Sequence record: PV764603.1
Direction: 5' to 3' (one strand)
DNA: 64,000 nt
In this document: positions 1-64,000 of the stretch, piece after piece
How the letters are laid out: each line of letters starts with the position of its first letter
How positions within the stretch are numbered: the first letter of the stretch is position 1
Notes under the pieces: model-generated
Seen by the model: only the letters and a program-made list of their open reading frames with translations
Databases searched by the model: none
What the model was told of the DNA's origin: nothing
Translations under genes and position numbers: made by a program

Positions 1-42
1 GCCATCTGCTGGTCCGAAACCTACTGCCATCTTGTCACCTAC

Positions 43-222
43 TTAGAAGCCGTGGTAGTCGTCACGCTTCACTGCGTTCTCGGGATGCTGTGCCGCAGTG
101 GAGCTAAACCACGATACACCCTTCATCTTGTCCGGGCCCATCGTGGTCATTTGCTGCTCAAACGCCGCCGCCAGATTGGCAGTCAGCGTAGGCCGAAGTT
201 GATTGAATTGCTCAGTCGTCAT
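43..222 (-). CDS. small hypothetical protein (about 59 aa)
   Basis: ORF-track 43..234; start moved to ATG at 222 (MTTEQF) behind a GAGGG RBS, overlapping the upstream stop. Confidence 0.55.
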   Translation of the reverse strand: MTTEQFNQLRPTLTANLAAAFEQQMTTMGPDKMKGVSWFSSTAAQHPENAVKRDDYHGF

Positions 223-778
223 TGGTTCCCTCAATTACCTTGGAGAGTTTCGGCTTCACGTATTTCAGATCAGCCAGCTTCTTGATGGTCGCCAGATTGG
301 CGTACTGCTTCAACATGCTGGAGATTGCTTCTGCATGCAGGCCCTTTTCCATCTTGCGGCGCTGTACCGGAGTCAGCAGGCCCTTGCGGAAGAGGGAGTC
401 TGCATCCGAACCGGAGTAGTGACGCTGGAACTGCTCCACCCACTTGACTTCCAGCGCGAACCGAACAGTCTCTGCGTTGGTGGGCCATGCGCCTACCGTC
501 AGCAGCGCCTCAGTCACTTCCGGCGTGAGGTACCGAGCATTGGAGGTGTGCTTGCGAGGAGACAGCAGGAGGATGTTCTCGTTCCTGCCAATGTTCCTTC
601 GGTGGTGGTCAAACTGACTGCTGTAGACAGTGCCCCGAGTACCCACTGCGAACAGACCGCCAGACAGGTTGTAGACGCGAGGACGATCAGGGTGCAGCAC
701 CACTGAGTCCGAAGGGAACGCGCGCATCTGAACGTCAGGCAGGTTGAGTTGCGGGGCAGTAATGATGAGAGCAGTCAT
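212..778 (-). CDS. hypothetical protein (188 aa)
   Basis: ORF in the coupled minus-strand run; no recognisable motif. Confidence 0.7.
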   Translation of the reverse strand: MTALIITAPQLNLPDVQMRAFPSDSVVLHPDRPRVYNLSGGLFAVGTRGTVYSSQFDHHRRNIGRNENILLLSPRKHTSNARYLTPEVTEALLTVGAWPTNAETVRFALEVKWVEQFQRHYSGSDADSLFRKGLLTPVQRRKMEKGLHAEAISSMLKQYANLATIKKLADLKYVKPKLSKVIEGTNDD

Positions 779-790
779 GCTAGGACTTCC

Positions 791-1474
791 TTATGCGTTG
801 ATGGCTATGTAAGCCGAGGTTGGGTTGCACGGTTGCAGGTCGTACCCATTGACGTAGTAGGTACGGGTCCAGAAAGTACGGTCAAGCTGAGGGACAGCAA
901 TCCAGCAGTCAACATCAACTACCGGCTTGGAGAAAGCAACCTCAAACCGTTCACGCTTGATGGTCAAGGTTGGTTGGAGCGGTACGCCCGAAGAGCGAGC
1001 GTATACAGCGAGGTCACGATTGTGTTGAGCCACCAACCGTGAGTACCTGGTACTTGTGAAACGTTGTGCGTGTCCGGGCCCACCGTTGTAGCACACAAGT
1101 GCTCTCTGGCTGTGACCGAAGGTATCGACACACTCACGTAGATAAAGAGCAGCTACTCGCAACCCCAATTCAGTGTCGTTGCGTAGACGGGCTGGCGTTA
1201 TCGTCCCGAGTTCTGGATGCCGCGTAGCGACATACTTTGCCGTAGCAAGGTTTACGTGCCCGACGCCGAAGTGCTTGCCTCCTGCGTCTGTCGTTACCCT
1301 GCCCAGCGAGGACTCTCGGAAGACGAGTCCGGGCAGCATGTCCGAAACTCCATACTCCGCGCCAATCTGTGCAGACAGGTGCAGTACGGTTTGCTGTTTC
1401 GGGGTAAGCTTTAGTGCCATCGCCTCTGACGCGAACGGCACAAACATAAGAAGCATAGCGAGAATGAAGCGCAT
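791..1474 (-). CDS. SLT-family lytic transglycosylase with N-terminal signal peptide
   Basis: Motifs LVFRESS (catalytic Glu), FGVGHVN, AALYLREC, ALVCYNGGPG; start MRFILAMLLMFVPFASEAMA at 1474 after a GAGG RBS. Confidence 0.85.
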   Translation of the reverse strand: MRFILAMLLMFVPFASEAMALKLTPKQQTVLHLSAQIGAEYGVSDMLPGLVFRESSLGRVTTDAGGKHFGVGHVNLATAKYVATRHPELGTITPARLRNDTELGLRVAALYLRECVDTFGHSQRALVCYNGGPGHAQRFTSTRYSRLVAQHNRDLAVYARSSGVPLQPTLTIKRERFEVAFSKPVVDVDCWIAVPQLDRTFWTRTYYVNGYDLQPCNPTSAYIAINA

Positions 1475-1577
1475 GTTAACCTCATGGGTGCGGTGGCCCT
1501 GACTGTCCTTTATGTCCGGGTCACATTGTCTACTCAAGCTCCGCCGGTGTACGGCTGTAGAGGATTAATGGGAAGGG

Positions 1578-1910
1578 TTAGAAGATGGTTACAGCAAGAA
1601 CGGCCCACATGACTTTACACAACACATGCAAACCTTGATCCACGTTGATTCCGATTAAGCGTTCGCTCTTGAGAAAATCAATTGCGAAGTGACACGCAGT
1701 TTCCAGTACACCCAGCAGTGCGGAGCCTGTTATGAGAGCAACCGCACCACCATGAATCATGGCGTGTGCAGTCAGCGCATGCCACCAAGGCACGTGCTTG
1801 TCTCCAGTACGTCTACACTTGTTTGCTGCGATGAATGGTCCCTGTAATGGATAGTCGGCCAAGGCATGACCAACTATCAGGAAGAACAGAATGGATAGGA
1901 ACTCGGTCAA
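1578..1910 (-). CDS. DUF3307-like membrane protein
   Basis: GHALADYPLQ...LTAHAMIHGG...HFAIDFLK pattern, hydrophobic. Confidence 0.8.
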   Translation of the reverse strand: MTEFLSILFFLIVGHALADYPLQGPFIAANKCRRTGDKHVPWWHALTAHAMIHGGAVALITGSALLGVLETACHFAIDFLKSERLIGINVDQGLHVLCKVMWAVLAVTIF

Positions 1911-2332
1911 TCGTTGTCCTCGATTTCTTCGTCTTCATCGTCCGGATGAAGCTCCGAGAAGGTTCCGTCGGCGTTCTTGACTTGGGTAGGCAACGCGGTA
2001 AGCAACTTACCTTCGTACCAATCGCCAATGCCCCGCCAGAAGCTGCCACCCTGACCAGTGTAGCTAGTTCCCGAATTCTTGCGGTAGCCCATGAACTCCA
2101 ACACGTAGCTAAAGAAAGCACACAGCAGCGGCCACCAATAGGTAAGGTAGAACTCACCCATCTTGGCTTCGGGCTTCTGCACCTTGTAGACCTTCATCTG
2201 CCAGCGCAAATGGGAGAAGGCGTTGGCCACTCCGATCACAAGAAGCTCAAACAGGAACAACAAAAGCAGGATGCCAAGTAGGCTCCATACCAACACACCT
2301 GTTCCGAAGAACAACGTTTTCATATAGCTCAC
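1907..2332 (-). CDS. hypothetical membrane protein
   Basis: Two hydrophobic segments, acidic tail; 4-bp overlaps with neighbours. Confidence 0.65.
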   Translation of the reverse strand: MSYMKTLFFGTGVLVWSLLGILLLLFLFELLVIGVANAFSHLRWQMKVYKVQKPEAKMGEFYLTYWWPLLCAFFSYVLEFMGYRKNSGTSYTGQGGSFWRGIGDWYEGKLLTALPTQVKNADGTFSELHPDDEDEEIEDND

Positions 2333-2871
2333 TCAACAACCTCCTGATTGGCTGGGTCCGGCGTCATGTCGTACCATTCATGCCCCTCGTAGAACGGAGC
2401 CACTCCGACCACACCGCCAACATCATCATGCAGGGAGGGTGCCACAGTATCTCCGAATTCCTTGGAAGCAACGTACCGCCATTTGCGCGGGAGGCCGGTA
2501 TCGTGTTTGCCGGTAGGGTAGCAAAGCGAACGGCCTTGGTAAAAGAAGAAGCATTGATCGCCAATGCGAACACCGAGCTCGGCATTGTCGTTTACTACCC
2601 ACTTGACTTCGCTGGCGAGGATTGCTTCGCGCGAAGACGGTCCAGCTGCCGAACGCATCATGCTGAGATACGATCGGAAGTCTACGATGTTGGTAACACT
2701 CACGCGCATCACTGAGCCATTAGGCCAGCCCACTAGGGCCTGCGGTGAGAATAGGACCACCTCCACGTAGTCATCGGTCACCGTCCATCCCGTAATGAAG
2801 ATGGGATTAGGCGAACCATTCACTTCCTTGTTGTATGTCCTGATAGCTGCTTCAACTTCCGTTGCTTCCAT
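2329..2871 (-). CDS. hypothetical protein (180 aa)
   Basis: Coupled ORF, no motif recognised. Confidence 0.65.
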   Translation of the reverse strand: MEATEVEAAIRTYNKEVNGSPNPIFITGWTVTDDYVEVVLFSPQALVGWPNGSVMRVSVTNIVDFRSYLSMMRSAAGPSSREAILASEVKWVVNDNAELGVRIGDQCFFFYQGRSLCYPTGKHDTGLPRKWRYVASKEFGDTVAPSLHDDVGGVVGVAPFYEGHEWYDMTPDPANQEVVE

Positions 2872-2879
2872 ATCGCACC

Positions 2880-3152
2880 TTACAAAGTCCCTAGTTCTTT
2901 CCGACGCCGCAGTGCCCTACGTAGGTCTGCAACGTTTCCGTATTCTGCCGAATCTTCAATCATGCCGCTGACTTCGCGCAGCAGCGTGTAACGCTGTGCA
3001 ATCACGTCTGAGCGCACAAACCATCCGTTACTCAGAGTGAGCATGTTGTTCGTAACCGGGATGGCCGCTGCGTCCACGCCAAGGGTAGTGGCGAGCTTGC
3101 TGCGTACAATCTCAAGATCGGCCTCAAAGGTCTTGTTCGTGTTTGCTGCCAT
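2880..3152 (-). CDS. hypothetical protein (about 90 aa)
   Basis: ATG at 3152 after a GGAGGA RBS. Confidence 0.65.
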   Translation of the reverse strand: MAANTNKTFEADLEIVRSKLATTLGVDAAAIPVTNNMLTLSNGWFVRSDVIAQRYTLLREVSGMIEDSAEYGNVADLRRALRRRKELGTL

Positions 3153-3165
3153 TTGATCCTCCAAG

Positions 3166-3194
3166 AAAAAACTGAAAGGGCCCTCCGTGGCCCT
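3166..3194 (-). terminator. intrinsic terminator downstream of csrA
   Basis: Minus strand AGGGCC-ACGGAG-GGCCCT followed by TTCAGTTTTTT. Confidence 0.65.
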
Positions 3195-3203
3195 ATCGGT
3201 GTA

Positions 3204-3440
3204 TCAGGTTGCTTCGCTTTCCGCACCCGAAGTGACTTCGGTTGGGCTAGTTGACTTGGCAAACGGCACGCCGCGCTGGATGCGTTCGTGGACTTCCTGA
3301 CGATTGACCGGGGTTTCCTTCGGTGCGTCAATACCGATTTTCACTTGATTGCCCTTGACACCAAGGATACGCACCGTAGACATATTCGAGCCGGTGCCAA
3401 TCATGACTGCTTCACCAATGCGGCGAGTAAGAAGCAACAT
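3204..3440 (-). CDS. csrA: CsrA/RsmA family carbon storage regulator (RNA-binding translational regulator)
   Basis: [15 protein letters not shown]...[32 protein letters not shown] closely matches the CsrA consensus MLILTRRVGE...[30 protein letters not shown]. Confidence 0.95.
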
Positions 3441-3530
3441 TTTTTGTTTCTCCGTGAAAGTAGTGGGCGACTTTCTTGGTCAGCCCTAGTGAATTGAAAA
3501 ACGAATGAGACGTTCCGTGTTAGACCTAAC

Positions 3531-3638
3531 CACGCATTCGATTGCTGTGTCCCTAGGTGGTGCTGCGCATAGGGCGCAGCTTGTCAGAGCGCATATCCAA
3601 CAAGCTGCGAGCGTCAGAGGGCTCCAATCGGATGCGTG
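3531..3638. ncRNA. putative structured RNA (multi-branch fold) in the gap upstream of csrA
   Basis: 14-bp outer stem 3531-3544/3625-3638 enclosing three hairpins, including 10-bp CGCAGCTTGT/ACAAGCTGCG; family not recognised. Confidence 0.45.
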
Positions 3639-3698
3639 TAGATCGTTAATCCTTACGTGTTTGAGTGGTTGCTTGCGCGTGATTCAATCAAGGTGCTG

Positions 3699-4058
3699 CT
3701 ATACCTTATTTACAGTATCCGAGCTACCCATTTGAGCGAAAGCGGAACGCCAACTATCCATGCGTGCCTGCTTTTCTGGATCAAGGGGCAGGCTGTGATA
3801 GAAGGGGTCATGGTCCTTGACCGTCCTCCCCGTGATGGTCAGCATGGTCACGTCGTTCGACCGCACCGCACAAGAGCGCAGGCAACCGGGACATATGTGA
3901 ACGTACTCCTGCCCGTGAGGCACATACAGCATCATCGGCGGTTCATGCTCAGGATGCTGGCACGGCTTCCACGCTTCCTGCACGGGGCGCATGTGGGATT
4001 GGATTTTCTCTTCCAGTTCAGAGAAGTCCGTCTTGATGGTAAGCTGTTGCTTGTTCAT
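3699..4058 (-). CDS. hypothetical protein with Cys motifs (CxH...CxxC)
   Basis: Start MNKQQL at 4058 in ATGA overlap with upstream stop; PCQHPEH and CPGC motifs. Confidence 0.65.
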   Translation of the reverse strand: MNKQQLTIKTDFSELEEKIQSHMRPVQEAWKPCQHPEHEPPMMLYVPHGQEYVHICPGCLRSCAVRSNDVTMLTITGRTVKDHDPFYHSLPLDPEKQARMDSWRSAFAQMGSSDTVNKV

Positions 4059-4261
4059 TGCTCGATCATCCCAAGTTCTTGGGCCCGAAGAAGAGCCACG
4101 TGTTTCGTGTTGGCTTCCCACAGGATCGAATCGGTCCGATGCTTGGCCACGTCGGGGTCATGGTTGAACTCGTTCATCAACGCCTGACCATAGCGCTGAT
4201 GCTGCGGCTTGGTGCCGAAGAACTTCTTGTCGAAAGCGACCAGTGCGTTTGCGGAAATCAC
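4055..4261 (-). CDS. small hypothetical protein
   Basis: GTG start at 4261 in GTGA overlap, GGAGG RBS. Confidence 0.6.
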   Translation of the reverse strand: MISANALVAFDKKFFGTKPQHQRYGQALMNEFNHDPDVAKHRTDSILWEANTKHVALLRAQELGMIEQ

Positions 4262-4620
4262 TTTGCCTCCATAGCATCGGCGAGGGTCAGGGTTGCGACA
4301 TAGGGGACCGCAACCGTGGACATTGCGATGAACTCCCAATCACCCATCGGATCAGGCGGTACGAAATGCGCGTCCTTGACCTGAACTCCCTTGCTTTCCA
4401 GATAGCGGAGCACTTCGTTGCGCCAGTCTTCATTTGCCATCCACTCCCACCCACCTAGGTCCGTATTGCGACGGGGCAGGCGATAGAAGCGTACCACGCG
4501 ATCCTGCTGTGCAGCTTCGGCAACCAGCGAGACGAAACGCTCGGCTGCCTCGAAGCCAGTCTCAGTAGGCACAGCACGGCCGATGATGGGAAGGGAGCGA
4601 AGGGTGGCGATCAGTTTCAT
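4258..4620 (-). CDS. hypothetical protein (120 aa)
   Basis: Coupled ORF with GGAGA RBS. Confidence 0.65.
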   Translation of the reverse strand: MKLIATLRSLPIIGRAVPTETGFEAAERFVSLVAEAAQQDRVVRFYRLPRRNTDLGGWEWMANEDWRNEVLRYLESKGVQVKDAHFVPPDPMGDWEFIAMSTVAVPYVATLTLADAMEAK

Positions 4621-4825
4621 TCGGTTCTCCTTGATCGGGCTCAGGGCCCGACAATTCCTGAGTCAGTAGATTGGCCAGCGCGGCCATGTGTTGTTGAATG
4701 ATGCTTTGTTGCTCACGTTTCTGCTCGGTAGGAGAAAGAGCGGACAACTCGATCCGCTTCTTCCAGAGCGCCGCGTTACACTCACGTGCAACTCGACCAA
4801 CGTGTTCCCGCGTTTTCTTATTCAC
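4562..4825 (-). CDS. hypothetical protein (87 aa)
   Basis: GTG start in GTGA overlap; 3-prime end overlaps the next gene by about 60 nt. Confidence 0.5.
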   Translation of the reverse strand: MNKKTREHVGRVARECNAALWKKRIELSALSPTEQKREQQSIIQQHMAALANLLTQELSGPEPDQGEPNETDRHPSLPSHHRPCCAY

Positions 4826-5076
4826 TTTGCGCGTCTGCGCCTCCGTGCTAGCCGGGCATTCCTATAGTGCTGATAACCCGGAATCAAAACAAAGGGTATT
4901 GCGACGATGAAGCCTCCCGCCAGAAGCAGCAGGAGGGCAACACCTAGGACCGTGATGTGGCCCTTCATGCCAGTGGCGATCCACATTCCTACCAACCCAA
5001 TACCAAGGAAGGCGTACAACGTGACGAGGCTGTTAACCCCGCGTGCTTCATGCAACAACAGGAATCGCAGGAACAT
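4822..5076 (-). CDS. small two-TM membrane protein with basic tail
   Basis: Two hydrophobic helices, C-terminal RRRRAK. Confidence 0.6.
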   Translation of the reverse strand: MFLRFLLLHEARGVNSLVTLYAFLGIGLVGMWIATGMKGHITVLGVALLLLLAGGFIVAIPFVLIPGYQHYRNARLARRRRRAK

Positions 5077-5085
5077 AACCGCTCC

Positions 5086-5361
5086 TTACATTTGAATGGT
5101 GGCCTCGCCGTAGTGGCGACCACGCACCGGGAAATTACTGACGCCAGTGACGCCAATACTCTTGAGGACAACGCTGATGCGTCCCGCTTCTGCCGGGGTC
5201 AGCTTGGTAGCTGCCAGCAGCTTAGTCATTTCCGGCGACTGGAAATGGTGACTCAGGCCATACTTCGGATCGTCACGCAACGCGATGGCTGCACGTTGCA
5301 GACTGAGGGCGTTGGCTTTGTGCAGGGGATTGATACCCACCGCGTTGACGGTCTTGCTCAT
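5086..5361 (-). CDS. hypothetical protein (about 91 aa)
   Basis: ATG at 5361 (MSKTVN) after a GGAG RBS. Confidence 0.6.
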   Translation of the reverse strand: MSKTVNAVGINPLHKANALSLQRAAIALRDDPKYGLSHHFQSPEMTKLLAATKLTPAEAGRISVVLKSIGVTGVSNFPVRGRHYGEATIQM

Positions 5362-5378
5362 TCGTCGAACTACTCCGG

Positions 5379-5894
5379 TTAGTTGAGCGCGAGGTCGCGT
5401 TCTTTGGTCTTGTATGCGCACATGATTGCACGCGTGTTCATGTAGTCAGGATCGGACATCTGCTCACCAGTCGTCTGACCGTTCCACATAATGTCGAAGA
5501 TGCAGCCGCAGAAGATGTTCGGCATCGTGCGAGCTTCTACCAGCACTTCCTCATCATCGAAGCCCATGCCTTCCGACGCCTTCAAGTCAGGGACGCACTG
5601 TGCAATGAAGTGCGCCCGACGTTCGTCTTTCGACGGTGCCACGAACTCGGGCAGCGGCTTGCGCGGCGTACCTTCTTGGATGGATTTCTCAATGTCCTCC
5701 ATGAGGACTTCGGAGGTCGTCTTCTCCGTGACCCCTTGCGGCGGCTTGGACTCGATGGTCGGAGGGGCGGAAGGGATGGCGCTGGCGGACGGAGGCTGCG
5801 GCCCGAAGAAGTACAGGGCAGCCAGCACGATGACAGCGATCAGGGGAGGGTAAACGAGCCAGCCCGGCGGCTGGAACTTGGACTTCTTTTCCAT
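5379..5894 (-). CDS. membrane-anchored exported protein
   Basis: N-terminal TM helix, Pro-rich linker, Cys-containing C-terminal domain. Confidence 0.65.
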   Translation of the reverse strand: MEKKSKFQPPGWLVYPPLIAVIVLAALYFFGPQPPSASAIPSAPPTIESKPPQGVTEKTTSEVLMEDIEKSIQEGTPRKPLPEFVAPSKDERRAHFIAQCVPDLKASEGMGFDDEEVLVEARTMPNIFCGCIFDIMWNGQTTGEQMSDPDYMNTRAIMCAYKTKERDLALN

Positions 5895-5934
5895 GACAGA
5901 TTCCTTTTGGTTGGCGACCTATGAAATTAGGTCA

Positions 5935-6420
5935 TTACGTGATTTCGAGGCCAAGGCAAGCGAAGGTCAACTCACCGATGAATTTACCGCCTGCACACTC
6001 CAGTCGGACGAAAGAGCCTAGCGGCACCATCTTGGACCGAGCGTATGCCTTCTGTTCAGCGAGATACAGGACACCAACGACACCGTTCTTGTAGTCCGAA
6101 CGGGCGGAGGAAGACAGATCGGAAATGTAGAACGTGGTGCTACCGTCCTTGTTATCGGTGACGCGATCCAGCACGCCTGCGATCACCAGCTGCTGGTTCT
6201 CGAATTCGCCGAGGCGGTGGGGTTCATACACCCGAGCTTGGTAGATGCCAAGCGGCAGGGTTTCCTTGAACCCCTTGGCATTCCATTCGGCCCTGCTGAT
6301 GATGGTGTTGACCTCGTTGTCATTGGAAGCGGCTTGGCCACTCCCCGAACACGCCGCGAACAGCGCGGTCATGGAGGCGATGACGACGGCACGGAACGAA
6401 GCGCTCAGATACTTGTGCAT
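5935..6420 (-). CDS. lipoprotein, possibly OB-fold (tRNA_anti-like)
   Basis: Start MHKYLS at 6420; lipobox LFAAC; beta-rich body. Confidence 0.65.
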   Translation of the reverse strand: MHKYLSASFRAVVIASMTALFAACSGSGQAASNDNEVNTIISRAEWNAKGFKETLPLGIYQARVYEPHRLGEFENQQLVIAGVLDRVTDNKDGSTTFYISDLSSSARSDYKNGVVGVLYLAEQKAYARSKMVPLGSFVRLECAGGKFIGELTFACLGLEIT

Positions 6421-6443
6421 GGTGAACTTCCTTGATGATTGAG

Positions 6444-6845
6444 TTAGTGCTTGCAAGAACAGGAGTTGTTGTGTCGGTGTACGTGCCACGCACGCATGTT
6501 GACGATGTGCGCAATGATGAGTGCTACACCGAACACTACCATTGGGATCGCGTGCAGCCATTCGGACTGGTCAAACCAGTCGTGCCAGATGATTGAGGCA
6601 CTCATGGCAACCGCAGCGAGGAACATCCACTTCCACGAATGCGGATCACGATGACGCCATGTGCCAATCGCTAGCGTGGCGGCAGCGAACGCAAACGTAC
6701 CGAGCAGCAGGTAGGTGTGGATGATTTCTTCGCCTTGGACGAATCCAAAGAAGGAAACGCCGAAGAACGCGAGGACAGGAACAGCGGCGCAGTGCACAGC
6801 GCACAGAGCCGATGCAGAGATACCGAGGCGGTCAAGAATTTTCAT
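6444..6845 (-). CDS. MerC-family membrane protein (metal-transporter-like)
   Basis: LDRLGISASALCAVHC motif, four TM segments, His/Cys-rich C-terminus HVHRHNNSCSCKH. Confidence 0.8.
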   Translation of the reverse strand: MKILDRLGISASALCAVHCAAVPVLAFFGVSFFGFVQGEEIIHTYLLLGTFAFAAATLAIGTWRHRDPHSWKWMFLAAVAMSASIIWHDWFDQSEWLHAIPMVVFGVALIIAHIVNMRAWHVHRHNNSCSCKH

Positions 6846-6846
6846 G

Positions 6847-7242
6847 TTAGGCCCTCAGAGCGAAGTTGTCGTCGTGAGCGCAGTCACCGATTTCTTCCTC
6901 GTAGAAGCGAAGGCCCTTGGCAGTCAGCTTGTAGTACACGTCGGTACCACGGCGAGTCTCGATCAGCACCGAACGGAACAGGCCCTGACGAAGTGCCCAC
7001 GCCATCGTGTCGGTGTTGATCGCGTCGCCAACATTGAGGATACGTGTGGGCCGACCATCTTCCAGCATGCCGATGCGGTAGCTGTAGATCGGACGTTCAA
7101 TGGGCCAGCCGCCCTTGGTGTGACCAATCACCTCGTTGCGTTCCAGCTGCGGGAACAGGATGCGTTGCGCAGTGTTGACCATGATGGAAGACAGCACAGC
7201 GGTGATGGCGGCGGTGGATTCTGCGGCAGTGCGACGATTCAT
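6847..7242 (-). CDS. hypothetical protein, possibly winged-helix-like C-terminus
   Basis: ORF; ending YYKLTAKGLRFYEE resembles a wHTH wing/helix (weak). Confidence 0.55.
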   Translation of the reverse strand: MNRRTAAESTAAITAVLSSIMVNTAQRILFPQLERNEVIGHTKGGWPIERPIYSYRIGMLEDGRPTRILNVGDAINTDTMAWALRQGLFRSVLIETRRGTDVYYKLTAKGLRFYEEEIGDCAHDDNFALRA

Positions 7243-7284
7243 TTCCAGCTTCCTTGGTTGAAGATATTGAGATACAGGCGCTAC

Positions 7285-7605
7285 TCACTCGGAGTAGATG
7301 GTAGGGCGTTTGGTTTGCTTGCTCTTGAGTTCGCCAGTGAGGGAGCGAAGACGCTCCCACGTGATCGGTCCAGCCATGCCCTTCGCTTTCTTGAAAGCAG
7401 TACGCACGAATCGGTCTTCGCAGTCGAGGCGTTGAGCCATATCGGCGTAGCTGACGTTCTCGCCCTCGATCAAGTAACGATCAATCTTGACCGGGCGCTT
7501 CTTGGCAAAGTCACGCTGCGTTGCAATGTGGAAGCCTTGCATCGTAGGTGCTTTGTCGGGTTTGCTAAGGGGATCGTATGATCCCCGTTTGATGAGGTGA
7601 CTCAC
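7285..7605 (-). CDS. hypothetical protein, possible HTH
   Basis: GTG at 7605 in GTGA overlap; SYADMAQRLDCEDRFVRTA is HTH-like. Confidence 0.55.
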   Translation of the reverse strand: MSHLIKRGSYDPLSKPDKAPTMQGFHIATQRDFAKKRPVKIDRYLIEGENVSYADMAQRLDCEDRFVRTAFKKAKGMAGPITWERLRSLTGELKSKQTKRPTIYSE

Positions 7606-8414
7606 AGCTTTTTCCATTCCTCGTAGGTCATGACTTGCGTGACGTAGCCCGGCCACGTCTTTTCAGTGGCGACGTTGAGGGCAGTTTCGTGCAAGTCGAA
7701 CAACCACGGCTCAACATCGCCGAAGTCCTTACCGAAGTGTTCGATCTGGCCATAGGTGCCCGCGTATCGACCCGGCTCCCCATTCTCCAGTGCGACACGA
7801 CGGATGATGCACCAGCGCGTAGGTTCGATGAAGGGTATACCCTCAGCTTCGGCCATGCCCTTCGCTTCTTCGACCGCTTCCTTAGCGGTGGCGTAACTGC
7901 CGAACCCGGTGTTGAACGGTTCATGCAGTCCCTCTTCATTTACAATGATGATGACGGCGAAGAAGCCCCGAATGCCGTGCGTCACAGTTGCATATGCAGT
8001 GATGGGCGGTTCGTAGTCCGGGTAGTGCTCCTTCAACGCCTCAGCAATCGTGGCTTCGGTGTCGAACGTGTTGCTCAGTTCCTTCGGCAGTTCGTAGAAC
8101 GTGGAGTAATCATGGTCATCCATGAAGCCCCCGAACTCGCGCGCATGGTCATCGTTGAGGATGATGAAGCGACCGACCAGTTCGTACTTGAGCTTGAGGA
8201 CAGTGTGCACACCATTCTCAGCGTATTGCGATCGGACAGTGCTTGCACCCTTTCGCTCACGATCGGCTTGTTCTTCCGCAGCTTTGGCCGTGCGATACAG
8301 GCCCGAGCAGTAGTCCTCGTAGTTGCAGCAGGTGCAGCCGGTGCCGTGGTGGATGGTGCAGCCGGTGCCGTGGTGGATGGTGTAGCAGAAACCGATGGGT
8401 GCATGCTTGCTCAT
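7602..8414 (-). CDS. hypothetical protein (270 aa) with N-terminal duplicated Cys/His peptide
   Basis: Long ORF with the same codon bias as its neighbours; TIHHGTGC twice. Confidence 0.75.
   Translation of the reverse strand: MSKHAPIGFCYTIHHGTGCTIHHGTGCTCCNYEDYCSGLYRTAKAAEEQADRERKGASTVRSQYAENGVHTVLKLKYELVGRFIILNDDHAREFGGFMDDHDYSTFYELPKELSNTFDTEATIAEALKEHYPDYEPPITAYATVTHGIRGFFAVIIIVNEEGLHEPFNTGFGSYATAKEAVEEAKGMAEAEGIPFIEPTRWCIIRRVALENGEPGRYAGTYGQIEHFGKDFGDVEPWLFDLHETALNVATEKTWPGYVTQVMTYEEWKKL
8331..8382. repeat. exact 24-bp tandem duplication
   Basis: GGTGCAGCCGGTGCCGTGGTGGAT at 8331-8354 and 8355-8378, plus partial GGTG. Confidence 0.95.
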
Positions 8415-8722
8415 GTTTCATCCTCAGTGCTGTAGGTGCGCCATGCGCTTTCGCGGGCGGGTGCGTAACGCAGATGCTTGACGGCGTAACGGTTTCCGTA
8501 GTGATCCGTCTTCCACTCATCGGTGAACCCGATTTCACGAACCGCTGCTTGGTAGGTGTCCGGATCGTCCTCGTAGTAACCGTTGGTGTTGTCGATGCTG
8601 TGCCAGTGGGCAAACTTGCCACCGCACACGTTGCACTTGTTGGGATAGCTCGCGTTGTGCGTGTCCCAAATCATGTGGTGCCCGTTTTCGCACAGGCGTT
8701 CTTCACTTCCTCGATAGCCCAC
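8411..8722 (-). CDS. small Zn-ribbon-like hypothetical protein
   Basis: CENGH...CNVCGG motifs; coupled to neighbours. Confidence 0.65.
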   Translation of the reverse strand: MGYRGSEERLCENGHHMIWDTHNASYPNKCNVCGGKFAHWHSIDNTNGYYEDDPDTYQAAVREIGFTDEWKTDHYGNRYAVKHLRYAPARESAWRTYSTEDET

Positions 8723-8723
8723 G

Positions 8724-9293
8724 TCACTTCCTCTTGGCGTAGTAGCGATGCCCCTTGTGGGGGAATGCGTTGTGGCCGAACGGATGGATGGTGTCCAACT
8801 CGTAGCCGGAACTATGGCGATAGATGCGCGTCGTTTCGTGTGTCGAAGTGGTTTTCGTTACGCGGTCCACATACACACGTTGATCGTCCATCAATGCCTC
8901 GCGCACGATCTGGCGCACTTGACGCAACGTGCGAACCTTGCGGTCGATGAGGATTTCACCGAAGACTTCATACACGCGACGGCGCTTGTACTTCGGACGG
9001 TTTCGGCTGAACGATACTGCTTCCTTGAACGCTGCTTTCAACAGCGCGACCGAATCGCCGTGATGCTCCTGCGGCGACCAAAACTCAATGAAGCACCACC
9101 CGCCCTTCTCATCATAGCTTTGCAGGAAGGCGTGCGACTTTCGGTGCGCCTTGTAGTGAGGGCTCTCAATCCAGTTGTCCGTGACACTGGAACGAAGGGC
9201 AACCATTTGCTCCGGCGTGCCGTTCTCAACGACGACGCCCCAATTCTTGTCAGCGAACGGCTTGCAGTAGGTGAAGGTCGGGCGACGGCTCAT
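8724..9293 (-). CDS. hypothetical protein (about 189 aa)
   Basis: Start MSRRPT at 9293 in ATGA overlap, AGGAG RBS. Confidence 0.65.
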   Translation of the reverse strand: MSRRPTFTYCKPFADKNWGVVVENGTPEQMVALRSSVTDNWIESPHYKAHRKSHAFLQSYDEKGGWCFIEFWSPQEHHGDSVALLKAAFKEAVSFSRNRPKYKRRRVYEVFGEILIDRKVRTLRQVRQIVREALMDDQRVYVDRVTKTTSTHETTRIYRHSSGYELDTIHPFGHNAFPHKGHRYYAKRK

Positions 9294-9514
9294 CCTGTGA
9301 AACTCCTTTTCATCAAATCGCGTGGGTTCGGATACTGCTGTTTCAACTTGTGCGTTCGCATAGCATCCCGATCCTGCCGGATGAGTTGCTTCGCTTTGTC
9401 TTTCACCGTCAGCTGCCAATCGCCCGCCGCACGCAACCCACCTTTCACGCTCAGGGATCGCAGCAGGGATTGTGTGGCGTTGGTGTTGGTGATTGCAACG
9501 ATGGGGAGGATCAT
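9290..9514 (-). CDS. small hypothetical protein
   Basis: ATG at 9514 in ATGA overlap. Confidence 0.55.
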   Translation of the reverse strand: MILPIVAITNTNATQSLLRSLSVKGGLRAAGDWQLTVKDKAKQLIRQDRDAMRTHKLKQQYPNPRDLMKRSFTG

Positions 9515-9894
9515 TTTGTATCCCTCGGATAGTGGTAACCGAAGAACCACACCGGGTAGCCATTGGACTGGTTGGTGTAGTGAGTGATCTTGGTCAGTAC
9601 GAGTTCGGGCTGATCGAAATACAACCGCAGGAACTCTTCGATTTGGGCCGGAGTGCGCTGAGGGCTATAGAAATACTGACCCGAGTTGCCCCACACTTTC
9701 TTAGCGCAGCGGTCGAATTTGCTGCTATCCCACGAGAACATGCGGTCACTATATGCGCCGCTGTTGATGTGGGTTTCCAAAACGTCCACATGATTCTGGA
9801 ATTGAACACGACCACCGAATTCATCGGTAAGCTCTTGGAACTGACCACCTACGAAGACGAAGGTGTGGTGACCGAACTGATTATCCAGCGACAT
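9511..9894 (-). CDS. hypothetical protein (127 aa)
   Basis: Coupled ORF. Confidence 0.65.
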   Translation of the reverse strand: MSLDNQFGHHTFVFVGGQFQELTDEFGGRVQFQNHVDVLETHINSGAYSDRMFSWDSSKFDRCAKKVWGNSGQYFYSPQRTPAQIEEFLRLYFDQPELVLTKITHYTNQSNGYPVWFFGYHYPRDTK

Positions 9895-10159
9895 AGTGCT
9901 TCCCCTTTAGGGCCTTGAATACGTATTCGTTGATGTGAACGAACTGGAAACAAGCAGCGACGCACGCAGCGACGAGGAAACACAGGGCTAACAAAAGCTC
10001 GCCCTTGCCGGCCAACGTCACACACCAGCACGCATAGGTCAACACAGTTACGATATTGAGATTTACCTCCACCCTATCTCGTTGGTAGCACCAGCCAAAG
10101 TAAAGCAGAACGTCCCACATGTTGTAGAAGAGGTACGCCCGGTCACCGTGGATATACAT
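9881..10159 (-). CDS. small membrane protein
   Basis: Hydrophobic segments; ATG at 10159 after GGAG. Confidence 0.55.
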   Translation of the reverse strand: MYIHGDRAYLFYNMWDVLLYFGWCYQRDRVEVNLNIVTVLTYACWCVTLAGKGELLLALCFLVAACVAACFQFVHINEYVFKALKGKHYVAG

Positions 10160-10163
10160 GCGA

Positions 10164-10448
10164 TCACTCCATCGCATCAAGTGCGGTGCGAACGAATTCG
10201 CGGAAGTCTTGATCGCTCAGGTTGTTGATGTTGGCGCGCACCTGCTCGACGAAGTGCTCCGCTTTCAAGGGGACGCGGTTGGTAACTAGATTACCCCGAG
10301 TGTGCTTTTCACACACGGCGCAGAAGTCCCTGTAACTCGCCCTGCGCACGTGATGCGCGGGTGTACTGTCAGGCGTGCAATCGTCGCACAGGTAAGAGGT
10401 CTTGACCTGCACGCGCACCGAAAGATGCTTAGACTGAACTTGGTTCAT
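10164..10448 (-). CDS. Zn-ribbon-like hypothetical protein
   Basis: Two CxxC pairs (CDDC, CAVC). Confidence 0.65.
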   Translation of the reverse strand: MNQVQSKHLSVRVQVKTSYLCDDCTPDSTPAHHVRRASYRDFCAVCEKHTRGNLVTNRVPLKAEHFVEQVRANINNLSDQDFREFVRTALDAME

Positions 10449-10660
10449 TTACCCAACTCCTTGTAGAAAGCAATGTCCAACCGCCATGTGGCGAAGACGA
10501 TCAGGGCGACCAGCAGGTTGATTGATCCGAGGATCGAGAACGCAAGCCCTAACGATTTGAAGAAGGCTGGCAACGCGCACATGATGCTGCCAATGAGGGT
10601 GCCCACAATGAGGTTCTTGCCCTTGTGGCGCTTGAACCACGGAATGAATCGCATATCCAT
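10445..10660 (-). CDS. small two-TM membrane protein
   Basis: Start at 10660 in TAATG overlap; two hydrophobic helices. Confidence 0.6.
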   Translation of the reverse strand: MDMRFIPWFKRHKGKNLIVGTLIGSIMCALPAFFKSLGLAFSILGSINLLVALIVFATWRLDIAFYKELGK

Positions 10661-10893
10661 TAGCGCTTTCCCGGCTTGGTCTTTGGCATGCCGATGGCGC
10701 TTGAAGCAGCCCGGCGATCCTTGGATGATTTGATCTTGAGTGCAGCGTCGGCGTGGCACTTGGCCGTGTAGATGTTGAACGTCTCTCCGGTACGCTCGCT
10801 GCGTACCTTGCTTTCCAGTGCGCCATACTCGATGACTTTGTGAATGCCATCGCGGCCTTCGACGCGGCAGAACTTGTCCCAAGACTGGATCAT
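10660..10893 (-). CDS. small basic hypothetical protein
   Basis: ORF coupled to downstream gene. Confidence 0.55.
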   Translation of the reverse strand: MIQSWDKFCRVEGRDGIHKVIEYGALESKVRSERTGETFNIYTAKCHADAALKIKSSKDRRAASSAIGMPKTKPGKR

Positions 10894-10935
10894 TGCGTTA
10901 CCCCTTGTGGTGAATGGTCAGGCGATGCCCGTGCG

Positions 10936-11280
10936 TTACTTGATGATGAGCTTTTGATTGGAGCAGCAGTCCAACAATTGCTCGTACACTTCCGGTGTTA
11001 CGTTGACACAGCCAGCGGTAATGCCTCGGCGGTCAGCAGGGTTGTCTGACTGGATGCGACGTTCCCGATGCTGTGCGTTGCCGAGTGTGTAGGTGCGGTG
11101 GATAGCAGACACGCCCTTGGCAGTGTGCCTGAACATGAGAACGTCGCCGCCGTATCCCGGCCAGTCCGTCTCAGCGTGCGTCATCTGAAACTCGCCGCGC
11201 GGAGTATCGGTTCCTACTAAAGCAGGATGGCACTGACCCGCAAAGCAAATCAGCGCCAACGTCACGTCTACGATTACCAT
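10936..11280 (-). CDS. L,D-transpeptidase (YkuD)-like protein
   Basis: TPRGEF, AIHR...ITAGCVNV matches the YkuD Hx(n)[ST]xGC[IV]N catalytic pattern. Confidence 0.75.
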   Translation of the reverse strand: MVIVDVTLALICFAGQCHPALVGTDTPRGEFQMTHAETDWPGYGGDVLMFRHTAKGVSAIHRTYTLGNAQHRERRIQSDNPADRRGITAGCVNVTPEVYEQLLDCCSNQKLIIK

Positions 11281-11328
11281 GATCCTTTCCTTGAAAGGAG
11301 GGGCAGCCTAAGCCACCCCTCCGGTGAA

Positions 11329-12702
11329 TCAACCTTCGATCTTGCTGCGGATGATGTACTGCACCGGCTTCACTTCCTGCGGCAGTTCGCACAGGCGAAG
11401 CTGGATGGTAGTGACCATGCGCTGATTGGCGCTCGACGTGCCCATGCCAGCCTGACCCCATTCCTGACTGCGACCACCGCCGCCCAGCGCAACGTTGCGG
11501 TTACCCGAAACGCCAACCACCGTGGTGAACATGGTGACCTGATGCCCGTAGTAGCGCGGGCCAGTCGGACCTTCAAAGGTCAGGTACGGCACCAAGTTAC
11601 CATTGGCATCGGTGTAGGGCACCAGTTCCTGGGTGATGCCTTGGTCGATGCTCGACTTGATGAACAGGCCGTGGAAGGTTCCGTTGACTCGCTCAGTCAC
11701 AACCTTTTGCAGCGGACCACAGGCCGACGTTTCCTTGATGATGTTGCCAGTGGCGACATACGAGGAAGGAGTCAGCGGCACGACAGCCGGGATGCTCAGT
11801 GCCAGTGCGCGGTAGCTCGAATTGTTGGAAGCGTCAACGTGCGTGCTGCTGTTGCCACTGCCGTCATTCGACATGCTACTCGACTGCCCACCAACCTTGG
11901 TGCTGGTCGATTGGCCACCGACGTTGGTGGACTGACCCACCGCGTTGGTGTTGGCGCTGCTCTGGCCCTGCGAGGCCGAGTTCGCATTCTTGTTGCTGCT
12001 GTTGCCACTGCCGTCATTCGACAGGCCGTTGATGCTGCTCTGGCCCAGCGCGTTGGTATTGTTGCCCGTGGTTGCCGAGTTGTTACCTCCGGTCAGCGCG
12101 TTCGCGTTGCCATTGGTATTGCTGCTCGACTGGCCTTGACCCTGCCATGCGGAACCGCCCTGACCGCCCGCACCACCTGCACCACCAGCGCCGCCGTTGG
12201 CAGTGGTCGTGTTGTTCGACCCGTTGCCATTGCCCATGTTGCTGTTGGAACTGTTGCCGCCGTTGATGGCGTTGGCGTTGGAGGAATTGCCGCCCGTCAT
12301 ATCGCCCGTGCGGTTGCCACCATTCGACAGGGAGTTTCCGCCGCTGCTGCTCGACGTGTTGCCAACCGAGGAACGGTTGTCGTTGTCGTTGTTGCTCAGG
12401 TTGCCGGTGGCCGAACCACCTGCGCCGCCCTGAGCATGACCACCCTGCACCGTGTTGCCACTTTGGTCAACCGTGTTGCCGCTCTGCTGGAGGTTGTTCT
12501 CACCAGTGTTGCTGTTGCCCGATTGGTTCGATGCAGTCGAGTTGCCGATCTGCGTGGAGTTGGAATTGGTGTTGTCCGCCGTGGTGGACGTGTCACCCAT
12601 GTTCTGATTGGAGCAGTTGACCGTACCTTCGGGGCACGGCGGGTTCTGCGCCAGTGCGGAGAACGACAGGGACAGGGCCAATGCGAGAATGAGCTTGTTC
12701 AT
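11329..12702 (-). CDS. secreted Asn/Gly/Ser/Gln-rich low-complexity protein (457 aa)
   Basis: Signal peptide MNKLILALALSLSFSALA; about 260-aa N/G/S/Q/T-rich repeat tract; beta-rich C-terminal domain. Confidence 0.85.
   Translation of the reverse strand: MNKLILALALSLSFSALAQNPPCPEGTVNCSNQNMGDTSTTADNTNSNSTQIGNSTASNQSGNSNTGENNLQQSGNTVDQSGNTVQGGHAQGGAGGSATGNLSNNDNDNRSSVGNTSSSSGGNSLSNGGNRTGDMTGGNSSNANAINGGNSSNSNMGNGNGSNNTTTANGGAGGAGGAGGQGGSAWQGQGQSSSNTNGNANALTGGNNSATTGNNTNALGQSSINGLSNDGSGNSSNKNANSASQGQSSANTNAVGQSTNVGGQSTSTKVGGQSSSMSNDGSGNSSTHVDASNNSSYRALALSIPAVVPLTPSSYVATGNIIKETSACGPLQKVVTERVNGTFHGLFIKSSIDQGITQELVPYTDANGNLVPYLTFEGPTGPRYYGHQVTMFTTVVGVSGNRNVALGGGGRSQEWGQAGMGTSSANQRMVTTIQLRLCELPQEVKPVQYIIRSKIEG
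11845..12023. repeat. exact 29-bp direct repeat inside the N-rich gene
   Basis: GCTGCTGTTGCCACTGCCGTCATTCGACA at 11845-11873 and 11995-12023 (encodes SNDGSGNSS). Confidence 0.9.
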
Positions 12703-12810
12703 AGATTCCTTTTTAAGGACGCCTTCGCTTTAATCGTAACCCTGCGCCTCGGGTTACCGCGCTAATGTGAAGCAGGGATACACCATGTATCCCTGCCCTA
12801 CTACCGAAGA

Positions 12811-13449
12811 TTACTCTTCGTCTTCCTCGTCGTCGCCGTTGTCATCCGGGTCTTCCGTGATGGCTTCCTGCGCGGCGCGTGCTGCCTTCTTTTCCGCACG
12901 CTTGCGTTCCTGGGCTGCCTCTTCCTCCGCTTCGCGTGCAGCACGCTCTGCATCGGCGACGGCCTGACGTGCCTGGAACACTTGTTCCATCGACTCACCC
13001 AGCGCGCCGTCCAGCAGTTCTTCCAGCAGCTTGTCCGCGCTCAGTTCGCCTTCGGCCGTCGCATCCTTGTTCGCCAGAAGGGCCGCAGCCTTCTTCTTGA
13101 GAACCTTGATGTGCGGCATGACGTTGACCTCGTAGTTCTCGGCCAGTTCCTTGGTGGTGAACAGCTTCCCGTCCTTCGCCTTGTAACGCGTCACCTTGAC
13201 CGCGCCAGTGGAACCGGCTTCGACCGTGAAGCTGCCGTCAGCGTGTGCCTTGATCGCGTTGCGGTAGTCTGCGATCAGGCCGCCGATTTCCCCTTCGATC
13301 AGTTCACGGAACATGTTGGCCTTGCGATCCTGCGCGCCTTCCAGTGCAGTCTGGATCAGACCACGCATCTGTGCGAGGCAGACGGCCTCTTCCGACTGGA
13401 ACAAGGTGTTGGTGCCATCGGCGATCCAGCGAGCGACTTTCTTTGCCAT
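12811..13449 (-). CDS. hypothetical protein with internal two-fold repeat and acidic tail
   Basis: KVARWIADGTNTLF vs KVTRYKAKDGKLF, each followed by an ELxxGxxG helix. Confidence 0.75.
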   Translation of the reverse strand: MAKKVARWIADGTNTLFQSEEAVCLAQMRGLIQTALEGAQDRKANMFRELIEGEIGGLIADYRNAIKAHADGSFTVEAGSTGAVKVTRYKAKDGKLFTTKELAENYEVNVMPHIKVLKKKAAALLANKDATAEGELSADKLLEELLDGALGESMEQVFQARQAVADAERAAREAEEEAAQERKRAEKKAARAAQEAITEDPDDNGDDEEDEE

Positions 13450-13488
13450 GATGCTACTTCCTTCTTTGAGTGATGTTGCGAGTGGGTG

Positions 13489-13998
13489 TTACGGAGTGGT
13501 GGGTTCTTGCTCGATTTCTTGGACAGCAGCGAGCACTTCTGCTTCGGGAATCTCGATGTAGTTGGATTCCCAATCCAACTTGCCGAACGGCAGCATGAGG
13601 CATTCATCCGGTTCCATTACAATTGGCACGTCGTTGTTATGTGCCATGAGGCGTGCAATTGCCTCCTTGAGGGTCGGCGCCATCACCGACTTATCGTAGA
13701 TGAAAATGTCGTTCTGTTCTTTTTCGTGATCTTCCTTGAAGGTGTAGTAGAGACGGTACTTGTTGTTGGGAAGTCGAGGCTCCATAACCTCTTCTTCATC
13801 ATCGACATAATCGTCCGAAGAATCCGTGGCGACTTTGCCATAGGACTCACGGTACAGTTCACCCATGCGGCTGAGGTCGTCAGGAAGTGACGCAGTGACC
13901 GAGAGTGCTCCGTTGCAGTAGCGAACAACGAAAACCTCTTGCTCGCCGCCGTCAACGTCAATGACAAGGGTATCCCCTTCCGCGATTACGATACGCAT
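13489..13998 (-). CDS. acidic hypothetical protein (169 aa)
   Basis: Coupled ORF. Confidence 0.7.
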   Translation of the reverse strand: MRIVIAEGDTLVIDVDGGEQEVFVVRYCNGALSVTASLPDDLSRMGELYRESYGKVATDSSDDYVDDEEEVMEPRLPNNKYRLYYTFKEDHEKEQNDIFIYDKSVMAPTLKEAIARLMAHNNDVPIVMEPDECLMLPFGKLDWESNYIEIPEAEVLAAVQEIEQEPTTP

Positions 13999-14393
13999 TA
14001 AAGCTCCCCGAGCTCTTGCTCGATCAGGTTGAGATTGATTTCAAGTTTACGCGCCTGCTCCGTAAACTCATTGGCTTCGACATGGAGCCGCCGAATATCC
14101 GAGGGTAGCGACCACAGCACTTGATGCGCAACCACGACACACCCGAAGATCAGCGCCACGATGGGAATTGCTATCATCGGGATGTTGTTCGCAACGATGG
14201 ACAGTACAATAAGCGCCACCAGCATCACTGCTGCACCCAGCAACCCGAACATACGCACGCGGCGCAGTTTCTTGATCGCCTCGAACTTGATGCGTCGCAT
14301 CGCGTACAGGTGCCCGATGTGCGACACCAAATCATCCTTGGCGTCCGTGAGCACCTGTATCCGCATCTTGTTCCGCCAATTATCCGTAATCAT
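13998..14393 (-). CDS. two-TM membrane protein
   Basis: Paired hydrophobic helices flanked by coiled-coil-like ends. Confidence 0.65.
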   Translation of the reverse strand: MITDNWRNKMRIQVLTDAKDDLVSHIGHLYAMRRIKFEAIKKLRRVRMFGLLGAAVMLVALIVLSIVANNIPMIAIPIVALIFGCVVVAHQVLWSLPSDIRRLHVEANEFTEQARKLEINLNLIEQELGEL

Positions 14394-14647
14394 TCAGTAC
14401 CTACCTGCGAGGAAGAGTAGAAGGCCGCTTGCTCCTGTTTCAGTTCGGCCTTGCGGTGGAAGAACGTGGCCCGACGCCACATGAGGACAATGTAAGCAAC
14501 CACTGCGATCAACCCGATCGTCCAGTGGATGAAGACCGCCAGAGCGATCCCGACGATCAGTACGAGGTACATGATCGTCGTGTGTTTCTGGATCGCATCC
14601 CTGCACCTGCCCAAGTCTGCGATCACGTCCGAGTAAGTGCGGCTCAT
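14390..14647 (-). CDS. small two-TM membrane protein
   Basis: Paired hydrophobic helices; ATGA overlaps. Confidence 0.65.
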   Translation of the reverse strand: MSRTYSDVIADLGRCRDAIQKHTTIMYLVLIVGIALAVFIHWTIGLIAVVAYIVLMWRRATFFHRKAELKQEQAAFYSSSQVGTE

Positions 14648-15189
14648 GGCAGAATCTCCAGTTCATCGAACGAAGGCACGCCATGTACCCGAGACTCGCC
14701 GCGCTTTACGTAAGCCTTGCCCGGCACCGTGGGGCGATACCCCCATGCGTAGCTGGCCAGAGCGCCTTCCCCTTCGGTCTTCATGATGAGGTTCTCCGGC
14801 TTGAAGTGCGGCGATGCCTTGATGGCATCGAGTTCCGCTTGGTCCCACACCGGGAAACGCCAGTCGTGGTTGACGTTATCCACTGTCGTGATTAAGCCGT
14901 TCAGACGGCCCGGCGTCAACCACTGTTTCGTTGCAAGATCATATGCCAGCGTGCGGCACATGCTGCCCGTGCACTCGAAACCCGAGTGGTTTATCAGGCG
15001 CACCTCGTCAGTGACTGGCTCCACGATCCAACCGCGTGGATGGGTGCCAAGCTTGCCAACGATCATGAACTCCGTATCCTCGTCAAGAGCCATGCCCTCG
15101 GCGGCGCGGGCGAGCACAAGAATCTGATTGCCCACTCGGGTGGAGAAATTGTTGCGGCGGTTGTCACGAACAAAGATGAGGTTCTTCAT
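14644..15189 (-). CDS. hypothetical protein (about 181 aa)
   Basis: Start MKNLIF at 15189 after GAGGA. Confidence 0.7.
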   Translation of the reverse strand: MKNLIFVRDNRRNNFSTRVGNQILVLARAAEGMALDEDTEFMIVGKLGTHPRGWIVEPVTDEVRLINHSGFECTGSMCRTLAYDLATKQWLTPGRLNGLITTVDNVNHDWRFPVWDQAELDAIKASPHFKPENLIMKTEGEGALASYAWGYRPTVPGKAYVKRGESRVHGVPSFDELEILP

Positions 15190-15208
15190 TGATCCGTCCT
15201 CGGATGCG

Positions 15209-15469
15209 TTAGAGTTTGAGCTTGATGACAGTGGCGTGGTCCCACTCTTCCGGCTTGCGCGCATCGTTGTCGTACTTGACCATGCGCGCTTGATGCAACC
15301 ACTCTTCGAGTGTGCACCAGTTGAGGTGCAGGATTGGAACGCTGGATTCGATAGCGTGATCCTGATCCTCCCCGATGAAGTAGTGATAGCCTTCACCCTT
15401 CACCAGTTCCAGCTTCATGCCCTCCGCTGCGATAGCGGCGTTTACTTTCTTGTAGGTCAGACGTGCCAT
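15209..15469 (-). CDS. small hypothetical protein
   Basis: Start MARLTY at 15469 after GAGGA. Confidence 0.65.
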   Translation of the reverse strand: MARLTYKKVNAAIAAEGMKLELVKGEGYHYFIGEDQDHAIESSVPILHLNWCTLEEWLHQARMVKYDNDARKPEEWDHATVIKLKL

Positions 15470-15479
15470 GATCCGATCC

Positions 15480-15908
15480 TCAGTAGGAAGCGACGTTGAC
15501 CGAAATGCGATCAACGATGTTGCGCTGCGCGACTTCATCACACACAAGCATGACCGAAGCCTTGTCGTCTTCCGTAGGGCGATGACCCTGCAACTTCCAC
15601 TTGGCCCGAACGTCAACCACGCAACCGCACAGCACGTCAGCGCTAACGTCGTAGCCCGAAGAGTAGCCCAGCAGCGGAGCAACTACACTCCGGCACTGGC
15701 GCATATCAGCCAAGGCTGCATCGTTCAGGGTGGGCTCCGATCCCATCACAGCCTTGACGCTATTGACGATGCGCGCGGGCAGCTTGCTCGTCTCTTCCGA
15801 GAAGAGCTTGCCCGGATTGACGTGGACAAAGGCGGCGAGTGCGAGCATCCCGCAAACAACCTTGGCAGCGGCGGCGATGAATTCGTTGGTGGTCGGGGCA
15901 GTGTTCAT
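15480..15908 (-). CDS. exported/membrane-anchored Cys-containing protein
   Basis: Start MNTAPT at 15908 after GGAG; N-terminal hydrophobic helix. Confidence 0.6.
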   Translation of the reverse strand: MNTAPTTNEFIAAAAKVVCGMLALAAFVHVNPGKLFSEETSKLPARIVNSVKAVMGSEPTLNDAALADMRQCRSVVAPLLGYSSGYDVSADVLCGCVVDVRAKWKLQGHRPTEDDKASVMLVCDEVAQRNIVDRISVNVASY

Positions 15909-15988
15909 TGCATTATCTCCGATGAGTGCGTTATTTTCAAAGTGTGTTTGGCGTGCTGCATACGACAGGCACACTACTCCACACGTAC

Positions 15989-15997
15989 ATTATAGCA
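15989..15997 (-). promoter_or_regulatory. sigma70-type extended -10 promoter heading the leftward early gene run
   Basis: Minus strand TG-C-TATAAT about 80 nt upstream of the 15908 start; -35 box poor. Confidence 0.6.
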
Positions 15998-16099
15998 CAA
16001 GTAAATCGGGGTGCACGCCACCCCTGATTCCCGTTAAGCTGCCGTTCAGGTTCAGTTCGAGCACCCTTTGAAAAATCGAGGGGTCGGAACACCCTCGTT

Positions 16100-17989
16100 T
16101 CAGGGCCTATCCTTTAGCCCTTTCTTCATCTTCTGGAGCTTGGCGTCTAGCTCTTTCATTTCCTTGCCTATCGTCTTATCAGCTGGGTTGAGTTTCAGCT
16201 TGCGCTTTAGGTAGACGATGCGATTACTCATCTTGCGGAGTTCCTCTGGCATGGAAGCCCTGTACTTGGCCACCCGGCTTGCGGTCTGCGTGCGAATCTT
16301 GTGCATGTATTCTTCGGGCGTGCCTCGAATTTCCTTGGCTTCCTCAGAACGTGCATTGTTGACGCTCCACTCTGCATAGTTGCCCAGCGTCTCCATCGTT
16401 TCGTGATCCAGAATCGGGAAGTGATTCATTCTCTTGTGGATCATCTTGGCTAGACCCAGCGTTGGCACGATGGCGAGCATGGCATCCTTGCTTTCGTGAT
16501 TGCGCATATTGCCACGCCCCAAACTCTGGATCGTCTTGGCCACCACGTAATCCTGCTGCGGATCATACTCCGGCATGTACGCCTGCATCAGCGAGCGCAT
16601 TACAGGATCAGGATTCACGCCTGCCAAGAACACGACAGCGTTCGTACCGATGAAATCGTTGCGCCCTTCCACACGTCCAGTAGAGAACTTACGGAACAGC
16701 TTCTCGTTTACCTCCACGTCTTCCAGCGGTCCCTTGTTCATCAGCAGGAGCGCCTTGTCCTTACACTTGTGTAGCTTACGGAATCTACTGACAAGCTTCT
16801 CTGACATTTCTAGCTGCCATGCAAGCGGGTCCAGCTTGAAGTTGGCTTCCTTCAACTTCTTGTGCAGGCGTTGCAGCTTAGGCCCTGCCTTGGCGCGGTT
16901 GTTCTTGCCCGGATTGCGTAGGAATTCTGAGAAGGTCTTCAAATCCCGAGACGTTAGGTTCTGTGCGTCTAGCTCGGCCTTGATCGAAGTAATGTGTTCG
17001 CGTGGCACCAACAGGTTGTTGGTATTCATCGACTTGGACGGCATCGAGCTTGTGTTGAGCAACGGCACGATGGTGACCCGAGAGTAGTTCTCTAGAATCT
17101 TGGCGTTGGCGTTGGCATAGAAGCCTGTACCCAGCTGGTCGTCGATGAAAGGAATGGTGACGTTGCGCACCGTGCCCGCTGCTTCCTTTTCCATCAGGTA
17201 GAACATTTGACTGTCCTCGAAATCCGCTGACAGAATGTACACCGACTTGAAGCCTTGGAAGGGATACGACGGCAGGGTGATACGCATGAACTGGCGCTTA
17301 CCCTTCGCTCCCGTCTTCATAGCGCCAAACACCTTCATACGTCCATTAGCCCTTTCGGGGTCAATGTCATGCAGAAGCTGCTTGACTTGTAGAACGTATT
17401 TCTTTGGACCCATTGCCTTGATGAGAGCCTTGCGCTCCGAGGGCTTCACTTCCTCGTTGACTGCCACCTCAAAAATGTTGGTTCCGTTGAGGCGTCTAGT
17501 GACAAACAGCTTGTCTAGCAAATGCTTGACCGTTGCATTGAACTCGATCTTGTCGGTCATAGTCACCCACTTGCGCGCCTCGTCAAACAGCACAGTGGTA
17601 TGCTCAAAAGTTGGATGGGATCGTAGTTGCAGGAAGGTGGCGTGCGTGATGAACATGATGCTACCGTGCTTGTACGGATTCCCTACGTACAAGCCATTGC
17701 CCTTCTTCCAGTTCAGCACCGAATTGACGATACTCATCACATTGTCGTTGGTACTGGAATCGCTACCACTGGCAATGTAGTGCAGGAAGGAATGCTGGGA
17801 TTCTGGCAGCACTCGCTGCACACTTTTGACCGTCTGCTCCAGCAATTTCTTGGTGGGGGCGACGTACAGAATGTATCCGGGTTTCTTTTTCGCGTGGCCT
17901 GCCTCTACATGCTTCCGCATGAACTCCACAGCAGCCCTAGTTTTGCCCAATCCCGGAGGGGCAGACACAAAGTTGACAGTCAGGGTCAT
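16100..17989 (-). CDS. SF2 helicase-like protein (possible origin-binding protein)
   Basis: Walker A SAPPGLGKT, FITHATF, Walker B LFDEARK, ILSAD (motif III), EGRNDF (V), QSLGRGNMR (VI). Confidence 0.8.
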   Translation of the reverse strand: MTLTVNFVSAPPGLGKTRAAVEFMRKHVEAGHAKKKPGYILYVAPTKKLLEQTVKSVQRVLPESQHSFLHYIASGSDSSTNDNVMSIVNSVLNWKKGNGLYVGNPYKHGSIMFITHATFLQLRSHPTFEHTTVLFDEARKWVTMTDKIEFNATVKHLLDKLFVTRRLNGTNIFEVAVNEEVKPSERKALIKAMGPKKYVLQVKQLLHDIDPERANGRMKVFGAMKTGAKGKRQFMRITLPSYPFQGFKSVYILSADFEDSQMFYLMEKEAAGTVRNVTIPFIDDQLGTGFYANANAKILENYSRVTIVPLLNTSSMPSKSMNTNNLLVPREHITSIKAELDAQNLTSRDLKTFSEFLRNPGKNNRAKAGPKLQRLHKKLKEANFKLDPLAWQLEMSEKLVSRFRKLHKCKDKALLLMNKGPLEDVEVNEKLFRKFSTGRVEGRNDFIGTNAVVFLAGVNPDPVMRSLMQAYMPEYDPQQDYVVAKTIQSLGRGNMRNHESKDAMLAIVPTLGLAKMIHKRMNHFPILDHETMETLGNYAEWSVNNARSEEAKEIRGTPEEYMHKIRTQTASRVAKYRASMPEELRKMSNRIVYLKRKLKLNPADKTIGKEMKELDAKLQKMKKGLKDRP

Positions 17990-18003
17990 AGTGCGTATTT
18001 ACG

Positions 18004-18530
18004 CTGTAACGTTACAGTACCTTTACAGGATGCCAAAATGGGGCGTTTCGGTAAAAACACTTCCGCCTTTAGACACGCCTGCGTTACAGTAAAATCTGAG
18101 CGGTCTGAGGGGAAACCGCCGCAGGGGTCGAAAACGCAGAAACGCGGATCCTTCAATCCCCAGCAATAAAAAACGCGGAGACTTGATGTTTTGACAGAAA
18201 TTTTATGTAACGTACCCTCCCCTAGAGATATTAGACACGCCACCGTTACAGTAAAATCGTCTTTTCAGGTGAAAACCCCACCCCAAAGGGGCCAGCCTTT
18301 GGGGTGGGGTTTCGTACCCAGGTACACATCAGGAATCTCTAGCTCTACGTTTCTATGAAATCCCCACTAAGGCACAAACCTAGGAATGGCTCCGGCCTCC
18401 GGCCTTCTCCATTCGTACAGGTTGTTCTTAGGGGGAATGCCTTTTCGCTTACGCGATCCTTCCTGATTCACCCTCTAGGGCACGAAACCCTCTAAAATCA
18501 CCGCGTTTTTCGCAGTTTACCCTGTAACCA
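18004..18530. repeat. non-coding repeat/palindrome cluster (candidate replication origin)
   Basis: 14-bp palindrome CTGTAACGTTACAG 18004-18017; 28-bp direct repeats TTAGACACGCC-NNC-GTTACAGTAAAATC at 18069 and 18231; 17-bp perfect inverted repeat 18273-18289/18296-18312. Confidence 0.7.
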
Positions 18531-18867
18531 ATAGGTCGGGGACGTCAACCCCGGTAGTTTAGGGCCCAACCTCTATGAAAGGGTTCCAGAACCACCACTT
18601 TCCCTGTCTCCCGTTCCGGCAGTTCTGCCCTTACGGAACCACCTCGCACGGGTCAGGATCGACCCAGGAGGGTCAGAATGGGTCCAGAAGGCCAAAATCG
18701 CCTAGGATCGAGCGTATCTACGCTGGATGCACGCTGTTTTCTCGCAATTTGAGTGTACGAGGGCGATAGAACCCCTCAGCCTACCATCACCTGCTCTGGC
18801 GTTGTCCGGGTTGGGGTGGAAATTGTGTCATAACAACTTACGGACAACTTCAACTGAGGAACACGTT

Positions 18868-20718
18868 GTGAATCTCATTCCAACTGTTTTTGCTTCACAG
18901 AAGCCGTCCCTTCCCAGCGCTGAGGTTGCTTTCGCTTCCTTTGGCTGCGAAGGCTGCGGCAACCACTTCTCGGTGCAGGCCAGCATGAGCACTCCGTTCT
19001 GCGTTCTGTGTGGTTGCGACAATACCACTCGATTGCAGGACAGCGTTACTGCCTCCGCTCTGGATCCGATCACTGAAGAAGCCAATTGCGCAGTAGTGGA
19101 ATGCTCCTGCTGCAATCAGCACCTCGTCATGAGTTCCGCGGTCGAAGACAACGGCGTTGTTTTCTGTTCGGTCTGCGGCACTGACAATCATTTCGTTTCG
19201 GAAGCTGCTTCTGACGACGATGATGAGGACGAGGACGAAGAGGACGCTTGCGTCAAGATTGGTCGGGAAAGCCAAGGCCGTACTGAAATCGAACTGGAAG
19301 CGGACAAGGTTGCTGATCCGCAGACGTTCGTGGATGCCAACGAGCCGCCGCACTACCGCGAGTCGAACCCGGCCGCTGCGAAGCGCGACAAGAACAACGA
19401 AGAAAAGGCCGCTGCCAAGTGTGCATCCGATAAGGATGACAAGGAAGAAGCCAAGAAGGAAGACCCGGGTCTTGCTCATGAGCGTGAACGCCACGGCATG
19501 CTGAAGAAGGATAAGGAAGAGGATGCGGGCTGCGACGAATTCAAGGTCGGTGATCCGCAGACGTTCGTGAACAACCACGAACCGGAAGGCCATCGTGATT
19601 CCAATCCGGCTGACGCCCATAGGAACAACGAGAACGAAGAAGTGAAGGCAACTAAGGGCGATGCCCCTATCGAAACCATCGCTGCCCGTAAGGGCCGCAC
19701 CACCGATCTGGACAAGGTTGATCGCTCTGAACTGAGTTCGGTTCCGGGCGCTGATGGCCGTCTGCCTGAGTTCAAGTTCCCCTCGGAAGAGGAGGTCTAC
19801 AAGAACAGCGTGGCTAAGGATAAGCTGGATCAGAAGAGCGTGCAGCCGGACGGCACGGACAACTGCGTGAACGAAGACGCCTTCAAGGGCGAGCAGTTCA
19901 AGGCAGTTCCGCTGCTGGACATTGTGCGTACCTCGCAGCCGGGAAATCCGCCGATTCGCTTTGGCCGTGTCGAAGCCTCCATCGTTGCATACGTCGGTCC
20001 GTACACCGTCGCTGTGCTGGAAGAGGCGAACGTCAACGCCAACGTGCGTGAGCACTTCAAGACTCAGGCGTATCTGGAAGCCATCGCCAACAGCGTTGAG
20101 ATTTCCGGCTTCGATGAGACTCTGGCCTCCTTCGGCTTCGAGCACCTGACCATCAAGAGCAACGATACGGCCATCGCCGCCCTTGCTAATGATCGTGTCG
20201 AAGCTCGCGCTGCCGAACTGGCTTCTGCCAAGAATCAGGCTTCGCTGGACGAAGTGCAGGCGTGCCTCGCTATCGCCAGCACCGGCATCACCAAGCAGTT
20301 CTTCGATGCGGGCAACCCCATCCGAGACGCGCTGGTTGCTTCTCTGGAGAATGCGGGCCTGCGCAATCCCCACCGTATTGTCGATGAGGCTCTGGCTTCT
20401 TCGCAGGACGGGTACAACAAGGCTCTGATCGCTGAGGCGTTCAACCTGCTGTCTATGCCGGTCGAGGCGCGCAACGCCATTGCCAAGACCGTCGTCGGTT
20501 CGCGTCACGTTTACGAACGTGCCAACGCGGGCGTCCACGAAACCACCAGCACCGTCGTTGCTTCGCTGCGTCAGCCTATGGTCGGCGTCAACGAAGAAGT
20601 GACTGCTAGTGTTCCGCGCCAGAGCGGAGTCGGTAGCAATGCGCGCGGCAATGCCGTTCACCGCACTGTTACGCAATTGAGGTCGGAAGTGGGTAAGGGT
20701 CGCCTGTTCGGCGGCTGA
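18868..20718 (+). CDS. prohead scaffold/core-like protein with N-terminal Zn-ribbons
   Basis: GTG at 18868 after GAGGA; four CxxC pairs, acidic middle with two 33-aa repeats, Ala-rich helical C-half; two genes upstream of the capsid gene. Confidence 0.6.
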   Translation: MNLIPTVFASQKPSLPSAEVAFASFGCEGCGNHFSVQASMSTPFCVLCGCDNTTRLQDSVTASALDPITEEANCAVVECSCCNQHLVMSSAVEDNGVVFCSVCGTDNHFVSEAASDDDDEDEDEEDACVKIGRESQGRTEIELEADKVADPQTFVDANEPPHYRESNPAAAKRDKNNEEKAAAKCASDKDDKEEAKKEDPGLAHERERHGMLKKDKEEDAGCDEFKVGDPQTFVNNHEPEGHRDSNPADAHRNNENEEVKATKGDAPIETIAARKGRTTDLDKVDRSELSSVPGADGRLPEFKFPSEEEVYKNSVAKDKLDQKSVQPDGTDNCVNEDAFKGEQFKAVPLLDIVRTSQPGNPPIRFGRVEASIVAYVGPYTVAVLEEANVNANVREHFKTQAYLEAIANSVEISGFDETLASFGFEHLTIKSNDTAIAALANDRVEARAAELASAKNQASLDEVQACLAIASTGITKQFFDAGNPIRDALVASLENAGLRNPHRIVDEALASSQDGYNKALIAEAFNLLSMPVEARNAIAKTVVGSRHVYERANAGVHETTSTVVASLRQPMVGVNEEVTASVPRQSGVGSNARGNAVHRTVTQLRSEVGKGRLFGG

Positions 20719-20758
20719 TCCTCTTCAATCAATCATTTCACTACTGAGGTAAAATCCC

Positions 20759-21472
20759 ATGTTGGACTTTTCGCAGACCCGTCTCCGTTCGAGCACCTCT
20801 CGCAAGACCGGTACCCCGTTCCTCGTCAATGAAGAAGGCCTGGCCCTCGTCGCTGACACCAACGTTCAGGACGGCGTGACCGTTTCGACCGGCGCTGCCG
20901 GTGAACAGTTCGTCGGCCTGTCGATCACCACTCAGCTGGATCCGGTTTCGGTTCCGCAGGTTGTGGAAGTCGTGGTCGGTGCCAACGGTCAGTTCAAGCT
21001 GCCGGCCGTGCCGTACACCGGCGCTGCTCTGTTCGTCAAGAATCAGACCAGCAACGAAGCCCTGACCGCTGTGGCCGTTGGTGCTACCCCGACCGCCGCT
21101 CAGTACGCTCCGACCGCTGACGCTCAGGTCTTCGCCACCGCCACTGCTTCGGCTGGCAACACCATCCTCGTCGCCTACCGCGTCGCTGCCACTGTCGAAC
21201 TGGTCCGTTGGATTCAGGGTGACCAGCTGCCGGGCCACAACGTCGCCGCTACCCTGAACACCGTCGGCGTGTTCACCAGTGGTGATATCCGTACCTCCTG
21301 CTTCGATACCGGCGCTGACTGGACTGCCGCCGCCCTGTACGTGAAGCTGGGTCCGAACGGCCTGTTCACTGCCACCACCAACATCGCTGAAGCCATTCCG
21401 GGCGTTCGCGTCCTGAGCCGTCCGTCCACTGGTTCGGCTTGGCTGGGCCTGAGCGTCGGCTTCAACGGTTAA
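20759..21472 (+). CDS. putative head decoration/cement protein
   Basis: Strong high-expression codon bias, Ala/Thr/Val-rich, immediately before the MCP. Confidence 0.6.
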   Translation: MLDFSQTRLRSSTSRKTGTPFLVNEEGLALVADTNVQDGVTVSTGAAGEQFVGLSITTQLDPVSVPQVVEVVVGANGQFKLPAVPYTGAALFVKNQTSNEALTAVAVGATPTAAQYAPTADAQVFATATASAGNTILVAYRVAATVELVRWIQGDQLPGHNVAATLNTVGVFTSGDIRTSCFDTGADWTAAALYVKLGPNGLFTATTNIAEAIPGVRVLSRPSTGSAWLGLSVGFNG

Positions 21473-21502
21473 TTCATTGACACACCTCTGAGGAACATTC
21501 AA

Positions 21503-22600
21503 ATGTCGAACATTCAGTTTTCTTCGCAGCGCCGCCCGGTGCGCTCGGCTGTCGCTACTGACTTCCGCTTGTCCGGTCGCAGTGAACGCCTTGTCGGTCA
21601 GGACGGCCACATCAACGCAAGCTCCAAGGCGGACGCACTGAAGACCCTGGCCGCTCTGGCCCAGGAAGTTGCCAGCGGCACCCACGTGGTGACCGAAGAG
21701 GCCGCCGCGACTGCGGAGACTATGGCCAAGGCCCACCGCGAAATGGTGCAGGCCGCTTTCGATGATCCGAAGGAACACGAAGCTCTGGGCGCCGTGCTGA
21801 CCGACGAAATCAACTTCGCCGCCAACAAGCAGGGCTTCGCTCGTAAGCTTCTGAAGCGTCAGGAACTCCAGCAGGGCCAGTACCCCCAGACCCTGCTGCC
21901 GTTCCAGAACGTCATGGGCGTAGTGGCTACCGGTCCGGTCAAGTGTGAAACTCAGCTGATCCGCAACCGTCGCTTCTGGCCGCAGGAGTTCTTCATCGAG
22001 GCTCGCCCGTACATCGAGCAGCGCGAAATCGATCAGACCAACACGGACATCCTTCAGGACAAGTACCTGGAAGCTCTGGAAGGCATCATGGTGCAGGAAG
22101 ATCGCACTTGGCGTGCGATGGCCCTCCAGTCGGTCGGTATCGTGAACCCGTCCACCACCATCGTGGGCGACCTGACCCCGCAGGGTCTGGCCCAGGTTCG
22201 CACCCAGCTGATCTCGAACCGCATCGGCGCGACCAACCTGGTCATGGCCGCTGACCTGTGGAACGACATTATCGGCTCGCAGCAGTTTATGAGCGGCGTC
22301 GATCCGGTCACCCGTCACGAAATCGTTCTGACTGGTGAAATCGGTCGCCTGCTGGGCATGACCATCACCACTGACGCCTACCGTCACCCGTACCACCACG
22401 TTCTGCCGAAGGGCGAGTTCTGGGTGGTGTCGGATCCGAACTACCACGGTAACTTCACTGATCGCGGTGGCGTCGTCGCCGAGCCGATCGGTATCGCTAC
22501 CGAGGGCGTCCCGGGCCGTGGTTGGGCGATGTTCGAGACCGTTTCGATGGTCATCGCCAACGCCGCTTCGATTGCTCTGGCGCGTCGCGTCGGTTCGTAA
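21503..22600 (+). CDS. major capsid protein (HK97-fold inferred)
   Basis: 365 aa, strongest codon bias, features such as FARKLL...ELQQG, TGEIGRLLGMTITTD; followed by a strong terminator. Confidence 0.85.
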   Translation: MSNIQFSSQRRPVRSAVATDFRLSGRSERLVGQDGHINASSKADALKTLAALAQEVASGTHVVTEEAAATAETMAKAHREMVQAAFDDPKEHEALGAVLTDEINFAANKQGFARKLLKRQELQQGQYPQTLLPFQNVMGVVATGPVKCETQLIRNRRFWPQEFFIEARPYIEQREIDQTNTDILQDKYLEALEGIMVQEDRTWRAMALQSVGIVNPSTTIVGDLTPQGLAQVRTQLISNRIGATNLVMAADLWNDIIGSQQFMSGVDPVTRHEIVLTGEIGRLLGMTITTDAYRHPYHHVLPKGEFWVVSDPNYHGNFTDRGGVVAEPIGIATEGVPGRGWAMFETVSMVIANAASIALARRVGS

Positions 22601-22617
22601 TTCCCCCGACAGGGATA

Positions 22618-22648
22618 GGGAGTGGGAGCTTCGGCTCCCCTCCCTTTT
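22618..22648 (+). terminator. intrinsic terminator after MCP
   Basis: GGGAGTGGGAGC-TTCG-GCTCCCCTCCC-TTTT. Confidence 0.85.
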
Positions 22649-22762
22649 GAATGTACTAACGAGACGATTCACCAGTCCTTGTATGAACCAAAAGATGGGC
22701 CGATTAGGCTATCAAGGATGGCGTAAGGCTGTTGGTGTTTCGTCCCTTTAGTACATTTACTT

Positions 22763-22838
22763 GGACATGTAGCTCAGCTGGTAGAGCACCGGACTGTTAA
22801 TCCGGCCGTCGCAGGTTCGACCCCTGCCTTGTCCGCCA
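22763..22838 (+). tRNA. tRNA-Asn (GTT), CCA encoded
   Basis: 76-nt cloverleaf: D-arm GCTC/GAGC, anticodon arm CCGGA-CTGTTAA-TCCGG, T-arm GCAGG-TTCGACC-CCTGC, G73, CCA; U6-U67 mismatch. Confidence 0.97.
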
Positions 22839-22885
22839 AAATCTGCACTGGTGTGCGCGCCCGACGTCGCCACTGGCAAATCCTC

Positions 22886-22914
22886 GGGCTACCTCGAAAG
22901 GGGTAGCCCTTTTT
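22886..22914 (+). terminator. intrinsic terminator after the tRNA
   Basis: GGGCTACCTC-GAAA-GGGGTAGCCC-TTTTT. Confidence 0.85.
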
Positions 22915-22940
22915 CATTTCTGCACTCCGAGGACAACGCT

Positions 22941-23396
22941 ATGCTGGAGACGGCGAGTGACAAGAAAAAGAAGGAAGAGCAAAAACTGCATAAGGACGTG
23001 ACGGAAATCATTAAGCACGAACGCCTTGGTGCTCAGAAGGGCCGAGAGGTTGAATTGCTTCAAGCGCATCAAAATAGATTGAGACACGCAGGGCGCTCCA
23101 TGCAGGCCGAGAGTCTGAGCCCCCACATTCGCATCAATTCAGTTGAATCCCAAGATCATAGAGAAGCAGCACAGAAGCTCACTCATCGACTCAAGGAAAA
23201 GGTGGCCTTCCTAAAAGAAAGTGGCCGCGCCGACAAGGGCAAGGAGTTGCACACGCAGCTTGCCGAACAATACAAACACTTGCACTATTGGGCCAACGCA
23301 GGCCACACCCGCAACAAAAGTCCGACCCTGCTGCGAGCACGCGACGATTTCTACAATCGTCACATGGAGCATCAGCGGCTTGCGCTGAAACAATAA
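22941..23396 (+). CDS. His/Lys-rich basic virion (internal head?) protein
   Basis: ATG at 22941 after GAGGA; 13 His in 151 aa. Confidence 0.7.
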   Translation: MLETASDKKKKEEQKLHKDVTEIIKHERLGAQKGREVELLQAHQNRLRHAGRSMQAESLSPHIRINSVESQDHREAAQKLTHRLKEKVAFLKESGRADKGKELHTQLAEQYKHLHYWANAGHTRNKSPTLLRARDDFYNRHMEHQRLALKQ

Positions 23397-23408
23397 CTGG
23401 AGGCATTC

Positions 23409-25034
23409 ATGCAATACAACAAGGCACGCGACCTTCTGTTGGTCGCCATGACTCATCCGGACACTGGGGAGGCACTCGCAGCCCTCCTTAGTGCCCGTTC
23501 GGCTCAAGGCTTTGAGTCACTGCATCATGAACTAGAAGCTACTAGCGCGGCAGAATACGCAGCGCTGGAAAGTGAGTTCGATACGGTGTACGCAGGCCGT
23601 ACCGACAACGCCGATGGTACTGACGGCAACTACCCACACATGCCGGGCAAGTACGATCACAGTTCTAACGGCCGCGCAAACCCTGACGACATTCTGAAGG
23701 GCAACGGCCTCGACCAGTACCCAGGTACAAAGGTAACCTTCCTTATGGACGGCAAGATTGGCAACTCGGGTGATAGCCCGAACGACCCTGCGCTCTCTAA
23801 CATGCAGGACGCAGAAACTGTTCGACAGTCCAATCCCGAAGACGTTGAGCTTGACGACATTATTGGTGACGGTGATCCTATCGTTTCCACTGCGCCGGGT
23901 GAGTTCAATTACGCGCTGGATGGTGAGCACAACAACAACTTTGACGTGAGTGATTTCACTCGCGCCAACAATGATCCGAACGATCAAGACACTGTGCGTG
24001 GCATCGACGACGTTCTGGATGATGAAAGCAACGAAGCTGATCCGCAGCTGCAAGACATTCCGTTTGATGATGACGGTGAAGACGTAGATACGGAATCAGA
24101 GCAGAATTCTTCCGCCGACGATGACGGCGATGCATCGGATGATCCCACCTTGGAAAAGCAAAAGAACCCCTCTTGGACTGACCTCGAAGGTCGGGACGAC
24201 GATGAAATGGTGAACCCGCAGCTGGCCGACGTGGACGATTCGTGCTTGGTTGTTAAGCATCTCGATTCGGTCGTCAAGAGCCTTGGCGATCACCTCAAGT
24301 ATCGACATGACTCGGAAGACAATGGTGCTGGCTACGGTACCAGCTACGAACATTCGTCCGCCGATGACGATGATGACGTAGACGATGAAGATGACGATAT
24401 TCTCGATACCGACAATGAGGATTTCACCATCTTTGATGACGATCCGCTGTATGATCCGAACGATGACGATGAGGATGAAGAGAACGAGCAGGATGACGAT
24501 GACGAAGATCACAACGATGGGGACTATGTTCCAGCATCGGTTGATCTGCCTAACGCCAGCCAGTACCCTGTGCAATCCGCTGAGGACATGCCGGTAAAGA
24601 TTTGGGATCGTGGTGAGCAGGTATCGGACGTGGAGAATGATGGCGACGATGACGTGCGCCTGAATCAAGTGCAGTTGGCAGACACCGACACCAACGGTGA
24701 GGAGGATCAACTTGACATTTACCCGCCGGACGTTAATTGCACCATCACCATCGAAGGACTGGTTCCGGGTGAGTATTGGTACAAGCATCGGGCTGTAGAA
24801 GACGCTGCCTACCACTTGCAGGAGCAGGATCGTTTCGAGAAGGCCGCATCGGCATTCACCACCCTGCACATGGATGCGAAGCGCACAGGCAACACTGAAG
24901 ACGCCCGCAACTTCCATAAGCAGTTTGAGCACGCAAAGCGCTGGGCGGGTCTGCACGGCACTCGCGCTCAGGAACTTCTGAGGCTGCCTGCTGTACGACG
25001 CAAGCCGCTGCCGGAACCACACGGCCTGTCGTAA
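23409..25034 (+). CDS. very acidic (Asp-rich) putative internal head protein
   Basis: 541 aa with long D/E tracts; basic His-rich C-terminal helix. Confidence 0.8.
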   Translation: MQYNKARDLLLVAMTHPDTGEALAALLSARSAQGFESLHHELEATSAAEYAALESEFDTVYAGRTDNADGTDGNYPHMPGKYDHSSNGRANPDDILKGNGLDQYPGTKVTFLMDGKIGNSGDSPNDPALSNMQDAETVRQSNPEDVELDDIIGDGDPIVSTAPGEFNYALDGEHNNNFDVSDFTRANNDPNDQDTVRGIDDVLDDESNEADPQLQDIPFDDDGEDVDTESEQNSSADDDGDASDDPTLEKQKNPSWTDLEGRDDDEMVNPQLADVDDSCLVVKHLDSVVKSLGDHLKYRHDSEDNGAGYGTSYEHSSADDDDDVDDEDDDILDTDNEDFTIFDDDPLYDPNDDDEDEENEQDDDDEDHNDGDYVPASVDLPNASQYPVQSAEDMPVKIWDRGEQVSDVENDGDDDVRLNQVQLADTDTNGEEDQLDIYPPDVNCTITIEGLVPGEYWYKHRAVEDAAYHLQEQDRFEKAASAFTTLHMDAKRTGNTEDARNFHKQFEHAKRWAGLHGTRAQELLRLPAVRRKPLPEPHGLS

Positions 25035-25076
25035 CAGAGAAGGGGCGCAGGAATCCTGCGCCCCTACAGGTGATCT

Positions 25077-25760
25077 ATGAAACCCCAGCGAGCACTGATT
25101 ACGCAGTTGATTCACTCGGTCGGTACTAAGCTCTCTATGGCGTTCCACCTTCCGGCTCCTGTTGTTACTACAGGTAATAACCCCGTGCAGGAATTCCTGC
25201 GTAGGGCTAACGGCCAGAAGGATACTCCGGAAACTCAGTATCCCTTCTTCTACTTGAAGCCACGTGCGTTCAATCTGAATCGCCAAAGCTACAATCCACA
25301 TCGGATGGCAAAGAGTCCTCTAGCGTCTCAACTCGGGCGCTTGGATGATGGTACCTTCATCCAGATGAGGTTGGTTCCAACGTTGGTCACTATTGAAGTT
25401 GGGTATGTGACTAACGACAGTCTTGAATACGAGGTATGGGCAGCTAATTGGATCGCGCTGGCGGCTTCGGGTAGGATAGACTTTGACTTCAAGTACAACG
25501 GTATCAAGATGGGTGTCTTCGTTGAGTTGGCCGATCAGATTGAAATCCCTGAAATCGACCAAGGTGAGGACATAAACCAAATAGTGGGCACTACTACCCT
25601 GACCCTCCACGGTTACGTAGAAATGCCCGGCCGTCCCACTGAGGAAATCGGCACGGTGTCCCCGAAGCTTAGTTTTTCCACCACAACGGCCACGGCTGAC
25701 CCTGAACGCTTCACGACCTACGCAAAGGTTGGTCCTAAAACCACTGTGAGAGACCGATAA
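25077..25760 (+). CDS. neck / tail-terminator-like protein
   Basis: Position before the sheath; YPFFY...LVPTLVTIEVGYVTND...TLTLHGY pattern resembling the T4 gp15/gp3 class. Confidence 0.55.
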   Translation: MKPQRALITQLIHSVGTKLSMAFHLPAPVVTTGNNPVQEFLRRANGQKDTPETQYPFFYLKPRAFNLNRQSYNPHRMAKSPLASQLGRLDDGTFIQMRLVPTLVTIEVGYVTNDSLEYEVWAANWIALAASGRIDFDFKYNGIKMGVFVELADQIEIPEIDQGEDINQIVGTTTLTLHGYVEMPGRPTEEIGTVSPKLSFSTTTATADPERFTTYAKVGPKTTVRDR

Positions 25761-26218
25761 TGGCATCTGGCAATTTTATCCCATACGATAATTTCATCAA
25801 GGAAGTGTTCAGCGGCGCGCTGAACTACTCCACTGATAACATCCAAGCAATGCTGCTTGGTAACAACTACGTTCCGGACCGGTCCTCGCACAAGTTCCTG
25901 TCGGATGTTGTAACCTACGAGGTTCCTGCTACGGGCGGTTATGCACGACAGGTTCTGAGCAACAAGAAGGTGGAACTTCTGTCTCCATCTGGCTTCACCA
26001 AGATCACCGCAGATAACATCCTGTTCGGTGAGAACGTAACCATTCGAGCGCGTTACCTTGTGCTGTTCAACGCTACCCCGACTGGTACCAACGCCCAGCA
26101 ACTGATGTTCTACGTCGATCTGAACAGTGGTGGTACGGAAGCGGTGCAGTCCGCCAACAGTACCTTTGCTCTGGACATTTCGCCGAACGGCATCTATCAG
26201 ATTGATCCCATCCAGTGA
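25760..26218 (+). CDS. virion structural protein
   Basis: TDNIQAMLLGNNYVPD...HKFLSDV..EV..TGGY pattern common in phage tail genes. Confidence 0.7.
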   Translation: MASGNFIPYDNFIKEVFSGALNYSTDNIQAMLLGNNYVPDRSSHKFLSDVVTYEVPATGGYARQVLSNKKVELLSPSGFTKITADNILFGENVTIRARYLVLFNATPTGTNAQQLMFYVDLNSGGTEAVQSANSTFALDISPNGIYQIDPIQ

Positions 26219-26559
26219 AGACTCTGATCGCTGGGTTGAACATTCAGACGGCAGATGACTACATCAAGAAGACGGCACTTCGCACAATCATCGGAGTGCC
26301 TCTCCCAAAAGAAATCGTCGTCTCTCAGACGTTGGCATTGAACAACAATGTTCCCGTCACCATAACGGGAAGGGATGATTCAGTCGTTACGATCATTTCT
26401 CCCGCCAAGCCGGTCAAGGTTACGGCACGTATCGGTAATACCCCTGTGGAGTTCCCCGAGAGCATCACGCCTCTCATTCTTCCGGGCAAGGTTACCAATA
26501 TCGTGGTCACCTCCTTGAATGTTGATCCGGTGAATGTTTTCATCCTTCAAGGAGCATGA
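26215..26559 (+). CDS. small beta-rich structural protein
   Basis: GTGA overlap; Val/Ile/Thr-rich. Confidence 0.65.
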   Translation: MKTLIAGLNIQTADDYIKKTALRTIIGVPLPKEIVVSQTLALNNNVPVTITGRDDSVVTIISPAKPVKVTARIGNTPVEFPESITPLILPGKVTNIVVTSLNVDPVNVFILQGA

Positions 26560-26560
26560 C

Positions 26561-26827
26561 ATGAGTAATCGTATCCTTAGCACTTCTACCATCAGCCGCG
26601 CCGTCCGCATCCTGAATCCGACCACCGGCGACGTGCAGGAAATTCAGGTACAGCGTGGTCAGTACGAACTGCCGGAAGGTTACAGTATCGCTGCCGCTGA
26701 CCTTGCCCTGTATTCCCCGTTCCTTTCGCAGATTGATGTTGAAGGAAAGGTGATTCCGCTGGCTGGGGTTCAGTCGATCCCTGACACGCCGATTGCGGTG
26801 CCCACTAACGACGCTGACGACAACTAA
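26561..26827 (+). CDS. small structural protein
   Basis: ATG at 26561 after GGAG, just before the sheath gene. Confidence 0.65.
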   Translation: MSNRILSTSTISRAVRILNPTTGDVQEIQVQRGQYELPEGYSIAAADLALYSPFLSQIDVEGKVIPLAGVQSIPDTPIAVPTNDADDN

Positions 26828-26838
26828 GGTAACTTCCA

Positions 26839-28836
26839 ATGGCAAACCCGATTGGTAACAATCAAGCTTCTGACGTTTATGTCAGTGAGCTTAACCTCAG
26901 CACCATCATCACTACGGTAGCAACTTCGGTTGGCGCTATGGTGGGTGCTACTACGCAAGGCAAGCTGGGCCGCCAGTTGGTCAGCGACTACGCCTCGTTC
27001 AAGACGCAGTACGGTCCGAGCAACCCGTCGCAGTCTCGCGTGCACATGGCGGTACGTGATTACTTCACCAAGGGTGGCGAAGGTATCATCTTCAAGCGCG
27101 TCTGTGGTGCCGGTTACAAGTATGCAGGTGTCCTCCTGCAATACACCGGGTCGACTGGTAATCAGACCCTCAAGCTGACGCCGTATGGCATCGGCGGTGA
27201 GAATCCGGCTGACACCATCGACTTCCGCAGCGCCGGTGGCGTGTCGGACTCGAATCAGAACCTGTGCTACATCTACGGTATTGGTCCGGGTACTCGTTAC
27301 AACCAGTACGCGATCAGCATCACCTCCAACAACATCATGCCTCCGGGCAACCTGAGCCTGACGCCTGCCCTTACCGGCGGCATCTTGCAGGGTGGCACGC
27401 AGTACACCTACGGTGTCTCGGCCATGAGTGCCTTGGGTGAAACTCTGACCTCCACCCAGCTGAACATCACGCTGGAGCAGACCACCAGTGGTTCCGTCGT
27501 CATTTCGTGGGACCCGGTCCCCGGTGCCATCGGCTATCGCATCTACGGTCGTTCGACTGGTTCGACTGGCACTGGCACTGTGTCGCTGGGCCTGATTGGT
27601 TCGGTTGGTCAGGGCATCGTGCAGTTCGTGGATACCGGCCGCACTGTTCCCACCACTGTTCCGCCGACTCCGGTCAACTCGAACAGTAACCGCTTCACGT
27701 TCACTGACGTGTTTGCAATCAACGTGTACGATCTGGCTTCCAGCGTCAATGCCCCGGTCGAGACTCACGCTGTCACGCTTGCCCCGAGTGTCAACGGTAT
27801 GCAGCAGCAGCAGGAAATCGAGACGGTCATCAACACGCAGTCGCAGTACATTCGCGTGGTGAGTAACTACCCGAACATGACTGTGGCTCCTCCGACCATC
27901 TTCACGTTGCAGGCTGTCACGATGAACGGCGGCGCTAACGGCGCAGCTGTGACCTCGGCGGACCTCATCAACGGTTGGCAGGCTTTCGCTGACAAGGACA
28001 CCGTGCAGGTTGCCCAACTGATTGACGGCGGCTACGCTATCCCGTCGGTCCAGAAGGCTATGCTGTCGATTGCCAAGGATCGTCAGGACTGCGTGGTGTT
28101 CGGTGACGTTCCGTCCGATCAGCAGAACGCGATTGACGCGGTGGCTTACCGCACCCTGACTCTGAATGAAAACAGTGATCGCATCATGCTGTTCACTTCG
28201 GACATTCAGGAAATCGATCCTGACACCAACTCGTTGGTTTGGGTGCCGGGCTCCGGTGCAGCGGCAGGTTCGGCGGCGGCTGTGGACAGTCAGATTGGTT
28301 CGGGTGGCTCCATCGCAGGCCCGACCTACGGTGCGATTACCACTGCGGTCAAGCTGCGCCACAACTACACCAAGGCACAGCGTAACATGCTGGCCGGTTC
28401 GCAGGTTAACTACTGGCGTAGCCGTACCGGCATCGGTACGTACCTCGCCGAGCAGAAGACTTGCTCGACGCCCATTTCGGCCGTCACCTACTACTCTGTG
28501 CGTCGTATCTTCGACGTGATGGAGCAGTCGATTGAACTGGCTCTGACCTACTCGCTGCAAGCTCCGAACACGCAGTTCACTGCGCAGCAGATTGCGAGCA
28601 TGCTGACTCAGTACCTCAACGGACTGGTTTCGGCACAGCGCATCAACGGCTTCAGCGTGCGAGTGGACAACTCTCCGGCAGTGCGTGCTCAGGGCAACCT
28701 GCAAGTGTATGCGGCTATCGAACCGATCCTGCCCATCGACAAGATCGGTCTGCTGACCATCATCACCCCGCAGGGCGCCAACTTCGAGGAAATCCTCGGC
28801 AACGTGGCTCCGGGCGCAACCGTCTCTGCAACCTAA
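26839..28836 (+). CDS. tail sheath protein with an inserted FN3/Ig-like domain
   Basis: SDVYVSELNLS N-terminus, FKTQYGP, QLIDGGY, SVRRIFDVMEQSI, GNLQVYAAIEP sheath motifs. Confidence 0.93.
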   Translation: MANPIGNNQASDVYVSELNLSTIITTVATSVGAMVGATTQGKLGRQLVSDYASFKTQYGPSNPSQSRVHMAVRDYFTKGGEGIIFKRVCGAGYKYAGVLLQYTGSTGNQTLKLTPYGIGGENPADTIDFRSAGGVSDSNQNLCYIYGIGPGTRYNQYAISITSNNIMPPGNLSLTPALTGGILQGGTQYTYGVSAMSALGETLTSTQLNITLEQTTSGSVVISWDPVPGAIGYRIYGRSTGSTGTGTVSLGLIGSVGQGIVQFVDTGRTVPTTVPPTPVNSNSNRFTFTDVFAINVYDLASSVNAPVETHAVTLAPSVNGMQQQQEIETVINTQSQYIRVVSNYPNMTVAPPTIFTLQAVTMNGGANGAAVTSADLINGWQAFADKDTVQVAQLIDGGYAIPSVQKAMLSIAKDRQDCVVFGDVPSDQQNAIDAVAYRTLTLNENSDRIMLFTSDIQEIDPDTNSLVWVPGSGAAAGSAAAVDSQIGSGGSIAGPTYGAITTAVKLRHNYTKAQRNMLAGSQVNYWRSRTGIGTYLAEQKTCSTPISAVTYYSVRRIFDVMEQSIELALTYSLQAPNTQFTAQQIASMLTQYLNGLVSAQRINGFSVRVDNSPAVRAQGNLQVYAAIEPILPIDKIGLLTIITPQGANFEEILGNVAPGATVSAT

Positions 28837-28837
28837 T

Positions 28838-28864
28838 GGATGGGGCTTCGGCCCCATTCCCTTT
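28838..28864 (+). terminator. hairpin/terminator after sheath
   Basis: GGATGGGGC-TTCG-GCCCCATTCC-CTTT. Confidence 0.65.
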
Positions 28865-28886
28865 CACCATCAAGAGGTAATTCTAC

Positions 28887-29402
28887 ATGGCCCGTACTTG
28901 GGTACTTCAAGACCTCGCCGGATTGCCGGATCCGCTTCAGCCGTACAACTTCGACCTGTCCATCCCCAACGTACCGGGTGGTGGTAATGGTTACCAGTTG
29001 ATGCTGCGCTGCGCGTCCGCCACCCTGCCGGGTCACGCTAACGAGGATGGTATCCTGCCACTGCGTGGTTCGGAAATCACCTACGCTGGTCGTCCGCTGT
29101 GGGAACACGCGTTTAACCCCACGTTCTCTGAACACCGCGATATGGTTTCCCGTCAGTCGCTGCTGAACTGGATTCTGTACGCACGCGACAACCGCACCAG
29201 CCCGACTGCTGGTGCGTACATGACGAACTATAAGACCATTGGCGACCTCATCATCTACGATGACATTGGTAAAGAAATTCGTCGTATCCGACTCCACGGT
29301 CTGTGGTGTCAGAGCTTGCAGGAAGCGCAGCTTGAATCGCAGGGTAGCGGCCCGGTGATGCTCGGCGCTTCGTTCCGTTACGATTGGTTTGAAGACCTGT
29401 AA
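28887..29402 (+). CDS. tail tube protein (T4 gp19-like)
   Basis: 171 aa directly after the sheath; PLQPYNFDLSIP, ITYAGRP, LHGLWC, ASFRYDWF. Confidence 0.85.
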   Translation: MARTWVLQDLAGLPDPLQPYNFDLSIPNVPGGGNGYQLMLRCASATLPGHANEDGILPLRGSEITYAGRPLWEHAFNPTFSEHRDMVSRQSLLNWILYARDNRTSPTAGAYMTNYKTIGDLIIYDDIGKEIRRIRLHGLWCQSLQEAQLESQGSGPVMLGASFRYDWFEDL

Positions 29403-29418
29403 CCAATCAGGCACGTCG

Positions 29419-29450
29419 AAGGGGCCGTAGGTAACACTACGGCCCTTTTC
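29419..29450 (+). terminator. intrinsic terminator after tube
   Basis: AAGGGGCCGTAG-GTAACA-CTACGGCCCTTTT. Confidence 0.7.
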
Positions 29451-29484
29451 TGATTCAGGCACTCCAAACCACTGAGGTAACAGC

Positions 29485-30339
29485 ATGGCGTTCTCTCTAA
29501 AGCTACCGGGTGTGGAAGCACTCGGAAAACAAGTTGCTGGCTTCGCTGGTGGTGTCGCCAAGCAGATCGGTGGCAATCTTCTCGCTCCAATCGCTAACCT
29601 TACTTCCGGCAACGGTGGTTACTCAAAGGTTCCTTCGGGCGGCCAGATCGGTGACTACGTTGGTGGCCTGCTTAGTAACGCAGCCAAGAACAAGTATCGT
29701 GAAGTAACTGGAGACTTGGTTAACAAGATCGGTAGTAAGGTAGGCAAGCAGCTTGCAGGTGCGTTGTTCTCTAACGTGTTGTCTACCGGCTATGGAACTG
29801 GTCAGTTGAAGGAGCTTGTAGCCCGAGGTGATCCGCACCTTCTCATCGACTGGTCCATCATCATGCCTAGCCTCAAAGGTGCGAATGGTCTGTCGGATTC
29901 CTTGGTTGAGTCGATTGACTTTAGTGCTCCTAGCTATGGCACACGCCGCATCCAGTTGGGCACCACTCACGTGAACTATCCTGGGTATAAGGAAAATTCA
30001 CCAATCAACATTGTCTTTGCGGAAGACACTGACCACACGGTATCACAGTACCTTAATTGGTGGCGGTCGTGTATTCGTGACGTTGACGGCACTTACTCCT
30101 ATCCGCAGTCGTACAAAGCGGACATCAACGTCCTAGCTCTAACTCCAGATGGCAAGGTCGCAGCGATGATGACTTTGCTCGGTTGTTACCCCGACGGTCC
30201 CTTGTCTTATCCGTATGCCTCGGGCACATCTGAATACCTCCGGTTGCATCAGTCGTTCGCATGCGACCATGTTGCCTTCTCGTACCCCAACTCGGGTACG
30301 GTGAGTGTAGGTAATGCACAGACGATTCCCAGTACCTGA
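29485..30339 (+). CDS. tube-initiator-like protein (tube paralogue, gp54/gp48 class)
   Basis: C-terminal half has tube-fold pattern (INIVFAEDTD..VSQYLNWW, LLGCYP); amphipathic Gly-rich N-terminus. Confidence 0.65.
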   Translation: MAFSLKLPGVEALGKQVAGFAGGVAKQIGGNLLAPIANLTSGNGGYSKVPSGGQIGDYVGGLLSNAAKNKYREVTGDLVNKIGSKVGKQLAGALFSNVLSTGYGTGQLKELVARGDPHLLIDWSIIMPSLKGANGLSDSLVESIDFSAPSYGTRRIQLGTTHVNYPGYKENSPINIVFAEDTDHTVSQYLNWWRSCIRDVDGTYSYPQSYKADINVLALTPDGKVAAMMTLLGCYPDGPLSYPYASGTSEYLRLHQSFACDHVAFSYPNSGTVSVGNAQTIPST

Positions 30340-30390
30340 GCATCCTCAAGCAAATAACCACCACATAAGGAACCAAGAAAGGTAACGATT

Positions 30391-30771
30391 ATGCGTGAGA
30401 TTGCAGCACTCAGCAAAGAGACTTTTCGTAACTGGCCCATCGAGCGTCGGGAAGCCTATCTAAAGGCTCACCCGAACAGCAAGTTCCACTACCATGAACT
30501 GATTGAGCGCAAGGGCGTCAAGCTCCCCGCGACCACCCCTAAGCTTGGTACAAACTGGGCTGAGCACGCACGCTATCCAGACCCGGATCACCATCGCCGC
30601 CACGCGAAGGCACACGCTATCGCGGCGGAGCATATCAAGGAACAGGCAAAGAAGCACCGGGCTCATACCCCTGCCTACCATGATTTGCTGGAGCAGGCAT
30701 CCCTGCGCCTCAAATGGAAGGAACGGCACGAAAAGCTCTACAAGAAGCTGGCCGACGATCTACTGAAGTAA
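30391..30771 (+). CDS. His-rich basic protein (internal head?)
   Basis: 13 His in 126 aa; REAYLKAHPNSKF motif. Confidence 0.7.
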   Translation: MREIAALSKETFRNWPIERREAYLKAHPNSKFHYHELIERKGVKLPATTPKLGTNWAEHARYPDPDHHRRHAKAHAIAAEHIKEQAKKHRAHTPAYHDLLEQASLRLKWKERHEKLYKKLADDLLK

Positions 30772-30800
30772 CACTCACTTGATTTCCTGGACTACAACCC

Positions 30801-31874
30801 ATGACCTCCAAGAACGAACTGCCTGCACGTAAGCGCAAACTTGCGTTCACTGTTACCACCAAGACGGCTGAAGGCGAGACTATTGCCGAAAGCCGTCCTC
30901 GCCAAGACCCTCCGAAACCTGTAGCTGCTCCGCCACCTATGGGCGGTAACTCGGGTGGTCGTATGAAGGTAGCACTGCCTACTGTAGCAGAGGAAGAACG
31001 CGAAGCCACTCTCGCCGATTCGGACTCACGCTATATCGAAATCGACCACCTGCCTAGCGGCGGTGTGTTCTATCCCTTCGAGCGTCTGAGTATTCGCCGC
31101 CTCGGCGTACCCGAGGTACGCAAGGCGTATCAGGCTCACATGACCAAGAGCTTCCGCACCTTCGTGCAGATTCTCACTCCTAGCATCGACCGCGATGCTT
31201 ACTCGTTGACCATTGGTGATTTCTGGTACCTGATGTACTTCCATCAGAGTAACAGCTACCCGAAGTCTCCTGCTACCATGTCGTTTGAGTGTATGGGCAA
31301 GGAGCATCTGGAGAAGGTCAAGAACGGCGAACTTGAGCCCGAAACCCTCCGTCAGAAGATGGAAGTGCGCTACAAGGAATTGAAAGAGCATTCCATCAAC
31401 GAGGAAATCGGTTACCAGCTTGCTGAACTGATTAGTGAAGTACGTGAACGCTTCAACGTTACCCTGTATCCCCCGACGGTTCAGGACACGATTGAAATGG
31501 TTGAAGAAATGGAAGCGCTCGATGAGAAGGCTCTGAACGCCTCGTCTTCGGACAAGCTTGCTACTTCGGCTCTCGACTTCGTGCGCAACAAGAGCGCATA
31601 CGCTGATCTTGAATGGATCAACGAGTACGCCTCCTACCTGCACCCGGCCATACACGGCACTTCCATCAAGCAGCGTAGGGAGTTCCTTGATTCGCTGGAC
31701 AACGACATGCTTGAACTGTTCGATTACATCGACCGCTTCAAGAAGCTGTCCCAGCACGGCATTGTGGAAACTGTCAAAACTAAGTGTACGGTGTGCGCGG
31801 CTGAGAGGATGGTTCCGACCTCCCTCTCGGCCGCCATGTTTCTTCCCGATCTACAGCGAGCAAAGCTTGCTTGA
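30801..31874 (+). CDS. baseplate hub assembly / tail assembly chaperone (T4 gp26-like)
   Basis: LPSGGVFYP..LSIRRLGVPE, LTIGDFWYLM, terminal CTVC Zn motif; precedes the tape measure gene. Confidence 0.75.
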   Translation: MTSKNELPARKRKLAFTVTTKTAEGETIAESRPRQDPPKPVAAPPPMGGNSGGRMKVALPTVAEEEREATLADSDSRYIEIDHLPSGGVFYPFERLSIRRLGVPEVRKAYQAHMTKSFRTFVQILTPSIDRDAYSLTIGDFWYLMYFHQSNSYPKSPATMSFECMGKEHLEKVKNGELEPETLRQKMEVRYKELKEHSINEEIGYQLAELISEVRERFNVTLYPPTVQDTIEMVEEMEALDEKALNASSSDKLATSALDFVRNKSAYADLEWINEYASYLHPAIHGTSIKQRREFLDSLDNDMLELFDYIDRFKKLSQHGIVETVKTKCTVCAAERMVPTSLSAAMFLPDLQRAKLA

Positions 31875-31875
31875 A

Positions 31876-32028
31876 ATGCAGATGCAGATCGAAGCTTACC
31901 TAAACGTGACGATTGACAAGGACATGGAGTTCCGTGCCTTGTATTATCGCTACGCCAAGGTGAAAGAAGAACTGCGGAAGCAAGAGGAAGAAAATAAGCG
32001 CCGCCAGCAATCTAGAGGACAACGGTAA
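31876..32028 (+). CDS. 50-aa chaperone extension (gp51/gpT-like), possibly reached by +1 frameshift
   Basis: +1 frame open from 31558 across the upstream stop; no SD before ATG 31876. Confidence 0.55.
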   Translation: MQMQIEAYLNVTIDKDMEFRALYYRYAKVKEELRKQEEENKRRQQSRGQR

Positions 32029-32030
32029 TC

Positions 32031-34796
32031 ATGGCAAAGCGCCCTCCTAGCAAGCCCATCAAGGGCAAAGTCAAAACCAAGCTGCTGGATCAGCCGCCTG
32101 TACGAAAGGCCATCCCGAAGACTGCCGGTAGGGCCTTGAACAACGACAAGATCAAGGTATCGGCGCAGTTGAAGAAGCCTACCGAAGCTGCGAAGCGTGC
32201 TGCCAAGGCGAACAAGAAGGCAATCGTCAAGCCGGTTCCACCCCCTATCGACCCACGACTGCTAGGTAAGAACGGGCGCCCGCTTGTCGGTGCTGCACTC
32301 AAGATGCGCCTTGACAAGATCAGGGCCACGGGCGCACGCCCTCCTGAATCTCCGCCGCTTGATAAGAACGGGCGTCCACTAGCAGGCAACGCCCTTCGCA
32401 TGTGGCAGATGAAGAAGGACCGGGAGTACGCCGCTGCACGTGAGCACGCAATTCGCAATCTGAAAATCACTGCACCTCAGGAAGAGACCGATCCTATCGG
32501 GGTGGCCGCAGCCGCTTCAATTCAACAGCAGCTGGCAGGCGACCTTGACCCGGAAGAGCAGCATCGACTTCGGCAGATGGAACTGCGTGACCGTATGCGC
32601 ATGGCCAAGTTCAACATCCGAGTACGTGCTCGAAAGGCCGCTGAGAAACAACAGCAGATGGCCGAACAAGCTCAGATGGAAAACACAGCACAGTCTATGC
32701 GTGAACGTGTGGAAGAGTGGCGCATTAATCGAGGGGATAACTACGCAGCCTCGGACTACGAGACGGAAGTAGCAGACACTGCCACTGCTCTCGATAATTG
32801 GACGGGTCCTATTGTCCAGAGTCTTGCTGACATTGAGCATCCCTCTGCACCGTCTTCTGCACCCCGACGTCGTAGTAAGCGAGGCTGGCGTCCTAGCAGC
32901 TGGCAAGCACGTGGTTACCCGAAGCCTTGGGAAGACCCTGAGCAGGTTGCGTTGATGGAAGACGCTGGCGTTCCGCCGGACTCTCCCACTACCAACCCAC
33001 GCCAGCGCGATGAGAAGATCACGCAGAGCGAAATCGAAGCGGCTGAAAAGATTTCCGAAGTCATTGGCGACAAGATCGAGGAAGTCATCGAAACCAAGCG
33101 CTCTAAGCGTAAGGTCGAAGACGCAGAAGCCCCTGACGATCCAGAACACGTCATCATTGAACCGAAGGACAACAAGGAATTGTTCAACGGTCTGGACAAC
33201 ATCGGTAACGTTGGTCAGGACTTGGCAGACACCATGTCCGAACAGTTCAAGCAAGAGGAGCGTAACCGCCGACGCGCTGAACTAGATCGTAAGCGTAAGG
33301 CTAGCCGGGACGATGACTTCGGCATGCCCTCGGGATTCCGCAATGCCGCTGCTATCGCTGCCGCAGGCCCCAAGCAGCTTCTGAGCGAAGTCGGTAACGT
33401 GCTCAAGAGCCTCGTTGGTGTTGGTGGTATCCTCGGAACTCTGTGGGCTGTGCGTGAGAACTTCGACCGCGCTCCCCGAGTGATGAACTCTATCACCAAG
33501 GGTTTTAAGGGATTGATGGCGAGCGCTTACGACTTGGTAGGTATGCACGATGAAGCAGACGCCCTCCGTGCAGAAGCTGACGCGATTCAAGACAAAGACC
33601 TTGCTTCGGGTAAGGACGCTGCTGTCGTTGGTGGTACTGTCGCAGGTGCTTCATTGTTTACGCGTCCGGGACGCTGGCTTGCAGGTAAGCTGATGCGTGG
33701 CGGCTGGCGCGCAGGTGGTAGTCTTCTAGGCCGTGCCGCTACTCTGGCACGTGCTAACCCTTGGGTGGCTGGTGCTATGGCCATGTTCCATACCGAAGAC
33801 CTCGGTGGTCCTGAACGTGCTGATGGTACTCGCTCCGATGAAATGCCGCTCGCTATGCCAATGCGTACTCCGCAGCAGCTAGAAGCCGACTTCAACAGCA
33901 CCGATCCTAAGCGTCGTGAATATGCTGCGCGTGTGCGTGTTGCGCAGAAGTATTGGGATGACAAAAATCGGACGTACACCGTAGACAAGGACGCGTTTGA
34001 CGCAGAAGTAAGGGCGCTCTTGCGAGGCGATGACACTTCGGGGTGGAACTCTGCACGTGCTTCTAGCGGTGCAGGTAACTTCTCTATCTCGCAGGGTCAG
34101 CGTGATCTCATGAGTGGTACGTATCAAGCTTTCCGCAAAGCGGGCCTCTCTCATGAGGGTGCACTTGCCCACACGGCTGAGATTGGACGCGAAGGTGCCT
34201 TCCTTGGCAAGAACGTGTTCGGTAGTCACGTCGATCCTGCTAATGGCGCAACCAACGTTGGCTTCATGAGTTGGCAGGGCTCCCGAGGCAAGGCACTTAT
34301 GGCTCGCTTGCAGTCTAAGGGAATGCTCAACTCCGACGGCAGCATCATCCCAAGTCAGGCAGCGTTGGATGAAATGGCACAGTTCTCCGTTGATGAAATG
34401 GCGAATGGCTCCAAGGATCAGCAGGCAACTCTTGAGTACCTGAAGCGTGACAACATCAGCTCTAACCGGGCGATGGATATGCTTGGCGAGAATCACATCA
34501 AGTGGCGCATCAACGATCCTAAGTACCGTGCTTCGGGTATCCGTAATCGTACTGGCTACTACAACGAAGCCAGTAAGCTCATGGGTCAGGGCACCATGCA
34601 GCAGATTCCTAACGAGGTTACTCCGTTCCAGTCCAAGGAATCGGTGCAGCCCCAGCAAGACTGGAATCAGATGAAGCGTGATATGGGCCTCAGTGCAACG
34701 CCGTTCCCCTCCAACCGTGGCGAAATGCCTAGTCTTAGTTCCAGCTACATTGATGACATGCTGCTTGTTGGCATCAATGGCGGTCTCATCACTTGA
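32031..34796 (+). CDS. tape-measure-like protein with C-terminal phage tail lysozyme domain
   Basis: 921 aa after the chaperone; YQAFRKAGLSHEGALAHTAEIGRE...VGFMSWQGSR is Phage_lysozyme2-like. Confidence 0.75.
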   Translation: MAKRPPSKPIKGKVKTKLLDQPPVRKAIPKTAGRALNNDKIKVSAQLKKPTEAAKRAAKANKKAIVKPVPPPIDPRLLGKNGRPLVGAALKMRLDKIRATGARPPESPPLDKNGRPLAGNALRMWQMKKDREYAAAREHAIRNLKITAPQEETDPIGVAAAASIQQQLAGDLDPEEQHRLRQMELRDRMRMAKFNIRVRARKAAEKQQQMAEQAQMENTAQSMRERVEEWRINRGDNYAASDYETEVADTATALDNWTGPIVQSLADIEHPSAPSSAPRRRSKRGWRPSSWQARGYPKPWEDPEQVALMEDAGVPPDSPTTNPRQRDEKITQSEIEAAEKISEVIGDKIEEVIETKRSKRKVEDAEAPDDPEHVIIEPKDNKELFNGLDNIGNVGQDLADTMSEQFKQEERNRRRAELDRKRKASRDDDFGMPSGFRNAAAIAAAGPKQLLSEVGNVLKSLVGVGGILGTLWAVRENFDRAPRVMNSITKGFKGLMASAYDLVGMHDEADALRAEADAIQDKDLASGKDAAVVGGTVAGASLFTRPGRWLAGKLMRGGWRAGGSLLGRAATLARANPWVAGAMAMFHTEDLGGPERADGTRSDEMPLAMPMRTPQQLEADFNSTDPKRREYAARVRVAQKYWDDKNRTYTVDKDAFDAEVRALLRGDDTSGWNSARASSGAGNFSISQGQRDLMSGTYQAFRKAGLSHEGALAHTAEIGREGAFLGKNVFGSHVDPANGATNVGFMSWQGSRGKALMARLQSKGMLNSDGSIIPSQAALDEMAQFSVDEMANGSKDQQATLEYLKRDNISSNRAMDMLGENHIKWRINDPKYRASGIRNRTGYYNEASKLMGQGTMQQIPNEVTPFQSKESVQPQQDWNQMKRDMGLSATPFPSNRGEMPSLSSSYIDDMLLVGINGGLIT

Positions 34797-34804
34797 GGTA
34801 ACAC

Positions 34805-35869
34805 ATGGGATTTTCTATCGGCGGTTTTGTAAAGTCGGCCTCGACTTCTGTGGCCAACTACGCCACCAACACTGCAAAGGGAGCGATCAACAAAGCTTAC
34901 GGGTCTGTTACTGAAGCACTCAACCGATCCATCGGTATTGGTGGTAGCCCACTTGAGCAGCGCAAGTTGGCAGATCAGAATGCGAGCAGTGAATTGCAGC
35001 AAGCCTACACCCCGAACGCCGCGTATCAGGTTATCTTGAGCGCGGATACGGATAACGGCGAGCCCCTAATCGTCTCCGGCTGGTATGGAGCGGAGACGCT
35101 TAACTTCAGTTTTGGTGGTAGCTATGATGCACCATTTGCTCAGGGCCTCCTGAGCATGATGGGCGGGCCCACTCTGGAAACCATTGCACGCCTGAACGGT
35201 GTGCAGTCGGTTACCAAAGATATGACTGCACAGATTTGGCAGGGTGCTACCCGTATTGCTGTGGACATTCCGTTGGTGATCGCAGCACAGTACGATGGCG
35301 AGCAGGAAATCATGCAGACCATCAACAGCTTGGCCCGCATGGCATTGCCTTCTGAAACTGAGAGTGGCTTCCTGCGTGCTCCGGGTCCGCGTCCAAATCT
35401 GAATCGTGCAGTTGACAACATCGGAGACACCTTCAACAACATTTCCACTGGCTTTAAGGACTTCGCTAAGGAAGCTGCTTCGGGTGGGCTCAACAAGCAG
35501 TCCCTGACGCAGGTTCTTTCCGGCGGTCCCAATAGTCTGCTTGGTGCGAGTGCTGAATTCATTGGCTCGCCCGTGCGTGAAGTGGAGGGCAACATTGCGT
35601 TGAAGATCGGTAACATCCTGCACCTAGAGAGTGTGGTGGTTGAGAGCATCAGTCCGACTATCGAATGGCAGTTGGATGGACGAGGTAAGCCCATGTTTGC
35701 AACCATCAACATTCACGTGAGTACGTTCAAAATTCCTACGGCAGAGGAAATGACCAACATCCTCATGCTCAGTGCTCCCACTCCTAGCCGTGCGCAGAAC
35801 CAGCAGTCTCAGAACTTCGGTTCGATTGACCTGTTTGGCAACAACATGCAAGATTTCATCGGAGGGTAA
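34805..35869 (+). CDS. baseplate / tube-initiator structural protein
   Basis: Position after tape measure; WQLDGRGKPMFATINIHVST pattern. Confidence 0.6.
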   Translation: MGFSIGGFVKSASTSVANYATNTAKGAINKAYGSVTEALNRSIGIGGSPLEQRKLADQNASSELQQAYTPNAAYQVILSADTDNGEPLIVSGWYGAETLNFSFGGSYDAPFAQGLLSMMGGPTLETIARLNGVQSVTKDMTAQIWQGATRIAVDIPLVIAAQYDGEQEIMQTINSLARMALPSETESGFLRAPGPRPNLNRAVDNIGDTFNNISTGFKDFAKEAASGGLNKQSLTQVLSGGPNSLLGASAEFIGSPVREVEGNIALKIGNILHLESVVVESISPTIEWQLDGRGKPMFATINIHVSTFKIPTAEEMTNILMLSAPTPSRAQNQQSQNFGSIDLFGNNMQDFIGG

Positions 35870-35872
35870 CGC

Positions 35873-36262
35873 ATGAACCAGTACAAGCAGCGTACCTATA
35901 TCCCGGTGACGACTGTTCCTGTGGACGTGAAGGGTAGCGAGACTGAGCAGCTGCTGGATTATCTGGCAAGCTCGATGAACAATCCTCAGTTCCGATTGTC
36001 GAAACAGATTCCTGTCAGCACTCCTGAAATGATTACTCCGAAATACGAGTTTTCGCCGGAGATCATGAGCTATGACAAGTACGGTACTGAGTATCTGTGG
36101 TGGGTGCTATGCAGGTACAACGGCATCATCCATCCCCTCCACCCCATCCTCGGCTTCGTCGCTGGTAATTGGGTCAACGTTCCTAGCGCTGCTGACGTTA
36201 CGCAGTGGCTCAAGAACATCGGTCTTGACCAGCAACAAATTTCCCGTCTAGTAAGGGTCTAA
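35873..36262 (+). CDS. baseplate wedge protein (gp53/LysM-like)
   Basis: PEIMSYDKYGTEYLWWVLCRYNGIIHP pattern. Confidence 0.75.
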   Translation: MNQYKQRTYIPVTTVPVDVKGSETEQLLDYLASSMNNPQFRLSKQIPVSTPEMITPKYEFSPEIMSYDKYGTEYLWWVLCRYNGIIHPLHPILGFVAGNWVNVPSAADVTQWLKNIGLDQQQISRLVRV

Positions 36263-36263
36263 C

Positions 36264-37391
36264 ATGCTCAAGTATGACAACGGGCTGGAATTGGACGTTA
36301 CCATTGGTGGCGTCCAGCTTCCTGACAATGAGTTCTCGTTTCACCACCTGTCCCTAGTCAGTGACACTCGGTATTTCTTGCCGATGATGTTCATGCAGTT
36401 CGCTGACCAAGGCGACATTCTTCGGAAGGCTGGCGTTACCCTGTTTGACGCCGTACCCATTGTCATTAGCTTGGGCACTGGCGATCAGAAAAGGAACTAC
36501 GAGTTCCGCCTCCACCGTCCTGAGCAAGTCACCAGCGGCAACCTGACCATCTACAAAATGAGCGGGTATCTAGATGCCCCCAAGTACCTAGCTGAGTCTC
36601 AGAACATTGGCTACACGGGTACTAGCTCTGAAATCATCAGTCAAATCGGTGAACGTAGCGGCCTCACGCCACAGGTTGAGGATACCACCGACAACCAACG
36701 ATGGTGGCAGGCCAACCGCCGCAATGCTGAGTTCGTTCGCTACATGGCCCAGCATGGATACAAGTCAGATGATTCCCTCATGTGTACGGGTGTGCGCTTC
36801 GACCGCTCCTTGCGATACATGGACCTGAACGCCATCGAGCCGCGAGATATGTGGCTGAGTTACACAAAGATGGACCAAAACGTCGTTACAATCGTTGACC
36901 ACCGATTTAACGATCCTATGGGTGGGAATAATTTGATTAGGGGATACAGGAGTCGCACGGTAGATCAGAAGGTCAACACTCCTGACACCAACTACAACGA
37001 CACCACCATCAATCCCCGTGCTTCTACCGTGAGCATGAACCTGGACCTACAATCGCAGATTCAGCGAGGCAAGGTCGAGTTCTCACCGCTGTACGCTCCG
37101 GGTCAGGTGCACGATAACTGGGCCAAGGCCCGCCACCAAAACCTGCGCGGTCGCTACCTCAACAACTCGATCTGCGTTGCGCTGACCACTAACCAATCTA
37201 ATCTGGACCTGTTTGATAGCGTCAAGATCGACAGTAGCTTGTCGATCCGAGACAACACTATCGGTGACGGCCAGAACAACAGCCGGGAAGGTCAGTACAT
37301 CGTGGCAGGCAAGGAAATCATGCTTGTCGGTCGCAACTACGGCGAGAAGATCAAACTGATGCGCGGCGGTATGAACGGAGAGAGTCAATGA
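36264..37391 (+). CDS. baseplate hub protein (gp27/gpD-like)
   Basis: 375 aa between the gp53-like and spike genes; GYTGTSSEIISQI, EGQYIVAG motifs. Confidence 0.7.
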   Translation: MLKYDNGLELDVTIGGVQLPDNEFSFHHLSLVSDTRYFLPMMFMQFADQGDILRKAGVTLFDAVPIVISLGTGDQKRNYEFRLHRPEQVTSGNLTIYKMSGYLDAPKYLAESQNIGYTGTSSEIISQIGERSGLTPQVEDTTDNQRWWQANRRNAEFVRYMAQHGYKSDDSLMCTGVRFDRSLRYMDLNAIEPRDMWLSYTKMDQNVVTIVDHRFNDPMGGNNLIRGYRSRTVDQKVNTPDTNYNDTTINPRASTVSMNLDLQSQIQRGKVEFSPLYAPGQVHDNWAKARHQNLRGRYLNNSICVALTTNQSNLDLFDSVKIDSSLSIRDNTIGDGQNNSREGQYIVAGKEIMLVGRNYGEKIKLMRGGMNGESQ

Positions 37392-38125
37392 GTATCGGTA
37401 TGGGCGTCCGTGAATCGGACAGCTACAAGGGCATTATTTTCTATGGCAAGGTAGTGGACAACAATGACCCCGAACAGCTACGGCGTGTACGTGTCCATAT
37501 CCCCGAGGTCTACGGTGATACCCCTCCCGAGGAATTGCCGTGGGCCTTCCCCAAATGTCCTCCTAGCGGCACTGGCCAAAGTAGCACCTTCGGTAGCTAC
37601 GGTGTGTTGGACGTAGACAGCGAAGTATGGGTGGAGTTCCAGCAAGGCGATCCCCACTTCCCTATGGTGATTGGCGTAGCCTTGCGCGCCGACCTTCGGA
37701 AGCAGACTGAGCTAGTCAACTATCCCCACCGCTACGGCCTTGACGATTCCAAGGGTAACTGGATCATCGTTGACAAGCTGACAGGCGACGTGGAGATTGG
37801 CCACTTCTCTGATACCCGTGTTCGCATCGAGCCTAACGGCAACCTGCACATCACTTCGGTAGCCAATCAAACGATCACGGTTGAACAGAATCAAGAGACC
37901 GAAATCAAGGGCAACGCTACAGTGCAGGTGAAAGGTAACGTCAACGTCACCGTGAACGGCAATGCGGAAATGAAGGTCGATGGGGCTATGAAGGCTAACA
38001 TCGGTCAGAACCTCCAAGCTACTGTGGGTGGTAGTGCCACTGCCCAGGTTACTGGTCCTGCAACTATCAATTCAGCAGTCAAGATTTCGCTCAACGCACC
38101 AACGGTAAGTATCAACGGAGCATAA
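37388..38125 (+). CDS. central spike protein (gp5 OB-fold / gpV-like)
   Basis: GKVVDNNDPEQLRRVRVHIP, VWVEFQQGDPHFP, C-terminal beta-helix repeats (VKGNVNVTVNGN). Confidence 0.9.
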   Translation: MSIGMGVRESDSYKGIIFYGKVVDNNDPEQLRRVRVHIPEVYGDTPPEELPWAFPKCPPSGTGQSSTFGSYGVLDVDSEVWVEFQQGDPHFPMVIGVALRADLRKQTELVNYPHRYGLDDSKGNWIIVDKLTGDVEIGHFSDTRVRIEPNGNLHITSVANQTITVEQNQETEIKGNATVQVKGNVNVTVNGNAEMKVDGAMKANIGQNLQATVGGSATAQVTGPATINSAVKISLNAPTVSINGA

Positions 38126-38126
38126 G

Positions 38127-39059
38127 ATGGGAACGATCACCATTTCAGTGACAGAGCCTTTGCCTACGTTCGACAGTCTGTATCAGGCAATGCTCCCGAA
38201 TCTGACGTTCCCGCCAACCGGGTTCCAGTGGCCTCCCGCCCTCCCCGGCATCCCTACCATGTTCCCTTCTATCAGCTGCCCTAACATGAGTGGCGTCATG
38301 GCAATGGGCCAGCTGATGACCGAACAGCTGCTTACGTCTGCGTTCATGATGATTAAGCCTATCTCGGAATTCCTAGGCTTGGCAATGTCTGCCATTCCCA
38401 AGATTCCCATCCTGAACATTGGCGTAGACCAGCTGCTAACTATGTCGGGTGACGATTTGATCGCGGCAGTAAAAGGCGCAATGCCTTCGCTACCTAATCT
38501 CTATTTCTCTCTCGACATACCGGACATCAACATCGTGCAGTGGCTGACGCAGCTGAAGTCTAGCTATCTAATGTCGCTAGCTGGATACTTGCAAAACATC
38601 ATCAAGCAGGTGACAGACAAGATCAAAATTCCGGGCATGCCCACGTTGCCTACCATCCCCACGATGGAGGACGTGAAGCAAATGCTGATAGATCAGATTC
38701 CTCCTCCGATCAATGACCTTCGCAACGTTGACCTCAACGCGCTGTTGGCCAACATCAGCATCCCAGGCATCCCCTTCGATTTCTCGTTGCCATCGCCTTT
38801 TATCCCCAACATTTCGATGCCTGAGATTGATTTCAACGAAATGATTTCGGGGCTGTACAATAGCATCGTCATGATGCCGATGAAGACAATGCAGGACTTC
38901 ATCATGGACAAACTAAGTAGTGTGATTTCCCTCCAGCTGCCTACGCTGGTTTTGGTCATTCCCACTATTGAAATCCCCATTCCGGAAATCCCCATCCCTG
39001 TTATCCCGCCACTGCCTAGCATCCCGGACCTGCCTCCGCTCACCATTCGAGGCCCTTGA
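38127..39059 (+). CDS. Pro/Ile/Met/Leu-rich hypothetical protein
   Basis: 310 aa with many xP repeats (IPTIEIPIPEIPIPVIPPLPSIPDLPP). Confidence 0.75.
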   Translation: MGTITISVTEPLPTFDSLYQAMLPNLTFPPTGFQWPPALPGIPTMFPSISCPNMSGVMAMGQLMTEQLLTSAFMMIKPISEFLGLAMSAIPKIPILNIGVDQLLTMSGDDLIAAVKGAMPSLPNLYFSLDIPDINIVQWLTQLKSSYLMSLAGYLQNIIKQVTDKIKIPGMPTLPTIPTMEDVKQMLIDQIPPPINDLRNVDLNALLANISIPGIPFDFSLPSPFIPNISMPEIDFNEMISGLYNSIVMMPMKTMQDFIMDKLSSVISLQLPTLVLVIPTIEIPIPEIPIPVIPPLPSIPDLPPLTIRGP

Positions 39060-39060
39060 A

Positions 39061-40002
39061 ATGCCTGTATCTAATCCACCTACCTTGTTGAGTGTCATTG
39101 CAGAGTTCGGAGGCCCTAACAATCTTGGGGCCTATTACCGCAAAGGTCCATACGTACCTGACGGTCCTCCGCAGAATGCCAACATCAGTGATACGCCGGG
39201 CGGTCTTCGTCTCAGTCAGTTTGCGGGTGCGGTCAAGTACAATCTCAGTGCGTCCCTGAATCGCACGACCGCCAACACCAGTGGTAGTGGCAACAGCCAG
39301 TCGGGACGTGTCCTAACTCCACAGCTGATTGTTTACCCCGTTAACGGCAGCGGCAACTACAGCTACTACTGGAACTACACCGCAGGCGTCCCTGTTAGCG
39401 GAAATACCAGTAGTACGTTCCAGCTGTACGCTGATCTCAACAATGGTCAGAACATTTCTGGCAACGGTAACTGCGTGGTTACCGATAACGTCACTGGTCA
39501 GAATGCGATCCCTAGCTTTACGTTCTACCTAAGCTGGACGTATGAACGCCCACCCACCTGTGTTGTCATGGAAGCATACCTGCACGATGGAAAGCAGGCA
39601 GGCATGTACAACTCCAACGATCCTCTGCTGTTGGTCGATCCATACGCAAGGACTTCGGAGACGCTGAACATCGTAGATGCGCAGACCTTCACCCGAGAGT
39701 GTGTGACCTTGGTTACTGCCAATGGCTCACGCCTAACGTGCTCCACCACTGCACCTATTCCAGTCAAAGCCGACTCGGAAACGCTGGTTCGTGCGGTGGA
39801 TGCTCTAGGCCACCACGTTGCTACTACCACACGCCCTAACGACGTGATCCCATCGGTCACTTGGGATAAGGTAGTGCGTGTGCTGCCTGCTGGTGAGCGT
39901 GCTGTCCGCAATATCTACATCTACGACAAGTGCTTCTGGGCTTCGGATGACAATCGTTCGTTCATCCTCCATCACAACACGACTGGTAAGCAGATCATAT
40001 GA
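39061..40002 (+). CDS. short fibre-like virion protein with C-terminal Hint domain
   Basis: N-terminal module shared with 40615; Hint from CVVME (39559) to ILHHN (39978) followed by TTGKQII. Confidence 0.75.
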   Translation: MPVSNPPTLLSVIAEFGGPNNLGAYYRKGPYVPDGPPQNANISDTPGGLRLSQFAGAVKYNLSASLNRTTANTSGSGNSQSGRVLTPQLIVYPVNGSGNYSYYWNYTAGVPVSGNTSSTFQLYADLNNGQNISGNGNCVVTDNVTGQNAIPSFTFYLSWTYERPPTCVVMEAYLHDGKQAGMYNSNDPLLLVDPYARTSETLNIVDAQTFTRECVTLVTANGSRLTCSTTAPIPVKADSETLVRAVDALGHHVATTTRPNDVIPSVTWDKVVRVLPAGERAVRNIYIYDKCFWASDDNRSFILHHNTTGKQII

Positions 40003-40604
40003 TCGTCAACAAAGAACCACGCACCGCTACTCCGATGAATTGGTTGCCTACGTACTACCTCAGTCGGATGTTTAACGCAGAAGAGTGCGCCACCATCATC
40101 AAGGAGTCAGAGGACTCCGGACTGTTTGTGCAAGGCCGCACCATTGGCGACAATAACGTGACTGTAACAGAGCAAGGCCGTCAGGTGGCCATTATCCGAC
40201 TGGCTGGAGGTACGCTGTACGAAATGATGCGCCAACGGATACTGGAACGGCTGCCTGACCTAAACTCCTGCTATCAGTTTGAACTGTTCGGCGCAGATGA
40301 AGTCTTCAAGGAAATCCATATCCTGAAGTACGTGGAAGGTAATTTCCACGGTGAACATTTGGACCTCGCCGGTTACGAGGAAATGTGCAACCGGAAGCTC
40401 AGCCTCATCGTCCAGTTGAATCCGGATTACGAGGGCGGTGAATTAGTCCTCTACAACTCTTACCCCGAGAAACCTCTGACCAATAGCAAGCAGGCTGGCG
40501 ACGCAGTGGTATTCCCCGCATGGATGCCGCACGAAGTAAGACCTGTTGACTACGGGACTAGGTACGTTCTTGTGGTTTGGTTGCGAGGCCCTAAATTTAG
40601 ATAG
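39999..40604 (+). CDS. 2OG-Fe(II) oxygenase (prolyl 4-hydroxylase/PKHD-like)
   Basis: LKYVEGNFHGEHLD (HxD), RKLSLIVQLN, YEGGEL, GDAVVFPAWMPHEVRPV..GTRYVLVVW. Confidence 0.93.
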   Translation: MIVNKEPRTATPMNWLPTYYLSRMFNAEECATIIKESEDSGLFVQGRTIGDNNVTVTEQGRQVAIIRLAGGTLYEMMRQRILERLPDLNSCYQFELFGADEVFKEIHILKYVEGNFHGEHLDLAGYEEMCNRKLSLIVQLNPDYEGGELVLYNSYPEKPLTNSKQAGDAVVFPAWMPHEVRPVDYGTRYVLVVWLRGPKFR

Positions 40605-40614
40605 GGAGGTACTC

Positions 40615-41202
40615 ATGGCCGTATCAAACCCACCAACACTGGTGAGCGTGCGTAACGAATTCGGTGGCAACGGAAATCTCCGTGCCTACACACGAGGCGG
40701 TGGCCTTGTTCCAGATGGGCCTGCGCAGAATGCGAACATCAGCAAAACTCCGGACGGTTTGCGGCTTAGTCAATTTGCAGGAGCAACTAAAATCACTGCA
40801 CAGTTGACCGACATTTATGCGCAGCAGTCCTACTACGGACAATCGGGTCAAGACAACACTGCTTCTGCCACCATCCAGTTTAGTACCGATGGCAACATCT
40901 ACTACACATGGGGTATGGGAGCTTTGCAGACGTACCGATGGTTGGCTGGCGGTAATGCAAGTGATTTTGACGTAGAAGGATTTAATCAGCAGATCGCAGG
41001 TAACGGTCAAACCTCGGGCACGATGAATCGTCAGAATTTGGGTGGTTCTCCCCGATGGTCATGTTCCGCTGCAACCCGATTTGGTTTTGTTGATTCTTCC
41101 ATGTCATTTGGCTGCCGAATCTACCAAGCGGGTACTGGTAACGTTATCGCTACAGCGAATTTCAGTATTTATGCCGCCGCCTCAGATGGTAGCATCGGAT
41201 AG
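40615..41202 (+). CDS. short fibre-like virion protein, paralogue of 39061 N-terminus
   Basis: 44 of the first 59 aa identical to the 39061 protein; Gly/Asn/Ser-rich beta body. Confidence 0.75.
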   Translation: MAVSNPPTLVSVRNEFGGNGNLRAYTRGGGLVPDGPAQNANISKTPDGLRLSQFAGATKITAQLTDIYAQQSYYGQSGQDNTASATIQFSTDGNIYYTWGMGALQTYRWLAGGNASDFDVEGFNQQIAGNGQTSGTMNRQNLGGSPRWSCSAATRFGFVDSSMSFGCRIYQAGTGNVIATANFSIYAAASDGSIG

Positions 41203-41257
41203 CAACTCCATCTTCTAGTAACAACCAAAACGTTTGACACAACAAGGGAGAAGAAAC

Positions 41258-41935
41258 ATGTTCCAAGAAAGGGACCAAACTACAGCCAAATGGAATCCCC
41301 TCTGCCACGAACAGGTCAACTTGATTAACTCTTCGCTGATCGCGCGCCTCAAGGCGAAGGCAGATGAGTATCCGGTTAACCCTTACGGTTGTGGATGGGA
41401 TAGTGGCGTTCCACTGGACCTGACTGCACCGACGGCCAGTGACGCGTCGCCAGAAGCTGTGTTGATTCACGATACCCGAACGCTCATCGCAGAATGCGTC
41501 CATCGCCTATCGGGCTTCTATCCATTCGATTTGTATTTCAAGGATGCGGCCTTTGTTGTTCCTGCACCGCAACCTGCTTCGGTACGCTTGGTGCGACTCG
41601 CTATGGGTGCGAAGCTTAATCCGCCCCACGCTGGTACGGCGGTTGCTCCCGGCGCCACGAATCGCATTGATCTGAATACGCATAGTCAGGCTCATCAGAA
41701 GATTCATATGATGATCCCGCTCTCTGCTTACGAAGGTAACGACGTGTTCTTCCCCTTCTTCGATCCGAACTTGCAGGAATGGAAAGACGTGTCGCCCACC
41801 ATCACTAACGCACGGGCTGACTGGACAGGCATCACGTTGTCATGGCCTGCGTGGCGGTTGTGTAGGTTCAGTCCCGTCGAGGACGGCGAAGCCTACCTCC
41901 TGCTAGTCACGTTGTACGGACCTCGCTTCCAGTAA
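41258..41935 (+). CDS. putative Asp/Asn beta-hydroxylase-like (DSBH) protein
   Basis: VRLVRLAMGAKLNPPH...KIHMMIPL resembles the R.L.pG..I.PH...R.H.PL pattern of that family; second iron ligand unclear. Confidence 0.45.
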   Translation: MFQERDQTTAKWNPLCHEQVNLINSSLIARLKAKADEYPVNPYGCGWDSGVPLDLTAPTASDASPEAVLIHDTRTLIAECVHRLSGFYPFDLYFKDAAFVVPAPQPASVRLVRLAMGAKLNPPHAGTAVAPGATNRIDLNTHSQAHQKIHMMIPLSAYEGNDVFFPFFDPNLQEWKDVSPTITNARADWTGITLSWPAWRLCRFSPVEDGEAYLLLVTLYGPRFQ

Positions 41936-41961
41936 GTGCCCACATCTAATTCGGAACCAAC

Positions 41962-42366
41962 ATGGCAACCACCAACAACATCCTGTTTAGTGACTTCAAC
42001 ACGCTAGTCGGGTTGAATAACAAGCAAGCCATCGTCATCAATGATGATGCAGTTGCCAATGTGGTGCTCAACATTGTTCTGATCCAGAAGCGCAGCCGTA
42101 AGTTTCGGATTGGGTATGGAGCATCAAGTCACTTCTTCCTGCAAAAGCAGGTGACTGCTGAGAACGCGGAGAAGTACAGGATGACCCTCTACCAAGACCT
42201 GACCAAATGGGCCGGGTCTGTAGCCAAGTTTGATATGGCGGGCATCCAAGTGAAGCCTCTCCAGAATTACGACGGTTACGGAGTGGTCATCCTGTACAAG
42301 TCCAACCTTTCGGGTTACTACAATCAGGTTTCAGTCCAGCTGCCGTCCACCTCGGTGGCACGCTAA
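41962..42366 (+). CDS. baseplate wedge protein (gp25-like)
   Basis: AIVINDDAVANVVLNIVLIQKRSRKFRIGYGA; precedes the gp6-like gene. Confidence 0.75.
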   Translation: MATTNNILFSDFNTLVGLNNKQAIVINDDAVANVVLNIVLIQKRSRKFRIGYGASSHFFLQKQVTAENAEKYRMTLYQDLTKWAGSVAKFDMAGIQVKPLQNYDGYGVVILYKSNLSGYYNQVSVQLPSTSVAR

Positions 42367-42549
42367 TACCGAAAATAGGGCCAAAATAGGCCCACAGCAC
42401 CCTACCCACAGGGCGCCAAATTTAGAGGCTCCAGCTTCCATCTACGACCCCAATCCTTGCGTCAAAACGCATAGTTGGGGCGTAGATTTTGGCTACATTT
42501 TCCACTCCCCAACCCTCATTTTCCTATGGCCACTGACCGGAATTCAACC

Positions 42550-44307
42550 ATGACAACTGTAACCGCGTTGTCCAATATCCGCCCTGACTTCGATGACATT
42601 GCAGCACAGCTGGGATCGAGTCTGACGCGCAAGGCGAACTGGGCTCCGCTGCTTCCTACTCAGACTGCAAGCCTCTTGATTGAAGGCGTGGCCGCCGCCA
42701 CTGCGTTCCTGCAAACCGGTGTGCAGAACAGCTTTGAAGAAACGTTCCCTCAGACCGCCCGTATGCCTTCGAGCCTGCGGGCGTCTGCGCGTCGGCTCGG
42801 TGTCCGTCTGACGCGCAAGTCCCCTGCACAGACTCGGGTACGGCTCACGCGAGCCACCGCAGCCACGTCCGTCCTGATCCCTGAGTTCTCGGCCTTCCAA
42901 GCGCCGGGTGTGTCTCTGTTCAACCGCTCTGCCATACTGTTCCCCGTCGGTACCCTCTCCGCTGAATTCGACTTGTACGAAGGCTTTATCACTCAGGTTT
43001 CGTACACGGGTCAAGGTGCTGACAGTCAGATGATCGTTGTATCTGTCCCCGGCTTCACCATCAGCAACATGGACGTGCGGGTCACTGTCAGTGGCCGTCC
43101 GCTGCAAGTGGTGACTGATGGCATCTGGCACTACCCCATCACGAACAGTGGCGATCCTAACTACGTGGTATCGGACAACACGCTGCCTACGGGCGAGCTT
43201 CTGCTTGAGTTCGGTAACACTCAGTTCGGCATGATCCCTCAGCGTGGTGCGCAGATTCTTGTGTCCTATGCTGTGACCAATGGTACCTCCGGCAACAACG
43301 TACAGTTTGAGAATCAGCGCATCACGTACTCGGCCAACGGTGTTGAGTTCACTGGCAGCGCGCTTACTCCACTCACCGGAGGTACTGACGAACTTGACGC
43401 AGAGCAGTACCGCGATAGTCCGTTGATCTACGCGTCCTACGAGCGCGCGGTTGCTATTCCAGACATGCCTGCTATTGCTACGAAGTATCCCGGCGTTGTC
43501 GATGCCATCTTCCTTGGTCAGAAGGACATTGCTCCGAATCTCAAGGAATTCATGAACGTTGTCTACACCTACGTTCTGATGGATACGGGTTCTCAGATTT
43601 CTGCTACGCAGTACACGGACTTCCTCAAGTGGTGGCAGCCTCGCTCGATGCCCCTTGAGTACGTCCGCCAAACCGCCAAGCAAATTGCAGTAGACGTTGC
43701 GGGCACCATCTACATCACTGGTCAGGGCGATCCGGATTCCATCTTGGCCAAGGCGCGCGCAGCAGTTGCCAAACTGTTCACTGCACGCCAAGGTTACTTG
43801 GGTCGCGATCTGTACGTGGACGACCTTATTGACTCCATCCGTACTTCGGACCCTTACGTTGACCACGTTACCCTGACTTCACCCACCGCTGACGTTATCT
43901 GTAAGATCAACGCACCGCAGGCCCCTACTGTTACTCCGGCTACTGGCGGTACGCTCCCCAACGGTACGTACATCTATTCGGTGTCTGCTGTCTCCAATCT
44001 CAGCCCTGTGCAAGAAACGTTCGCTTCGGTGAATGGTGCGGTGACGCTGACGGGAACGAACAACGCCGCACGTATCAAGTGGAATGCAGTGGCAGGTGCT
44101 GTGCAATACAAGGTGTACGGGCGCACTGCTTCCCAAGAAATGTTCCTGCTTGCCACGGTCAGCGCATCTTCTGCGCTTGAATTCTTGGACACGGGTTCTG
44201 TTACTACTGGCGCTGCTGTCAACAAGATCAACACTGCGGGTATCTCTTACGTTACCCTCAACAATACGAACTTGCAGGTGGCGTTCACTGATCGAGTAGG
44301 TGTCTGA
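42550..44307 (+). CDS. baseplate wedge protein (gp6 / baseplate J-like) with FN3-like insertion
   Basis: PDFDDIAAQL, FEETFPQTARMPSSL, LTGGTDE, YERAVAIPD motifs. Confidence 0.88.
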   Translation: MTTVTALSNIRPDFDDIAAQLGSSLTRKANWAPLLPTQTASLLIEGVAAATAFLQTGVQNSFEETFPQTARMPSSLRASARRLGVRLTRKSPAQTRVRLTRATAATSVLIPEFSAFQAPGVSLFNRSAILFPVGTLSAEFDLYEGFITQVSYTGQGADSQMIVVSVPGFTISNMDVRVTVSGRPLQVVTDGIWHYPITNSGDPNYVVSDNTLPTGELLLEFGNTQFGMIPQRGAQILVSYAVTNGTSGNNVQFENQRITYSANGVEFTGSALTPLTGGTDELDAEQYRDSPLIYASYERAVAIPDMPAIATKYPGVVDAIFLGQKDIAPNLKEFMNVVYTYVLMDTGSQISATQYTDFLKWWQPRSMPLEYVRQTAKQIAVDVAGTIYITGQGDPDSILAKARAAVAKLFTARQGYLGRDLYVDDLIDSIRTSDPYVDHVTLTSPTADVICKINAPQAPTVTPATGGTLPNGTYIYSVSAVSNLSPVQETFASVNGAVTLTGTNNAARIKWNAVAGAVQYKVYGRTASQEMFLLATVSASSALEFLDTGSVTTGAAVNKINTAGISYVTLNNTNLQVAFTDRVGV

Positions 44308-45923
44308 TGACTATCTATAACGGCGATGATCCGAATACCTTGTTGCCTAATGCTTCATCCATCAACCCACTAATCACCTACGGCTTCCATCAAGTCTATG
44401 GCAAGATGGACGGGAATGGCGTTGTTGTGGATACGATGGGCATCATGCTGCCAGAAGGTTTCCGTGATCTTGACGTGTGGCGAGACTTCGCTGATAGCGT
44501 CGATGAGGTGATGAACAGCGAGATTGCAACGCAGATCGAAAGCCTGATGAGCACGAACGACCCGTATGCGTCTTCGGTGAATCCTGCTATTGACCGCCGT
44601 ACCCTCCTGTACCTCATTGGTGCAATCGGATTCAAGTACAAGCAAAACGACGTGTTTGACATTGATGATTTGAAGCGGTTCGTTCGTCATACTCCGCAAT
44701 TTTGGGGTGAGAAGGGCAACCGCTTCTTCATTCAGTACATGAGCTATGTCGTTAACGCCCAGCTTCAAATGCAATACCTGTGGACGCAGGACTACAAGGT
44801 GTTCGTCCCCGAGGGTAGTCCGCTGATTGGTCGCCCTGTATGGGAGTCCGCAGTAAATGCCACTGCCAACGTGGTCCCATTCGGTACAGGCGATGGTGCT
44901 CAGACTGTGTTCCCCCTGATGGTGATGAACTCCACCATCGACAGCGTTTCGGGAACCCCTACGATCTACCGCGTTGACTGGGCAGGGCAAACGCGCCTAT
45001 ACAACACGCCACGCACCAACCGCATTAGGCGTAGTGTTGAAATCGGTAGTTCTGCTTGGTACAACGATAATCCCACCAACCTGATTGTGCAGACCACTTC
45101 GGCGTCGGCACCTGACGGTAGCGCGACTGCCAGCGTGCTCAAACCTATGACTACCGGCGCTAACGCAGGCTCGCTTCTTGATGGTAGCGCAGTGACGCCC
45201 GGCCCTGTGACCTGTAGCGTTTATCAATCCTCCGAGGGATTGACCGCAGGACAGAAGGTTCGGTACGCTCTGTGGAGTGTGGACTCAAGCAACGTTATCA
45301 GTCTAGTGGGCCAAACGGATTTGGAATGGACGGGCACTCAGATGCGCGTGGCCGCATACAGTGGTCTTGCCTCCAGTGTCCTGCAATCCTTGGGTGATGG
45401 TTGGTATCGCATTGAGTACACGGGTACGACTGGCGTTGGTGCTCGACTCTCTATCCAGCCCGGCCTAACCCACACCAATCCTGTTACGGTGTGGGGCGCT
45501 CAGTTGGAGCAGGGTAGCTCTGCGACTCGCCTCATCAAGACCTACGGCGTTGAAGTAACCACCACGGATTTCGCCTTTACCAACAATAATCGGAGTATCA
45601 CCCTGTCTTCGCCGCTCCCCGTTGGCGCGAGCCTCAGCTGGAGCGGAACGTACAATCAGGCAGGCACTTGGTATCCAACAAGTCACGTATACATCGTCTA
45701 CGACGTTGATAAGTTCCGAGGCTCAGTCTCGAATAATTTCAATAGTCAAGACAGCTTGGCTGCATTTTTCTACACCATCGCTCCAATTGAACTGGTAATC
45801 CAGTCCTTCGTGCTCAACGTCAACTTTGATCCTACGGTTCTACAGTTGGCAGGTGACGTGCAGATTAGCGTATATACGCCGATGGAAGTGGAAGCTATTA
45901 CTCCGATGAACACTAGGGCTTGA
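44307..45923 (+). CDS. baseplate wedge / tail protein (gp7-like) with carbohydrate-binding-like insertion
   Basis: FWGEKGN..FIQYMSY; inserted RTNRIRRS...GDGWYRI...VWGAQLEQGS jelly-roll-type module. Confidence 0.7.
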   Translation: MTIYNGDDPNTLLPNASSINPLITYGFHQVYGKMDGNGVVVDTMGIMLPEGFRDLDVWRDFADSVDEVMNSEIATQIESLMSTNDPYASSVNPAIDRRTLLYLIGAIGFKYKQNDVFDIDDLKRFVRHTPQFWGEKGNRFFIQYMSYVVNAQLQMQYLWTQDYKVFVPEGSPLIGRPVWESAVNATANVVPFGTGDGAQTVFPLMVMNSTIDSVSGTPTIYRVDWAGQTRLYNTPRTNRIRRSVEIGSSAWYNDNPTNLIVQTTSASAPDGSATASVLKPMTTGANAGSLLDGSAVTPGPVTCSVYQSSEGLTAGQKVRYALWSVDSSNVISLVGQTDLEWTGTQMRVAAYSGLASSVLQSLGDGWYRIEYTGTTGVGARLSIQPGLTHTNPVTVWGAQLEQGSSATRLIKTYGVEVTTTDFAFTNNNRSITLSSPLPVGASLSWSGTYNQAGTWYPTSHVYIVYDVDKFRGSVSNNFNSQDSLAAFFYTIAPIELVIQSFVLNVNFDPTVLQLAGDVQISVYTPMEVEAITPMNTRA

Positions 45924-47068
45924 CCATGACCCAACTTTACATCACTGAGGCAGGCATCGCTGCTGCCAACTCGTCCAGTCCTAACGGACCTATGATCCAA
46001 ATCGTGTCGTTCGCCCTAGGCAGCGATTACGGATACACCCCTCCACCGTCCTCCGTGTACCCGGGCGCCAACAGCGTCGTTACTTCGCAGAGTGCGCTAC
46101 GCGGCACGGTACGCTATCCAGTTGGTACTCAGCGTGCCGTACCCAGTAACTACCACCTCGCCGCTGATGGTATCACAGGCGTGTTCACGCTAGTGGTAGG
46201 TCTGGACGTGGGCGACTTCTCGTTTGGTGAAGTCGCACTCTACATGCCCGGCAACGTCATGTTCGGTATTGCAGTTCTTCCTCAACTGCAAACCAAACTG
46301 ACTACCACACAGAGTCAGACGGGCAACATCATCAACATGACGGTCAGCTTCCAGCTGAACGGTGTCAAGCCCAACATCACTGTGCAGAATGTCACGACCG
46401 CACTGGCTGATATTCGCACGGTCGGTACCGTTGACGTGATGAGTCCCCCTTCGGCCAGCCCTACCAACAACGCCATTTCTTTGCAGGTTGATGAATACAA
46501 CCGCAGCAACTTGATGACGAAGCGTGACACCGACCTGTGGCAGTCCCAGCAGTATGACTGGATTGTACATGAAGGTGTTGTGCAGGTATCGGGCGACAAG
46601 ACTCTGAGTGATGCGACTCTGGCTACGTCGCCTATCTACGTTGCACCGGGCCGCTACATTCTGCAATTCACCAGTGGTGCGTTGAAAGGTCAGGTTCGCC
46701 AAATCACAGCCTTCCCTGTGTGGGCTGCAAGTGTGGTTCGTCGCGTGGGTGACGTTATTCAGCCTACCAACAATCCCAACGTCCTACTTAGGTGTACTAC
46801 CGCTGGCACTTCGGGTACTGCACAGCCAACGTGGAACACTGGCACTTCGGGTGCCACCACTACGGATGGCACGGCGGTGTGGACGTATACGCCCAACAGG
46901 GATTCTCCGAATACCACGCTTTCGTGGGCGGGCTCTACCTCTTCCAATGCGCTGAACGGCGTTACCTACGCTGTGTACCGTGCCGCATCTTTCAGTGGCA
47001 TTCGTCAGTACATCGGCGAATACATGCTAGACGCAATGCCCATCAACTATTACAACCAACACCACTGA
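45920..47068 (+). CDS. tail-collar fibre protein (DUF3751-like) with CBM5/12-like module
   Basis: LYITEAGIAAA, GDFSFGEVALY; WAASVVRRVGD...RCTTAGTSG..QPTW...DGTAVW. Confidence 0.8.
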   Translation: MTMTQLYITEAGIAAANSSSPNGPMIQIVSFALGSDYGYTPPPSSVYPGANSVVTSQSALRGTVRYPVGTQRAVPSNYHLAADGITGVFTLVVGLDVGDFSFGEVALYMPGNVMFGIAVLPQLQTKLTTTQSQTGNIINMTVSFQLNGVKPNITVQNVTTALADIRTVGTVDVMSPPSASPTNNAISLQVDEYNRSNLMTKRDTDLWQSQQYDWIVHEGVVQVSGDKTLSDATLATSPIYVAPGRYILQFTSGALKGQVRQITAFPVWAASVVRRVGDVIQPTNNPNVLLRCTTAGTSGTAQPTWNTGTSGATTTDGTAVWTYTPNRDSPNTTLSWAGSTSSNALNGVTYAVYRAASFSGIRQYIGEYMLDAMPINYYNQHH

Positions 47069-47080
47069 GGATTTCCCAAC

Positions 47081-47428
47081 ATGGCTTTCACTCCTTCCTC
47101 CGGCGTCCTCGGTCAGATCAGGCCCTCAGGCGCAACTGAGACTGTTCTCTACACTTGCCCTGCTGATGCACGTGCCTCTGTCAGCATTACCTGCTGCAAC
47201 ACGGATAGCGGCTCTACCACTGTAACGGTCAAGGTGAGGTCAGGTTCCACGTCCACTGCTCTTGTGAGCGGTGCTCAGTTGGCACCCGCAGGTGAACAGG
47301 GACACTCAATCGACATTCGTGCTCTGATTCTTGGGCCGGGCCAGTCGGTAGCAGTCACTAGCTTCAGTGGTACTGTAGATTTCAGCGCAATCGGGTACAC
47401 GGCGCCTTCCAACGTCGTTGCGTTCTAA
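47081..47428 (+). CDS. small virion structural protein
   Basis: ETVLYTCP...SITCCN beta-sandwich pattern among fibre genes. Confidence 0.65.
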   Translation: MAFTPSSGVLGQIRPSGATETVLYTCPADARASVSITCCNTDSGSTTVTVKVRSGSTSTALVSGAQLAPAGEQGHSIDIRALILGPGQSVAVTSFSGTVDFSAIGYTAPSNVVAF

Positions 47429-47438
47429 GAGGTGACCG

Positions 47439-49724
47439 ATGATTACCCATCAGGATACACTGTTCTCCAACATCCTATACGGAAATAATTGGAGTGCAGC
47501 TACCTACCAAGCCGCAAATCGGTTCACCATCCAAGGTGACAAGCGAACTTCGTATGAGGTAGGTACCCAGGTTCAGATTCTCACGTCCGCCGTAGCTACC
47601 ATGCAGTACAGCTACGTCAGTGCAGTCACATTCGCATCCAACGTCACTACGGTGACAGTCAGCGACGGCCTGTTCGCCTCGGGTCAGAAGATCAATGTTC
47701 GTGCGTCGCCGTTTGGCGCCAACAACATGCCCCTCGGCCGACGCTTCAAAGAAATCAGCGTGTTCGGTGCGAACGGTCTAACGATCTCGAATGCGAGTCC
47801 GAAGTTCACCTTGTTCGTGGAGGGCGTTGGCGCAGGCAAAGTCAACACGTTCACTTTCCAGCCGGGCTCTGACGGTATCTCGTTCAAGGTGGGACGTGAT
47901 GCGATTGGTCTCGATGCCATGCGCATCGACGCCACTTCGACTGCCATCACCAAGGTGACGTTGTTCTCGCCCCTGACCTTTGGCGCGACGTATACGGGCG
48001 CCCTGACTTCGCTGACCGACCTTCTGACGATTGGTCAATACGCACTGACCTATTCGGCTACGGGTTCTTCGACCGGCAGCAATCGTCTGTATATCTCCGG
48101 CCCTAATGGCGGCGAGTTCACCGTTGGTCCTACCAACGATGCTCAGGTATTCCGTCGTATTCGACTGCGTGCTACTGACGTTGTGGTCGAGAACAATCCC
48201 GGCGGTTCCTCGCAAGCAGGCTCGATCTGGCATAGCCTCAACTTCGATCCTGACACCCGTGTTACCAAGGGTCAGAATGGTTCTTGGATGGATTCGGCTT
48301 ACACTGCGATCAACAACCTTAACAACGCTCAGGGGTATTTCAACCAGTGGGCATCGGGCGCCGCACAGGCTCCTGTTGCAGGTTCGACGGGTGTTGTGCA
48401 AACCATGCACAGTGCGGGTGGCAACAACTTTAACCCTGTGGCTGGTGCTTCGCTGGTGCAGACGGCTTATGTCACCAATGGCACCGCACCTGCCCTGTAT
48501 GTGCGACGCAACGTAGGTGCTTCGGGTTGGTCTGCATGGACTAAGCTGTATACCCAAGCAGATTTCTCGCTTGGCGATTACGTCAAGATCGCAGGCGGTG
48601 ATACCATCCAGTCCCCGATCACTGTACGTACTGCCTTGTCCGTTGGCACGACTGCGGATGCAACGTCCACCCTGAACTTCGGTACCTCGGCCAGTCCCAA
48701 CGGTCCTGCTGCTACCATTTCTGTTACGGGCGGCGCAGCGACCACGGGTCGTGGTGCAATGACTATCAACGCGCAGTCCATCGCGCTGCCTGCACTGAAC
48801 GTCAACGGTACGATGAACGTTTCGGGCGCTGCTTCGATGGCGGGCCCACTGACCATCACTACTGGCTCCATACTGCTGGGTAACGGCACGTATGGGGAAT
48901 CGCGTATTAGCAATACCTTCGACGACTGGTATTTGTATTCCAGTCCTACGGGACTTGGCTGGTACAGTATCAGTAAGGGTAGTGCTTTCTCACTGGACAA
49001 GAACAGCAAGGCGTTCACGTTCAATGGTGCGGGTACCATCAACGGTCAGACTACCATCAATGGTGGTCTGAACGTGGCGAGCGGTAGCGGCATCATCACT
49101 TCGGGTAACGTTGTTGGCGCTAACGGCAACTTCTCCAATGACGTGTTTGCCCCGGGTGCTTTCCGTGGCGCTCGCCTGCACATCTATGCAAACTGTATTG
49201 CCTATGGCCAGGGTTTCCTCCCTAGTTGGAACGACTACGGTGATGGCGCAACGGTCCTGACTAACGCACGCGGCGGTGGTACGGGCGGCTTCAAGTTCCG
49301 TCAGATGAACAGTGATGGCGGTGGTCAGGTCTTCCTTGCCTTCATCAACCCGAACGGTACCATCGGTTCGGCGTCGGACGAACGCATGAAGGAATTCGGT
49401 AAGGTACTCGACCTGTCTGACGCTCTTCGGTTCATCCGTGAGCAGCGAGTCAAGCACGTCAAGTGGAAGCACACCGGCGAGGAGGATATTGCGTTTGGTG
49501 CGCAGAGCATCTTCAAGACCACTAGATTCCTAGCCCACTACGACAAGGGTGCTGACTTCTGGCAGCTGTACTACCCGAAGGTAGCTCTGTACCATCACGA
49601 AGCTCTCTTCCATATCCTTGAAGTGCAGAACAATCACGAAGCCGACATTCAGATTCTGATTCGCAAGAACGAAAATCTGGAAGAGGAAGTGAAGCAGCTG
49701 CGCGAACGGTTGGATTCTCTCTAA
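47439..49724 (+). CDS. long tail fibre with knob domain and C-terminal intramolecular chaperone (peptidase S74)
   Basis: SASDERMKE cleavage motif, IAFGAQ, terminal coiled coil LEEEVKQLRERL; knob-like LYVRRN..GWSAW. Confidence 0.9.
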   Translation: MITHQDTLFSNILYGNNWSAATYQAANRFTIQGDKRTSYEVGTQVQILTSAVATMQYSYVSAVTFASNVTTVTVSDGLFASGQKINVRASPFGANNMPLGRRFKEISVFGANGLTISNASPKFTLFVEGVGAGKVNTFTFQPGSDGISFKVGRDAIGLDAMRIDATSTAITKVTLFSPLTFGATYTGALTSLTDLLTIGQYALTYSATGSSTGSNRLYISGPNGGEFTVGPTNDAQVFRRIRLRATDVVVENNPGGSSQAGSIWHSLNFDPDTRVTKGQNGSWMDSAYTAINNLNNAQGYFNQWASGAAQAPVAGSTGVVQTMHSAGGNNFNPVAGASLVQTAYVTNGTAPALYVRRNVGASGWSAWTKLYTQADFSLGDYVKIAGGDTIQSPITVRTALSVGTTADATSTLNFGTSASPNGPAATISVTGGAATTGRGAMTINAQSIALPALNVNGTMNVSGAASMAGPLTITTGSILLGNGTYGESRISNTFDDWYLYSSPTGLGWYSISKGSAFSLDKNSKAFTFNGAGTINGQTTINGGLNVASGSGIITSGNVVGANGNFSNDVFAPGAFRGARLHIYANCIAYGQGFLPSWNDYGDGATVLTNARGGGTGGFKFRQMNSDGGGQVFLAFINPNGTIGSASDERMKEFGKVLDLSDALRFIREQRVKHVKWKHTGEEDIAFGAQSIFKTTRFLAHYDKGADFWQLYYPKVALYHHEALFHILEVQNNHEADIQILIRKNENLEEEVKQLRERLDSL

Positions 49725-49766
49725 GGACATTGGGCACAGGGACGTGCTCCTTTTTAGGTAGAGGCT

Positions 49767-51158
49767 ATGTGGATCACCCCTCAGAATCAAACTCTTGATG
49801 ACACGTTCGATCCATACTTTCCGGGTACAACTCGGTGGTATGGTTACACCGGCATCCTCATCAACAACACGCAAGACACCTACGATCGGTACGCTCCTTT
49901 GCAGTATGGCAGGCAAGCTCCATCCACGGCGATCCTTGCGCAGAATCAGGTAGACCTGAATCAGATTTACGCAGCCCGAGGTACAGCAGGCTACCTGCAA
50001 GGTATCTCTATCCCAAATTGCTACGTGGGCTGCTCTGGCGTTACCATCAACGATCTTCTCGCTGCTCGATGCACCATCATCATCAAGAACGACGGTACGT
50101 GGCAGCAGTGGTTCTATTCCACCAACTACAAGACGGATAGCCCGGGTGCATATGCACCTCCTAATCGTGGCATCCCTCGAACCGAAACCAACTTCAGCAA
50201 CGGACGCATGAACGCCGCCGGTAACTGGGCACAGATTCCGTTCGCTGGTGTGGGTAACAACTACGAGACTTTCTGCCACGCTCCTTGGGCCCCATACGAA
50301 AGCAAGAACCCACCTGATCTAGATTGGGGTACTGCCGATCACTATAATCGGTATGATGCTGCACTCATCAACTATATCTGGCACAACTTTAAGGGCCAAG
50401 GACAGTTCGGTAGTGCTAGTGATCCATACGTGGTGCAGAACACTACACAGAACCCCAACGAAGACATTCCTGACGGTCGGGTATACCGCATCGACCGCGA
50501 CATTCGGTTCACCCTTGGCTTGACTGCACAGGGACGCAACAACGTTCGTTGGAACTACGACGACAACGGCGCTCTGTCATGGTACAACCGAGCCAACTTT
50601 TCGGTGTACATTCAGACACCCGGTGGTGGTCAGCGTGTAGGTGCCACGTGCTTGATGGCCAATGAGATTCGATGGAACGCATGGAATTGGACGGGTGGTA
50701 GCGTCGGCGGCGGTGGTGGCGGTGGTGGCGGTGGTTGCGTTGCTGCTACCAGCTATGTTGACTTCCAAAAGACCGCAGGCACTGTTGAGGCAGGCGACTA
50801 CCTCATGGGTATGACGGATGATCTGCAATTTATGGAGCTACACGTCCTGAGTGTGCGTCGTCAAGTGCAACCGTGTGTCCGACTCTACTCAAAGAGTGGC
50901 GTCACCCTTGTGTGCTCAAAGTCCACGCCGCTGACCCTACAGAACGGAGATTGCGTGCTGGCAGGCGAAGCACGAGCAGGTATCAAGCTTCCGGTACGAT
51001 TCTTCGCGGCTGATCCTGAGTGGGAAACCATCGTCAAGATCGAGGAGGTTGGCAACCGGGAAGTGATGCTCATCAACTGCGGTGGACAGAGCTATGCTGC
51101 CGGTGAGTTGCCGGGCCGCTATATCTACACCCACAACAACAACCAGCAGAAGATGTGA
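49767..51158 (+). CDS. fibre-tip/adhesin-like protein with Gly10 linker and C-terminal Hint domain
   Basis: Trp/Tyr/Asn-rich body; G10 then CVAATS (50736) ... YIYTHN (51137). Confidence 0.8.
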   Translation: MWITPQNQTLDDTFDPYFPGTTRWYGYTGILINNTQDTYDRYAPLQYGRQAPSTAILAQNQVDLNQIYAARGTAGYLQGISIPNCYVGCSGVTINDLLAARCTIIIKNDGTWQQWFYSTNYKTDSPGAYAPPNRGIPRTETNFSNGRMNAAGNWAQIPFAGVGNNYETFCHAPWAPYESKNPPDLDWGTADHYNRYDAALINYIWHNFKGQGQFGSASDPYVVQNTTQNPNEDIPDGRVYRIDRDIRFTLGLTAQGRNNVRWNYDDNGALSWYNRANFSVYIQTPGGGQRVGATCLMANEIRWNAWNWTGGSVGGGGGGGGGGCVAATSYVDFQKTAGTVEAGDYLMGMTDDLQFMELHVLSVRRQVQPCVRLYSKSGVTLVCSKSTPLTLQNGDCVLAGEARAGIKLPVRFFAADPEWETIVKIEEVGNREVMLINCGGQSYAAGELPGRYIYTHNNNQQKM

Positions 51159-51577
51159 TGATTGGTTCTGACCAACTCTCAGAAGTAGGTGTACCTGTCG
51201 GAGAGCTCTCCATTGGGAGGACTCTCGACGTATATGCGGTGGACGATCTACACTCGGTCATCCGCCTGAAAGGAACCGTCTCAAATCGGGTCCTGCGCAG
51301 TGCAGAAGTAGTAACCATCACAACTGCCTCCGGCGCTTCCGTTGTGGTGGCTGCCCAAAGTCGCCTCCCTGTCTATAGCGGACAGACAGCGCTGGCTAAG
51401 AATGTTGGTGCCAACATGATTGCTGTGATGGCCCCTAATGGCGCTTTTCGGTGGGAGCGGGTTGCCACCATCGAGGCTGGTACTGAGGCCGTAGTGGACC
51501 TCAAGTGTGAAGGCTACATAGTAGCCGGTAACGATCCTAAAACCGGGCTAATCTTGGTGTCTGGATCGCTGCCGTGA
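51155..51577 (+). CDS. stand-alone degenerate Hint-like protein
   Basis: Hint-like blocks (VGELSIG, VVTITTASGASVVVAAQSRLP, WERVATIE, VVDLKCE.YIVAG) but no N-terminal Cys/Ser and no terminal HN. Confidence 0.55.
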   Translation: MMIGSDQLSEVGVPVGELSIGRTLDVYAVDDLHSVIRLKGTVSNRVLRSAEVVTITTASGASVVVAAQSRLPVYSGQTALAKNVGANMIAVMAPNGAFRWERVATIEAGTEAVVDLKCEGYIVAGNDPKTGLILVSGSLP

Positions 51578-51656
51578 CAGTCAATTTTACGTAAGGACAT
51601 AAGGCTACGGATAGCAGCCTCACATAAAGACACTTCCCAACAAATAAGGAACGATC

Positions 51657-52334
51657 ATGCAACTCCAGGTTCTTCTCTCCTCTGTCGAAGCTCTCAAGTA
51701 CGTTGCCGGCCTGCGGCTGCCTGCTGTCAAGGCGTTCAAGGTCAGTTCATACCTGCAACGTGCTCAGGTCCATATTGACGCATGGCAGGCAACTGGCCGG
51801 ACTCTGGCCCAGCGCCACTACGGCGAAGACCAGCAGCCGCTGTCTCCCGAAGACGCCGTACAGTTCAAGGCAGCCACTGACGAAGTGCTTGCTTCGGACG
51901 TCGAAGTCGATACCGTCAAGCTCCTGAGCTACCCGGCAGACTTCAAGGAGGAAAGTTTCATCCCCCTGAATATGGCCATCCTGTCTGAGCACTTTGTTGA
52001 CGTTACCAAGCCCGAAGCTACTGGCGTCACCAAGATTAGTCGGGGTAAGCTGATTGGCGCTTACATGTCTCTTCAACAGTTGGGTCAGCAGGAACTGCCG
52101 AAGGCTGTTGGTGAGAATCTGCTGTTCAACCTGATGACGGTCCGAGACCTACTGAATTCGTTCTCGGAGCGCGACGTTGAACTGACTAAGCAGGGCGATG
52201 CGAAGGCTCTGGAGGAATATCGTTCCGAGGAAGTGGAGGTCAACTTCTATCCCATCAACATCAATGCGTTTGGCGATGTTGAAGTGGCTCCGGCACTTCT
52301 CGTAGATGCCGCGTGGCTCATCACTGAGGAATGA
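51657..52334 (+). CDS. tail-fibre assembly-type protein with two tandem helical repeats (DUF1617-like)
   Basis: Two roughly 110-aa units, each ending EVEV(D/N)...P..(M/L)..L. Confidence 0.55.
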   Translation: MQLQVLLSSVEALKYVAGLRLPAVKAFKVSSYLQRAQVHIDAWQATGRTLAQRHYGEDQQPLSPEDAVQFKAATDEVLASDVEVDTVKLLSYPADFKEESFIPLNMAILSEHFVDVTKPEATGVTKISRGKLIGAYMSLQQLGQQELPKAVGENLLFNLMTVRDLLNSFSERDVELTKQGDAKALEEYRSEEVEVNFYPININAFGDVEVAPALLVDAAWLITEE

Positions 52335-52337
52335 TTC

Positions 52338-52883
52338 ATGGCTGAGTTTGACATTGCCTATAGGCAGCAGAACATCGAGTCGGATTTGATTGATGATCCT
52401 ACTGATCCTGGGGCTGTGACAAACTATGGTTGGAACCTTGGCTCCCTCCGCTTGGTGGGAGTCGAGGCCGACTACGAATTCGTCAAGAGTATGACGGCGG
52501 CAACTGCCAAGGAATTATACCGTCAGTATTTCTGGCATCCACTTTGGACCGAACTCAAATGTCAGCAGGCGGCAAACAAGCTGTTTACCCTCGCTGTGAC
52601 AACGTGCGCACCCAACAATTTCAACTTGGCCACTCGCTGTTTGCAGAGGGCCTTGTGGGCATCGGGCGCTTACGTGCATGAGGATGGAAAGCTTACAGAG
52701 GATGTAATAAGCGCAGCTAACGCCGTTGAGTGTTCGGCCCTAAGCTCTGCCATGCGTAGTGAAATGGCTTCCTACTACAGGACGCTTAACGCGGAGTATG
52801 AACTGAGGGTCAAGTACAAGCTGCCTGTAGTGGTCCCCGTGAATCGTTACATTCGCGTGTGGCTTCACAACTCCTATCGCTGA
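52338..52883 (+). CDS. GH108-family lysozyme-like protein (divergent)
   Basis: DDPTDPGAVTNYG, AKELYRQYFW; canonical EGGY replaced by ESDL. Confidence 0.75.
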   Translation: MAEFDIAYRQQNIESDLIDDPTDPGAVTNYGWNLGSLRLVGVEADYEFVKSMTAATAKELYRQYFWHPLWTELKCQQAANKLFTLAVTTCAPNNFNLATRCLQRALWASGAYVHEDGKLTEDVISAANAVECSALSSAMRSEMASYYRTLNAEYELRVKYKLPVVVPVNRYIRVWLHNSYR

Positions 52884-52893
52884 AGAGGATGGC

Positions 52894-53619
52894 ATGACCA
52901 TGAGCACGGAAACCGTTCTGATCGGTCTTGGCTGTCTACCTGATAACGCTCAAGCCCTTGAGGGGGCGTGCATTCGGTACGGCATCGAGACTACGTGGCA
53001 CAAGTCCATTTTCATCGGACAGATCGCTGTAGAAACAGGTGGCTTCCGTGCCACCCGCGAAAGCATGAATTACAGCGTTGAAGGTCTTATCAATGGTTTT
53101 GGCCGTCACCGTATCAGTGTGGCGGACGCTCAGAAATACGGGCGTATTGATAAGGTCGTGAACGGCAAGAAAACTGTTATCCGAGCAGCTAACCAAGTAG
53201 CCATCGCCAACATCCTGTACGGCGGTGAGTGGGGACGCAAGAATTTGGGTAATACCGAGTTGAACGACGGATGGAATTTCAGGGGCGGCGGTGACAAGCA
53301 ATTGACTGGCCGCGCTAATTGGACCAACTACAGCATGGACACCTATGGTGACTTGCGTGTGCTGGAGAATCCTACTCTGATCGAACTCTATCCCGACAAG
53401 AGCTACACTGCTGGTTGGTTCTGGCAACGCAACAAGCTGGGTGACATTGCTTCGCAATATGTGCTCCCTGATGATCCCAAATCTCCGGAGTACGATTCCA
53501 TCCTGCGTTCTACTGTTACGGTAGTTACCAAGAAGGTCAACGGCGGTGACAAGGGTTTGGAGGATCGCATCATGTGGACGAAAAAGGCCCTGCAAGGCTT
53601 CAATCAACTCGTACTGTGA
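52894..53619 (+). CDS. GH19-family endolysin
   Basis: FIGQIAVETGGF, ESMNYS, FRGGGDKQLTGRANW, AGWFW, VTKKVNGG..GLEDR. Confidence 0.93.
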   Translation: MTMSTETVLIGLGCLPDNAQALEGACIRYGIETTWHKSIFIGQIAVETGGFRATRESMNYSVEGLINGFGRHRISVADAQKYGRIDKVVNGKKTVIRAANQVAIANILYGGEWGRKNLGNTELNDGWNFRGGGDKQLTGRANWTNYSMDTYGDLRVLENPTLIELYPDKSYTAGWFWQRNKLGDIASQYVLPDDPKSPEYDSILRSTVTVVTKKVNGGDKGLEDRIMWTKKALQGFNQLVL

Positions 53620-53671
53620 CTAACGTGCTGGGAACATTAGTTCCCAGCATTCTTCGTATAGGCCCCTGACT

Positions 53672-54037
53672 ATGAGAATTTTAGCCAATAGCACCAAGGT
53701 ACGCGAAGGGGATTTCTCCAAGCTTCGTATCCCAAAAGCAAAGCAAGTCAAGGTGCACACGCATGACGCATGGCAGGGCCGAAAGAATCATCACCTGTCC
53801 TACGATTTTACTGCACCTAGCACTAGCATGCATCATCAAGCAGTCGGGAAGGCCATCCATGAGCATCTTGCGTCTCATGGCCTGTCTCCACACAAACGCT
53901 CCAGTTCGGGCAACACGGTTACCATTGAGTACAGGCACCCATCGGGTCACCGCGCCGTTGTCAAGATGAAGCGTACAAAGCTCGCAGGCGATCCCAACCA
54001 TCACGTGGAATTCGCCGTAGAGAAGACCGGTAACTAA
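53672..54037 (+). CDS. His-rich basic protein
   Basis: 14 His in 121 aa; no TM segment. Confidence 0.7.
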   Translation: MRILANSTKVREGDFSKLRIPKAKQVKVHTHDAWQGRKNHHLSYDFTAPSTSMHHQAVGKAIHEHLASHGLSPHKRSSSGNTVTIEYRHPSGHRAVVKMKRTKLAGDPNHHVEFAVEKTGN

Positions 54038-54057
54038 CACTTCAATGAGGTAACGTC

Positions 54058-54399
54058 ATGCCCTTGTGGTTGACTGCATGGTTTGCGAAAATGTGGGCCA
54101 AGTGCTCGCAGTATGTCATTGCCGCTGGCTCCATATTGGCGGCAATTGCTGGTATCTTCCTGTACGGTCGCTTCAAGGGTAAGTCCGCCGCCGATGCAAA
54201 GCATGCGGAGCAGGATGCGAAACGAATTGAGGCTGAAACCAAGATCGTTGAGAAGATCGACCAAGCTCACGAATCTACCCGTGAGCAGGTCGAGGAAAAA
54301 ATCGAGAAAATCCCTGCTCCAACTACGGATCCTAACGAGACAGTTAGGGTGGGGGATGCACCTAAAGATTCGGCCGCAGGCAAATTGAGGGGCTGGTAA
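54058..54399 (+). CDS. inner-membrane spanin (Rz-like)
   Basis: N-terminal TM plus coiled coil; abuts a lipoprotein gene. Confidence 0.75.
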   Translation: MPLWLTAWFAKMWAKCSQYVIAAGSILAAIAGIFLYGRFKGKSAADAKHAEQDAKRIEAETKIVEKIDQAHESTREQVEEKIEKIPAPTTDPNETVRVGDAPKDSAAGKLRGW

Positions 54400-54626
54400 T
54401 GAAAACTCTCCTGATTATCGCCATCGCCTTACTTGCAGGCTGCGCAACTACTCCACAAGTGGTGGCTCAAACCGACATTTGCGCTGGCTGGAAGGCCATC
54501 AAGGTCAACGAAAACGACGAATTCACGGATGGAACTGCCAAGCAGATTCTAGCGCACAATTGTCAAGGCGCAGCCTTGAAGTGCTGGGCCTATCCGAGGA
54601 ATGATCCCCAAATTTGTGAACGCTAA
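54399..54626 (+). CDS. outer-membrane spanin lipoprotein (Rz1-like)
   Basis: Lipobox LLAGC; DICAGW...TAKQILAHN pattern. Confidence 0.8.
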   Translation: MKTLLIIAIALLAGCATTPQVVAQTDICAGWKAIKVNENDEFTDGTAKQILAHNCQGAALKCWAYPRNDPQICER

Positions 54627-54635
54627 GAGGTAACA

Positions 54636-57020
54636 ATGCCGCTGCCCACTTCCATCCAACCCATCATTGAGAATACTCCGGACATTCTCAAAGCATGTGT
54701 TGAAGTCTATCAGTCCATGTCTCTGCTACAGGACCGGGGCTTCATGTTCTTGAACGAGCAGATTGAATTGCTCACGTCTACGGGTCAGGTGGCACACGTC
54801 ACCACTGCGTATGGTACTCAGGTTGAGTTGCCCACGTATCATACTCTGGCAGCCACCTCGAACGCCTCTACGGAATTGGTGCAGCAGTTTCAGCGCCAAA
54901 TCTACGACGTGTTCACTAGCAACAACCCGACGGTAATCATTAGTGACGGTCTTGGTAACGACACTCAGGTGATCGGCTATCAGACCATGAACGACAAGGT
55001 TAACGCTACGTCGGACGTGGCTTCTATCGCCAACACCAACGCGCTCAACGCGCTGGGTAAGGCCACCGAAGCGCTGAACCGTGTTACCAACTCCGAGCTC
55101 AACGCCAACGTGGCTTTGGCGAACGGCACACCACCCACCTATCAGACGCGTTCGGTTCTCGATACTGTTACGACGATGCAACGCAATAGTATCGCCTACG
55201 TGATCGCTGATCCGGTTCCCACCAACAACACCATCTACCAGTACAACGGTACTGCATGGACTCCTCAGTATGATCGGCTGCTGACCGCCCTAGGTAGTCC
55301 GCGTGGCTATCTGGCCCCACTCACGGGCGCTATCTACCGTACCTATCAGAGCAAGCTAGAATCACTGGTTACTCCTGAAGACGTGGGGGCCAAGGGTGAC
55401 GGCACTACTGATGACGGTCCCGCCTTCATCGCCGTCGCTGCGAACGGGCGCCTGATTGTGCTGTCCCCCAACAAGACCTACCGTATCACCTCCAACGCCA
55501 CTGTAGGCAGCATCATGCCTAATGGCTCCAAGATTTCCATCGGTCCGGGCGCTACCCTGACTTTTGATGGCCTGATCGTGGACGATGCTACGGTTGTGTT
55601 TACGGGTGAGGGCAACGCCGTCAGCAGCACTAGCGTCTACAGCGTTGGCTGGTTCGCAGGTGATAGCTTTAACGCCAAGTGGCTCGCCATGAAGCGTGGT
55701 TTCACCCAGCAGGTAGTCAAGTACGTCACGCTGCCGATGCCGCACCGCACCGATCCTGCGGCAACTACCGCAGCTTCGGACGGTCAGGCACGTTGGAAGC
55801 TTACGGACTCTGTGGTCTTCAACAATACGGAATCTAACCTGATCGTCAATGCGCTGGGCGAATTCCTTGTGGACCAGTCCGCCTCGCTGTCGGCAGGTGC
55901 TTTCATCCTTGGCGAGCTGACTGCCCCCTCCAGCATCAACTTCCCGAACGGCTTGCGCGTCCTGTGTAACGGTAGTGCAACTTACGGTCTGCGTGTTCGC
56001 GGCGGTAGCAGCATCAGTTTTGAGGAACTACTGGTTCTGGATAGTGCCACCAACTCCGGTATCCTGTGGGACAACTACAACGGCCCGAGTCACCGAATCA
56101 GCTTCGACCGCGTGCGTATCGACGGCTTTGGTGTGGCAGGCGTAACCATCCAACCGCAAGGTGGCCCGAGCTACCCGAACCAGTCGCCTCCGATCACTTC
56201 GTGTTCGATCAATTCGCTGCAAACGCGAGGCGGTCGTAGCGGCTGCACGAACTTCGTCAAGATCGCGGGTAACGTGGATGGCCTGACCATCACCAACGTC
56301 CTTGAAGATCGTCCGTCGGGTAGCCTGCTGTTCGACTGGAGCGATTCCATGTTCTCGCTGACTAACACTCAGTACGGCACGATTGGTCGCTCCGGTTTGG
56401 AGATTGGTCACATTCAGGCGACCAGCACCCAGCTGCCCATCATCCGTGCGTTCGACAGCACTTCCGCTGCTGACCCTGCGAATGGCAAGATCACGTTCTC
56501 GGTAGAGCACATCTATCAGGCGTATCAGCAGAACATCGTTCCGGTCATCATGGAATACTCGAAGAACTGCACCATCGGACGTATCAACGCAGGACGCCCC
56601 ACCTCTAGTCAGGAAGTGCTTGTCCGTATCTTCCGCGACTGCGAGGGTATTTCTCTGACCGGTACACACTACACCGCTGTTCGTAGTCAGGCCCTGCGTA
56701 CTCAGTTTGACGGACGCTTCGGCATGGTGGACGTGGTGCAGCAGAACTCTGCGATCTTCACGGATCTAAACACTGCGGCACTGACGTTCAAGTTTGACCT
56801 AATCTGCCTCACCTCCGCGTCTACTTACGCTTCGGGTTGGGCAGGCGCCAACGCTCTCGATATTCCCACGTCGCTGACCAAGAATATCAACGTTGCCCAG
56901 GGTCCGCTGGAAGGAACGACCGGCCCTGAAAGCACCATCAGCATCAGTGCTGCGGAAAACAAGTTCTTTGTGGAAAACCGAACCGGACAGAATCAGCTCG
57001 TTGCGGTTCTCATGTCCTAA
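54636..57020 (+). CDS. tailspike / polysaccharide depolymerase (pectate-lyase-like beta-helix)
   Basis: VTPEDVGAKGDGTTDDGPAF motif followed by beta-helix-like sequence. Confidence 0.85.
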   Translation: MPLPTSIQPIIENTPDILKACVEVYQSMSLLQDRGFMFLNEQIELLTSTGQVAHVTTAYGTQVELPTYHTLAATSNASTELVQQFQRQIYDVFTSNNPTVIISDGLGNDTQVIGYQTMNDKVNATSDVASIANTNALNALGKATEALNRVTNSELNANVALANGTPPTYQTRSVLDTVTTMQRNSIAYVIADPVPTNNTIYQYNGTAWTPQYDRLLTALGSPRGYLAPLTGAIYRTYQSKLESLVTPEDVGAKGDGTTDDGPAFIAVAANGRLIVLSPNKTYRITSNATVGSIMPNGSKISIGPGATLTFDGLIVDDATVVFTGEGNAVSSTSVYSVGWFAGDSFNAKWLAMKRGFTQQVVKYVTLPMPHRTDPAATTAASDGQARWKLTDSVVFNNTESNLIVNALGEFLVDQSASLSAGAFILGELTAPSSINFPNGLRVLCNGSATYGLRVRGGSSISFEELLVLDSATNSGILWDNYNGPSHRISFDRVRIDGFGVAGVTIQPQGGPSYPNQSPPITSCSINSLQTRGGRSGCTNFVKIAGNVDGLTITNVLEDRPSGSLLFDWSDSMFSLTNTQYGTIGRSGLEIGHIQATSTQLPIIRAFDSTSAADPANGKITFSVEHIYQAYQQNIVPVIMEYSKNCTIGRINAGRPTSSQEVLVRIFRDCEGISLTGTHYTAVRSQALRTQFDGRFGMVDVVQQNSAIFTDLNTAALTFKFDLICLTSASTYASGWAGANALDIPTSLTKNINVAQGPLEGTTGPESTISISAAENKFFVENRTGQNQLVAVLMS

Positions 57021-57061
57021 CGTGGTGGTCACATGGACGTGACCCTTTCTTGAGGTGCACA

Positions 57062-57205
57062 ATGAAGCTATTGGTATTGATCGGAGTGCTAGCTCTGGCA
57101 GGCTGCAACTCGATGCCTACGCCGTCCAAGCCGCTGAACACTGGGGACGAAACGCAACCTCCTCCGGGTTGTGTGGAACTACGTAAGCAAGGAGGCAAGT
57201 GCTAA
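57062..57205 (+). CDS. 47-aa lipoprotein (not in ORF track)
   Basis: MKLLVLIGVLALAGC-NSMPTPSKPLNTGDETQPPPGCVELRKQGGKC; GAGG RBS; TAATG overlap with next gene. Confidence 0.8.
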   Translation: MKLLVLIGVLALAGCNSMPTPSKPLNTGDETQPPPGCVELRKQGGKC

Positions 57206-57627
57206 TGGCCCTGTCGGTACAAGATTACACGGCACTGCGACGCATCCACTCCAAGGCAATGTCTGCCTTCAAGTATGTGTCGGACAAAACCAAATGGGGA
57301 CTGGTAGAGTATTGGGAACCCGAGGACGTACTGTTCCCCGTAGGTGCTAGGTTTACGGGAGATTGCGAAGAATTCGCTAGAGTGTGCATGCAGGAAAGCA
57401 TCAAGGCCGGTTACAAAGCACGGCTCGTTGCATGCCTTACTGAAGGTGGCGAAGGCCACTGCATCTGTGAGGTGGCGGATGAGGAAGAAACGGGATCGTT
57501 CTTCTTAGACAACCGCAAGACCAACATCGTTACCAAACTGGGATTGACTGGCTACAAGTTCTACAGCGTGTCGCCTTGGAATCCCCAATTTAGCGAGACT
57601 CGGCCGTGGAGGCTGGTCAAGGAGTAA
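57205..57627 (+). CDS. bacterial transglutaminase-like cysteine peptidase (BTLCP/C93-like)
   Basis: EYWEP, GDCEEFA (Cys), GEGHC (His), FLDN (Asp) triad. Confidence 0.88.
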   Translation: MALSVQDYTALRRIHSKAMSAFKYVSDKTKWGLVEYWEPEDVLFPVGARFTGDCEEFARVCMQESIKAGYKARLVACLTEGGEGHCICEVADEEETGSFFLDNRKTNIVTKLGLTGYKFYSVSPWNPQFSETRPWRLVKE

Positions 57628-57630
57628 GGT

Positions 57631-57849
57631 ATGTCGCTGGTTCCAACCAACACACCACGGCAAAAGATCGCTGCCAAATACAATCCTAGAATCACTAGGA
57701 TTCGGAAGCAGAAAGCGCAACTGCGCAAGTCCTTGAAGAACGCCAATACGGCACAGCGCAAGGTCATCGGTAACAAGATTCTGGCCATGAGTAATCAGAT
57801 CGCTTTGCTTACGGTACAGCGCAACCGCGAGTTGCAGCGCCTCCGATAA
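57631..57849 (+). CDS. small basic coiled-coil protein
   Basis: 72 aa, Arg/Lys-rich. Confidence 0.65.
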   Translation: MSLVPTNTPRQKIAAKYNPRITRIRKQKAQLRKSLKNANTAQRKVIGNKILAMSNQIALLTVQRNRELQRLR

Positions 57850-57852
57850 GCC

Positions 57853-57888
57853 AAAAGAAAAGGGCCACCCCTTTCGGAGCGGCCCTTA
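57853..57888 (-). terminator. terminator for the minus-strand block
   Basis: Minus strand AAGGGCCGCTCC-GAAA-GGGGTGGCCCTT then TTCTTTT (two G-U pairs work only on minus). Confidence 0.75.
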
Positions 57889-57930
57889 TGTTGTTGGGTT
57901 GGACTGCAAGGATGCTAGTGTCCAGGAGTT

Positions 57931-57960
57931 AAGGGGAGCACGATGCTCCCCTTCTTTTTT
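57931..57960 (+). terminator. terminator of the late operon
   Basis: AAGGGGAGCA-CGA-TGCTCCCCTT-CTTTTTT. Confidence 0.85.
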
Positions 57961-57961
57961 A

Positions 57962-58663
57962 TCAGCCCTCGTACTCGTCAGCGTCAACCGGAGACGACTG
58001 CTTACGCAGCATCTGGCGTTCAGCCCAGCGGGCCAGCTTATCGAAGTTCTTGATCTTGCTGGCTTCCTCGAAGACATAACGGTAGTCGGCCGCAGACAGA
58101 CGTTCATCGCCACAGTTCTTGATGGACGCGTGCACTGCATCCATGTTCATATCCTTGGCCTGAACCATGATGTTCAAGATGACCGGATTGATCTGATTGG
58201 CGATCACCACGTCGTTCTCTGCATCCGGGTTGCGAATCGGCTTGCGGTTGCGATCACCCAGCGCTGCCGGGGTCTTGCCACTGCCACCGTTCTCAATGCC
58301 CATCGACGCATTGATGACCTCGTTACGGATGTTCTGAATACGTGCATGCTCCGCACGTGCATCGCTGCGCTCCATGAACTTGTTGGCCGCTTCCGGGTCG
58401 ATGATGAGCAGCAGACCGCTGTTGACCGCACGCTTGAACGGAGCCGAATTGACGATCACGTCACGGTCGCCGATTTCAACAAGGTTCTGAGGAATGAAGG
58501 AAGCTTCAATCATCAGTCGGTTGTTGTCGTCGATGTGCAGGGACACGCGCGAGCTATCCGAGTGTGCATTCACCGCCATGCGGTTTACGTTCAGCACCCA
58601 CAGTTCGTCGTGCTCCGAACGAATGGCGTCCATGATGGTGATGGCGTGGTTTTCAAGACTCAT
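57962..58663 (-). CDS. hypothetical protein (233 aa)
   Basis: Long ORF with strong codon bias; no motif recognised. Confidence 0.75.
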   Translation of the reverse strand: MSLENHAITIMDAIRSEHDELWVLNVNRMAVNAHSDSSRVSLHIDDNNRLMIEASFIPQNLVEIGDRDVIVNSAPFKRAVNSGLLLIIDPEAANKFMERSDARAEHARIQNIRNEVINASMGIENGGSGKTPAALGDRNRKPIRNPDAENDVVIANQINPVILNIMVQAKDMNMDAVHASIKNCGDERLSAADYRYVFEEASKIKNFDKLARWAERQMLRKQSSPVDADEYEG

Positions 58664-59163
58664 GAGAAATCTCCGATGGGTTTAAGGATTTGATACTCCG
58701 CCTTTGTCAGGTTCAATACCCTGCGCAGGCGGTGATTGTGGGCATTGAGGAAAGCCAAGTCGCCTTCCTCTAACTTTTTGATTCCCGACAGGAATGCCTT
58801 CCAGTTCTTTCTAGACAAGGCAGCTATGAACTTGCTGACGGACCATTTCGATTGGCTAAACCAAGGCGAAGCTAGTTTGTCTCTGCACAGCTGCTCAATG
58901 TCATCCGGTAGCACTGTCGTGGCATACGGCACGCGCTCTAGGAATGTTGCATACTCATCGAGAATCAGGATGCGGGCTATTCTTAACTTACCTCTCTCCC
59001 GAGAGGTACGCAGGGCAGCTAACGTGATGCCCTTGGTGGTTGCAATGAGCTTCGGGGTAGTAACACCTTTGATGCACATTCCCTGAGCCCAATACATGCA
59101 GGAGAAGTTCCCACATGATCCTGTATAAGAAGTACCGATAAGTGGACAGCGAAGCTTTGTCAC
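58660..59163 (-). CDS. Cys-rich N-terminus plus HTH-like region, possible transcription factor
   Basis: CP...SCGNFSCMY...MC; ITLAALRTSRERG. Confidence 0.6.
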   Translation of the reverse strand: MTKLRCPLIGTSYTGSCGNFSCMYWAQGMCIKGVTTPKLIATTKGITLAALRTSRERGKLRIARILILDEYATFLERVPYATTVLPDDIEQLCRDKLASPWFSQSKWSVSKFIAALSRKNWKAFLSGIKKLEEGDLAFLNAHNHRLRRVLNLTKAEYQILKPIGDFS

Positions 59164-60398
59164 TTTCTCCCTTTCCGACTAATAGCTTTGAGTAGCTTGT
59201 TCAAAGTTGCCTTGGTGAATTGGTAGTGGGGCAGGCTGTAATATAGCTCGGACGCATACACACCAATAAGCATCGCATCAATAACGTGAGGCTCTTGATC
59301 CGTTTGCTTGTATACGTCCTCAAGGTTGAACTTGGCGTTGAATGCGTTTTTCCACTGCGACGCAGGGAATACCACAGTCGGTTCTTTCGTTCGTACCATG
59401 AATGCCCCGATCATTGCGTTCACTGCTTCCATCGTGGTGCCGTTCAAGCCCATGCGATACATGAACCTTTCCGCCGCCCACGCAGAAGCACCGAACTCCT
59501 GACCTAGTGACTCAATCTCATTCAAGAAGCTCAATACTTGCATTCGATGTTCGCTTCCGACCATCGACTTAACTGTGCTGTTGATCTTCCCTGATCCACG
59601 TACTACTGGAAGTTTTCCATACTCCACGTTGAGGCATGCCCATGCACAGTTGGACGTACCTGGGTCGAGACTGAGAATGGTCATCATTGGCCGCTCAACA
59701 CGGCGAATGATTCCCGCAACCCAATCGAACCCTGATCTGAACCACCCTTCGGGAAGCTCATAGGCATTGCGTCCCTTGACCACAAAGACGCGCAGCTTTT
59801 TCTTCTTTCCAGCTTTAGCCAAACTGACGAACTTGTCCCATTCCGAGTACAGCTTGTTTACGCTCACTGCACAGATGGGGGCGCCGTTGGCCATAGCAGA
59901 CGGAACATAGTGGCGGACGATCTTGTCAGTGGTAAAGGCGATGGAATCCCCATCCCTAGCCGCCGTGATCTTGCCACGTATACAATTAGTCGGAAGGCGT
60001 CCTGAGCGATATTTGGCAGGTAGGGCCTTGCATTTGGGGCAGCTGTCGAACTTGGTAGCCGCAGCCCAATTATGTGCCGCCACGAACTGCTTGTTGCACA
60101 CCTTGCACAGGTAACGCCGTCCTTTAGCCTCAATCCGAATGGGTAGCACACGGTCGAATTTCTTGATGACCCGAGCTATCCATTCGGCTTGCTGCTGGCC
60201 TCCTGCATACATGCAAGCCTGACACTTGCCTGCACTCGACAACATAACCCGAGGGCTACGATTGAACGTCTTGCCACACCCCACGCACTTGTGGGCTATG
60301 GCTATGTCCCTGCCTCGATACTTACCCAGCATCAAGTTGGAACCAAATCGCTTAGTCAGCGCCGCAGTGTAGGCCGCTGCCTTAGCCCCTTTTGCCAC
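59160..60398 (-). CDS. Zn-ribbon N-terminal extension fused to RuvC-like Holliday junction resolvase
   Basis: C-terminal 176 aa: ILSLDPGTSN (D), AAERF (E), ASQWKN, HVIDAMLIG (D); N-terminal four CxxC pairs. Confidence 0.8.
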   Translation of the reverse strand: MAKGAKAAAYTAALTKRFGSNLMLGKYRGRDIAIAHKCVGCGKTFNRSPRVMLSSAGKCQACMYAGGQQQAEWIARVIKKFDRVLPIRIEAKGRRYLCKVCNKQFVAAHNWAAATKFDSCPKCKALPAKYRSGRLPTNCIRGKITAARDGDSIAFTTDKIVRHYVPSAMANGAPICAVSVNKLYSEWDKFVSLAKAGKKKKLRVFVVKGRNAYELPEGWFRSGFDWVAGIIRRVERPMMTILSLDPGTSNCAWACLNVEYGKLPVVRGSGKINSTVKSMVGSEHRMQVLSFLNEIESLGQEFGASAWAAERFMYRMGLNGTTMEAVNAMIGAFMVRTKEPTVVFPASQWKNAFNAKFNLEDVYKQTDQEPHVIDAMLIGVYASELYYSLPHYQFTKATLNKLLKAISRKGRK

Positions 60399-60564
60399 AA
60401 ATCCTCCGAAATTGGCGGTTAAACGTGCTATAGCTGGGATTGTCTAGATAGCCCCAGCAGTTAATTTTAGATGACAGGCAAGCTCCCCTTGAACGTAGCG
60501 GGACGCTTCCTACGCCTATTATTTACAGTATTGCCCTGAACCGATTTCCTCATAAGAGTTGCTC

Positions 60565-61797
60565 ATGGCCACTAGAGTTTCACGGCCGAAAAGGCCATAT
60601 CTACCTCCCAAGAATAATCGGTTGGTGAGTGTAGGGCAGCGTAATCTACAAGCCCTGCATCACAACAATCGACAGAACGTAATCAACGCCATCAGCGCTA
60701 CCGGGTACCCCATCACCCTCTACAACACTCTGAGGACGGGCATCAAATGTAGCTGCATGTTCGTACAGCAACCTCCGAACCAACTCCTAGATCAAGAGGG
60801 GAAGCTTTCGGAAAGCAATATGAACGCGCTTCTTGAGCCTAGCTCTGGCCTACTTGATTACGGACAAGACACGCTACCCTCTGAGAACCTGCAATCGGTT
60901 CTTCCGGTGGAGCGAATCGCGCTCAACGATACTTCGCGTCCGATCCTGAATCCATACGAGCGCGCCGAACGCACTCAATTTGACCACATCGACACATCCA
61001 CTGCACAGATGGATCGGATGGTGGACGATTGGGATACGCTCGAAATGGATACGGAGTTTGACGCAGTGCTGACCCCTGAACGCTTCATGGCTAATCAGGG
61101 ACGCGCCTGCGCCGTGTGCTTCGGTACGGGTTACGTGGGTGGGTACGAACTGCTGCATGGCACTCGACTCATCCTGACGCCTCTGCATCCACATGAGCGC
61201 TCGGACACGATTGTACTTGATCGCAACGCCAGTCCTAACACGTTTGACAGCATGACGGAAGGTTGGGTTCGTTTCCAAGTCACGCTGCCGCGAGGCACTG
61301 ACTACGCCCTATTCCCCCGACTGTTCAACAACACGATCCCCATCCCCTACAAGGAATGGAAGCTGTTGGATAACGAGGGCATTCGGATGGACCCTGCACG
61401 TATCAAGGAATTGTGCATTGGTAAACCGATCTTCATTGAGGTACACGTAGGTAAGCTAGTGTTCACCCATCTGGAGATTCTTCTCAGCGGTCGGCCTCAG
61501 AATCAGCCGCTCAAAGCAGACAGTCCTGAAATCCAGACGATCACTGACGTGAACCGAATGGACGCCAAGACGCCTGTTACGTGGATTCTCGGTGGCACCT
61601 ACAATATCTCCAAGCGCGCTGTGGTGATTGACCACTTGCCGGGAATGAGTAGGCACTGGCGAGTCAACGACATTCAAGCCCGTCGGGATAACCTCAACTG
61701 GATTTACGAAGAGACTCTATCGAGTCGATTGGTTGATCTGTACGAAATCACCCAACTCCTACGTCCTGTCCGTTATGAAACGGCCCCACTAGACTAA
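60565..61797 (+). CDS. head-closure/neck-like protein with Zn-binding motif
   Basis: GYPITLY...CSCM...CAVCFGTGYVGGY pattern as seen in large myovirus neck genes (recollection, not searched). Confidence 0.55.
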   Translation: MATRVSRPKRPYLPPKNNRLVSVGQRNLQALHHNNRQNVINAISATGYPITLYNTLRTGIKCSCMFVQQPPNQLLDQEGKLSESNMNALLEPSSGLLDYGQDTLPSENLQSVLPVERIALNDTSRPILNPYERAERTQFDHIDTSTAQMDRMVDDWDTLEMDTEFDAVLTPERFMANQGRACAVCFGTGYVGGYELLHGTRLILTPLHPHERSDTIVLDRNASPNTFDSMTEGWVRFQVTLPRGTDYALFPRLFNNTIPIPYKEWKLLDNEGIRMDPARIKELCIGKPIFIEVHVGKLVFTHLEILLSGRPQNQPLKADSPEIQTITDVNRMDAKTPVTWILGGTYNISKRAVVIDHLPGMSRHWRVNDIQARRDNLNWIYEETLSSRLVDLYEITQLLRPVRYETAPLD

Positions 61798-61805
61798 AAC
61801 AACTT

Positions 61806-63113
61806 ATGAACAAGCTAAAGCGTCTCGGTCAGTCTACGGTGACTGCTCTCACTGATTATCAGTTCCGCACTGTGGGTGAAGTGGAAAAGGTTCTGGCAAG
61901 CATGCCGCTGCCTACGATGGAAACTGCCACGTCCCTGCGTCGTCTCCCCATCTCCGACTCGAAGGAAGAAGTCCCCGTTGAGGACAACAAGCCAGAAGGT
62001 TGGACGCCGGGCCAGCGCCTGTCCACCAACAAGTTCAAGCATACTGGTGTTCCGGGTGAGCCGGTCAAGTTCAATCAGCGTGAATCGCGCGAGATTCGGG
62101 CCCTGACCAACCTGCACCACGACTTGGCGGATCAGGGCGAGAAGATCAACTCTCTCAAGGTCAACGCCCTAAATTCGTTCAAGGGTTCCAAGTTTGAATC
62201 TCAGATGGAACGCGCTCTTGGCCTGTTCGACAAGCGCGAGCGCGAACTGCTGGAACACGAACTGGACGCACACGGTCGCCTGCACGAAATCGCAGAGAAT
62301 GCGATCCCCGAGGACGCCCGTGTCACGTTCAACAAGACGGTCAACCCCATCGTCAAGAATCTGGCAGGCAAGTACAAGTCGCTGACCCGTCGCTACACCG
62401 TGACTCTGCTGCCGTCGGATCAGAATGTGGTGCAGTTCCAGCTGATCGTCTCGCTGGAGAAGCTCAAGAATGACAAGGGCTTTGTTTACCCGCACTTCTA
62501 CATGATTGTCACCTGTATTATCGACAATCGGAATCATTACCACTACTACGTGGACACTTCGACGGCCAAGCCGGTTCCCAATGTGACTCCTATCGAGCAC
62601 GAAAGCCGTGGCTTCTCCTTCACCAAGGCTGATGACGGTCGCCGCCTGCTGCAATCGCACCTGCTGGTGGACGAAAGCATCGACCTGAGTATCCCGACTG
62701 AACTGCCGCGCAGTAAGGAAGAGATTGAGGGCACCAAGTTCCGTAACGACAACATCCGCACGGTCAAGGTCAACGCTGACGATCACACGATCACGTTTAC
62801 CACGGATAAGGATGTTGGTCCTAAGCTGGTGGACAAGGTGGTAAAGGACATTCTCGCCGATCTTGCTGGTCTGTTCCTGAGCAAGAACCTGCATGAGAAG
62901 ATGAAGCACAAGGTAACCAAGCTGAGCACCGGCGGTTACAAGGTGGTGGTGTGGGTTGGTACTCCGACTGCTCGCATCGGTAAGGAGTATCAGGCAGACA
63001 GCCATCGTCTCGACGTGTTGCAGCACGATCTGGGTCTGGATGAAACTCAGGTCAATCAGATTCGCCGCATGCTGCGTGGCCGCTCGCAGATTCGTATTCC
63101 GGATCATGAGTAA
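61806..63113 (+). CDS. putative virion protein (435 aa)
   Basis: Late-type codon bias; no family recognised. Confidence 0.75.
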   Translation: MNKLKRLGQSTVTALTDYQFRTVGEVEKVLASMPLPTMETATSLRRLPISDSKEEVPVEDNKPEGWTPGQRLSTNKFKHTGVPGEPVKFNQRESREIRALTNLHHDLADQGEKINSLKVNALNSFKGSKFESQMERALGLFDKRERELLEHELDAHGRLHEIAENAIPEDARVTFNKTVNPIVKNLAGKYKSLTRRYTVTLLPSDQNVVQFQLIVSLEKLKNDKGFVYPHFYMIVTCIIDNRNHYHYYVDTSTAKPVPNVTPIEHESRGFSFTKADDGRRLLQSHLLVDESIDLSIPTELPRSKEEIEGTKFRNDNIRTVKVNADDHTITFTTDKDVGPKLVDKVVKDILADLAGLFLSKNLHEKMKHKVTKLSTGGYKVVVWVGTPTARIGKEYQADSHRLDVLQHDLGLDETQVNQIRRMLRGRSQIRIPDHE

Positions 63114-63999
63114 GCTTCGGCAGGTGCTGGTAGTGCAGGCGGACAAGGGCAACAACGTAGATGACCCCAACATTACTCAGGACAGCACGGCGCTGGACAA
63201 TCACGAACTGGCAATCTTCGGATTCGGCAAGAAGGCAGCGCATGAACGCAAGCGCACTGCTTTCTACAAGCACCAAGACTCCGAAGTCGAGCACCTGAAA
63301 AATCACGCACGCTCTACCGGCTTCAACGGACACATCATGCGCGGTGGCAAGTTCACCAAACGATACATCGCGCACATCAAGAAAGTGAATGACCCTGCCA
63401 TCGCCCACCGGGTCATTCAATTCCATCACAAGAACCAGCTTGGTGTGAAGCATCGCCTTGGCTATCATCATGGCTTTACTACCGCAGTAGTAGACGCCGG
63501 ACCTGATCCGCACACGGATGACTTCCACGATCTAAACGCGGAGCATTCCATGACTGAGAAGACTGAAAACGCTGCACTGTGGAACGGTGAAGCAACGCAC
63601 ACGATGGGTGACAACCTTGGCGAGATTATGGACGGTCGCCAGTTTGTTGGTACCTTGCTTGACTACGAGTTCAACGAAGTGCCCGTGTGGTATCAGCCGC
63701 GCAACAACACGCACTTCCGAGGTTCCTCCACACTGGTGATCCCTGATCGCACGGTGGCCTACGGTAACTGGAAGGTTCTGTCTACCAACGGCAAATTCCA
63801 CGTGCGCAAGCTGCGTGCTTTCCTCGACAAGCAGCTGCCGCCCGACCGTCGTACGCCTGACTACAAGGCACTCAAGATCGAAATCAATCCGTCGGAGCTG
63901 GTCAAGTCCGTGGACACCACGATCCAGCCCAAGACTCAGGTGGACCTGACGGGTGGCACGATGAAGGTCACTCAGGATCGCCGCCTGTGGGACGATGAA
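63106..63999 (+). CDS. His-rich putative virion protein, truncated by window end (not in ORF track)
   Basis: Open frame from ATG 63106 (MSKLRQVLVVQADKG...) to the end of the window with no stop. Confidence 0.8.
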   Translation, partial: MSKLRQVLVVQADKGNNVDDPNITQDSTALDNHELAIFGFGKKAAHERKRTAFYKHQDSEVEHLKNHARSTGFNGHIMRGGKFTKRYIAHIKKVNDPAIAHRVIQFHHKNQLGVKHRLGYHHGFTTAVVDAGPDPHTDDFHDLNAEHSMTEKTENAALWNGEATHTMGDNLGEIMDGRQFVGTLLDYEFNEVPVWYQPRNNTHFRGSSTLVIPDRTVAYGNWKVLSTNGKFHVRKLRAFLDKQLPPDRRTPDYKALKIEINPSELVKSVDTTIQPKTQVDLTGGTMKVTQDRRLWDDE

Positions 64000-64000
64000 A

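What the first reader, a model, noticed from the sequence alone, without database searches (positions are those of the whole stretch)
39061..51577. Candidate Hint-based processing system for tail fibre tips: two apparently active Hint fusions and one apparently inactive stand-alone Hint
Seen: 39061..40002 and 49767..51158 both end in a roughly 135-140 aa domain that starts with Cys (PT-CVVME; G10-CVAAT) and ends in His-Asn. Both replace the usual block-B TxxH with CSxx[A/T]P (CSTTAP, CSKSTP). A translationally coupled third gene (51155..51577) has Hint-like spacing but lacks both catalytic ends. Known: Hint domains autoprocess through a Cys1 thioester and Asn cyclisation, and Hedgehog uses the thioester to attach cholesterol. 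Inference: the phage may cleave, splice or chemically cap the C-termini of receptor-binding proteins, with the inactive paralogue as partner, chaperone or regulator. The neighbouring fibre also carries an S74 auto-cleaving chaperone, so autoprocessing domains cluster in this region.
Basis: partly seen in the sequence, partly recalled or inferred. Interest (0 to 1): 0.82.

Follow-up and report, generated by a model that had tools for sequence, protein, structure and literature searches.

The report
Self-processing Hint modules on phage fibres
Two baseplate/fibre-cluster proteins of a Xanthomonas jumbo phage end in an uncurated intein-like (Hint) domain that keeps the self-cleaving residues and is always followed by a short lysine-bearing tail, and a third gene is a catalytically dead copy, which points to a widespread but unstudied way of cutting or covalently capping the ends of phage fibres.

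Summary
The window is Xanthomonas jumbo phage PhiXhv-16. g1 (39061-40002) and g2 (49767-51158) end in homologous 140- and 134-residue domains, running Cys167-Asn306 and Cys324-Asn457. The AlphaFold model of g2's domain matches inteins, the Hedgehog autoprocessing domain and bacterial intein-like (BIL) domains (TM 0.75-0.81). g3 (51158-51577) is a confident Hint fold that lacks the nucleophile, the block-B Ser/Pro and the His-Asn. A g3 orthologue follows the g2 orthologue, with overlapping stop and start, in 5 of 5 related loci.

Pfam and NCBIfam do not recognise the family, yet a profile finds 1,192 protein clusters. In the 178 best domains:
- Position 1 is Cys (148) or Ser (26).
- His-Asn is near-invariant.
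- The block-B His is replaced by Thr or Ala.
- A Gly run usually precedes the domain.
- The +1 residue is not a conserved nucleophile.
- Every short C-terminal tail (128 of 128) carries a Lys.

My best reading is a BIL-like, self-removing C-terminal module. The thioester may be resolved by the tail Lys, as in Tetrahymena BIL2, but no chemistry has been tested. That the proteins are fibre tips or receptor binders rests on gene context only. This is a new variant of a known kind, of moderately high interest.

The parts
39061..40002 (+). g1, a 313-aa baseplate-cluster protein: N-terminal adaptor (aa 1-60), middle part, Hint domain, Lys tail
   Evidence: ORF and translation. It lies two genes after the gp5-like spike. 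GenBank annotates it as a hypothetical protein.
39559..39978 (+). g1 Hint domain, Cys167-Asn306, of the 'His-His-Asn / block-B Ala' subtype (Ser228, Ala231, Pro232, Asp296)
   Evidence: hhalign against the g2 family: probability 99.4%, E 8e-22. Invariant columns in A2. Subtype covariation.
39979..39999 (+). g1 7-residue C-terminal tail with Thr307 at +1 and Lys310
   Evidence: The +1 Thr is not conserved in relatives (T, T, A, K, A, M); the Lys is.
39999..40604 (+). 2OG-Fe(II) oxygenase (prolyl-hydroxylase-like) whose start overlaps the g1 stop by 4 nt; a possible functional partner of g1
   Evidence: Pfam PF13640 E 2.4e-15. It holds the same position, with overlap, after g1-type genes in L009 and L010, and lies within 2 kb in L008.
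40615..41202 (+). 195-aa Hint-less paralogue of g1 sharing the N-terminal ~60-residue adaptor
   Evidence: BLASTP E 4e-26, with the first 60 residues about 75% identical.
47439..49724 (+). 761-aa fibre protein upstream of g2, with an S74-like intramolecular-chaperone C-terminus (from about aa 646, nt 49374)
   Evidence: PF13884 E 0.043, sub-threshold. It is 41% identical to the L003 orthologue, whose piece scores E 2.9e-8.
49767..51158 (+). g2, a 463-aa protein at the end of the fibre module: N-terminal part (aa 1-313), Gly10 linker, Hint domain, Lys tail
   Evidence: Synteny of collar fibre, 115 aa, long S74 fibre, Hint protein, g3, 225 aa, lysozyme is conserved in L002, L003, L018 and L019.
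50706..50735 (+). Run of 10 Gly codons (GGC/GGT) immediately before Cys324
   Evidence: A Gly run (at least 4 of the 8 upstream residues) occurs in 128 of 174 family domains, and Gly at -1 in 111 of 174.
50736..51137 (+). g2 Hint domain, Cys324-Asn457, of the 'Thr-His-Asn / block-B Thr' subtype (Ser384, Thr387, Pro388, Glu447)
   Evidence: AF2 pLDDT 75-95. Foldseek against PDB: NpuDnaB intein E 2e-8, TM 0.79; Hedgehog 1at0, TM 0.78; Cth BIL 2lwy; BIL2 6y75. Profile against the gp41-1 intein, E 8e-4.
51138..51155 (+). g2 6-residue tail, with Asn at +1 and penultimate Lys462
   Evidence: Lys is present in all 128 short tails of the family and is penultimate for 90 of 132 Lys.
51158..51577 (+). 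g3, a 139-aa stand-alone, catalytically degenerate Hint domain, translationally coupled to g2
   Evidence: AF2 pLDDT 92. Foldseek: Hedgehog 1at0 E 1.8e-6, TMq 0.72, plus inteins and BILs. Orthologues in 5 of 5 loci.
37388..38125 (+). gp5-like central spike, which places g1 in the baseplate module
   Evidence: Pfam Phage_base_V E 9.6e-12, Gp5_trimer_C, Gp5_C.

Best explanation
g1 and g2 carry a previously uncurated subfamily of the Hint (Hedgehog/intein) superfamily, closest in logic to bacterial intein-like (BIL) domains. It acts as a self-processing module at the C-terminus of phage baseplate and fibre proteins.

Proposed mechanism:
1. Inferred: Cys1 (Cys167 in g1, Cys324 in g2) attacks the preceding peptide bond (Thr166|Cys167; Gly323|Cys324 after a flexible Gly10 linker), giving a thioester.
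2. Inferred: the terminal Asn (306; 457), helped by the preceding His, cyclises and cuts the domain from its 6-7-residue tail.
3. Inferred, less certain: the thioester is resolved by an amine, most plausibly the invariant Lys of the tail. This would leave the N-terminal part ending in Gly joined by an isopeptide bond to the small tail peptide. Alternatively, water resolves it and the result is plain cleavage.

The net effect is that the Hint domain is excised from the protein that stays on the virion.

g3 is a catalytically dead paralogue that keeps only the fold. It is made together with g2 and probably binds g2's Hint or its product as a non-enzymatic partner. Its role is the least certain part.

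Shown here: the fold, the homology, residue conservation, architecture and synteny. Not shown: any chemistry.

The confidence of 0.55 is for 'autoprocessing Hint module that removes itself'. The Lys-isopeptide sub-step alone would rate about 0.25-0.3.
For: Fold:
- The g2 domain model (pLDDT 75-95) gives 50 of 50 top PDB hits to inteins, Hedgehog Hog and BIL domains (E 2e-8, TM 0.75-0.81).
- g3 gives the same hits.
- A weak but specific sequence link to inteins places block B.

Functional constraint. In 178 domains from 171 representatives sharing at most 50% identity:
- Position 1 is Cys in 148, Ser in 26 and a gap in 4. This nucleophile exchange is what inteins show.
- Block-B Ser 176 of 178; Pro 176 of 178.
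- Terminal His 174 and Asn 170.
- A block-F acidic residue in 135.
- Two covarying subtypes: block-B Thr with Thr-His-Asn (109 domains), and block-B Ala with His-His-Asn (57 domains). This argues that the active site was rewired, not lost.

Architecture:
- The module sits at the extreme C-terminus of proteins of 150-2,800 aa with unrelated N-terminal parts: PKD, collagen, Gp53-like fibre, Mtd_N, Phage-tail_3, Big_9, pilin.
- It is usually preceded by a Gly run, in 128 of 174 domains.

Tail:
- It is 4-12 residues in 128 domains, and all 128 contain Lys.
- Lys lies within +1 to +6 in 155 of 170 domains, against 17% of control 6-mers. The other 15 have it at +7 to +13.
- Longer tails nearly all have Lys at +2.
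- +1 is mostly Leu, Ala, Met, Val, Ile or Pro, and never Cys.

Precedent: Tetrahymena BIL2 splices a Gly-terminated ubiquitin-like domain onto a Lys epsilon-amine (PMC8616854). BIL2 is among the fold hits.

g3: orthologues with the same stop/start overlap occur in 5 of 5 loci at 32-41% identity, and all lack the catalytic positions. Fused analogues exist, in which an active Hint is followed by a degenerate second Hint (P0025, P0032).
Against: - The block-B His, the most conserved catalytic residue of inteins, Hedgehog and BIL2, is absent in 177 of 178 domains. The N-S acyl shift may therefore be slow, may need a compensating residue, or may not occur.
- No Pfam or NCBIfam Hint model matches g1, g2 or g3 even at E 1. 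Only 2 of 100 relatives touch Intein_splicing or PT-HINT.
- No proteomic or biochemical data exist for these genes in the PhiXhv, XacN1 or LucasX papers.
- The tail is modelled with pLDDT below 50, so no geometry supports Lys attack.
- The position of the Lys varies from +1 to +13. That fits a tethered nucleophile, but it also fits a non-chemical role such as charge or recognition.
- Joining a pentapeptide to a fibre has no obvious use.
- In P0041 and P0059 the part in front of the Hint is only a ~60-residue adaptor, so 'mature fibre plus discarded Hint' cannot be the whole story.
- The g3 model was built on an alignment made mostly of active family members.
Confidence: 0.55

Rival explanations
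1. Plain Hedgehog-like N-terminal autocleavage. The Hint makes the thioester, water hydrolyses it, and the N-terminal part is released with a free poly-Gly end. The His-Asn and the tail Lys serve only folding or catalysis, for instance the Lys standing in for the missing block-B His.
For: Gly at -1 and Cys1 as in Hedgehog. The Hedgehog domain is among the best fold hits. Tandem second domains in pilin-like relatives end in His-His without Asn and could only cleave N-terminally. A Lys compensating for a missing block-B His has been reported for an archaeal CDC21 intein (my own knowledge, not checked here).
Against: Asn is kept in 170 of 178 domains, although it is unnecessary for N-cleavage. 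The Lys position relative to Asn is too variable (+1 to +13) for a precisely placed catalytic residue.
Confidence: 0.25
2. Ordinary selfish mini-inteins that splice the N-terminal part to a short C-extein.
For: Cys1, the terminal His-Asn and the mini-intein size are present. g1 has Thr307 at +1. The best fold hits are mini-inteins.
Against: +1 is a nucleophile in only 18 of 171 domains and is never Cys. In g1's own relatives +1 is T, T, A, K, A, M. There is no homing endonuclease. The module is always terminal, sits in unrelated host proteins, follows a Gly linker, and has a 4-12-residue 'extein'. It is not inserted in a conserved site of an essential enzyme. The block-B His is absent.
Confidence: 0.05
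3. A non-catalytic structural Hint. The domain stays on the virion as the distal knob of the protein, perhaps as a binding domain, and the conserved ends are structural.
For: g3 proves that a non-catalytic Hint can be maintained for a long time. In P0041 and P0059 the Hint is most of the protein. The block-B His is missing.
Against: Cys/Ser alternation at position 1, the near-invariant His-Asn at the exact intein positions, and the covariation of active-site residues are hard to explain structurally. g3 shows what happens when catalysis is not selected: all these residues are lost.
Confidence: 0.1
4. Thioester transfer to another molecule. The Gly-terminated N-terminal part is covalently ligated to a Lys or N-terminus of another virion protein, as a molecular staple, or to an amine on the host surface at adsorption. 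The tail Lys acts as the default or competing acceptor.
For: The BIL2 precedent of a 'dispensing platform' that conjugates to several substrates. The minimal adaptor + Gly run + Hint architecture. Location among baseplate and fibre proteins.
Against: There is no direct evidence, and no conserved acceptor has been identified. g3 has no invariant Lys.
Confidence: 0.1

Closest known systems
A-type bacterial intein-like (BIL) domains (Amitai et al. 2003; Dassa et al. 2004; structure 2LWY of the Clostridium thermocellum BIL)
   Same: Hint fold. Cys1 and a C-terminal His-Asn. A C-flank without a nucleophile. Found in variable, non-conserved surface or secreted proteins rather than in conserved enzymes. 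No homing endonuclease (PMC7765530; fold hit 2lwy).
   Different: The block-B His is replaced by Thr or Ala. It has an invariant Lys-bearing short tail and a strictly C-terminal position after a Gly run. Pfam PT-HINT and Intein_splicing models do not match. It occurs in phage baseplate and fibre proteins.
BIL2 of the Tetrahymena thermophila BUBL polyubiquitin-like locus (PDB 6Y75/6TMM)
   Same: A Hint domain placed after a Gly-terminated domain. Its thioester is resolved by a Lys epsilon-amine in the C-flank, giving an isopeptide bond without ATP (PMC8616854). It is also a fold hit. Tandem arrangements exist in both.
   Different: BIL2 keeps the block-B His (H69) and is zinc-activated. Its C-flank is a whole ubiquitin-like domain, not a 4-12-residue tail. 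It is eukaryotic. For the phage family the Lys attack is inference only.
Hedgehog C-terminal autoprocessing (Hog/Hint) domain (PDB 1AT0)
   Same: A C-terminal Hint that cleaves at Gly|Cys and uses the thioester to modify the new C-terminus. It is the top fold hit for g3 and among the top hits for g2.
   Different: Hedgehog has the block-B Thr-x-x-His, a sterol-recognition region and no terminal Asn. The phage family has His-Asn plus a Lys tail and no sterol-recognition region.
Pre-toxin HINT (PT-HINT) of polymorphic toxins
   Same: An autoproteolytic Hint on filamentous or fibre-like stalks, including phage-tail-fibre-like repeats (PMC3482391).
   Different: PT-HINT sits upstream of a C-terminal toxin domain, which it releases. 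Here nothing but a few residues follows the domain. One MAG protein, P0101, has RHS repeats after it.
Peptidase S74 intramolecular chaperone of phage fibres and endosialidases
   Same: A self-cleaving C-terminal module of phage fibre proteins. It is found on the neighbouring fibres in the same gene clusters.
   Different: Unrelated fold and chemistry: a Ser-Lys dyad protease that trimerises, against the Hint thioester/Asn cyclisation.

Membership tests
Hint (Hedgehog/intein) superfamily | Hint beta-fold | tested here: met
   g2 domain: Foldseek E 2e-8, TM 0.75-0.81 to inteins, Hog and BIL. g3: pLDDT 92, TMq 0.72. g1: by homology to g2, hhalign 99.4%.
Hint (Hedgehog/intein) superfamily | Cys/Ser/Thr nucleophile at position 1 | tested here: met
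   Cys167 (g1) and Cys324 (g2). In the family, Cys 148 and Ser 26 of 178. Not met by g3, which has Met1 on that column.
Hint (Hedgehog/intein) superfamily | Block B Thr-x-x-His | tested here: not met
   The Thr-equivalent is kept as Ser (176 of 178). The His position is Thr in 116, Ala in 60 and His in 1.
Canonical class-1 inteins | Cys/Ser/Thr at +1 of a functional C-extein | tested here: not met
   g2 has Asn at +1. g1 has Thr at +1, but it is not conserved. In the family, Ser/Thr at +1 in 18 of 171 and no Cys. The tails are 4-12 residues.
Canonical class-1 inteins | Terminal His-Asn (block G) | tested here: met
   His 174 and Asn 170 of 178. Absent in g3.
Canonical class-1 inteins | Insertion in a conserved site of a conserved host protein; inteinless alleles exist | tested here: not met
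   The module is always C-terminal on unrelated N-terminal parts. No Hint-less allele with the same tail was found. The g1 paralogue at 40615-41202 ends differently.
A-type BIL / PT-HINT (Pfam PF07591) and Intein_splicing (PF14890) | Match to the curated family model | tested here: not met
   No Pfam hit for g1, g2 or g3 at E up to 1. One of 100 relatives hits each model. No NCBIfam hit.
A-type BIL | Cys1 + His-Asn with a non-nucleophilic C-flank, in variable non-conserved proteins | tested here: met
   Definition taken from PMC7765530.
BIL2-type isopeptide-forming Hint | Lys in the C-flank acts as the nucleophile on the thioester | not testable with these tools
   A Lys is present in every tail. 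Its chemical role needs mass spectrometry or a structure.
Hedgehog Hog domain | Sterol-recognition region after the Hint; no terminal Asn | tested here: not met
   Only 6-7 residues follow the domain, and the terminal Asn is present.
Peptidase S74 (neighbouring fibre 47439-49724) | Match to PF13884 with the Ser-Asp-x-Arg-x-Lys start | tested here: inconclusive
   E 0.043, 14.6 bits against a cut-off of 22. The 41%-identical orthologue scores E 2.9e-8.

The most novel reading that the evidence does not exclude
The family is an ATP-independent, ubiquitin-like conjugation device of phage virions. The Hint turns the Gly-run C-terminus of a baseplate or fibre adaptor into a thioester, which is captured by a Lys amine. 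The acceptor would be the invariant tail Lys by default (an isopeptide 'self-cap'), and possibly Lys residues of other virion proteins or amines on the host surface, giving covalent stapling or covalent adsorption. g3-type dead Hints would act as partners that hold or time the reaction. With at least 1,192 clusters, this would be a widespread and unrecognised protein-ligation chemistry in phages and some bacterial surface proteins.
Probability: 0.25. Interest if true: 0.85.

Novelty: new variant of a known kind. Interest (0 to 1): 0.66.

Why it matters
Self-processing of phage fibres is so far known mainly through S74 chaperones. A second, chemically different self-processing module would add a new step to virion assembly. 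It is Hint-based, present in more than a thousand protein clusters and invisible to Pfam and NCBIfam. It would also explain a set of 'hypothetical proteins' in jumbo-phage baseplate and fibre clusters.

For intein enzymology, the family is a natural experiment. It keeps Cys/Ser1 and His-Asn but lacks the block-B His, and it carries a universal Lys in a short flexible tail. If the Lys resolves the thioester, the Tetrahymena BIL2 isopeptide chemistry would extend from one eukaryotic curiosity to a large prokaryotic and viral family. That would make the question of how Hint domains choose their nucleophile directly testable.

The conserved dead paralogue g3, and its fused counterparts, form a rare case of a maintained pseudo-enzyme partner for a Hint domain.

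Tried and rejected
- Pfam and NCBIfam scans of g1, g2 and g3 found no Hint family, even at E 1. PHROGs gave only weak 'tail protein' hits and one unknown-function family for the g2 N-terminus.
- PDB sequence searches: single-sequence g2 gave a gp41-1 intein hit only at E 0.07, among poly-Gly noise. g1 gave nothing. The whole-protein profile A1 gave only poly-Gly artefacts. The domain-only profile A4 was needed to reach E 8e-4.
- The word-indexed homologue search for g3 found only itself, and the viral-contig scan with the g3 alignment found nothing. g3 orthologues were found instead by walking the contigs that encode g2 orthologues.
- Pattern-based scans of genome and viral collections with A4 were too narrow: 4 loci, all in Microbulbifer variabilis, and 1 viral locus.
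g3 was therefore modelled with an alignment of active family members.
- The papers on PhiXhv phages, XacN1, LucasX, jumbo phages in general and polymorphic toxins contain nothing on these genes or on a Hint in fibres.
- Rejected: ordinary intein (no +1 nucleophile, terminal position, no endonuclease).
- Rejected: PT-HINT (no toxin after the domain).
- Rejected: a general link between the family and the 2OG oxygenase. It is seen only next to g1-type genes of related jumbo phages and not in other loci.
- HMM profiles were built in scripts for searching only.

Full report
**Source and setting.** The region is 100% identical to Xanthomonas phage PhiXhv-16 (PV764603.1, 229 kb). This is a virulent jumbo myovirus of X. 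hortorum pv. vitians. Near-identical copies occur in PhiXhv-12 and -15 and in phages Ep026 and Ep032. GenBank calls all three genes 'hypothetical protein', and the paper describing the phages does not mention inteins or Hint domains.

- g1 (39061-40002) lies in the baseplate module. The order is gp5-like spike (37388-38125; Pfam Phage_base_V, Gp5_C), a Pro-rich 310-aa protein, g1, then a 2OG-Fe(II) oxygenase whose start overlaps the g1 stop.
- g2 (49767-51158) and g3 (51158-51577) close the fibre module. The order is a collar-fibre-like protein (Phage_tail_fib), a 115-aa protein, a 761-aa fibre, g2, g3, a 225-aa protein, then two glycoside hydrolases.

- g1 has Cys167 after Pro-Pro-Thr and ends His-His-Asn306 plus 7 residues.
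- g2 has ten Gly (314-323), then Cys324, and ends His-Asn457 plus 6 residues.
- The two C-terminal domains align end to end, with Cys on Cys and His-Asn on His-Asn: BLASTP E 2e-8; hhalign of the two families, probability 99.4%, E 8e-22.
- g3 is a weaker but real homologue. A profile of g3 orthologues hits many wider family members, down to E 1e-14 in the local set.
- In the multiple alignment, g3's initiator Met falls on the Cys1 column and its end falls on the His-Asn column. g3 is a free-standing copy of just the domain.
- There are exactly three copies in the window.

**Is it a Hint fold?**

- Curated sequence models say nothing: Pfam and NCBIfam give no hit at E up to 1.
- An AlphaFold model of g2, built on 21 homologues, is confident for residues 322-457 (pLDDT 75-95) and poor for the N-terminal part.
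- Foldseek against the PDB returns only Hint folds in the top 50: NpuDnaB intein (E 2e-8, TM 0.79), gp41-1 intein, Hedgehog 1AT0 (TM 0.78), the Clostridium thermocellum BIL domain 2LWY and Tetrahymena BIL2.
- The g3 model has pLDDT 92 and matches Hedgehog 1AT0 (E 1.8e-6, TMq 0.72) and the same inteins.
- A domain-only profile reaches the gp41-1 intein at E 8e-4 and PhoCDC21-1 at E 0.0036. Their block-B Ser/Thr-x-x-His aligns on Ser-Lys-Ser-Thr of g2.
The Thr-equivalent is Ser, and the His is replaced by Thr387 in g2 and Ala231 in g1.

**The family.**

- A word-indexed search found 20 relatives of the g2 domain (44-58% identity) with at least three unrelated N-terminal architectures. It found 5 relatives of g1.
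- An exhaustive profile search of 1.84 billion representative proteins found 1,192 clusters at E up to 1e-3, of which 916 were at E up to 1e-10.
- The domain is almost always at the very C-terminus of proteins of 150-2,800 aa.
- Of 100 members scanned, one hits Pfam Intein_splicing and one hits PT-HINT. The N-terminal parts, where recognisable, are PKD, collagen, Gp53-like fibre, Big_9/cadherin, fn3 and CBM.
- Among the long members, the N-terminal parts are Mtd_N + fn3 + Big_9, Phage-tail_3 + Rcc01698_C, and type-IV-pilin-like N-termini. One partial RHS protein from a Burkholderiales MAG also carries the domain.
- Among sequenced phages, tblastn finds the domain in only nine records: the PhiXhv/Ep group, XacN1 ORF231, RTH11, LucasX and Stenotrophomonas phage DLP6 'VlrC'.
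- In BFVD the best matches are these homologues, followed by unnamed 'Hint domain containing' proteins of uncultured phages.

**Column statistics.** These come from 178 domains in the 171 proteins in hand.

| Feature | Count |
|---|---|
| Position 1 | Cys 148, Ser 26, gap 4 |
| Residue -1 | Gly, 111 of 174 |
| Gly run upstream (at least 4 of 8) | 128 of 174 |
| Block-B Ser | 176 of 178 |
| Block-B 'His' position | Thr 116, Ala 60, His 1 |
| Following Pro | 176 of 178 |
| Acidic residue in block F | 135 of 178 |
| Terminal His / Asn | 174 / 170 |
| +1 residue | Leu, Ala, Met, Val, Ile or Pro mostly; Ser/Thr 18; Cys 0 |

- Two subtypes covary. One has block-B Thr with Thr-His-Asn (109 domains, including all the Ser-nucleophile forms and g2). 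The other has block-B Ala with His-His-Asn (57 domains, including g1).
- The tail after Asn is 4-12 residues in 128 domains. All 128 contain a Lys, which is penultimate for 90 of 132 Lys.
- Nearly all the tails longer than 12 residues listed have Lys at +2.
- Lys lies within +1 to +6 in 155 of 170 domains, against 17% of control 6-mers inside the domain. The other 15 have it at +7 to +13.
It is the most striking feature of the family.
- These counts describe the best-scoring 150 representatives plus the earlier hits, not all 1,192 clusters.

**What it most likely does.**

- Near-invariance of exactly the positions that do intein chemistry, the Cys/Ser exchange at position 1, and the covarying active-site residues all argue that the domain is an enzyme acting on its own two junctions. 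g3 has lost all of these residues, which shows what happens when catalysis is not selected.
- The architecture is a flexible Gly linker, a terminal position, unrelated cargo and no endonuclease. It matches BIL domains and Hedgehog, not selfish inteins.
- I therefore read g1 and g2 as carrying a BIL-like, self-removing C-terminal module. The steps would be an N-S acyl shift at Thr166|Cys167 and Gly323|Cys324, Asn cyclisation at Asn306 and Asn457, and resolution of the thioester.
- For the last step, the universal Lys on a short tail that AlphaFold models as disordered (pLDDT below 50) is best explained as a tethered amine nucleophile.
- There is an exact precedent. BIL2 of the Tetrahymena BUBL locus splices a Gly-terminated ubiquitin-like domain onto a Lys epsilon-amine, forming an isopeptide bond without ATP (PMC8616854, section 2.4).
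- A-type BILs are also reported to process both ends without a +1 nucleophile (PMC7765530). That they can ligate through the freed alpha-amine is my recollection of Dassa et al. 2004 and Aranko et al. 2013, which I did not check here.
- All chemistry is inference. The missing block-B His is the main argument that the reaction might be slow, conditional or absent.

**The fibre-tip idea.** It rests on context only.

- g1 shares its first ~60 residues (about 75% identity) with a Hint-less 195-aa paralogue at 40615-41202.
- The same adaptor motif heads small relatives such as P0041 (210 aa; BLASTP E 9e-9).
- P0059 (211 aa) has the same layout and is a complete gene between two S74-bearing fibres of a 375-kb phage contig. 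Its N-terminal motif likeness rests on the alignment.
- In these small proteins, only the adaptor and a Gly run precede the Hint. What is left after processing would be a small anchor ending in Gly. This fits a ligation or stapling function at least as well as 'unmasking a receptor-binding tip'.

**g3.**

- A 139-141-aa orthologue follows the g2 orthologue, with overlapping stop and start, in all five loci of the 450-aa class: the window, L002, L003, L018 and L019. Identity is 32-41%, with a conserved Trp-Glu-Arg core.
- It does not follow the 280-aa class (L004, XacN1) or the tandem pair in L006.
- Fused analogues exist. P0025 and P0032 have an active His-His-Asn Hint followed by a truncated, end-less second Hint.
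- These are 'Rosetta-stone' hints that an active and a dead Hint work together. How they do so cannot be told from sequence.

**S74 neighbour.**

- The 761-aa fibre upstream of g2 has a C-terminus starting Ser-Asp-Glu-Arg-Met-Lys. It scores PF13884 at only E 0.043, below the cut-off.
- It is 41% identical to the L003 orthologue, which passes at E 2.9e-8.
- S74-bearing fibres flank Hint genes in L003, L006, L008, L019 and L020.

**Verdict.**

- The element is a new, large and uncurated subfamily of a known superfamily. Its signature is distinctive: no block-B His, a Gly-run leader, a Lys tail and dead paralogues.
- No rule of the brief was breached. Profiles were used for searching only.

Noticed in passing
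window 39999-40604; L009 6500-7108; L010 5945-6559; L008 8425-9036 (-): A 2OG-Fe(II) oxygenase (PF13640, prolyl-hydroxylase-like) starts 4 nt before the g1 stop. The same coupled position follows g1-type Hint genes in two diverged relatives, one with a collagen-like N-terminus, and an oxygenase lies within 2 kb in a third. It is not seen near g2-type or bacterial members. It may hydroxylate a residue of g1 or of a baseplate protein, or it may only reflect shared synteny.
   Followed up: partly
window 40615-41202: A 195-aa protein shares the first ~60 residues (about 75% identity) with g1 but has no Hint and ends in Ser-Ile-Gly. This N-terminal motif also heads small metagenomic Hint proteins (P0041, P0059). 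It looks like a common baseplate/fibre attachment adaptor.
   Followed up: partly
P0034, P0039, P0086 (metagenomic proteins; no locus fetched): Proteins with type-IV-pilin-like N-termini (N_methyl, PilS) in P0034 and P0039 carry two Hint domains in tandem. The first is complete (Cys ... His-His-Asn, then Lys-Lys). The second has Cys1 but ends in His-His at the protein's end, with no Asn. P0086 has the same tandem arrangement. This suggests two different reactions on one five-residue linker.
   Followed up: no
P0025 (L009 5001-6503) and P0032: A g1-type Hint (with a collagen-like N-terminal part in P0025) is followed, after Lys-Lys-Val-Gly, by a second, truncated Hint without the terminal His-Asn. 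This is a fused counterpart of the g2+g3 gene pair.
   Followed up: partly
window 38127-39059: The 310-aa protein between the gp5-like spike and g1 is hydrophobic and ends in a long Ile-Pro/Leu-Pro repeat. It has no Pfam or PHROG match. It may be a spike-tip or membrane-interacting protein.
   Followed up: no
window 50706-50735: The Gly10 linker is encoded by a 30-nt GGC/GGT repeat. The same Gly-run junction separates unrelated N-terminal parts from the Hint module in relatives, so it may be a recombination joint for module exchange.
   Followed up: no
L011-L014 (Microbulbifer variabilis ATCC 700307 contigs): Four copies of the domain occur in one bacterial genome. Two are at the end of ORFs of about 1,480 aa, so the family is not confined to phages, or the genome holds prophage-like or tailocin-like elements.
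   Followed up: no
L002 9881-10720: In the closest metagenomic relative, a 279-aa gene with a weak ADP-ribosyltransferase-type Pfam hit (PF03496) is inserted after the lysozyme genes downstream of g2/g3. The window has no counterpart at that position.
   Followed up: no
L006 4927-6894: One relative carries two g2-type Hint proteins (322 and 331 aa) in tandem, after an S74 gene and a 130-aa gene, and has no g3-like gene.
   Followed up: partly

Follow-up and report, generated by a model that had tools for sequence, protein, structure and literature searches.

The gene and its setting in the window

The DNA analysed here, referred to below as the window, is a stretch of 64,000 nucleotides from record PV764603.1, a Xanthomonas jumbo phage. 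The gene under study runs from an ATG at 39061 to a stop codon at 40000-40002; the GenBank annotation of PhiXhv-15 has the identical CDS, and the 313-aa product is 100% identical in PhiXhv-15/16 and Ep026/Ep032. The features to which we refer are the following:

39061..40002, + strand: whole gene, encoding a precursor of 313 aa and 33.8 kDa, free of stops and frameshifts, in the baseplate/tail-fibre module
39061..39240, + strand: N-terminal module, about aa 1-60, in common with the Hint-less paralogue at 40615..41202 (phmmer E 6e-24)
39247..39543, + strand: all-beta (Ig-like sandwich) middle domain, aa 63-161, from the AF2 strands at 63-161
39559..39978, + strand: Hint (hedgehog/intein-fold) domain, predicted to be autoprocessing, from Cys167 through Asn306 (aa 167-306), from structure and family profile
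39559..39561, + strand: codon of Cys167, domain position 1, the predicted thioester-forming nucleophile (Cys in 115/115 aligned relatives)
39742..39753, + strand: block-B equivalent Ser228-Thr-Thr-Ala231 (Ser in 152/155; Ala for the canonical His in 147/155)
39970..39978, + strand: His304-His305-Asn306, the terminal His-Asn with an extra conserved His (H 143/153, H 150/153, N 150/152)
39979..39999, + strand: seven-residue C-flank TTGKQII, with Thr307 (+1) and Lys310 (Lys within +1..+4 in 140/152 relatives)
39999..40604, + strand: 2OG-Fe(II) oxygenase gene (PF13640, E 2.4e-15), its ATG overlapping the stop of the preceding gene (ATGA)
40615..41202, + strand: paralogue with the N-terminal module and without the Hint domain, from alignment and phmmer
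49767..51158, + strand: second Hint-family protein, 463 aa (hmmsearch E 5e-29)
51155..51577, + strand: stand-alone degenerate Hint-like protein, 140 aa (E 1e-8, model positions 17-122)

The Hint domain is directly preceded by ...YERPPT and ends in ...FILHHN, Asn306 being encoded at 39976-39978, after which come TTGKQII and the stop, just as the first-pass annotation of this DNA had read the letters and coordinates.

The gene lies between those for a gp5-like spike (PF04717, E 1e-11), the baseplate and tail fibres. The N-terminal module, presumed to be the attachment region, is also found in the Xanthomonas jumbo phages LucasX and RTH11, and alignment shows that the Hint-less paralogue simply stops earlier. 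The full-length protein is modelled by AF2 with a pLDDT of 87.9, and outside the Hint part the structure search returned weak pilin/Ig-like matches only; the middle domain would belong to the part that remains after the putative processing. Since its ATG overlaps the stop codon, the oxygenase gene is probably translationally coupled to the Hint gene, and an oxygenase likewise adjoins the Hint gene in the metagenomic orthologue locus L004. We did not retain a general oxygenase-Hint link beyond this lineage: an oxygenase gene accompanies the Hint gene in the window, in L004 and near P0055, but L005, L007 and L008 lack one. The related-locus scan of viral sequences gave one locus.

The window holds two other copies of the domain. 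The 463-aa protein, which has an orthologue in locus L008, contains a poly-Gly linker, Cys324 (50736) and Thr-His-Asn457 (to 51137), and ends in a tail of six residues, of which the first is Asn (+1) and the fifth Lys (+5). The start of the 140-aa gene overlaps the stop of the 463-aa one, and its product is devoid of Cys1, of the block-B Ser/Pro signature and of the terminal His-Asn. A 761-aa fibre encoded at 47439..49724 was considered as a candidate for an S74-type self-cleaving chaperone end, an idea that neither Pfam nor PDB searches bore out and that was dropped.

The Hint fold and an unannotated family

Hint domains are known as inteins, as hedgehog processing domains and as a few bacterial intein-like types. 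The AF2 model of the 147-aa C-terminal segment (pLDDT 96.3, pTM 0.90) retrieved with Foldseek a top 50 made up entirely of Hint-fold structures, at a TM of about 0.6-0.74, among them inteins (NpuDnaB, E 3.8e-6, TM 0.71), hedgehog domains (1at0/6tyy, TM 0.72-0.74) and the BIL domains of C. thermocellum (2lwy) and Tetrahymena (BIL2). The best viral structure matches were uncharacterised phage proteins, with a TM of 0.77-0.85. Furthermore, the family profile, when run against the PDB, matched intein sequences (6rpq, E 3.7e-4; gp41-1, E 0.16). The Hint-like nature of the domain, which the first-pass annotation had deduced from the letters, is thus borne out by AF2, Foldseek and the profile comparison, which all agree.

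Single-sequence searches are much less telling: the Pfam scan of the 313-aa protein gave no Hint match at E<1, the PDB phmmer search gave no match, and PHROGs returned weak 'tail protein' matches only. Nor did any of 56 relatives match a Pfam-A or NCBIfam Hint model (E<=0.1), so that the Hint assignment is drawn from structure and from the comparison of the profile with the PDB. The family, which is absent from Pfam, NCBIfam and public annotation as a recognised Hint domain, comprises at least 324 representative clusters at a cut-off of E<=1e-3, with 85 remaining at E<=1e-10, a similarity that is therefore far beyond chance. No account of a Hint or intein-like domain in phage tail fibres came up in the literature searches; the PhiXhv paper contains no proteomics and does not mention the gene, and the virion proteome paper on XacN1 has nothing in its text that is broken down by ORF and does not list ORF231. 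We conclude that the last 147 residues truly have the intein (Hint) fold and form a predicted self-processing module belonging to a BIL-like, unannotated family.

Relatives of the domain are located in phage contexts. The domain terminates N-terminal regions that are unrelated to one another (PKD repeats, collagen, a Gp53-like fibre, pilin-like, RHS), and its carriers are phage fibre or baseplate proteins together with some bacterial surface proteins. A Gly-rich linker, often poly-Gly, precedes Cys1 in 52/112 relatives. This terminal position after unrelated regions, with no conserved host protein, is a hallmark of BIL domains rather than of inteins. As had been proposed from the letters, the domain is a mini one: it is free of an endonuclease, begins with Cys, ends with His-Asn and is followed by a very small C-flank. 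A mobile intein was rejected, since an endonuclease and a conserved host site are both missing and the N-parts are unrelated.

Conserved residues at the two junctions

Relatives share only about 30-45% identity, but the catalytic positions are near-invariant (Cys1 115/115, His 150/153, Asn 150/152), and the residue preceding Cys1 is small (G in 50, A in 20 and S in 15 of 112). As the conservation falls exactly on Cys1, His and Asn, chemistry at both junctions is hard to avoid, and we consider it fairly likely, judging from these residues, that the Hint-fold domain in the 3' third of the gene is catalytically competent. One could imagine instead a non-catalytic structural domain, where the Hint part stays on the virion for distal binding or assembly and no bond is broken. 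Indeed, the degenerate Hint-like protein at 51155..51577 lies in the same module without the catalytic residues, and several canonical helper residues are missing family-wide; this catalytically dead paralogue shows that non-catalytic use is also made of the Hint fold. For the 313-aa protein, however, such a role is very improbable given the near-absolute conservation of the junction residues Cys1 and Asn, together with the preceding His, and given that Asn is changed to Asp only in tail-less copies. These are two, the sole copies without a tail, and they end in His-His-Asp; the terminal Asn and the tail therefore go together.

The helper positions are less canonical. HMMER alignments to 6rpq and gp41-1 place Ser228-x-x-Ala231 in the intein Thr/Ser-x-x-His column, which confirms that the block-B His is missing, as first noticed, and 147/155 relatives likewise have Ala. 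The F:13 His is replaced by Lys or Arg in 107/153 relatives, and the F:4 position, which is His in 98/155 overall, is Asn in the 313-aa protein and variable in its orthologue group. The 313-aa protein thus lacks three of four canonical helpers (block-B His, F:13 His and F:4 His), so that processing rates could be low or the chemistry different.

The residue at +1 had suggested a classical intein. The first-pass annotation had called His-Asn-Thr the canonical intein junction, a reading that was to fall if homologues did not keep C, S or T at +1. The comparison goes against it in just this way: C, S or T occupies +1 in 9/152 relatives (5.9%), as against a C+S+T background of 18.9% in the same proteins, and is thus depleted rather than conserved. 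In the 19 orthologues with the same architecture the +1 residue is T in two, A in nine, K in two, and Q, V, I, L, M or G in one each. Because the other orthologues differ, Thr is peculiar to the phage of the window and one 57%-identical relative, and as eight other residues (A, Q, K, V, I, L, M, G) occupy +1 in orthologues that share the N-part, the family does not depend on a +1 nucleophile for its function. Compared with the usual Ala-Lys at the head of the tail, the alignment shows two inserted residues next to Thr307.

These observations weigh against canonical class-1 cis-splicing, in which Thr307 would take the acyl group from Cys167, Asn306 would cyclise and the 166-aa part would become peptide-bonded to TTGKQII. 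Cys1, His-Asn and Thr at +1 are indeed all present in the 313-aa protein and in P0002, and a natural Thr could matter, as BIL domains turned into efficient splicers upon a single change at such a position (PMC7664689). But we consider this outcome unlikely: besides the depletion of C/S/T, the eight other residues found at +1 in orthologues sharing the N-part and the insertion beside Thr307, the block-B and F:13 histidines are missing, and there is neither a conserved host protein nor an intein-free allele with contiguous flanks. As part of the explanation that we favour overall, Thr at +1 probably arose as a substitution in this lineage and does not underlie the family chemistry.

What is conserved in the C-flank is a lysine. 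Lys is found at +2 in 111/152 relatives, compared with a background of 2.6%, and all 19 orthologues and 140/152 relatives have one between +1 and +4; its enrichment at +2 and its presence in all orthologue tails indicate that the tail is under selection. Another subgroup, comprising the protein encoded at 49767..51158 in the window, XacN1 ORF231 (285 aa, Val at +1) and DLP_6, has Lys as its last residue but one. Nearly always the domain stands at the extreme C-terminus, followed by a tail of 5-12 residues with the conserved Lys. A C-flank of seven residues, which had seemed unusually small, turns out to be ordinary: the modal length is 5 aa, and tails of 7 aa or fewer occur in 61/152 relatives. 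The two flanks are rich in Cys in one lineage, where their totals are even (3+7, 3+7 and 2+6), a hint that the flanks may end up together. Simple cleavage alone leaves the conservation of a 5-7-residue Lys-bearing tail unexplained.

This conservation raises the question of a ligation directed by lysine, in which the epsilon-amine of the tail Lys (Lys310) would resolve the Thr166 thioester. Within the same chain the N-part would become isopeptide-linked to the heptapeptide; the link could also be made to an adjacent subunit or to a different virion protein, which would staple the fibre or baseplate covalently. Lys, not C/S/T, is the conserved C-flank residue (at +2, within +1..+4 and in every orthologue, as counted above), the subgroup with penultimate Lys keeps it too, and Tetrahymena BIL2 forms a Lys-epsilon isopeptide with an upstream C-terminus (PMC8616854). 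The argument comes from residue conservation, however, and Lys could equally have a structural role or take over catalytically from the lost histidines; the tail is moreover modelled with a pLDDT of only 54-79 (AF2). Extein residues that compensate for a lost block-B His appear as a subject in the reference list of PMC8616854. We regard Lys-directed ligation, in any of these variants, as distinctly unlikely, and give only a slim chance to a new chemical class in which a conserved C-flank Lys, not C/S/T, would resolve the Cys1 thioester and the lost histidines would be part of an altered site.

Proposed self-removal and its relation to known systems

The explanation that we find most probable, with reasonable though by no means full confidence, is that the domain is a self-processing module of BIL-like (A-type-like) character rather than a mobile intein, and that the Hint part is excised from a virion protein. 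Starting from the fold, family, conservation and setting described above, we infer the biological role and, because the catalytic positions are homologous, the mechanism. Cys167 would attack the carbonyl of Thr166 (N-to-S acyl shift), so that the 166-aa virion protein would end in a thioester, and Asn306, aided by His305, would cyclise and cut off the seven-residue tail. Hydrolysis of the thioester would then free a mature N-part of 17.6 kDa; or else the thioester would be resolved by an amine of the severed tail, leaving the N-part joined to the Lys-bearing peptide (18.3 kDa). In both outcomes the 15.5-kDa Hint module would be removed. The calculated masses are 33,843 Da for the precursor, 17,601 Da for the N-part ending at Thr166, 18,343 Da for the N-part with the tail, 15,518 Da for the Hint domain and 16,260 Da for the Hint domain with the tail. 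It may thus be a transient C-terminal folding or assembly module, by analogy with the self-cleaving chaperones of other phage fibres. The missing block-B His had earlier been thought to bias the domain towards cleavage or non-canonical ligation; the direction of that suggestion was right.

A large unannotated family ending phage tail proteins, with a non-canonical active-site make-up and a Lys-bearing mini-tail, would add autocatalytic thioester chemistry to tail maturation, and would account for the unexplained C-terminal domain of about 140 aa in many fibre-like ORFs. Annotation and proteomics would be affected, because the mature protein would have half the predicted size. The family would also offer natural examples of Hint chemistry without a block-B His or a +1 nucleophile. 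If Lys is the acceptor, the isopeptide-forming BIL2 of Tetrahymena would have its first counterpart in prokaryotes or viruses; fibre or baseplate proteins would then be isopeptide-linked to their own tail peptide, to a neighbouring subunit or to another virion protein, an ATP-independent covalent stapling during tail assembly.

The best structural matches are class 1 mini-inteins (NpuDnaB 4o1r, Ssp DnaB 1mi8, gp41-1 6qaz, PhoCDC21-1 6rpq; E 3.8e-6 to 1e-5, TM about 0.7), which are also the sole sequence-profile matches in the PDB. They have in common with the phage family Cys1, the block-B Ser/Thr and the terminal His-Asn, and with the 313-aa protein Thr at +1. The phage family differs from them in its unconserved +1 residue and in having no block-B His, F:13 His or homing endonuclease, no conserved insertion site, no intein-free allele and a C-flank of a few residues.

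Hedgehog Hog domains (1at0, 6tyy) resemble the family in their Hint fold (TM 0.72-0.74), in their C-terminal place in the precursor and in a Cys thioester that frees the N-part, and Gly is often found before Cys (50/112 in the phage family). Hog domains, however, have a sterol-recognition region and a cholesterol acceptor, and no terminal Asn step (PMC7765530). With only 7 residues after the Hint core and a near-invariant His-Asn, the phage protein does not belong to them. Nor does it belong to the B-type BIL domains (Pfam Hint_2), since the family has His-Asn and 0/56 relatives match Hint_2.

Tetrahymena BUBL BIL2 (6y75/6tmm) has the Hint fold (TM 0.71) and a thioester that is converted to an isopeptide via a Lys side chain. 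It differs by its 8% identity, its ubiquitin-like flanks, its eukaryotic origin and the block-B His that it keeps (H69). To our knowledge it is the only precedent for the possible role of the tail Lys.

Phage tail spikes and fibres are known to carry self-cleaving C-terminal intramolecular chaperone domains of the peptidase S74 type. The likeness to the Hint module would be one of function only, that is, a C-terminal fibre module removed autocatalytically after folding or assembly; the fold and chemistry are unrelated.

The A-type BIL domains and the related pretoxin-HINT domains of polymorphic toxins form the last comparison. Sequence does not place the family among the A-type BILs: the family profile misses 2lwy at E<=10, 0/56 relatives match Hint models, and the block-B His is Ala in the phages. 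Pretoxin-HINT domains precede a large toxin or other domain, whereas the phage domain is C-terminal with a Lys tail of 5-12 residues. On the other side stand the Hint fold shared with the A-type BIL of Clostridium thermocellum (2lwy; Foldseek E 8.7e-5, TM 0.68), and, for A-type BIL and pretoxin-HINT domains alike, the N-terminal Cys, the terminal His-Asn and a +1 nucleophile that is not required. A-type BILs keep His-Asn and cleave, or splice via an alternative route (PMC7765530, PMC5874633), a nucleophile in the C-flank not being obligatory (PMC9185962, PMC5874633), and BIL domains, which lack a +1 nucleophile, yield mainly cleaved products (PMC7664689). Their carriers, too, are variable, non-conserved extracellular or surface proteins and not conserved enzymes, and the outcomes reported for them, N- and C-cleavage together with non-canonical ligation, are those that we would expect for the phage module.

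The gene and its neighbourhood

Positions 36000-43000 of the window are 100% identical to the phages PhiXhv-16 (PV764603.1, 160000-167000) and PhiXhv-12, and 98.6-99.6% identical to PhiXhv-15 and Ep026/Ep032. The PhiXhv phages, isolated on Xanthomonas hortorum pv. vitians, are virulent myoviruses of jumbo size (about 228 kb; PMC13340338). The target gene belongs to a plus-strand operon of baseplate and tail-fibre genes, which continues with more of both kinds downstream of 40615..41202:

37388..38125, +, gp5-like spike (PF04717, E 1e-11; Gp5_trimer_C)
38127..39059, +, 310-aa protein with a Pro-rich C-terminus, upstream of the target
39061..40002, +, target, 313 aa, intact
39999..40604, +, 2OG-Fe(II) oxygenase (PF13640, prolyl-hydroxylase-like); its ATG overlaps the target stop (ATGA)
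40615..41202, +, paralogue of the target N-part, without Hint domain
41234..41935, +, divergent oxygenase paralogue (BLASTP E 3e-6) without Pfam match, 3′ of the next N-module protein

Translation of 39061..40002 gives an intact gene and agrees with the first-pass annotation in residues and coordinates. Residues 1-166 end in ...YERPPT, and Cys167 (39559) starts a domain of 140 residues whose last three are His304-His305-Asn306 (to 39978); only TTGKQII then precedes the stop codon. The full-length AF2 model (run A2, pLDDT 87.9) has three parts: an N-terminal segment of about 60 residues, partly helical and common to the Hint-less paralogue, LucasX and RTH11; an all-beta sandwich (aa 63-161); and the Hint domain. 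From this model, the "fibre-like" N-extein of the earlier reading is better described as an Ig-like domain preceded by a small attachment module. The paralogue at 40615..41202 shares the first ~140 residues of the target (phmmer E 6e-24), and the N-terminal 57-69 residues of the target recur in the Xanthomonas jumbo phages LucasX and RTH11.

The ATGA overlap probably couples the oxygenase translationally to the target, and oxygenase-like genes alternate with small tail proteins (further coordinates, in two loci with relatives: L004 8945..9559 and L006 5877..6830); hydroxylation of tail proteins is a possibility. PhiXhv-15 carries one additional gene (locus L001, 11352..11984), which encodes 210 aa and separates the gene of the 310-aa protein from the target; it is absent from the window, PhiXhv-12 and PhiXhv-16, and its similarity to the oxygenase-like paralogue is not significant.

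Fold and active site of the domain

Single-sequence searches of Pfam, NCBIfam and the PDB gave no indication of the Hint identity of the target. An exhaustive HMMER search with a 147-aa query recovered 324 representative clusters at E<=1e-3, 85 of them at E<=1e-10. The AF2 model of this segment, for which the input alignment (A1) comprised 56 of the 324 clusters, reached a pLDDT of 96.3 and a pTM of 0.90. All its top Foldseek matches in the PDB are of the Hint fold (E 3.8e-6 to ~1e-4, TM 0.6-0.74), both inteins (NpuDnaB, Ssp DnaB, PhoCDC21-1, RecA, gp41-1) and non-inteins (the hedgehog autoprocessing domain, a C. thermocellum bacterial intein-like (BIL) domain and Tetrahymena BIL2). In BFVD, the best five matches are uncharacterised phage proteins (TM 0.77-0.85), with terminase and RNR inteins next. 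The family profile also matches intein sequences (6rpq, E 3.7e-4; gp41-1, E 0.16) with the terminal His-Asn in register. Model, structural matches and profile all uphold the initial recognition of a Hint domain, and the predicted fold of aa 167-306 is secure.

Column counts among aligned relatives (domain numbering; add 166 for protein numbering)
Position 1: Cys 115/115
Position 2: Val 115/118
Position 61: Cys 145/155
Position 62 (intein block-B Thr/Ser): Ser 152/155
Position 65 (block-B His): Ala 147/155
Position 66: Pro 151/155
Position 118 (F:4 Asp): His 98/155 overall; Asn in the window; variable in the orthologue group
Position 124 (F:13 His): Arg 59 and Lys 48 of 153
Position 138: His 143/153
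Position 139: His 150/153
Position 140: Asn 150/152

By the counts at positions 1, 139 and 140, the two junction residues and the His before the last hardly vary at all. The family deviates at three canonical helper positions (block-B His, F:4 and F:13); the first is the absence already noticed at first pass, an Ala in nearly the whole family. This is a Hint family in its own right, not a known family in diverged form.

Other copies, hosts and the C-flank

A family HMM built from the Hint relatives and run on the window proteins found two more copies:

49767..51158, +, second full Hint member, 463 aa (E 5e-29)
51155..51577, +, stand-alone degenerate Hint-like protein, 140 aa (E 1e-8)

The second full member (BLASTP against the target domain, E 2e-8) carries Cys324 after a poly-Gly linker, and its domain ends in Thr-His-Asn457; of the six tail residues, the first (+1) is Asn and the penultimate (+5) Lys. 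XacN1 ORF231 and DLP_6 "VlrC" share this tail type, with its Lys-Met end. The degenerate protein, whose start overlaps the stop of its neighbour, is devoid of any catalytic residue; it could be a decayed copy or a partner without catalytic function. In L008, an IMG/VR contig of 294 kb, a 450-aa poly-Gly-Hint protein comes after a long fibre, as in the window, where a 761-aa fibre-like protein (47439..49724, +) lies directly upstream of the second Hint protein; the idea that this fibre carries a self-cleaving C-terminal chaperone found no support when its sequence was searched against Pfam and the PDB.

The regions upstream of Cys1 are mutually unrelated, as these metagenomic relatives (P-numbers) illustrate:

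P0005, P0015: PKD arrays
P0008: collagen repeats
P0020: Gp53-like fibre tip
P0055: pilin-like N-terminus
P0098: RHS protein, with the Hint domain near the N-terminus

A Gly-rich linker precedes Cys1 in 52/112. Genomic contexts are phage-like: DUF1353 and a GH108 lysin come after P0005, and P0019 lies within a 200-kb contig carrying replication genes. Among 50,697 cultured phage records the family occurs only in Xanthomonas jumbo phages and Stenotrophomonas phage DLP_6, with C-terminal Hint domains in XacN1 ORF231 (+1 Val) and the 1,824-aa "VlrC" protein of DLP_6 (+1 Ala). No name or precomputed Pfam domain covers the Hint region among the relatives. DLP_6 (KU682439.2) shows an additional weak match at 1356..1637 (E 4e-4), in a stretch without annotated feature. 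Tandem copies, two per protein and 5-7 residues apart, occur in P0005, P0008, P0030, P0055 and P0116; the second copy of P0030 and of P0055 has no tail, the protein stopping at His-His-Asp. In the P0019, P0038 and P0072 lineage, Cys-rich segments flank the domain on both sides (3+7, 3+7 and 2+6 Cys), as if it split one disulfide-rich module.

The target's domain ends in His-Asn with Thr next, read at first pass as a canonical splice junction. Among 152 relatives the +1 residue is L 46, K 22, A 20, I 20, M 12, V 10, Q 6, T 4, S 4, C 1 or another; C/S/T thus account for 9/152 (5.9%), whereas C+S+T make up 18.9% of these proteins (p 4e-6, one-sided, indicative only, the clusters being related). 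The 19 proteins of the same architecture (N-terminal module, beta domain, Hint) have T, T, A x9, Q, K, K, V, I, L, M and G. Since +1 is not conserved as C/S/T, one of the refuting outcomes named at first pass, canonical splicing is not supported as the family mechanism; as a lineage-specific add-on it is possible.

The conserved feature of the flank is a lysine, at +2 in 111/152 (2.6% background), within +1..+2 in 128/152, within +1..+4 in 140/152 and in 19/19 of the same-architecture proteins; TTGK of the window aligns with the usual Ala-Lys but contains a two-residue insertion. The C-extein, thought unusually small, follows the family norm (mode 5, median 10; <=7 residues in 61 of 152, >=40 in 36). 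Long-tailed relatives (e.g. P0039, P0042, P0046, P0057, P0058, P0071; P0079, P0123, P0131) have tails of 40-110 residues, with a Gly/Asp-rich linker first and then sequence of two or more recurring types; the conserved C-terminal motif specific to each type may serve as a signal for secretion or anchoring.

Predicted processing and comparison with known Hint systems

The junction residues, by homology, make the following chemistry the most likely: an N-to-S acyl shift at Cys167, tail release via Asn306 cyclisation, and then hydrolysis of the thioester or its attack by an amine of the released tail. Such a course would match published reports on BIL domains. Aminolysis by a freed alpha-amine was reportedly proposed for BIL ligation by Dassa et al. 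in 2004. We argue that both junctions are probably used chemically, because Cys1 and His-Asn are invariant, because the short tail is strongly constrained and, more weakly, because two tail-less copies, from one lineage, end in Asp rather than Asn. The even Cys totals of P0019, P0038 and P0072 (10, 10 and 8), again one lineage, hint that the flanks may end up together. By analogy, we infer that the domain would act transiently at the C-terminus, in folding or assembly, before its removal from a protein at the periphery of the baseplate.

Inteins have no counterpart of the conserved tail Lys. A structural contact is one possible role for it, and replacement of the missing histidines another; extein compensation for the block-B His figures among the references of PMC8616854. 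That the Lys is itself the nucleophile seems improbable, with one precedent in favour: Tetrahymena BIL2, which matches structurally (TM 0.71), links the epsilon-amine of a Lys to the upstream C-terminus by an isopeptide bond (PMC8616854).

The sequence features first observed hold. Canonical splicing is not supported as the family mechanism, and the alternative raised with it, cleavage or non-canonical ligation, is the better lead for the predicted processing. As far as sequence can tell, this Hint/BIL-like family is unannotated and typical of phage tail proteins, and we found no description of it in the openly searchable literature. It lacks three features that define canonical inteins: the block-B His, a conserved +1 nucleophile and insertion into a conserved host protein. 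BIL domains have no +1 nucleophile, and their products are mainly those of cleavage (PMC7664689); A-type members keep His-Asn and have, in addition, an alternative route to ligation (PMC7765530, PMC5874633, PMC9185962). The A-type BIL domains are the closest to the target's domain in working logic, although its sequence does not establish membership and its active-site make-up differs.

Follow-up and report, generated by a model that had tools for sequence, protein, structure and literature searches.

Two N-module gene pairs in a variable baseplate slot of Xanthomonas jumbo phage PhiXhv-16, one with an intact putative 2OG-Fe(II) hydroxylase and one with an apparently catalytically dead paralogue

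Two consecutive gene pairs, each consisting of a gene for a small protein followed by an oxygenase-like gene, lie at positions 39061-41935 of a 64,000-nt stretch (here called the window) of the genome of Xanthomonas jumbo phage PhiXhv-16 (PV764603.1). This arrangement raises the question of whether each small protein is served by a hydroxylase of its own, as a preliminary description of this DNA had proposed. Genes for 2OG-Fe(II) oxygenases are some of the most frequent phage genes that still lack an explanation, with many copies beside tail genes in cyanophages, and an oxygenase clade coupled to one defined structural protein would supply a concrete candidate substrate. The GenBank annotation of PhiXhv-16 contains the same four genes, whose products are referred to as P0001 to P0004 (Table 1).

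Table 1 Features of the variable slot and its borders in the window.
Feature	Position	Strand	Basis or remark
310-aa Pro/Ile-rich protein, left border of variable slot	38127-39059	+	307-aa orthologues
Gene A (P0001), 313 aa	39061-40002	+	N-module + Ig-like + Hint
Gene A residues 1-59, shared N-terminal module	39061-39237	+	44/59 identical to P0003
Gene A residues 60-166, Ig-like beta-sandwich (predicted)	39238-39558	+	AF2 model, GGxGxYxYxW motif
Gene A residues C167-N306, predicted Hint (intein-like) domain	39559-39978	+	AF2, Foldseek, profile
Gene A 7-residue tail after Asn, with stop codon	39979-40002	+	Tail begins Thr-Thr-Gly-Lys
P0002, intact P4H/PKHD-type 2OG-Fe(II) oxygenase (putative)	39999-40604	+	PF13640, ligands
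Gene B (P0003), 195 aa, N-module (40615-40791) and ~135-aa beta-rich C-terminal part	40615-41202	+	
P0004, predicted catalytically dead paralogue of P0002	41258-41935	+	BLASTP, HMM, predicted P4H-like fold
134-aa baseplate wedge-like protein, right border of slot	41962-42366	+	phrog_261, 1.5e-4

Both pairs do lie inside the baseplate operon, as had been described. A gene for a gp5/V-type central spike (PF04717, 9.6e-12) is found upstream, and genes for wedge subunits (a match to phrog_261, and phrog_219 at 3e-39) are found downstream. The spike-associated 310-aa protein at the left border has no match in Pfam or PHROG, and its 307-aa orthologues precede the slot in both the close relative L006 (70% identity) and the distant relative L102 (69%), where orthologues of the 134-aa wedge-like gene follow it. 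Between these borders, gene content differs among relatives. L006 has the first pair only and lacks the second, while L102 carries a P0003-type protein (P0161, 64% identical to P0003) and a third N-module protein, and has no oxygenase in the slot. In PhiXhv-15, an extra dead oxygenase copy, P0005, is found upstream of an N-module gene. The stretch between the 310-aa protein and the wedge genes is a variable slot, and in this respect the synteny comparison bears out the earlier suggestion of a swappable unit. We consider the chances about even that the first pair (cassette 1) is an active coupled unit and the second (cassette 2) an old copy with a non-catalytic oxygenase.

The N-module and the distal domains of P0001

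The putative 'fibre' proteins P0001 and P0003 are small (195-313 aa) and share an anchor-like N-terminus. Over the first 59 residues they are identical at exactly 44 positions (BLASTP 4e-26), in agreement with the preliminary description. At the DNA level, identity across this region falls to 64% (114/177). The duplication is therefore old, the likeness having been kept at the protein level, and this figure also rules out that the N-module was duplicated recently or homogenised by gene conversion. No third copy was found by tblastn within the window. By sequence comparison, the two gene pairs are paralogous in both of their members. The N-module is also present in 46 IMG/VR loci with very diverse C-terminal parts, and distant N-module proteins match phrog_30374, some of them carrying tail-fibre PHROG domains. 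The module most likely anchors these proteins to a common virion partner. A short N-terminal module may serve in this baseplate slot as the handle to which interchangeable distal domains are joined.

The distal parts of P0001 and P0003 differ, as had been noted, but they are not simply unrelated C-termini: P0001 alone has an Ig-like part and a predicted Hint domain, the latter being absent from P0003. P0001 gives only weak matches to PHROG tail families (E 0.0025-0.01), word-index homologue searches with the C-terminal portion of either protein, P0001 or P0003, returned only one or two relatives, and an ESM Atlas search provided weak leads only. The Ig-like part is modelled by AF2 as all-beta at residues 63-161, with pLDDT of 53-79, and G96, G98 and Y100 are kept across 12 homologues.

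A Hint domain is expected to combine a characteristic fold with an N-terminal nucleophile and a C-terminal Asn. In the AF2 model, pLDDT is mostly 83-98 across residues 171-300 of P0001 and above 90 over most of them. The best Foldseek matches are mini-inteins, the bacterial intein-like (BIL) domain 2lwy and Hedgehog 1at0, with probability 1.00 for many mini-inteins, 2lwy and 1at0, and E=3e-6 with a target TM of 0.76 for 4o1r. A direct phmmer search of the domain against the PDB gave no match; a profile of the family matched the PhoCDC21-1 intein at 8e-4, and none of 50 family members (0/50) matched any Hint model in a Pfam scan. Relatives of the domain (n=336) carry it mostly at their C-termini. 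Cys1 and His-His-Asn are conserved in the family, and among 150 relatives C167 is nearly invariant and H305-N306 is conserved. Judged by predicted fold, nucleophile Cys and His-Asn, features shared with BIL domains, mini-inteins and Hedgehog Hint, residues 167-306 are a domain of the Hint superfamily.

This family nevertheless departs from those systems in several ways. Unlike them, it sits at the extreme C-terminus with a tail of only 3-20 residues; in P0001 the tail has 7 residues, including a Lys that is nearly invariant within the subfamily. A classical splicing intein would have a conserved Cys, Ser or Thr at +1 and a functional C-extein for ligation. At the +1 position after Asn, P0001 and P0009 have Thr, and most relatives have Ala, Leu, Met, Ile or Lys. 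The block B Thr-x-x-His is absent, the family consensus being Cys-Ser-x-Thr-Ala-Pro-Ile-Pro with no His, and because this canonical His is missing, Hint activity stays a prediction. Subfamily-specific residues, considered as possible marks of a hydroxylation site, are limited to T192, S295 and D297 and are uninformative.

P0002 and its pairing with P0001-type proteins

The first oxygenase had been called a clear 2OG-Fe(II) enzyme, and the profile search agrees. P0002 matches PF13640 at 2.4e-15 (57.7 bits, cut-off 27) and has H120-x-D122, H178 and R188xxxxxW194, of which H120, D122, H178 and R188 are invariant among 9 homologues. The iron and 2OG ligands are likewise intact in the oxygenases of loci L105 and L108. 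PDB sequence matches of P0002 are the PKHD hydroxylases PiuC and Sbal_3634, and the same Pfam domain, HxD...H and Arg are found in viral and bacterial P4Hs (PBCV-1 vCPH, Bacillus anthracis P4H, Pseudomonas putida P4H). By these sequence features, P0002 is a P4H/PKHD-type 2OG-Fe(II) oxygenase with a full ligand set and a putative hydroxylase. Its start codon overlaps the stop codon of P0001 by 4 nt (ATGA).

Loci encoding an N-module/Ig/Hint protein were compared for the gene that follows. In 9/9 independent loci (the window, L006, L053, L054/L107, L056, L057, L105, L106 and L108), which represent nine phage lineages and have the same architecture, the next gene encodes an intact P4H-like oxygenase belonging to one clade, with start and stop codons overlapping in six of them. 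The surroundings of the pair vary from a baseplate operon to LucasX-like fibre modules and a position beside thymidylate synthase. In a further locus, L035, an N-module protein that ends in a Hint-like region of another subtype is directly followed by a 449-aa PF13640 protein, which makes it a separate instance of the pairing. This region has no Pfam Hint match of its own, and the related L028 protein matches PT-HINT at 2.4e-7. No oxygenase is found near the N-module proteins of LucasX, RTH11, L102 or most of the 46 IMG/VR loci, and two N-module proteins with Hint domains, P0147 (no Ig domain) and that of L028, have none adjacent. In the papers searched, no constant partnership with a structural protein ending in Hint was found for the viral and bacterial P4Hs, and searches covering tail fibres and Hint domains, BIL domains and phage, P4H and virions, the PhiXhv papers, and LucasX proteomics gave no description of it.

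Alternatively, the oxygenases may be auxiliary genes unlinked to their neighbours that collect at a recombination hot spot of the tail region. Their targets would be nucleic acids, proteins of the host or 2OG pools, in line with proposals for cyanophage 2OG oxygenases. The closest cultured-phage relatives of P0002 are the multi-copy oxygenases of T4-like cyanophages (PHROG 61), which share 27-40% identity with it over most of the aligned parts; P0002 matches phrog_61 at 4.5e-28. These genes are also found in tandem just after tail-fibre genes, as in S-CAM9 and S-RSM4. Unlike P0002, they come after fibre genes whose products end in Peptidase_S74-type domains, and neither an N-module nor a Hint partner accompanies them; adjacency to tail genes may therefore partly reflect a common insertion hot spot. 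Handling of 2OG pools or DNA repair has been proposed for the cyanophage enzymes (PMC3037559), and the literature examined on them reports no substrate. The slot itself is clearly mosaic, and a bacterial P4H modifies EF-Tu (title of PDB 4iw3). Against this explanation stand the strict adjacency and frequent overlap of the pair in otherwise unrelated neighbourhoods, and the distribution of the oxygenases. A 2OG gene is present within 5 kb in 8/46 N-module loci, versus 0/44 loci with a Hint-ended protein that lacks the N-module (409 kb scanned). In addition, the linked oxygenases score far better on the clade HMM than others do (1e-63 to 1e-95 versus 1e-14 to 1e-27). Taken as a whole, we regard the auxiliary-gene explanation as unlikely.

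P0004 and the second pair

In the second pair, P0003 has a ~135-aa beta-rich C-terminal part in place of the Hint domain, and its gene is again followed by an oxygenase-like gene. P0004 is homologous to P0002 (BLASTP 3e-6 across the C-terminal 160 columns; clade HMM 1.3e-5), and the strings quoted from it in the preliminary description are located at residues 113 and 148. The suggestion that it resembles Asp/Asn beta-hydroxylases does not hold: P0004 matches no Pfam family at E<=1, its structural matches listed are mostly prolyl hydroxylases, and membership of Asp_Arg_Hydrox is ruled out by the missing profile match and these nearest folds. An AF2 model derived from aligned oxygenase homologues (pTM 0.72, mean pLDDT only 66.7) predicts a DSBH, P4H-like fold. 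It aligns best to viral and bacterial P4Hs (Z 12-13), including P. putida P4H (4j25; VIA Z=13.0, 158 residues aligned) and PBCV-1 vCPH (Z=12.6), but every ligand is gone. Neither HxD nor HxE occurs in P0004, and the alignment shows Cys at the position of the distal His and Ala at that of the 2OG-binding Arg. With these residues lost, it cannot function as a hydroxylase, and we do not class it among the enzymes of the 2OG-Fe(II) family. Judged from the alignment, P0004 is a diverged, catalytically dead paralogue of P0002. Thus, the idea of one dedicated hydroxylase per fibre fits cassette 1, where the pairing recurs, and fails for cassette 2, where the ligands are lost and the P0003 orthologue of L102 occurs with no oxygenase.

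Retention of such proteins could mean that the DSBH proteins are mainly non-catalytic assembly chaperones or adaptors for N-module proteins, like the tail-fibre assembly proteins whose genes lie just downstream of fibre genes. Catalysis would then be dispensable, which would explain P0004 and P0005, two independent dead copies that both stay intact ORFs, and assembly factors are typically encoded right behind a structural gene. P0004 also appears to be under purifying selection, with a dN/dS of about 0.11 relative to PhiXhv-15, a value drawn from only 15 substitutions (11 synonymous, 4 non-synonymous). However, every member of the P0002 clade retains His, Asp, His and Arg, which suggests that catalysis is selected there. 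Furthermore, the P0003 orthologue does without any such partner, and P0005 lies upstream, not downstream, of its N-module gene. For DSBH proteins in general, a chaperone or adaptor role is therefore decidedly unlikely.

Alternatively, cassette 2 may no longer have a function and be in decay, left over from a duplication or acquisition that took place long ago. The lost catalytic residues and the absence of cassette 2 from the close relative L006 would fit decay, as would a +1 insertion after 40748, inside P0003, in one freshwater contig. A word-index search with P0004 returned only itself or near-identical proteins, with no relatives beyond this phage group. In a maximum-likelihood tree of 21 oxygenases, the dead copies are unplaced at open forks on branches of more than 3 changes per site (3.1 for P0004), and no origin of P0004 from a P0002-like ancestor within the lineage is therefore claimed. 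Decay is, however, difficult to reconcile with the state of the genes. Both the P0003 and P0004 ORFs are intact and have good ribosome-binding sites, with a Shine-Dalgarno site ahead of the P0004 ATG, and five isolates retain both. Of four environmental assemblies, three cover the stretch as one collinear contig with no indel, the low dN/dS of P0004 points to constraint, and the P0003 type is retained in the distant lineage of L102. A functionless remnant is thus very unlikely. Oxygenase paralogues can apparently persist at this locus as intact, catalytically dead proteins, and together with the module handle this may bear on host-range evolution and on the engineering of Xanthomonas biocontrol phages.

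A proposed mechanism for the slot

The variable-slot account builds on the homologies, predicted folds, catalytic-residue status, synteny and slot variability described above, from which we infer the anchor role, Hint cleavage, the oxygenase substrate and the roles of the dead copies. According to this account, the slot would hold small accessory tail or baseplate proteins with a common N-module of ~60 residues and varying distal parts. In cassette 1, the Hint domain may remove itself via a Cys167 thioester and Asn306 cyclisation. P0002, probably translationally coupled to P0001 and an active P4H-type 2OG/Fe(II) oxygenase, would most likely hydroxylate, in the course of maturation, a residue of P0001 or of its N-module. 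Cassette 2 would be an old, diverged copy of cassette 1 in which another distal domain replaces Hint, and the dead P0004 may survive as a non-catalytic protein, perhaps as a binding or assembly factor.

It is highly improbable that oxygenase and Hint domain together carry out a covalent maturation in two steps, in which the P4H-like enzyme would put a hydroxyl on the N-module protein or a baseplate acceptor, this hydroxyl or the conserved tail Lys would resolve the Hint thioester in a Hedgehog-like transfer (here in phage assembly) that staples an Ig-bearing decoration to the virion, and the dead oxygenase copies would serve as substrate-holding adaptors.

The self-removal proposed in the variable-slot account has a counterpart in the Peptidase_S74 intramolecular chaperone, likewise a self-removing C-terminal domain of tail proteins. 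The two differ in fold and chemistry: Peptidase_S74 uses a Ser/Lys dyad, whereas Hint would use a Cys thioester and Asn cyclisation. Genuine Peptidase_S74 examples adjoin N-module genes in L035, L057 and L109.

Genomic setting and duplication of the gene pairs

Window positions 38900–42400 match PhiXhv-16, a 229-kb virulent jumbo myovirus of Xanthomonas, at 100% identity, and four more isolates (PhiXhv-12, PhiXhv-15, Ep026 and Ep032) are 99–100% identical there. Across the whole stretch 39061–41935, near-identical phage DNA was found in sequencing runs from nine studies, whose labels read honey, freshwater, drinking water, sediment and wastewater; this phage group is widespread in the environment. 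As the preliminary description had proposed, both cassettes, each a gene pair ending in an oxygenase-type gene, lie inside the baseplate operon, with the spike gene upstream and wedge subunit genes downstream. None of the four gene products is mentioned in the publication describing the PhiXhv phages.

Window coordinates, setting and annotation of the features discussed
Feature	Position	Setting	Match	GenBank label
gp5/V-type central spike	37388-38125	left of slot	PF04717 9.6e-12, Gp5_trimer_C	
Pro-rich 310-aa protein		next after spike, before P0001		
P0001 (gene A)	39061-40002	cassette 1		hypothetical
P0002	39999-40604	cassette 1		2OG-Fe(II) oxygenase
P0003 (gene B)	40615-41202	cassette 2		hypothetical
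P0004	41258-41935	cassette 2		hypothetical
Baseplate wedge subunit	41962-42366	right of slot	phrog_261	
Baseplate wedge subunit	42526-44307	right of slot	phrog_219 at 3e-39	
761-aa fibre-like protein	47439-49724			
463-aa protein	49767-51158		P0001-type Hint family, E=5e-31	
140-aa Hint-like protein	51155-51577	overlaps 463-aa gene	E=7e-9	

The preliminary description had also noted that 44 of the first 59 residues are the same in P0001 and P0003 and that each gene is directly followed by an oxygenase-type gene. Both observations hold, and BLASTP aligns the two proteins at E=4e-26. No further copy of this N-terminal module (N-module) is present anywhere within the window. The P0002 start overlaps the P0001 stop (ATGA), and P0004 starts 55 nt past P0003 with a good ribosome-binding site. 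The two downstream genes are likewise homologous (BLASTP 3e-6); a profile built from P0002-type oxygenases (clade HMM) matches P0004 at E=1.3e-5, with zero false matches among the window's ORFs and those of 57 compared loci. Because P0001 and P0003, and P0002 and P0004, are each homologous, the cassette appears to have been doubled in both genes with their order unchanged. The N-module DNA of P0001 and P0003 is only 64% identical; the duplication is therefore old, with selection, not recent conversion, preserving the likeness of the proteins. N-module subtypes are orthologous across lineages (Tyr-Tyr-Arg...Pro-Tyr-Val-Pro for the Hint type, Arg-Gly-Gly-Gly-Leu-Val-Pro for the P0003 type), and the paralogues are therefore older than these lineages.

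Architecture of P0001 and its pairing with an oxygenase

The C-terminal 147 residues of P0001 read as intein-like: a Cys follows the Ig-like region, and the domain closes with His-His-Asn, next to a Thr. A full HMMER search with residues 161–313 returned 336 relatives at E<=1e-3, in proteins of 150–2300 aa that mostly carry the domain at the extreme C-terminus. Its bounds always run from Cys to (I/V)-L-H-H-N, followed by 3–20 residues including Lys; a poly-Gly linker precedes the Cys in most relatives and is absent from P0001's own subfamily. None of 50 family members matches a Pfam Hint family, and a profile of these 50 matches the PhoCDC21-1 intein in the PDB at 8e-4. In an AlphaFold2 model built from the family alignment, pLDDT is above 90 across most of residues 171–300, and the top Foldseek matches are mini-inteins (NpuDnaB, 3e-6, target TM 0.76), a Clostridium BIL domain and Hedgehog. 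The predicted layout of P0001 is thus N-module (1–59), Ig-like domain (60–166), Hint domain (167–306) and a 7-residue tail. Autoprocessing is something we only infer, since the canonical block-B His is absent from the family alignment. P0003 combines the N-module with a different beta-rich part of ~135 residues, in which a profile search found no Hint domain.

Elsewhere in the family, tandem Hint copies ~5 residues apart (His-His-Asn-Lys-Lys-x-Gly-x-Cys) occur in P0012, P0062, P0045, P0017 and P0138. In the window, the 463-aa protein ends in Gly10 and a Hint domain, and the 140-aa protein is a stand-alone Hint-like protein lacking Cys and His-Asn.

All available proteins of the P0001 architecture were examined in their genomic context. 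A P0002-clade oxygenase lies directly downstream in nine independent loci (the window, L006, L053, L054/L107, L056, L057, L105, L106 and L108), with clade HMM E-values of 1e-63 to 1e-95 for complete genes and start/stop overlap in six of the nine. At L054/L107, a second N-module/Ig/Hint protein also follows the oxygenase. The surroundings differ between loci: a baseplate operon, fibre modules of LucasX type that carry DUF7941/DUF7208 and, once, a site beside thymidylate synthase. Among N-module loci more broadly, 8/46 (~4 independent lineages) have a 2OG gene within ~3 kb downstream; among 44 IMG/VR loci with a P0001-type Hint domain and no N-module, none has one within 5 kb (409 kb scanned). 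The exceptions are P0147 (N-module and Hint without Ig), which is followed by an M15 peptidase gene, L028, which has no oxygenase, and the N-module/Ig proteins of LucasX and RTH11, which lack both Hint domain and oxygenase. Judged from gene order, the link between protein and oxygenase is real and specific, and strongest for the full N-module/Ig/Hint architecture.

A striking case among the eight is a 55-kb phage contig (L035, IMG/VR 3300031602_000003, 3995–6972). There, an S74-ended fibre and an N-module/Hint-like protein are succeeded directly by a 449-aa protein of P4H type (PF13640) and then by a sulfotransferase-like gene, an order that may represent a larger protein-modification cassette. 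This N-module protein has no Pfam Hint match itself and its Hint-like C-terminus differs from the P0001 type; the related L028 protein matches PT-HINT at 2.4e-7.

P0002, P0004 and a further oxygenase-like gene

P0002 was correctly described as a 2OG-Fe(II) enzyme; it is an oxygenase of P4H/PKHD type (PF13640 2.4e-15; phrog_61), with H120-x-D122, H178 and R188 intact; its PDB neighbours by sequence are PiuC-type hydroxylases and one prolyl 4-hydroxylase. P0004 had been read as Asp/Asn beta-hydroxylase-like, which is not borne out: it has no Pfam or PHROG match, and its model is closest to prolyl hydroxylases (B. anthracis P4H by Foldseek at 2e-5; by VIA, P. putida P4H at Z=13.0 and the chlorovirus collagen prolyl hydroxylase at 12.6). 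These matches carry the caveat that the AlphaFold2 model (mean pLDDT 66.7, pTM 0.72) was itself built from aligned oxygenase homologues. Aligned with the P0002 clade, P0004 has the HxD replaced, the distal His changed to Cys and the Arg to Ala, and no HxD or HxE occurs anywhere in it. P0004 is thus a pseudo-oxygenase, a catalytically dead paralogue of P0002. Between PhiXhv-16 and PhiXhv-15 it shows 11 synonymous and 4 non-synonymous differences; the dN/dS of ~0.11, on these small numbers, points to constraint.

PhiXhv-15 carries a third oxygenase-like gene just upstream of P0001 (L002 3178–3810, 210 aa; BLASTP 9e-5 to P0002), at an insertion site bounded by window positions 39059 and 39061, that lacks the Asp, distal His and Arg; no other phage record carries it. 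The region is a recombination mosaic, because relative to PhiXhv-16 the upstream 310-aa gene has 54 nt differences and gene A has none. Within P0004, at 15 listed positions in 41395–41590, four of four environmental assemblies agree on a letter other than that of PhiXhv-16, which may carry a rarer allele patch there; PhiXhv-15 likewise departs from PhiXhv-16 at 15 nt in this gene, though not necessarily at those positions.

Variability of the slot and overall reading

The slot holding both cassettes differs between relatives. L006, a close relative (neighbouring genes 70–88% identical), has cassette 1 only; L102, a distant one (39–69%), has a P0003 orthologue (64% identity) and then a third N-module protein, with neither oxygenase nor Hint domain in the slot. 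In three of four environmental assemblies (four studies) one collinear contig spans the stretch, and no joint is found in any of the four runs. The freshwater run gives several shorter contigs, one of which, at high depth, has an extra G (+1) after 40748 that is not seen in the other three runs. It would shift the P0003 frame and may reflect either natural inactivation or a mistake in the assembly.

The proposal of swappable fibre–hydroxylase modules therefore survives in part: the slot has a modular make-up, and in cassette 1 protein and hydroxylase form a conserved unit, but a hydroxylase for each fibre fails in cassette 2, where P0004 is dead and the P0003 orthologue of L102 stands without an oxygenase. 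A P0003-type protein apparently needs no such partner elsewhere. The mechanism that best fits the synteny is that P0002 would hydroxylate its Hint-ended partner P0001, or the common N-module, during maturation, and that the dead copies would act non-catalytically.

The closest cultured-phage relatives of P0002 are multi-copy cyanophage oxygenases, which likewise form tandem sets behind tail-fibre genes, there with no N-module or Hint domain; 2OG handling or DNA repair has been proposed as their function (PMC3037559). Viral prolyl hydroxylases are known from solved structures (PBCV-1 vCPH). A literature search turned up neither an oxygenase paired with a tail protein that ends in a Hint domain nor a baseplate operon containing dead paralogues of an oxygenase.

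Elsewhere in the window, the 761-aa fibre-like protein has no Pfam or PHROGs match at the thresholds applied; by eye, its C-terminus resembles the Peptidase_S74 intramolecular chaperone (Ser-Asp-Glu-Arg-Met-Lys motif).
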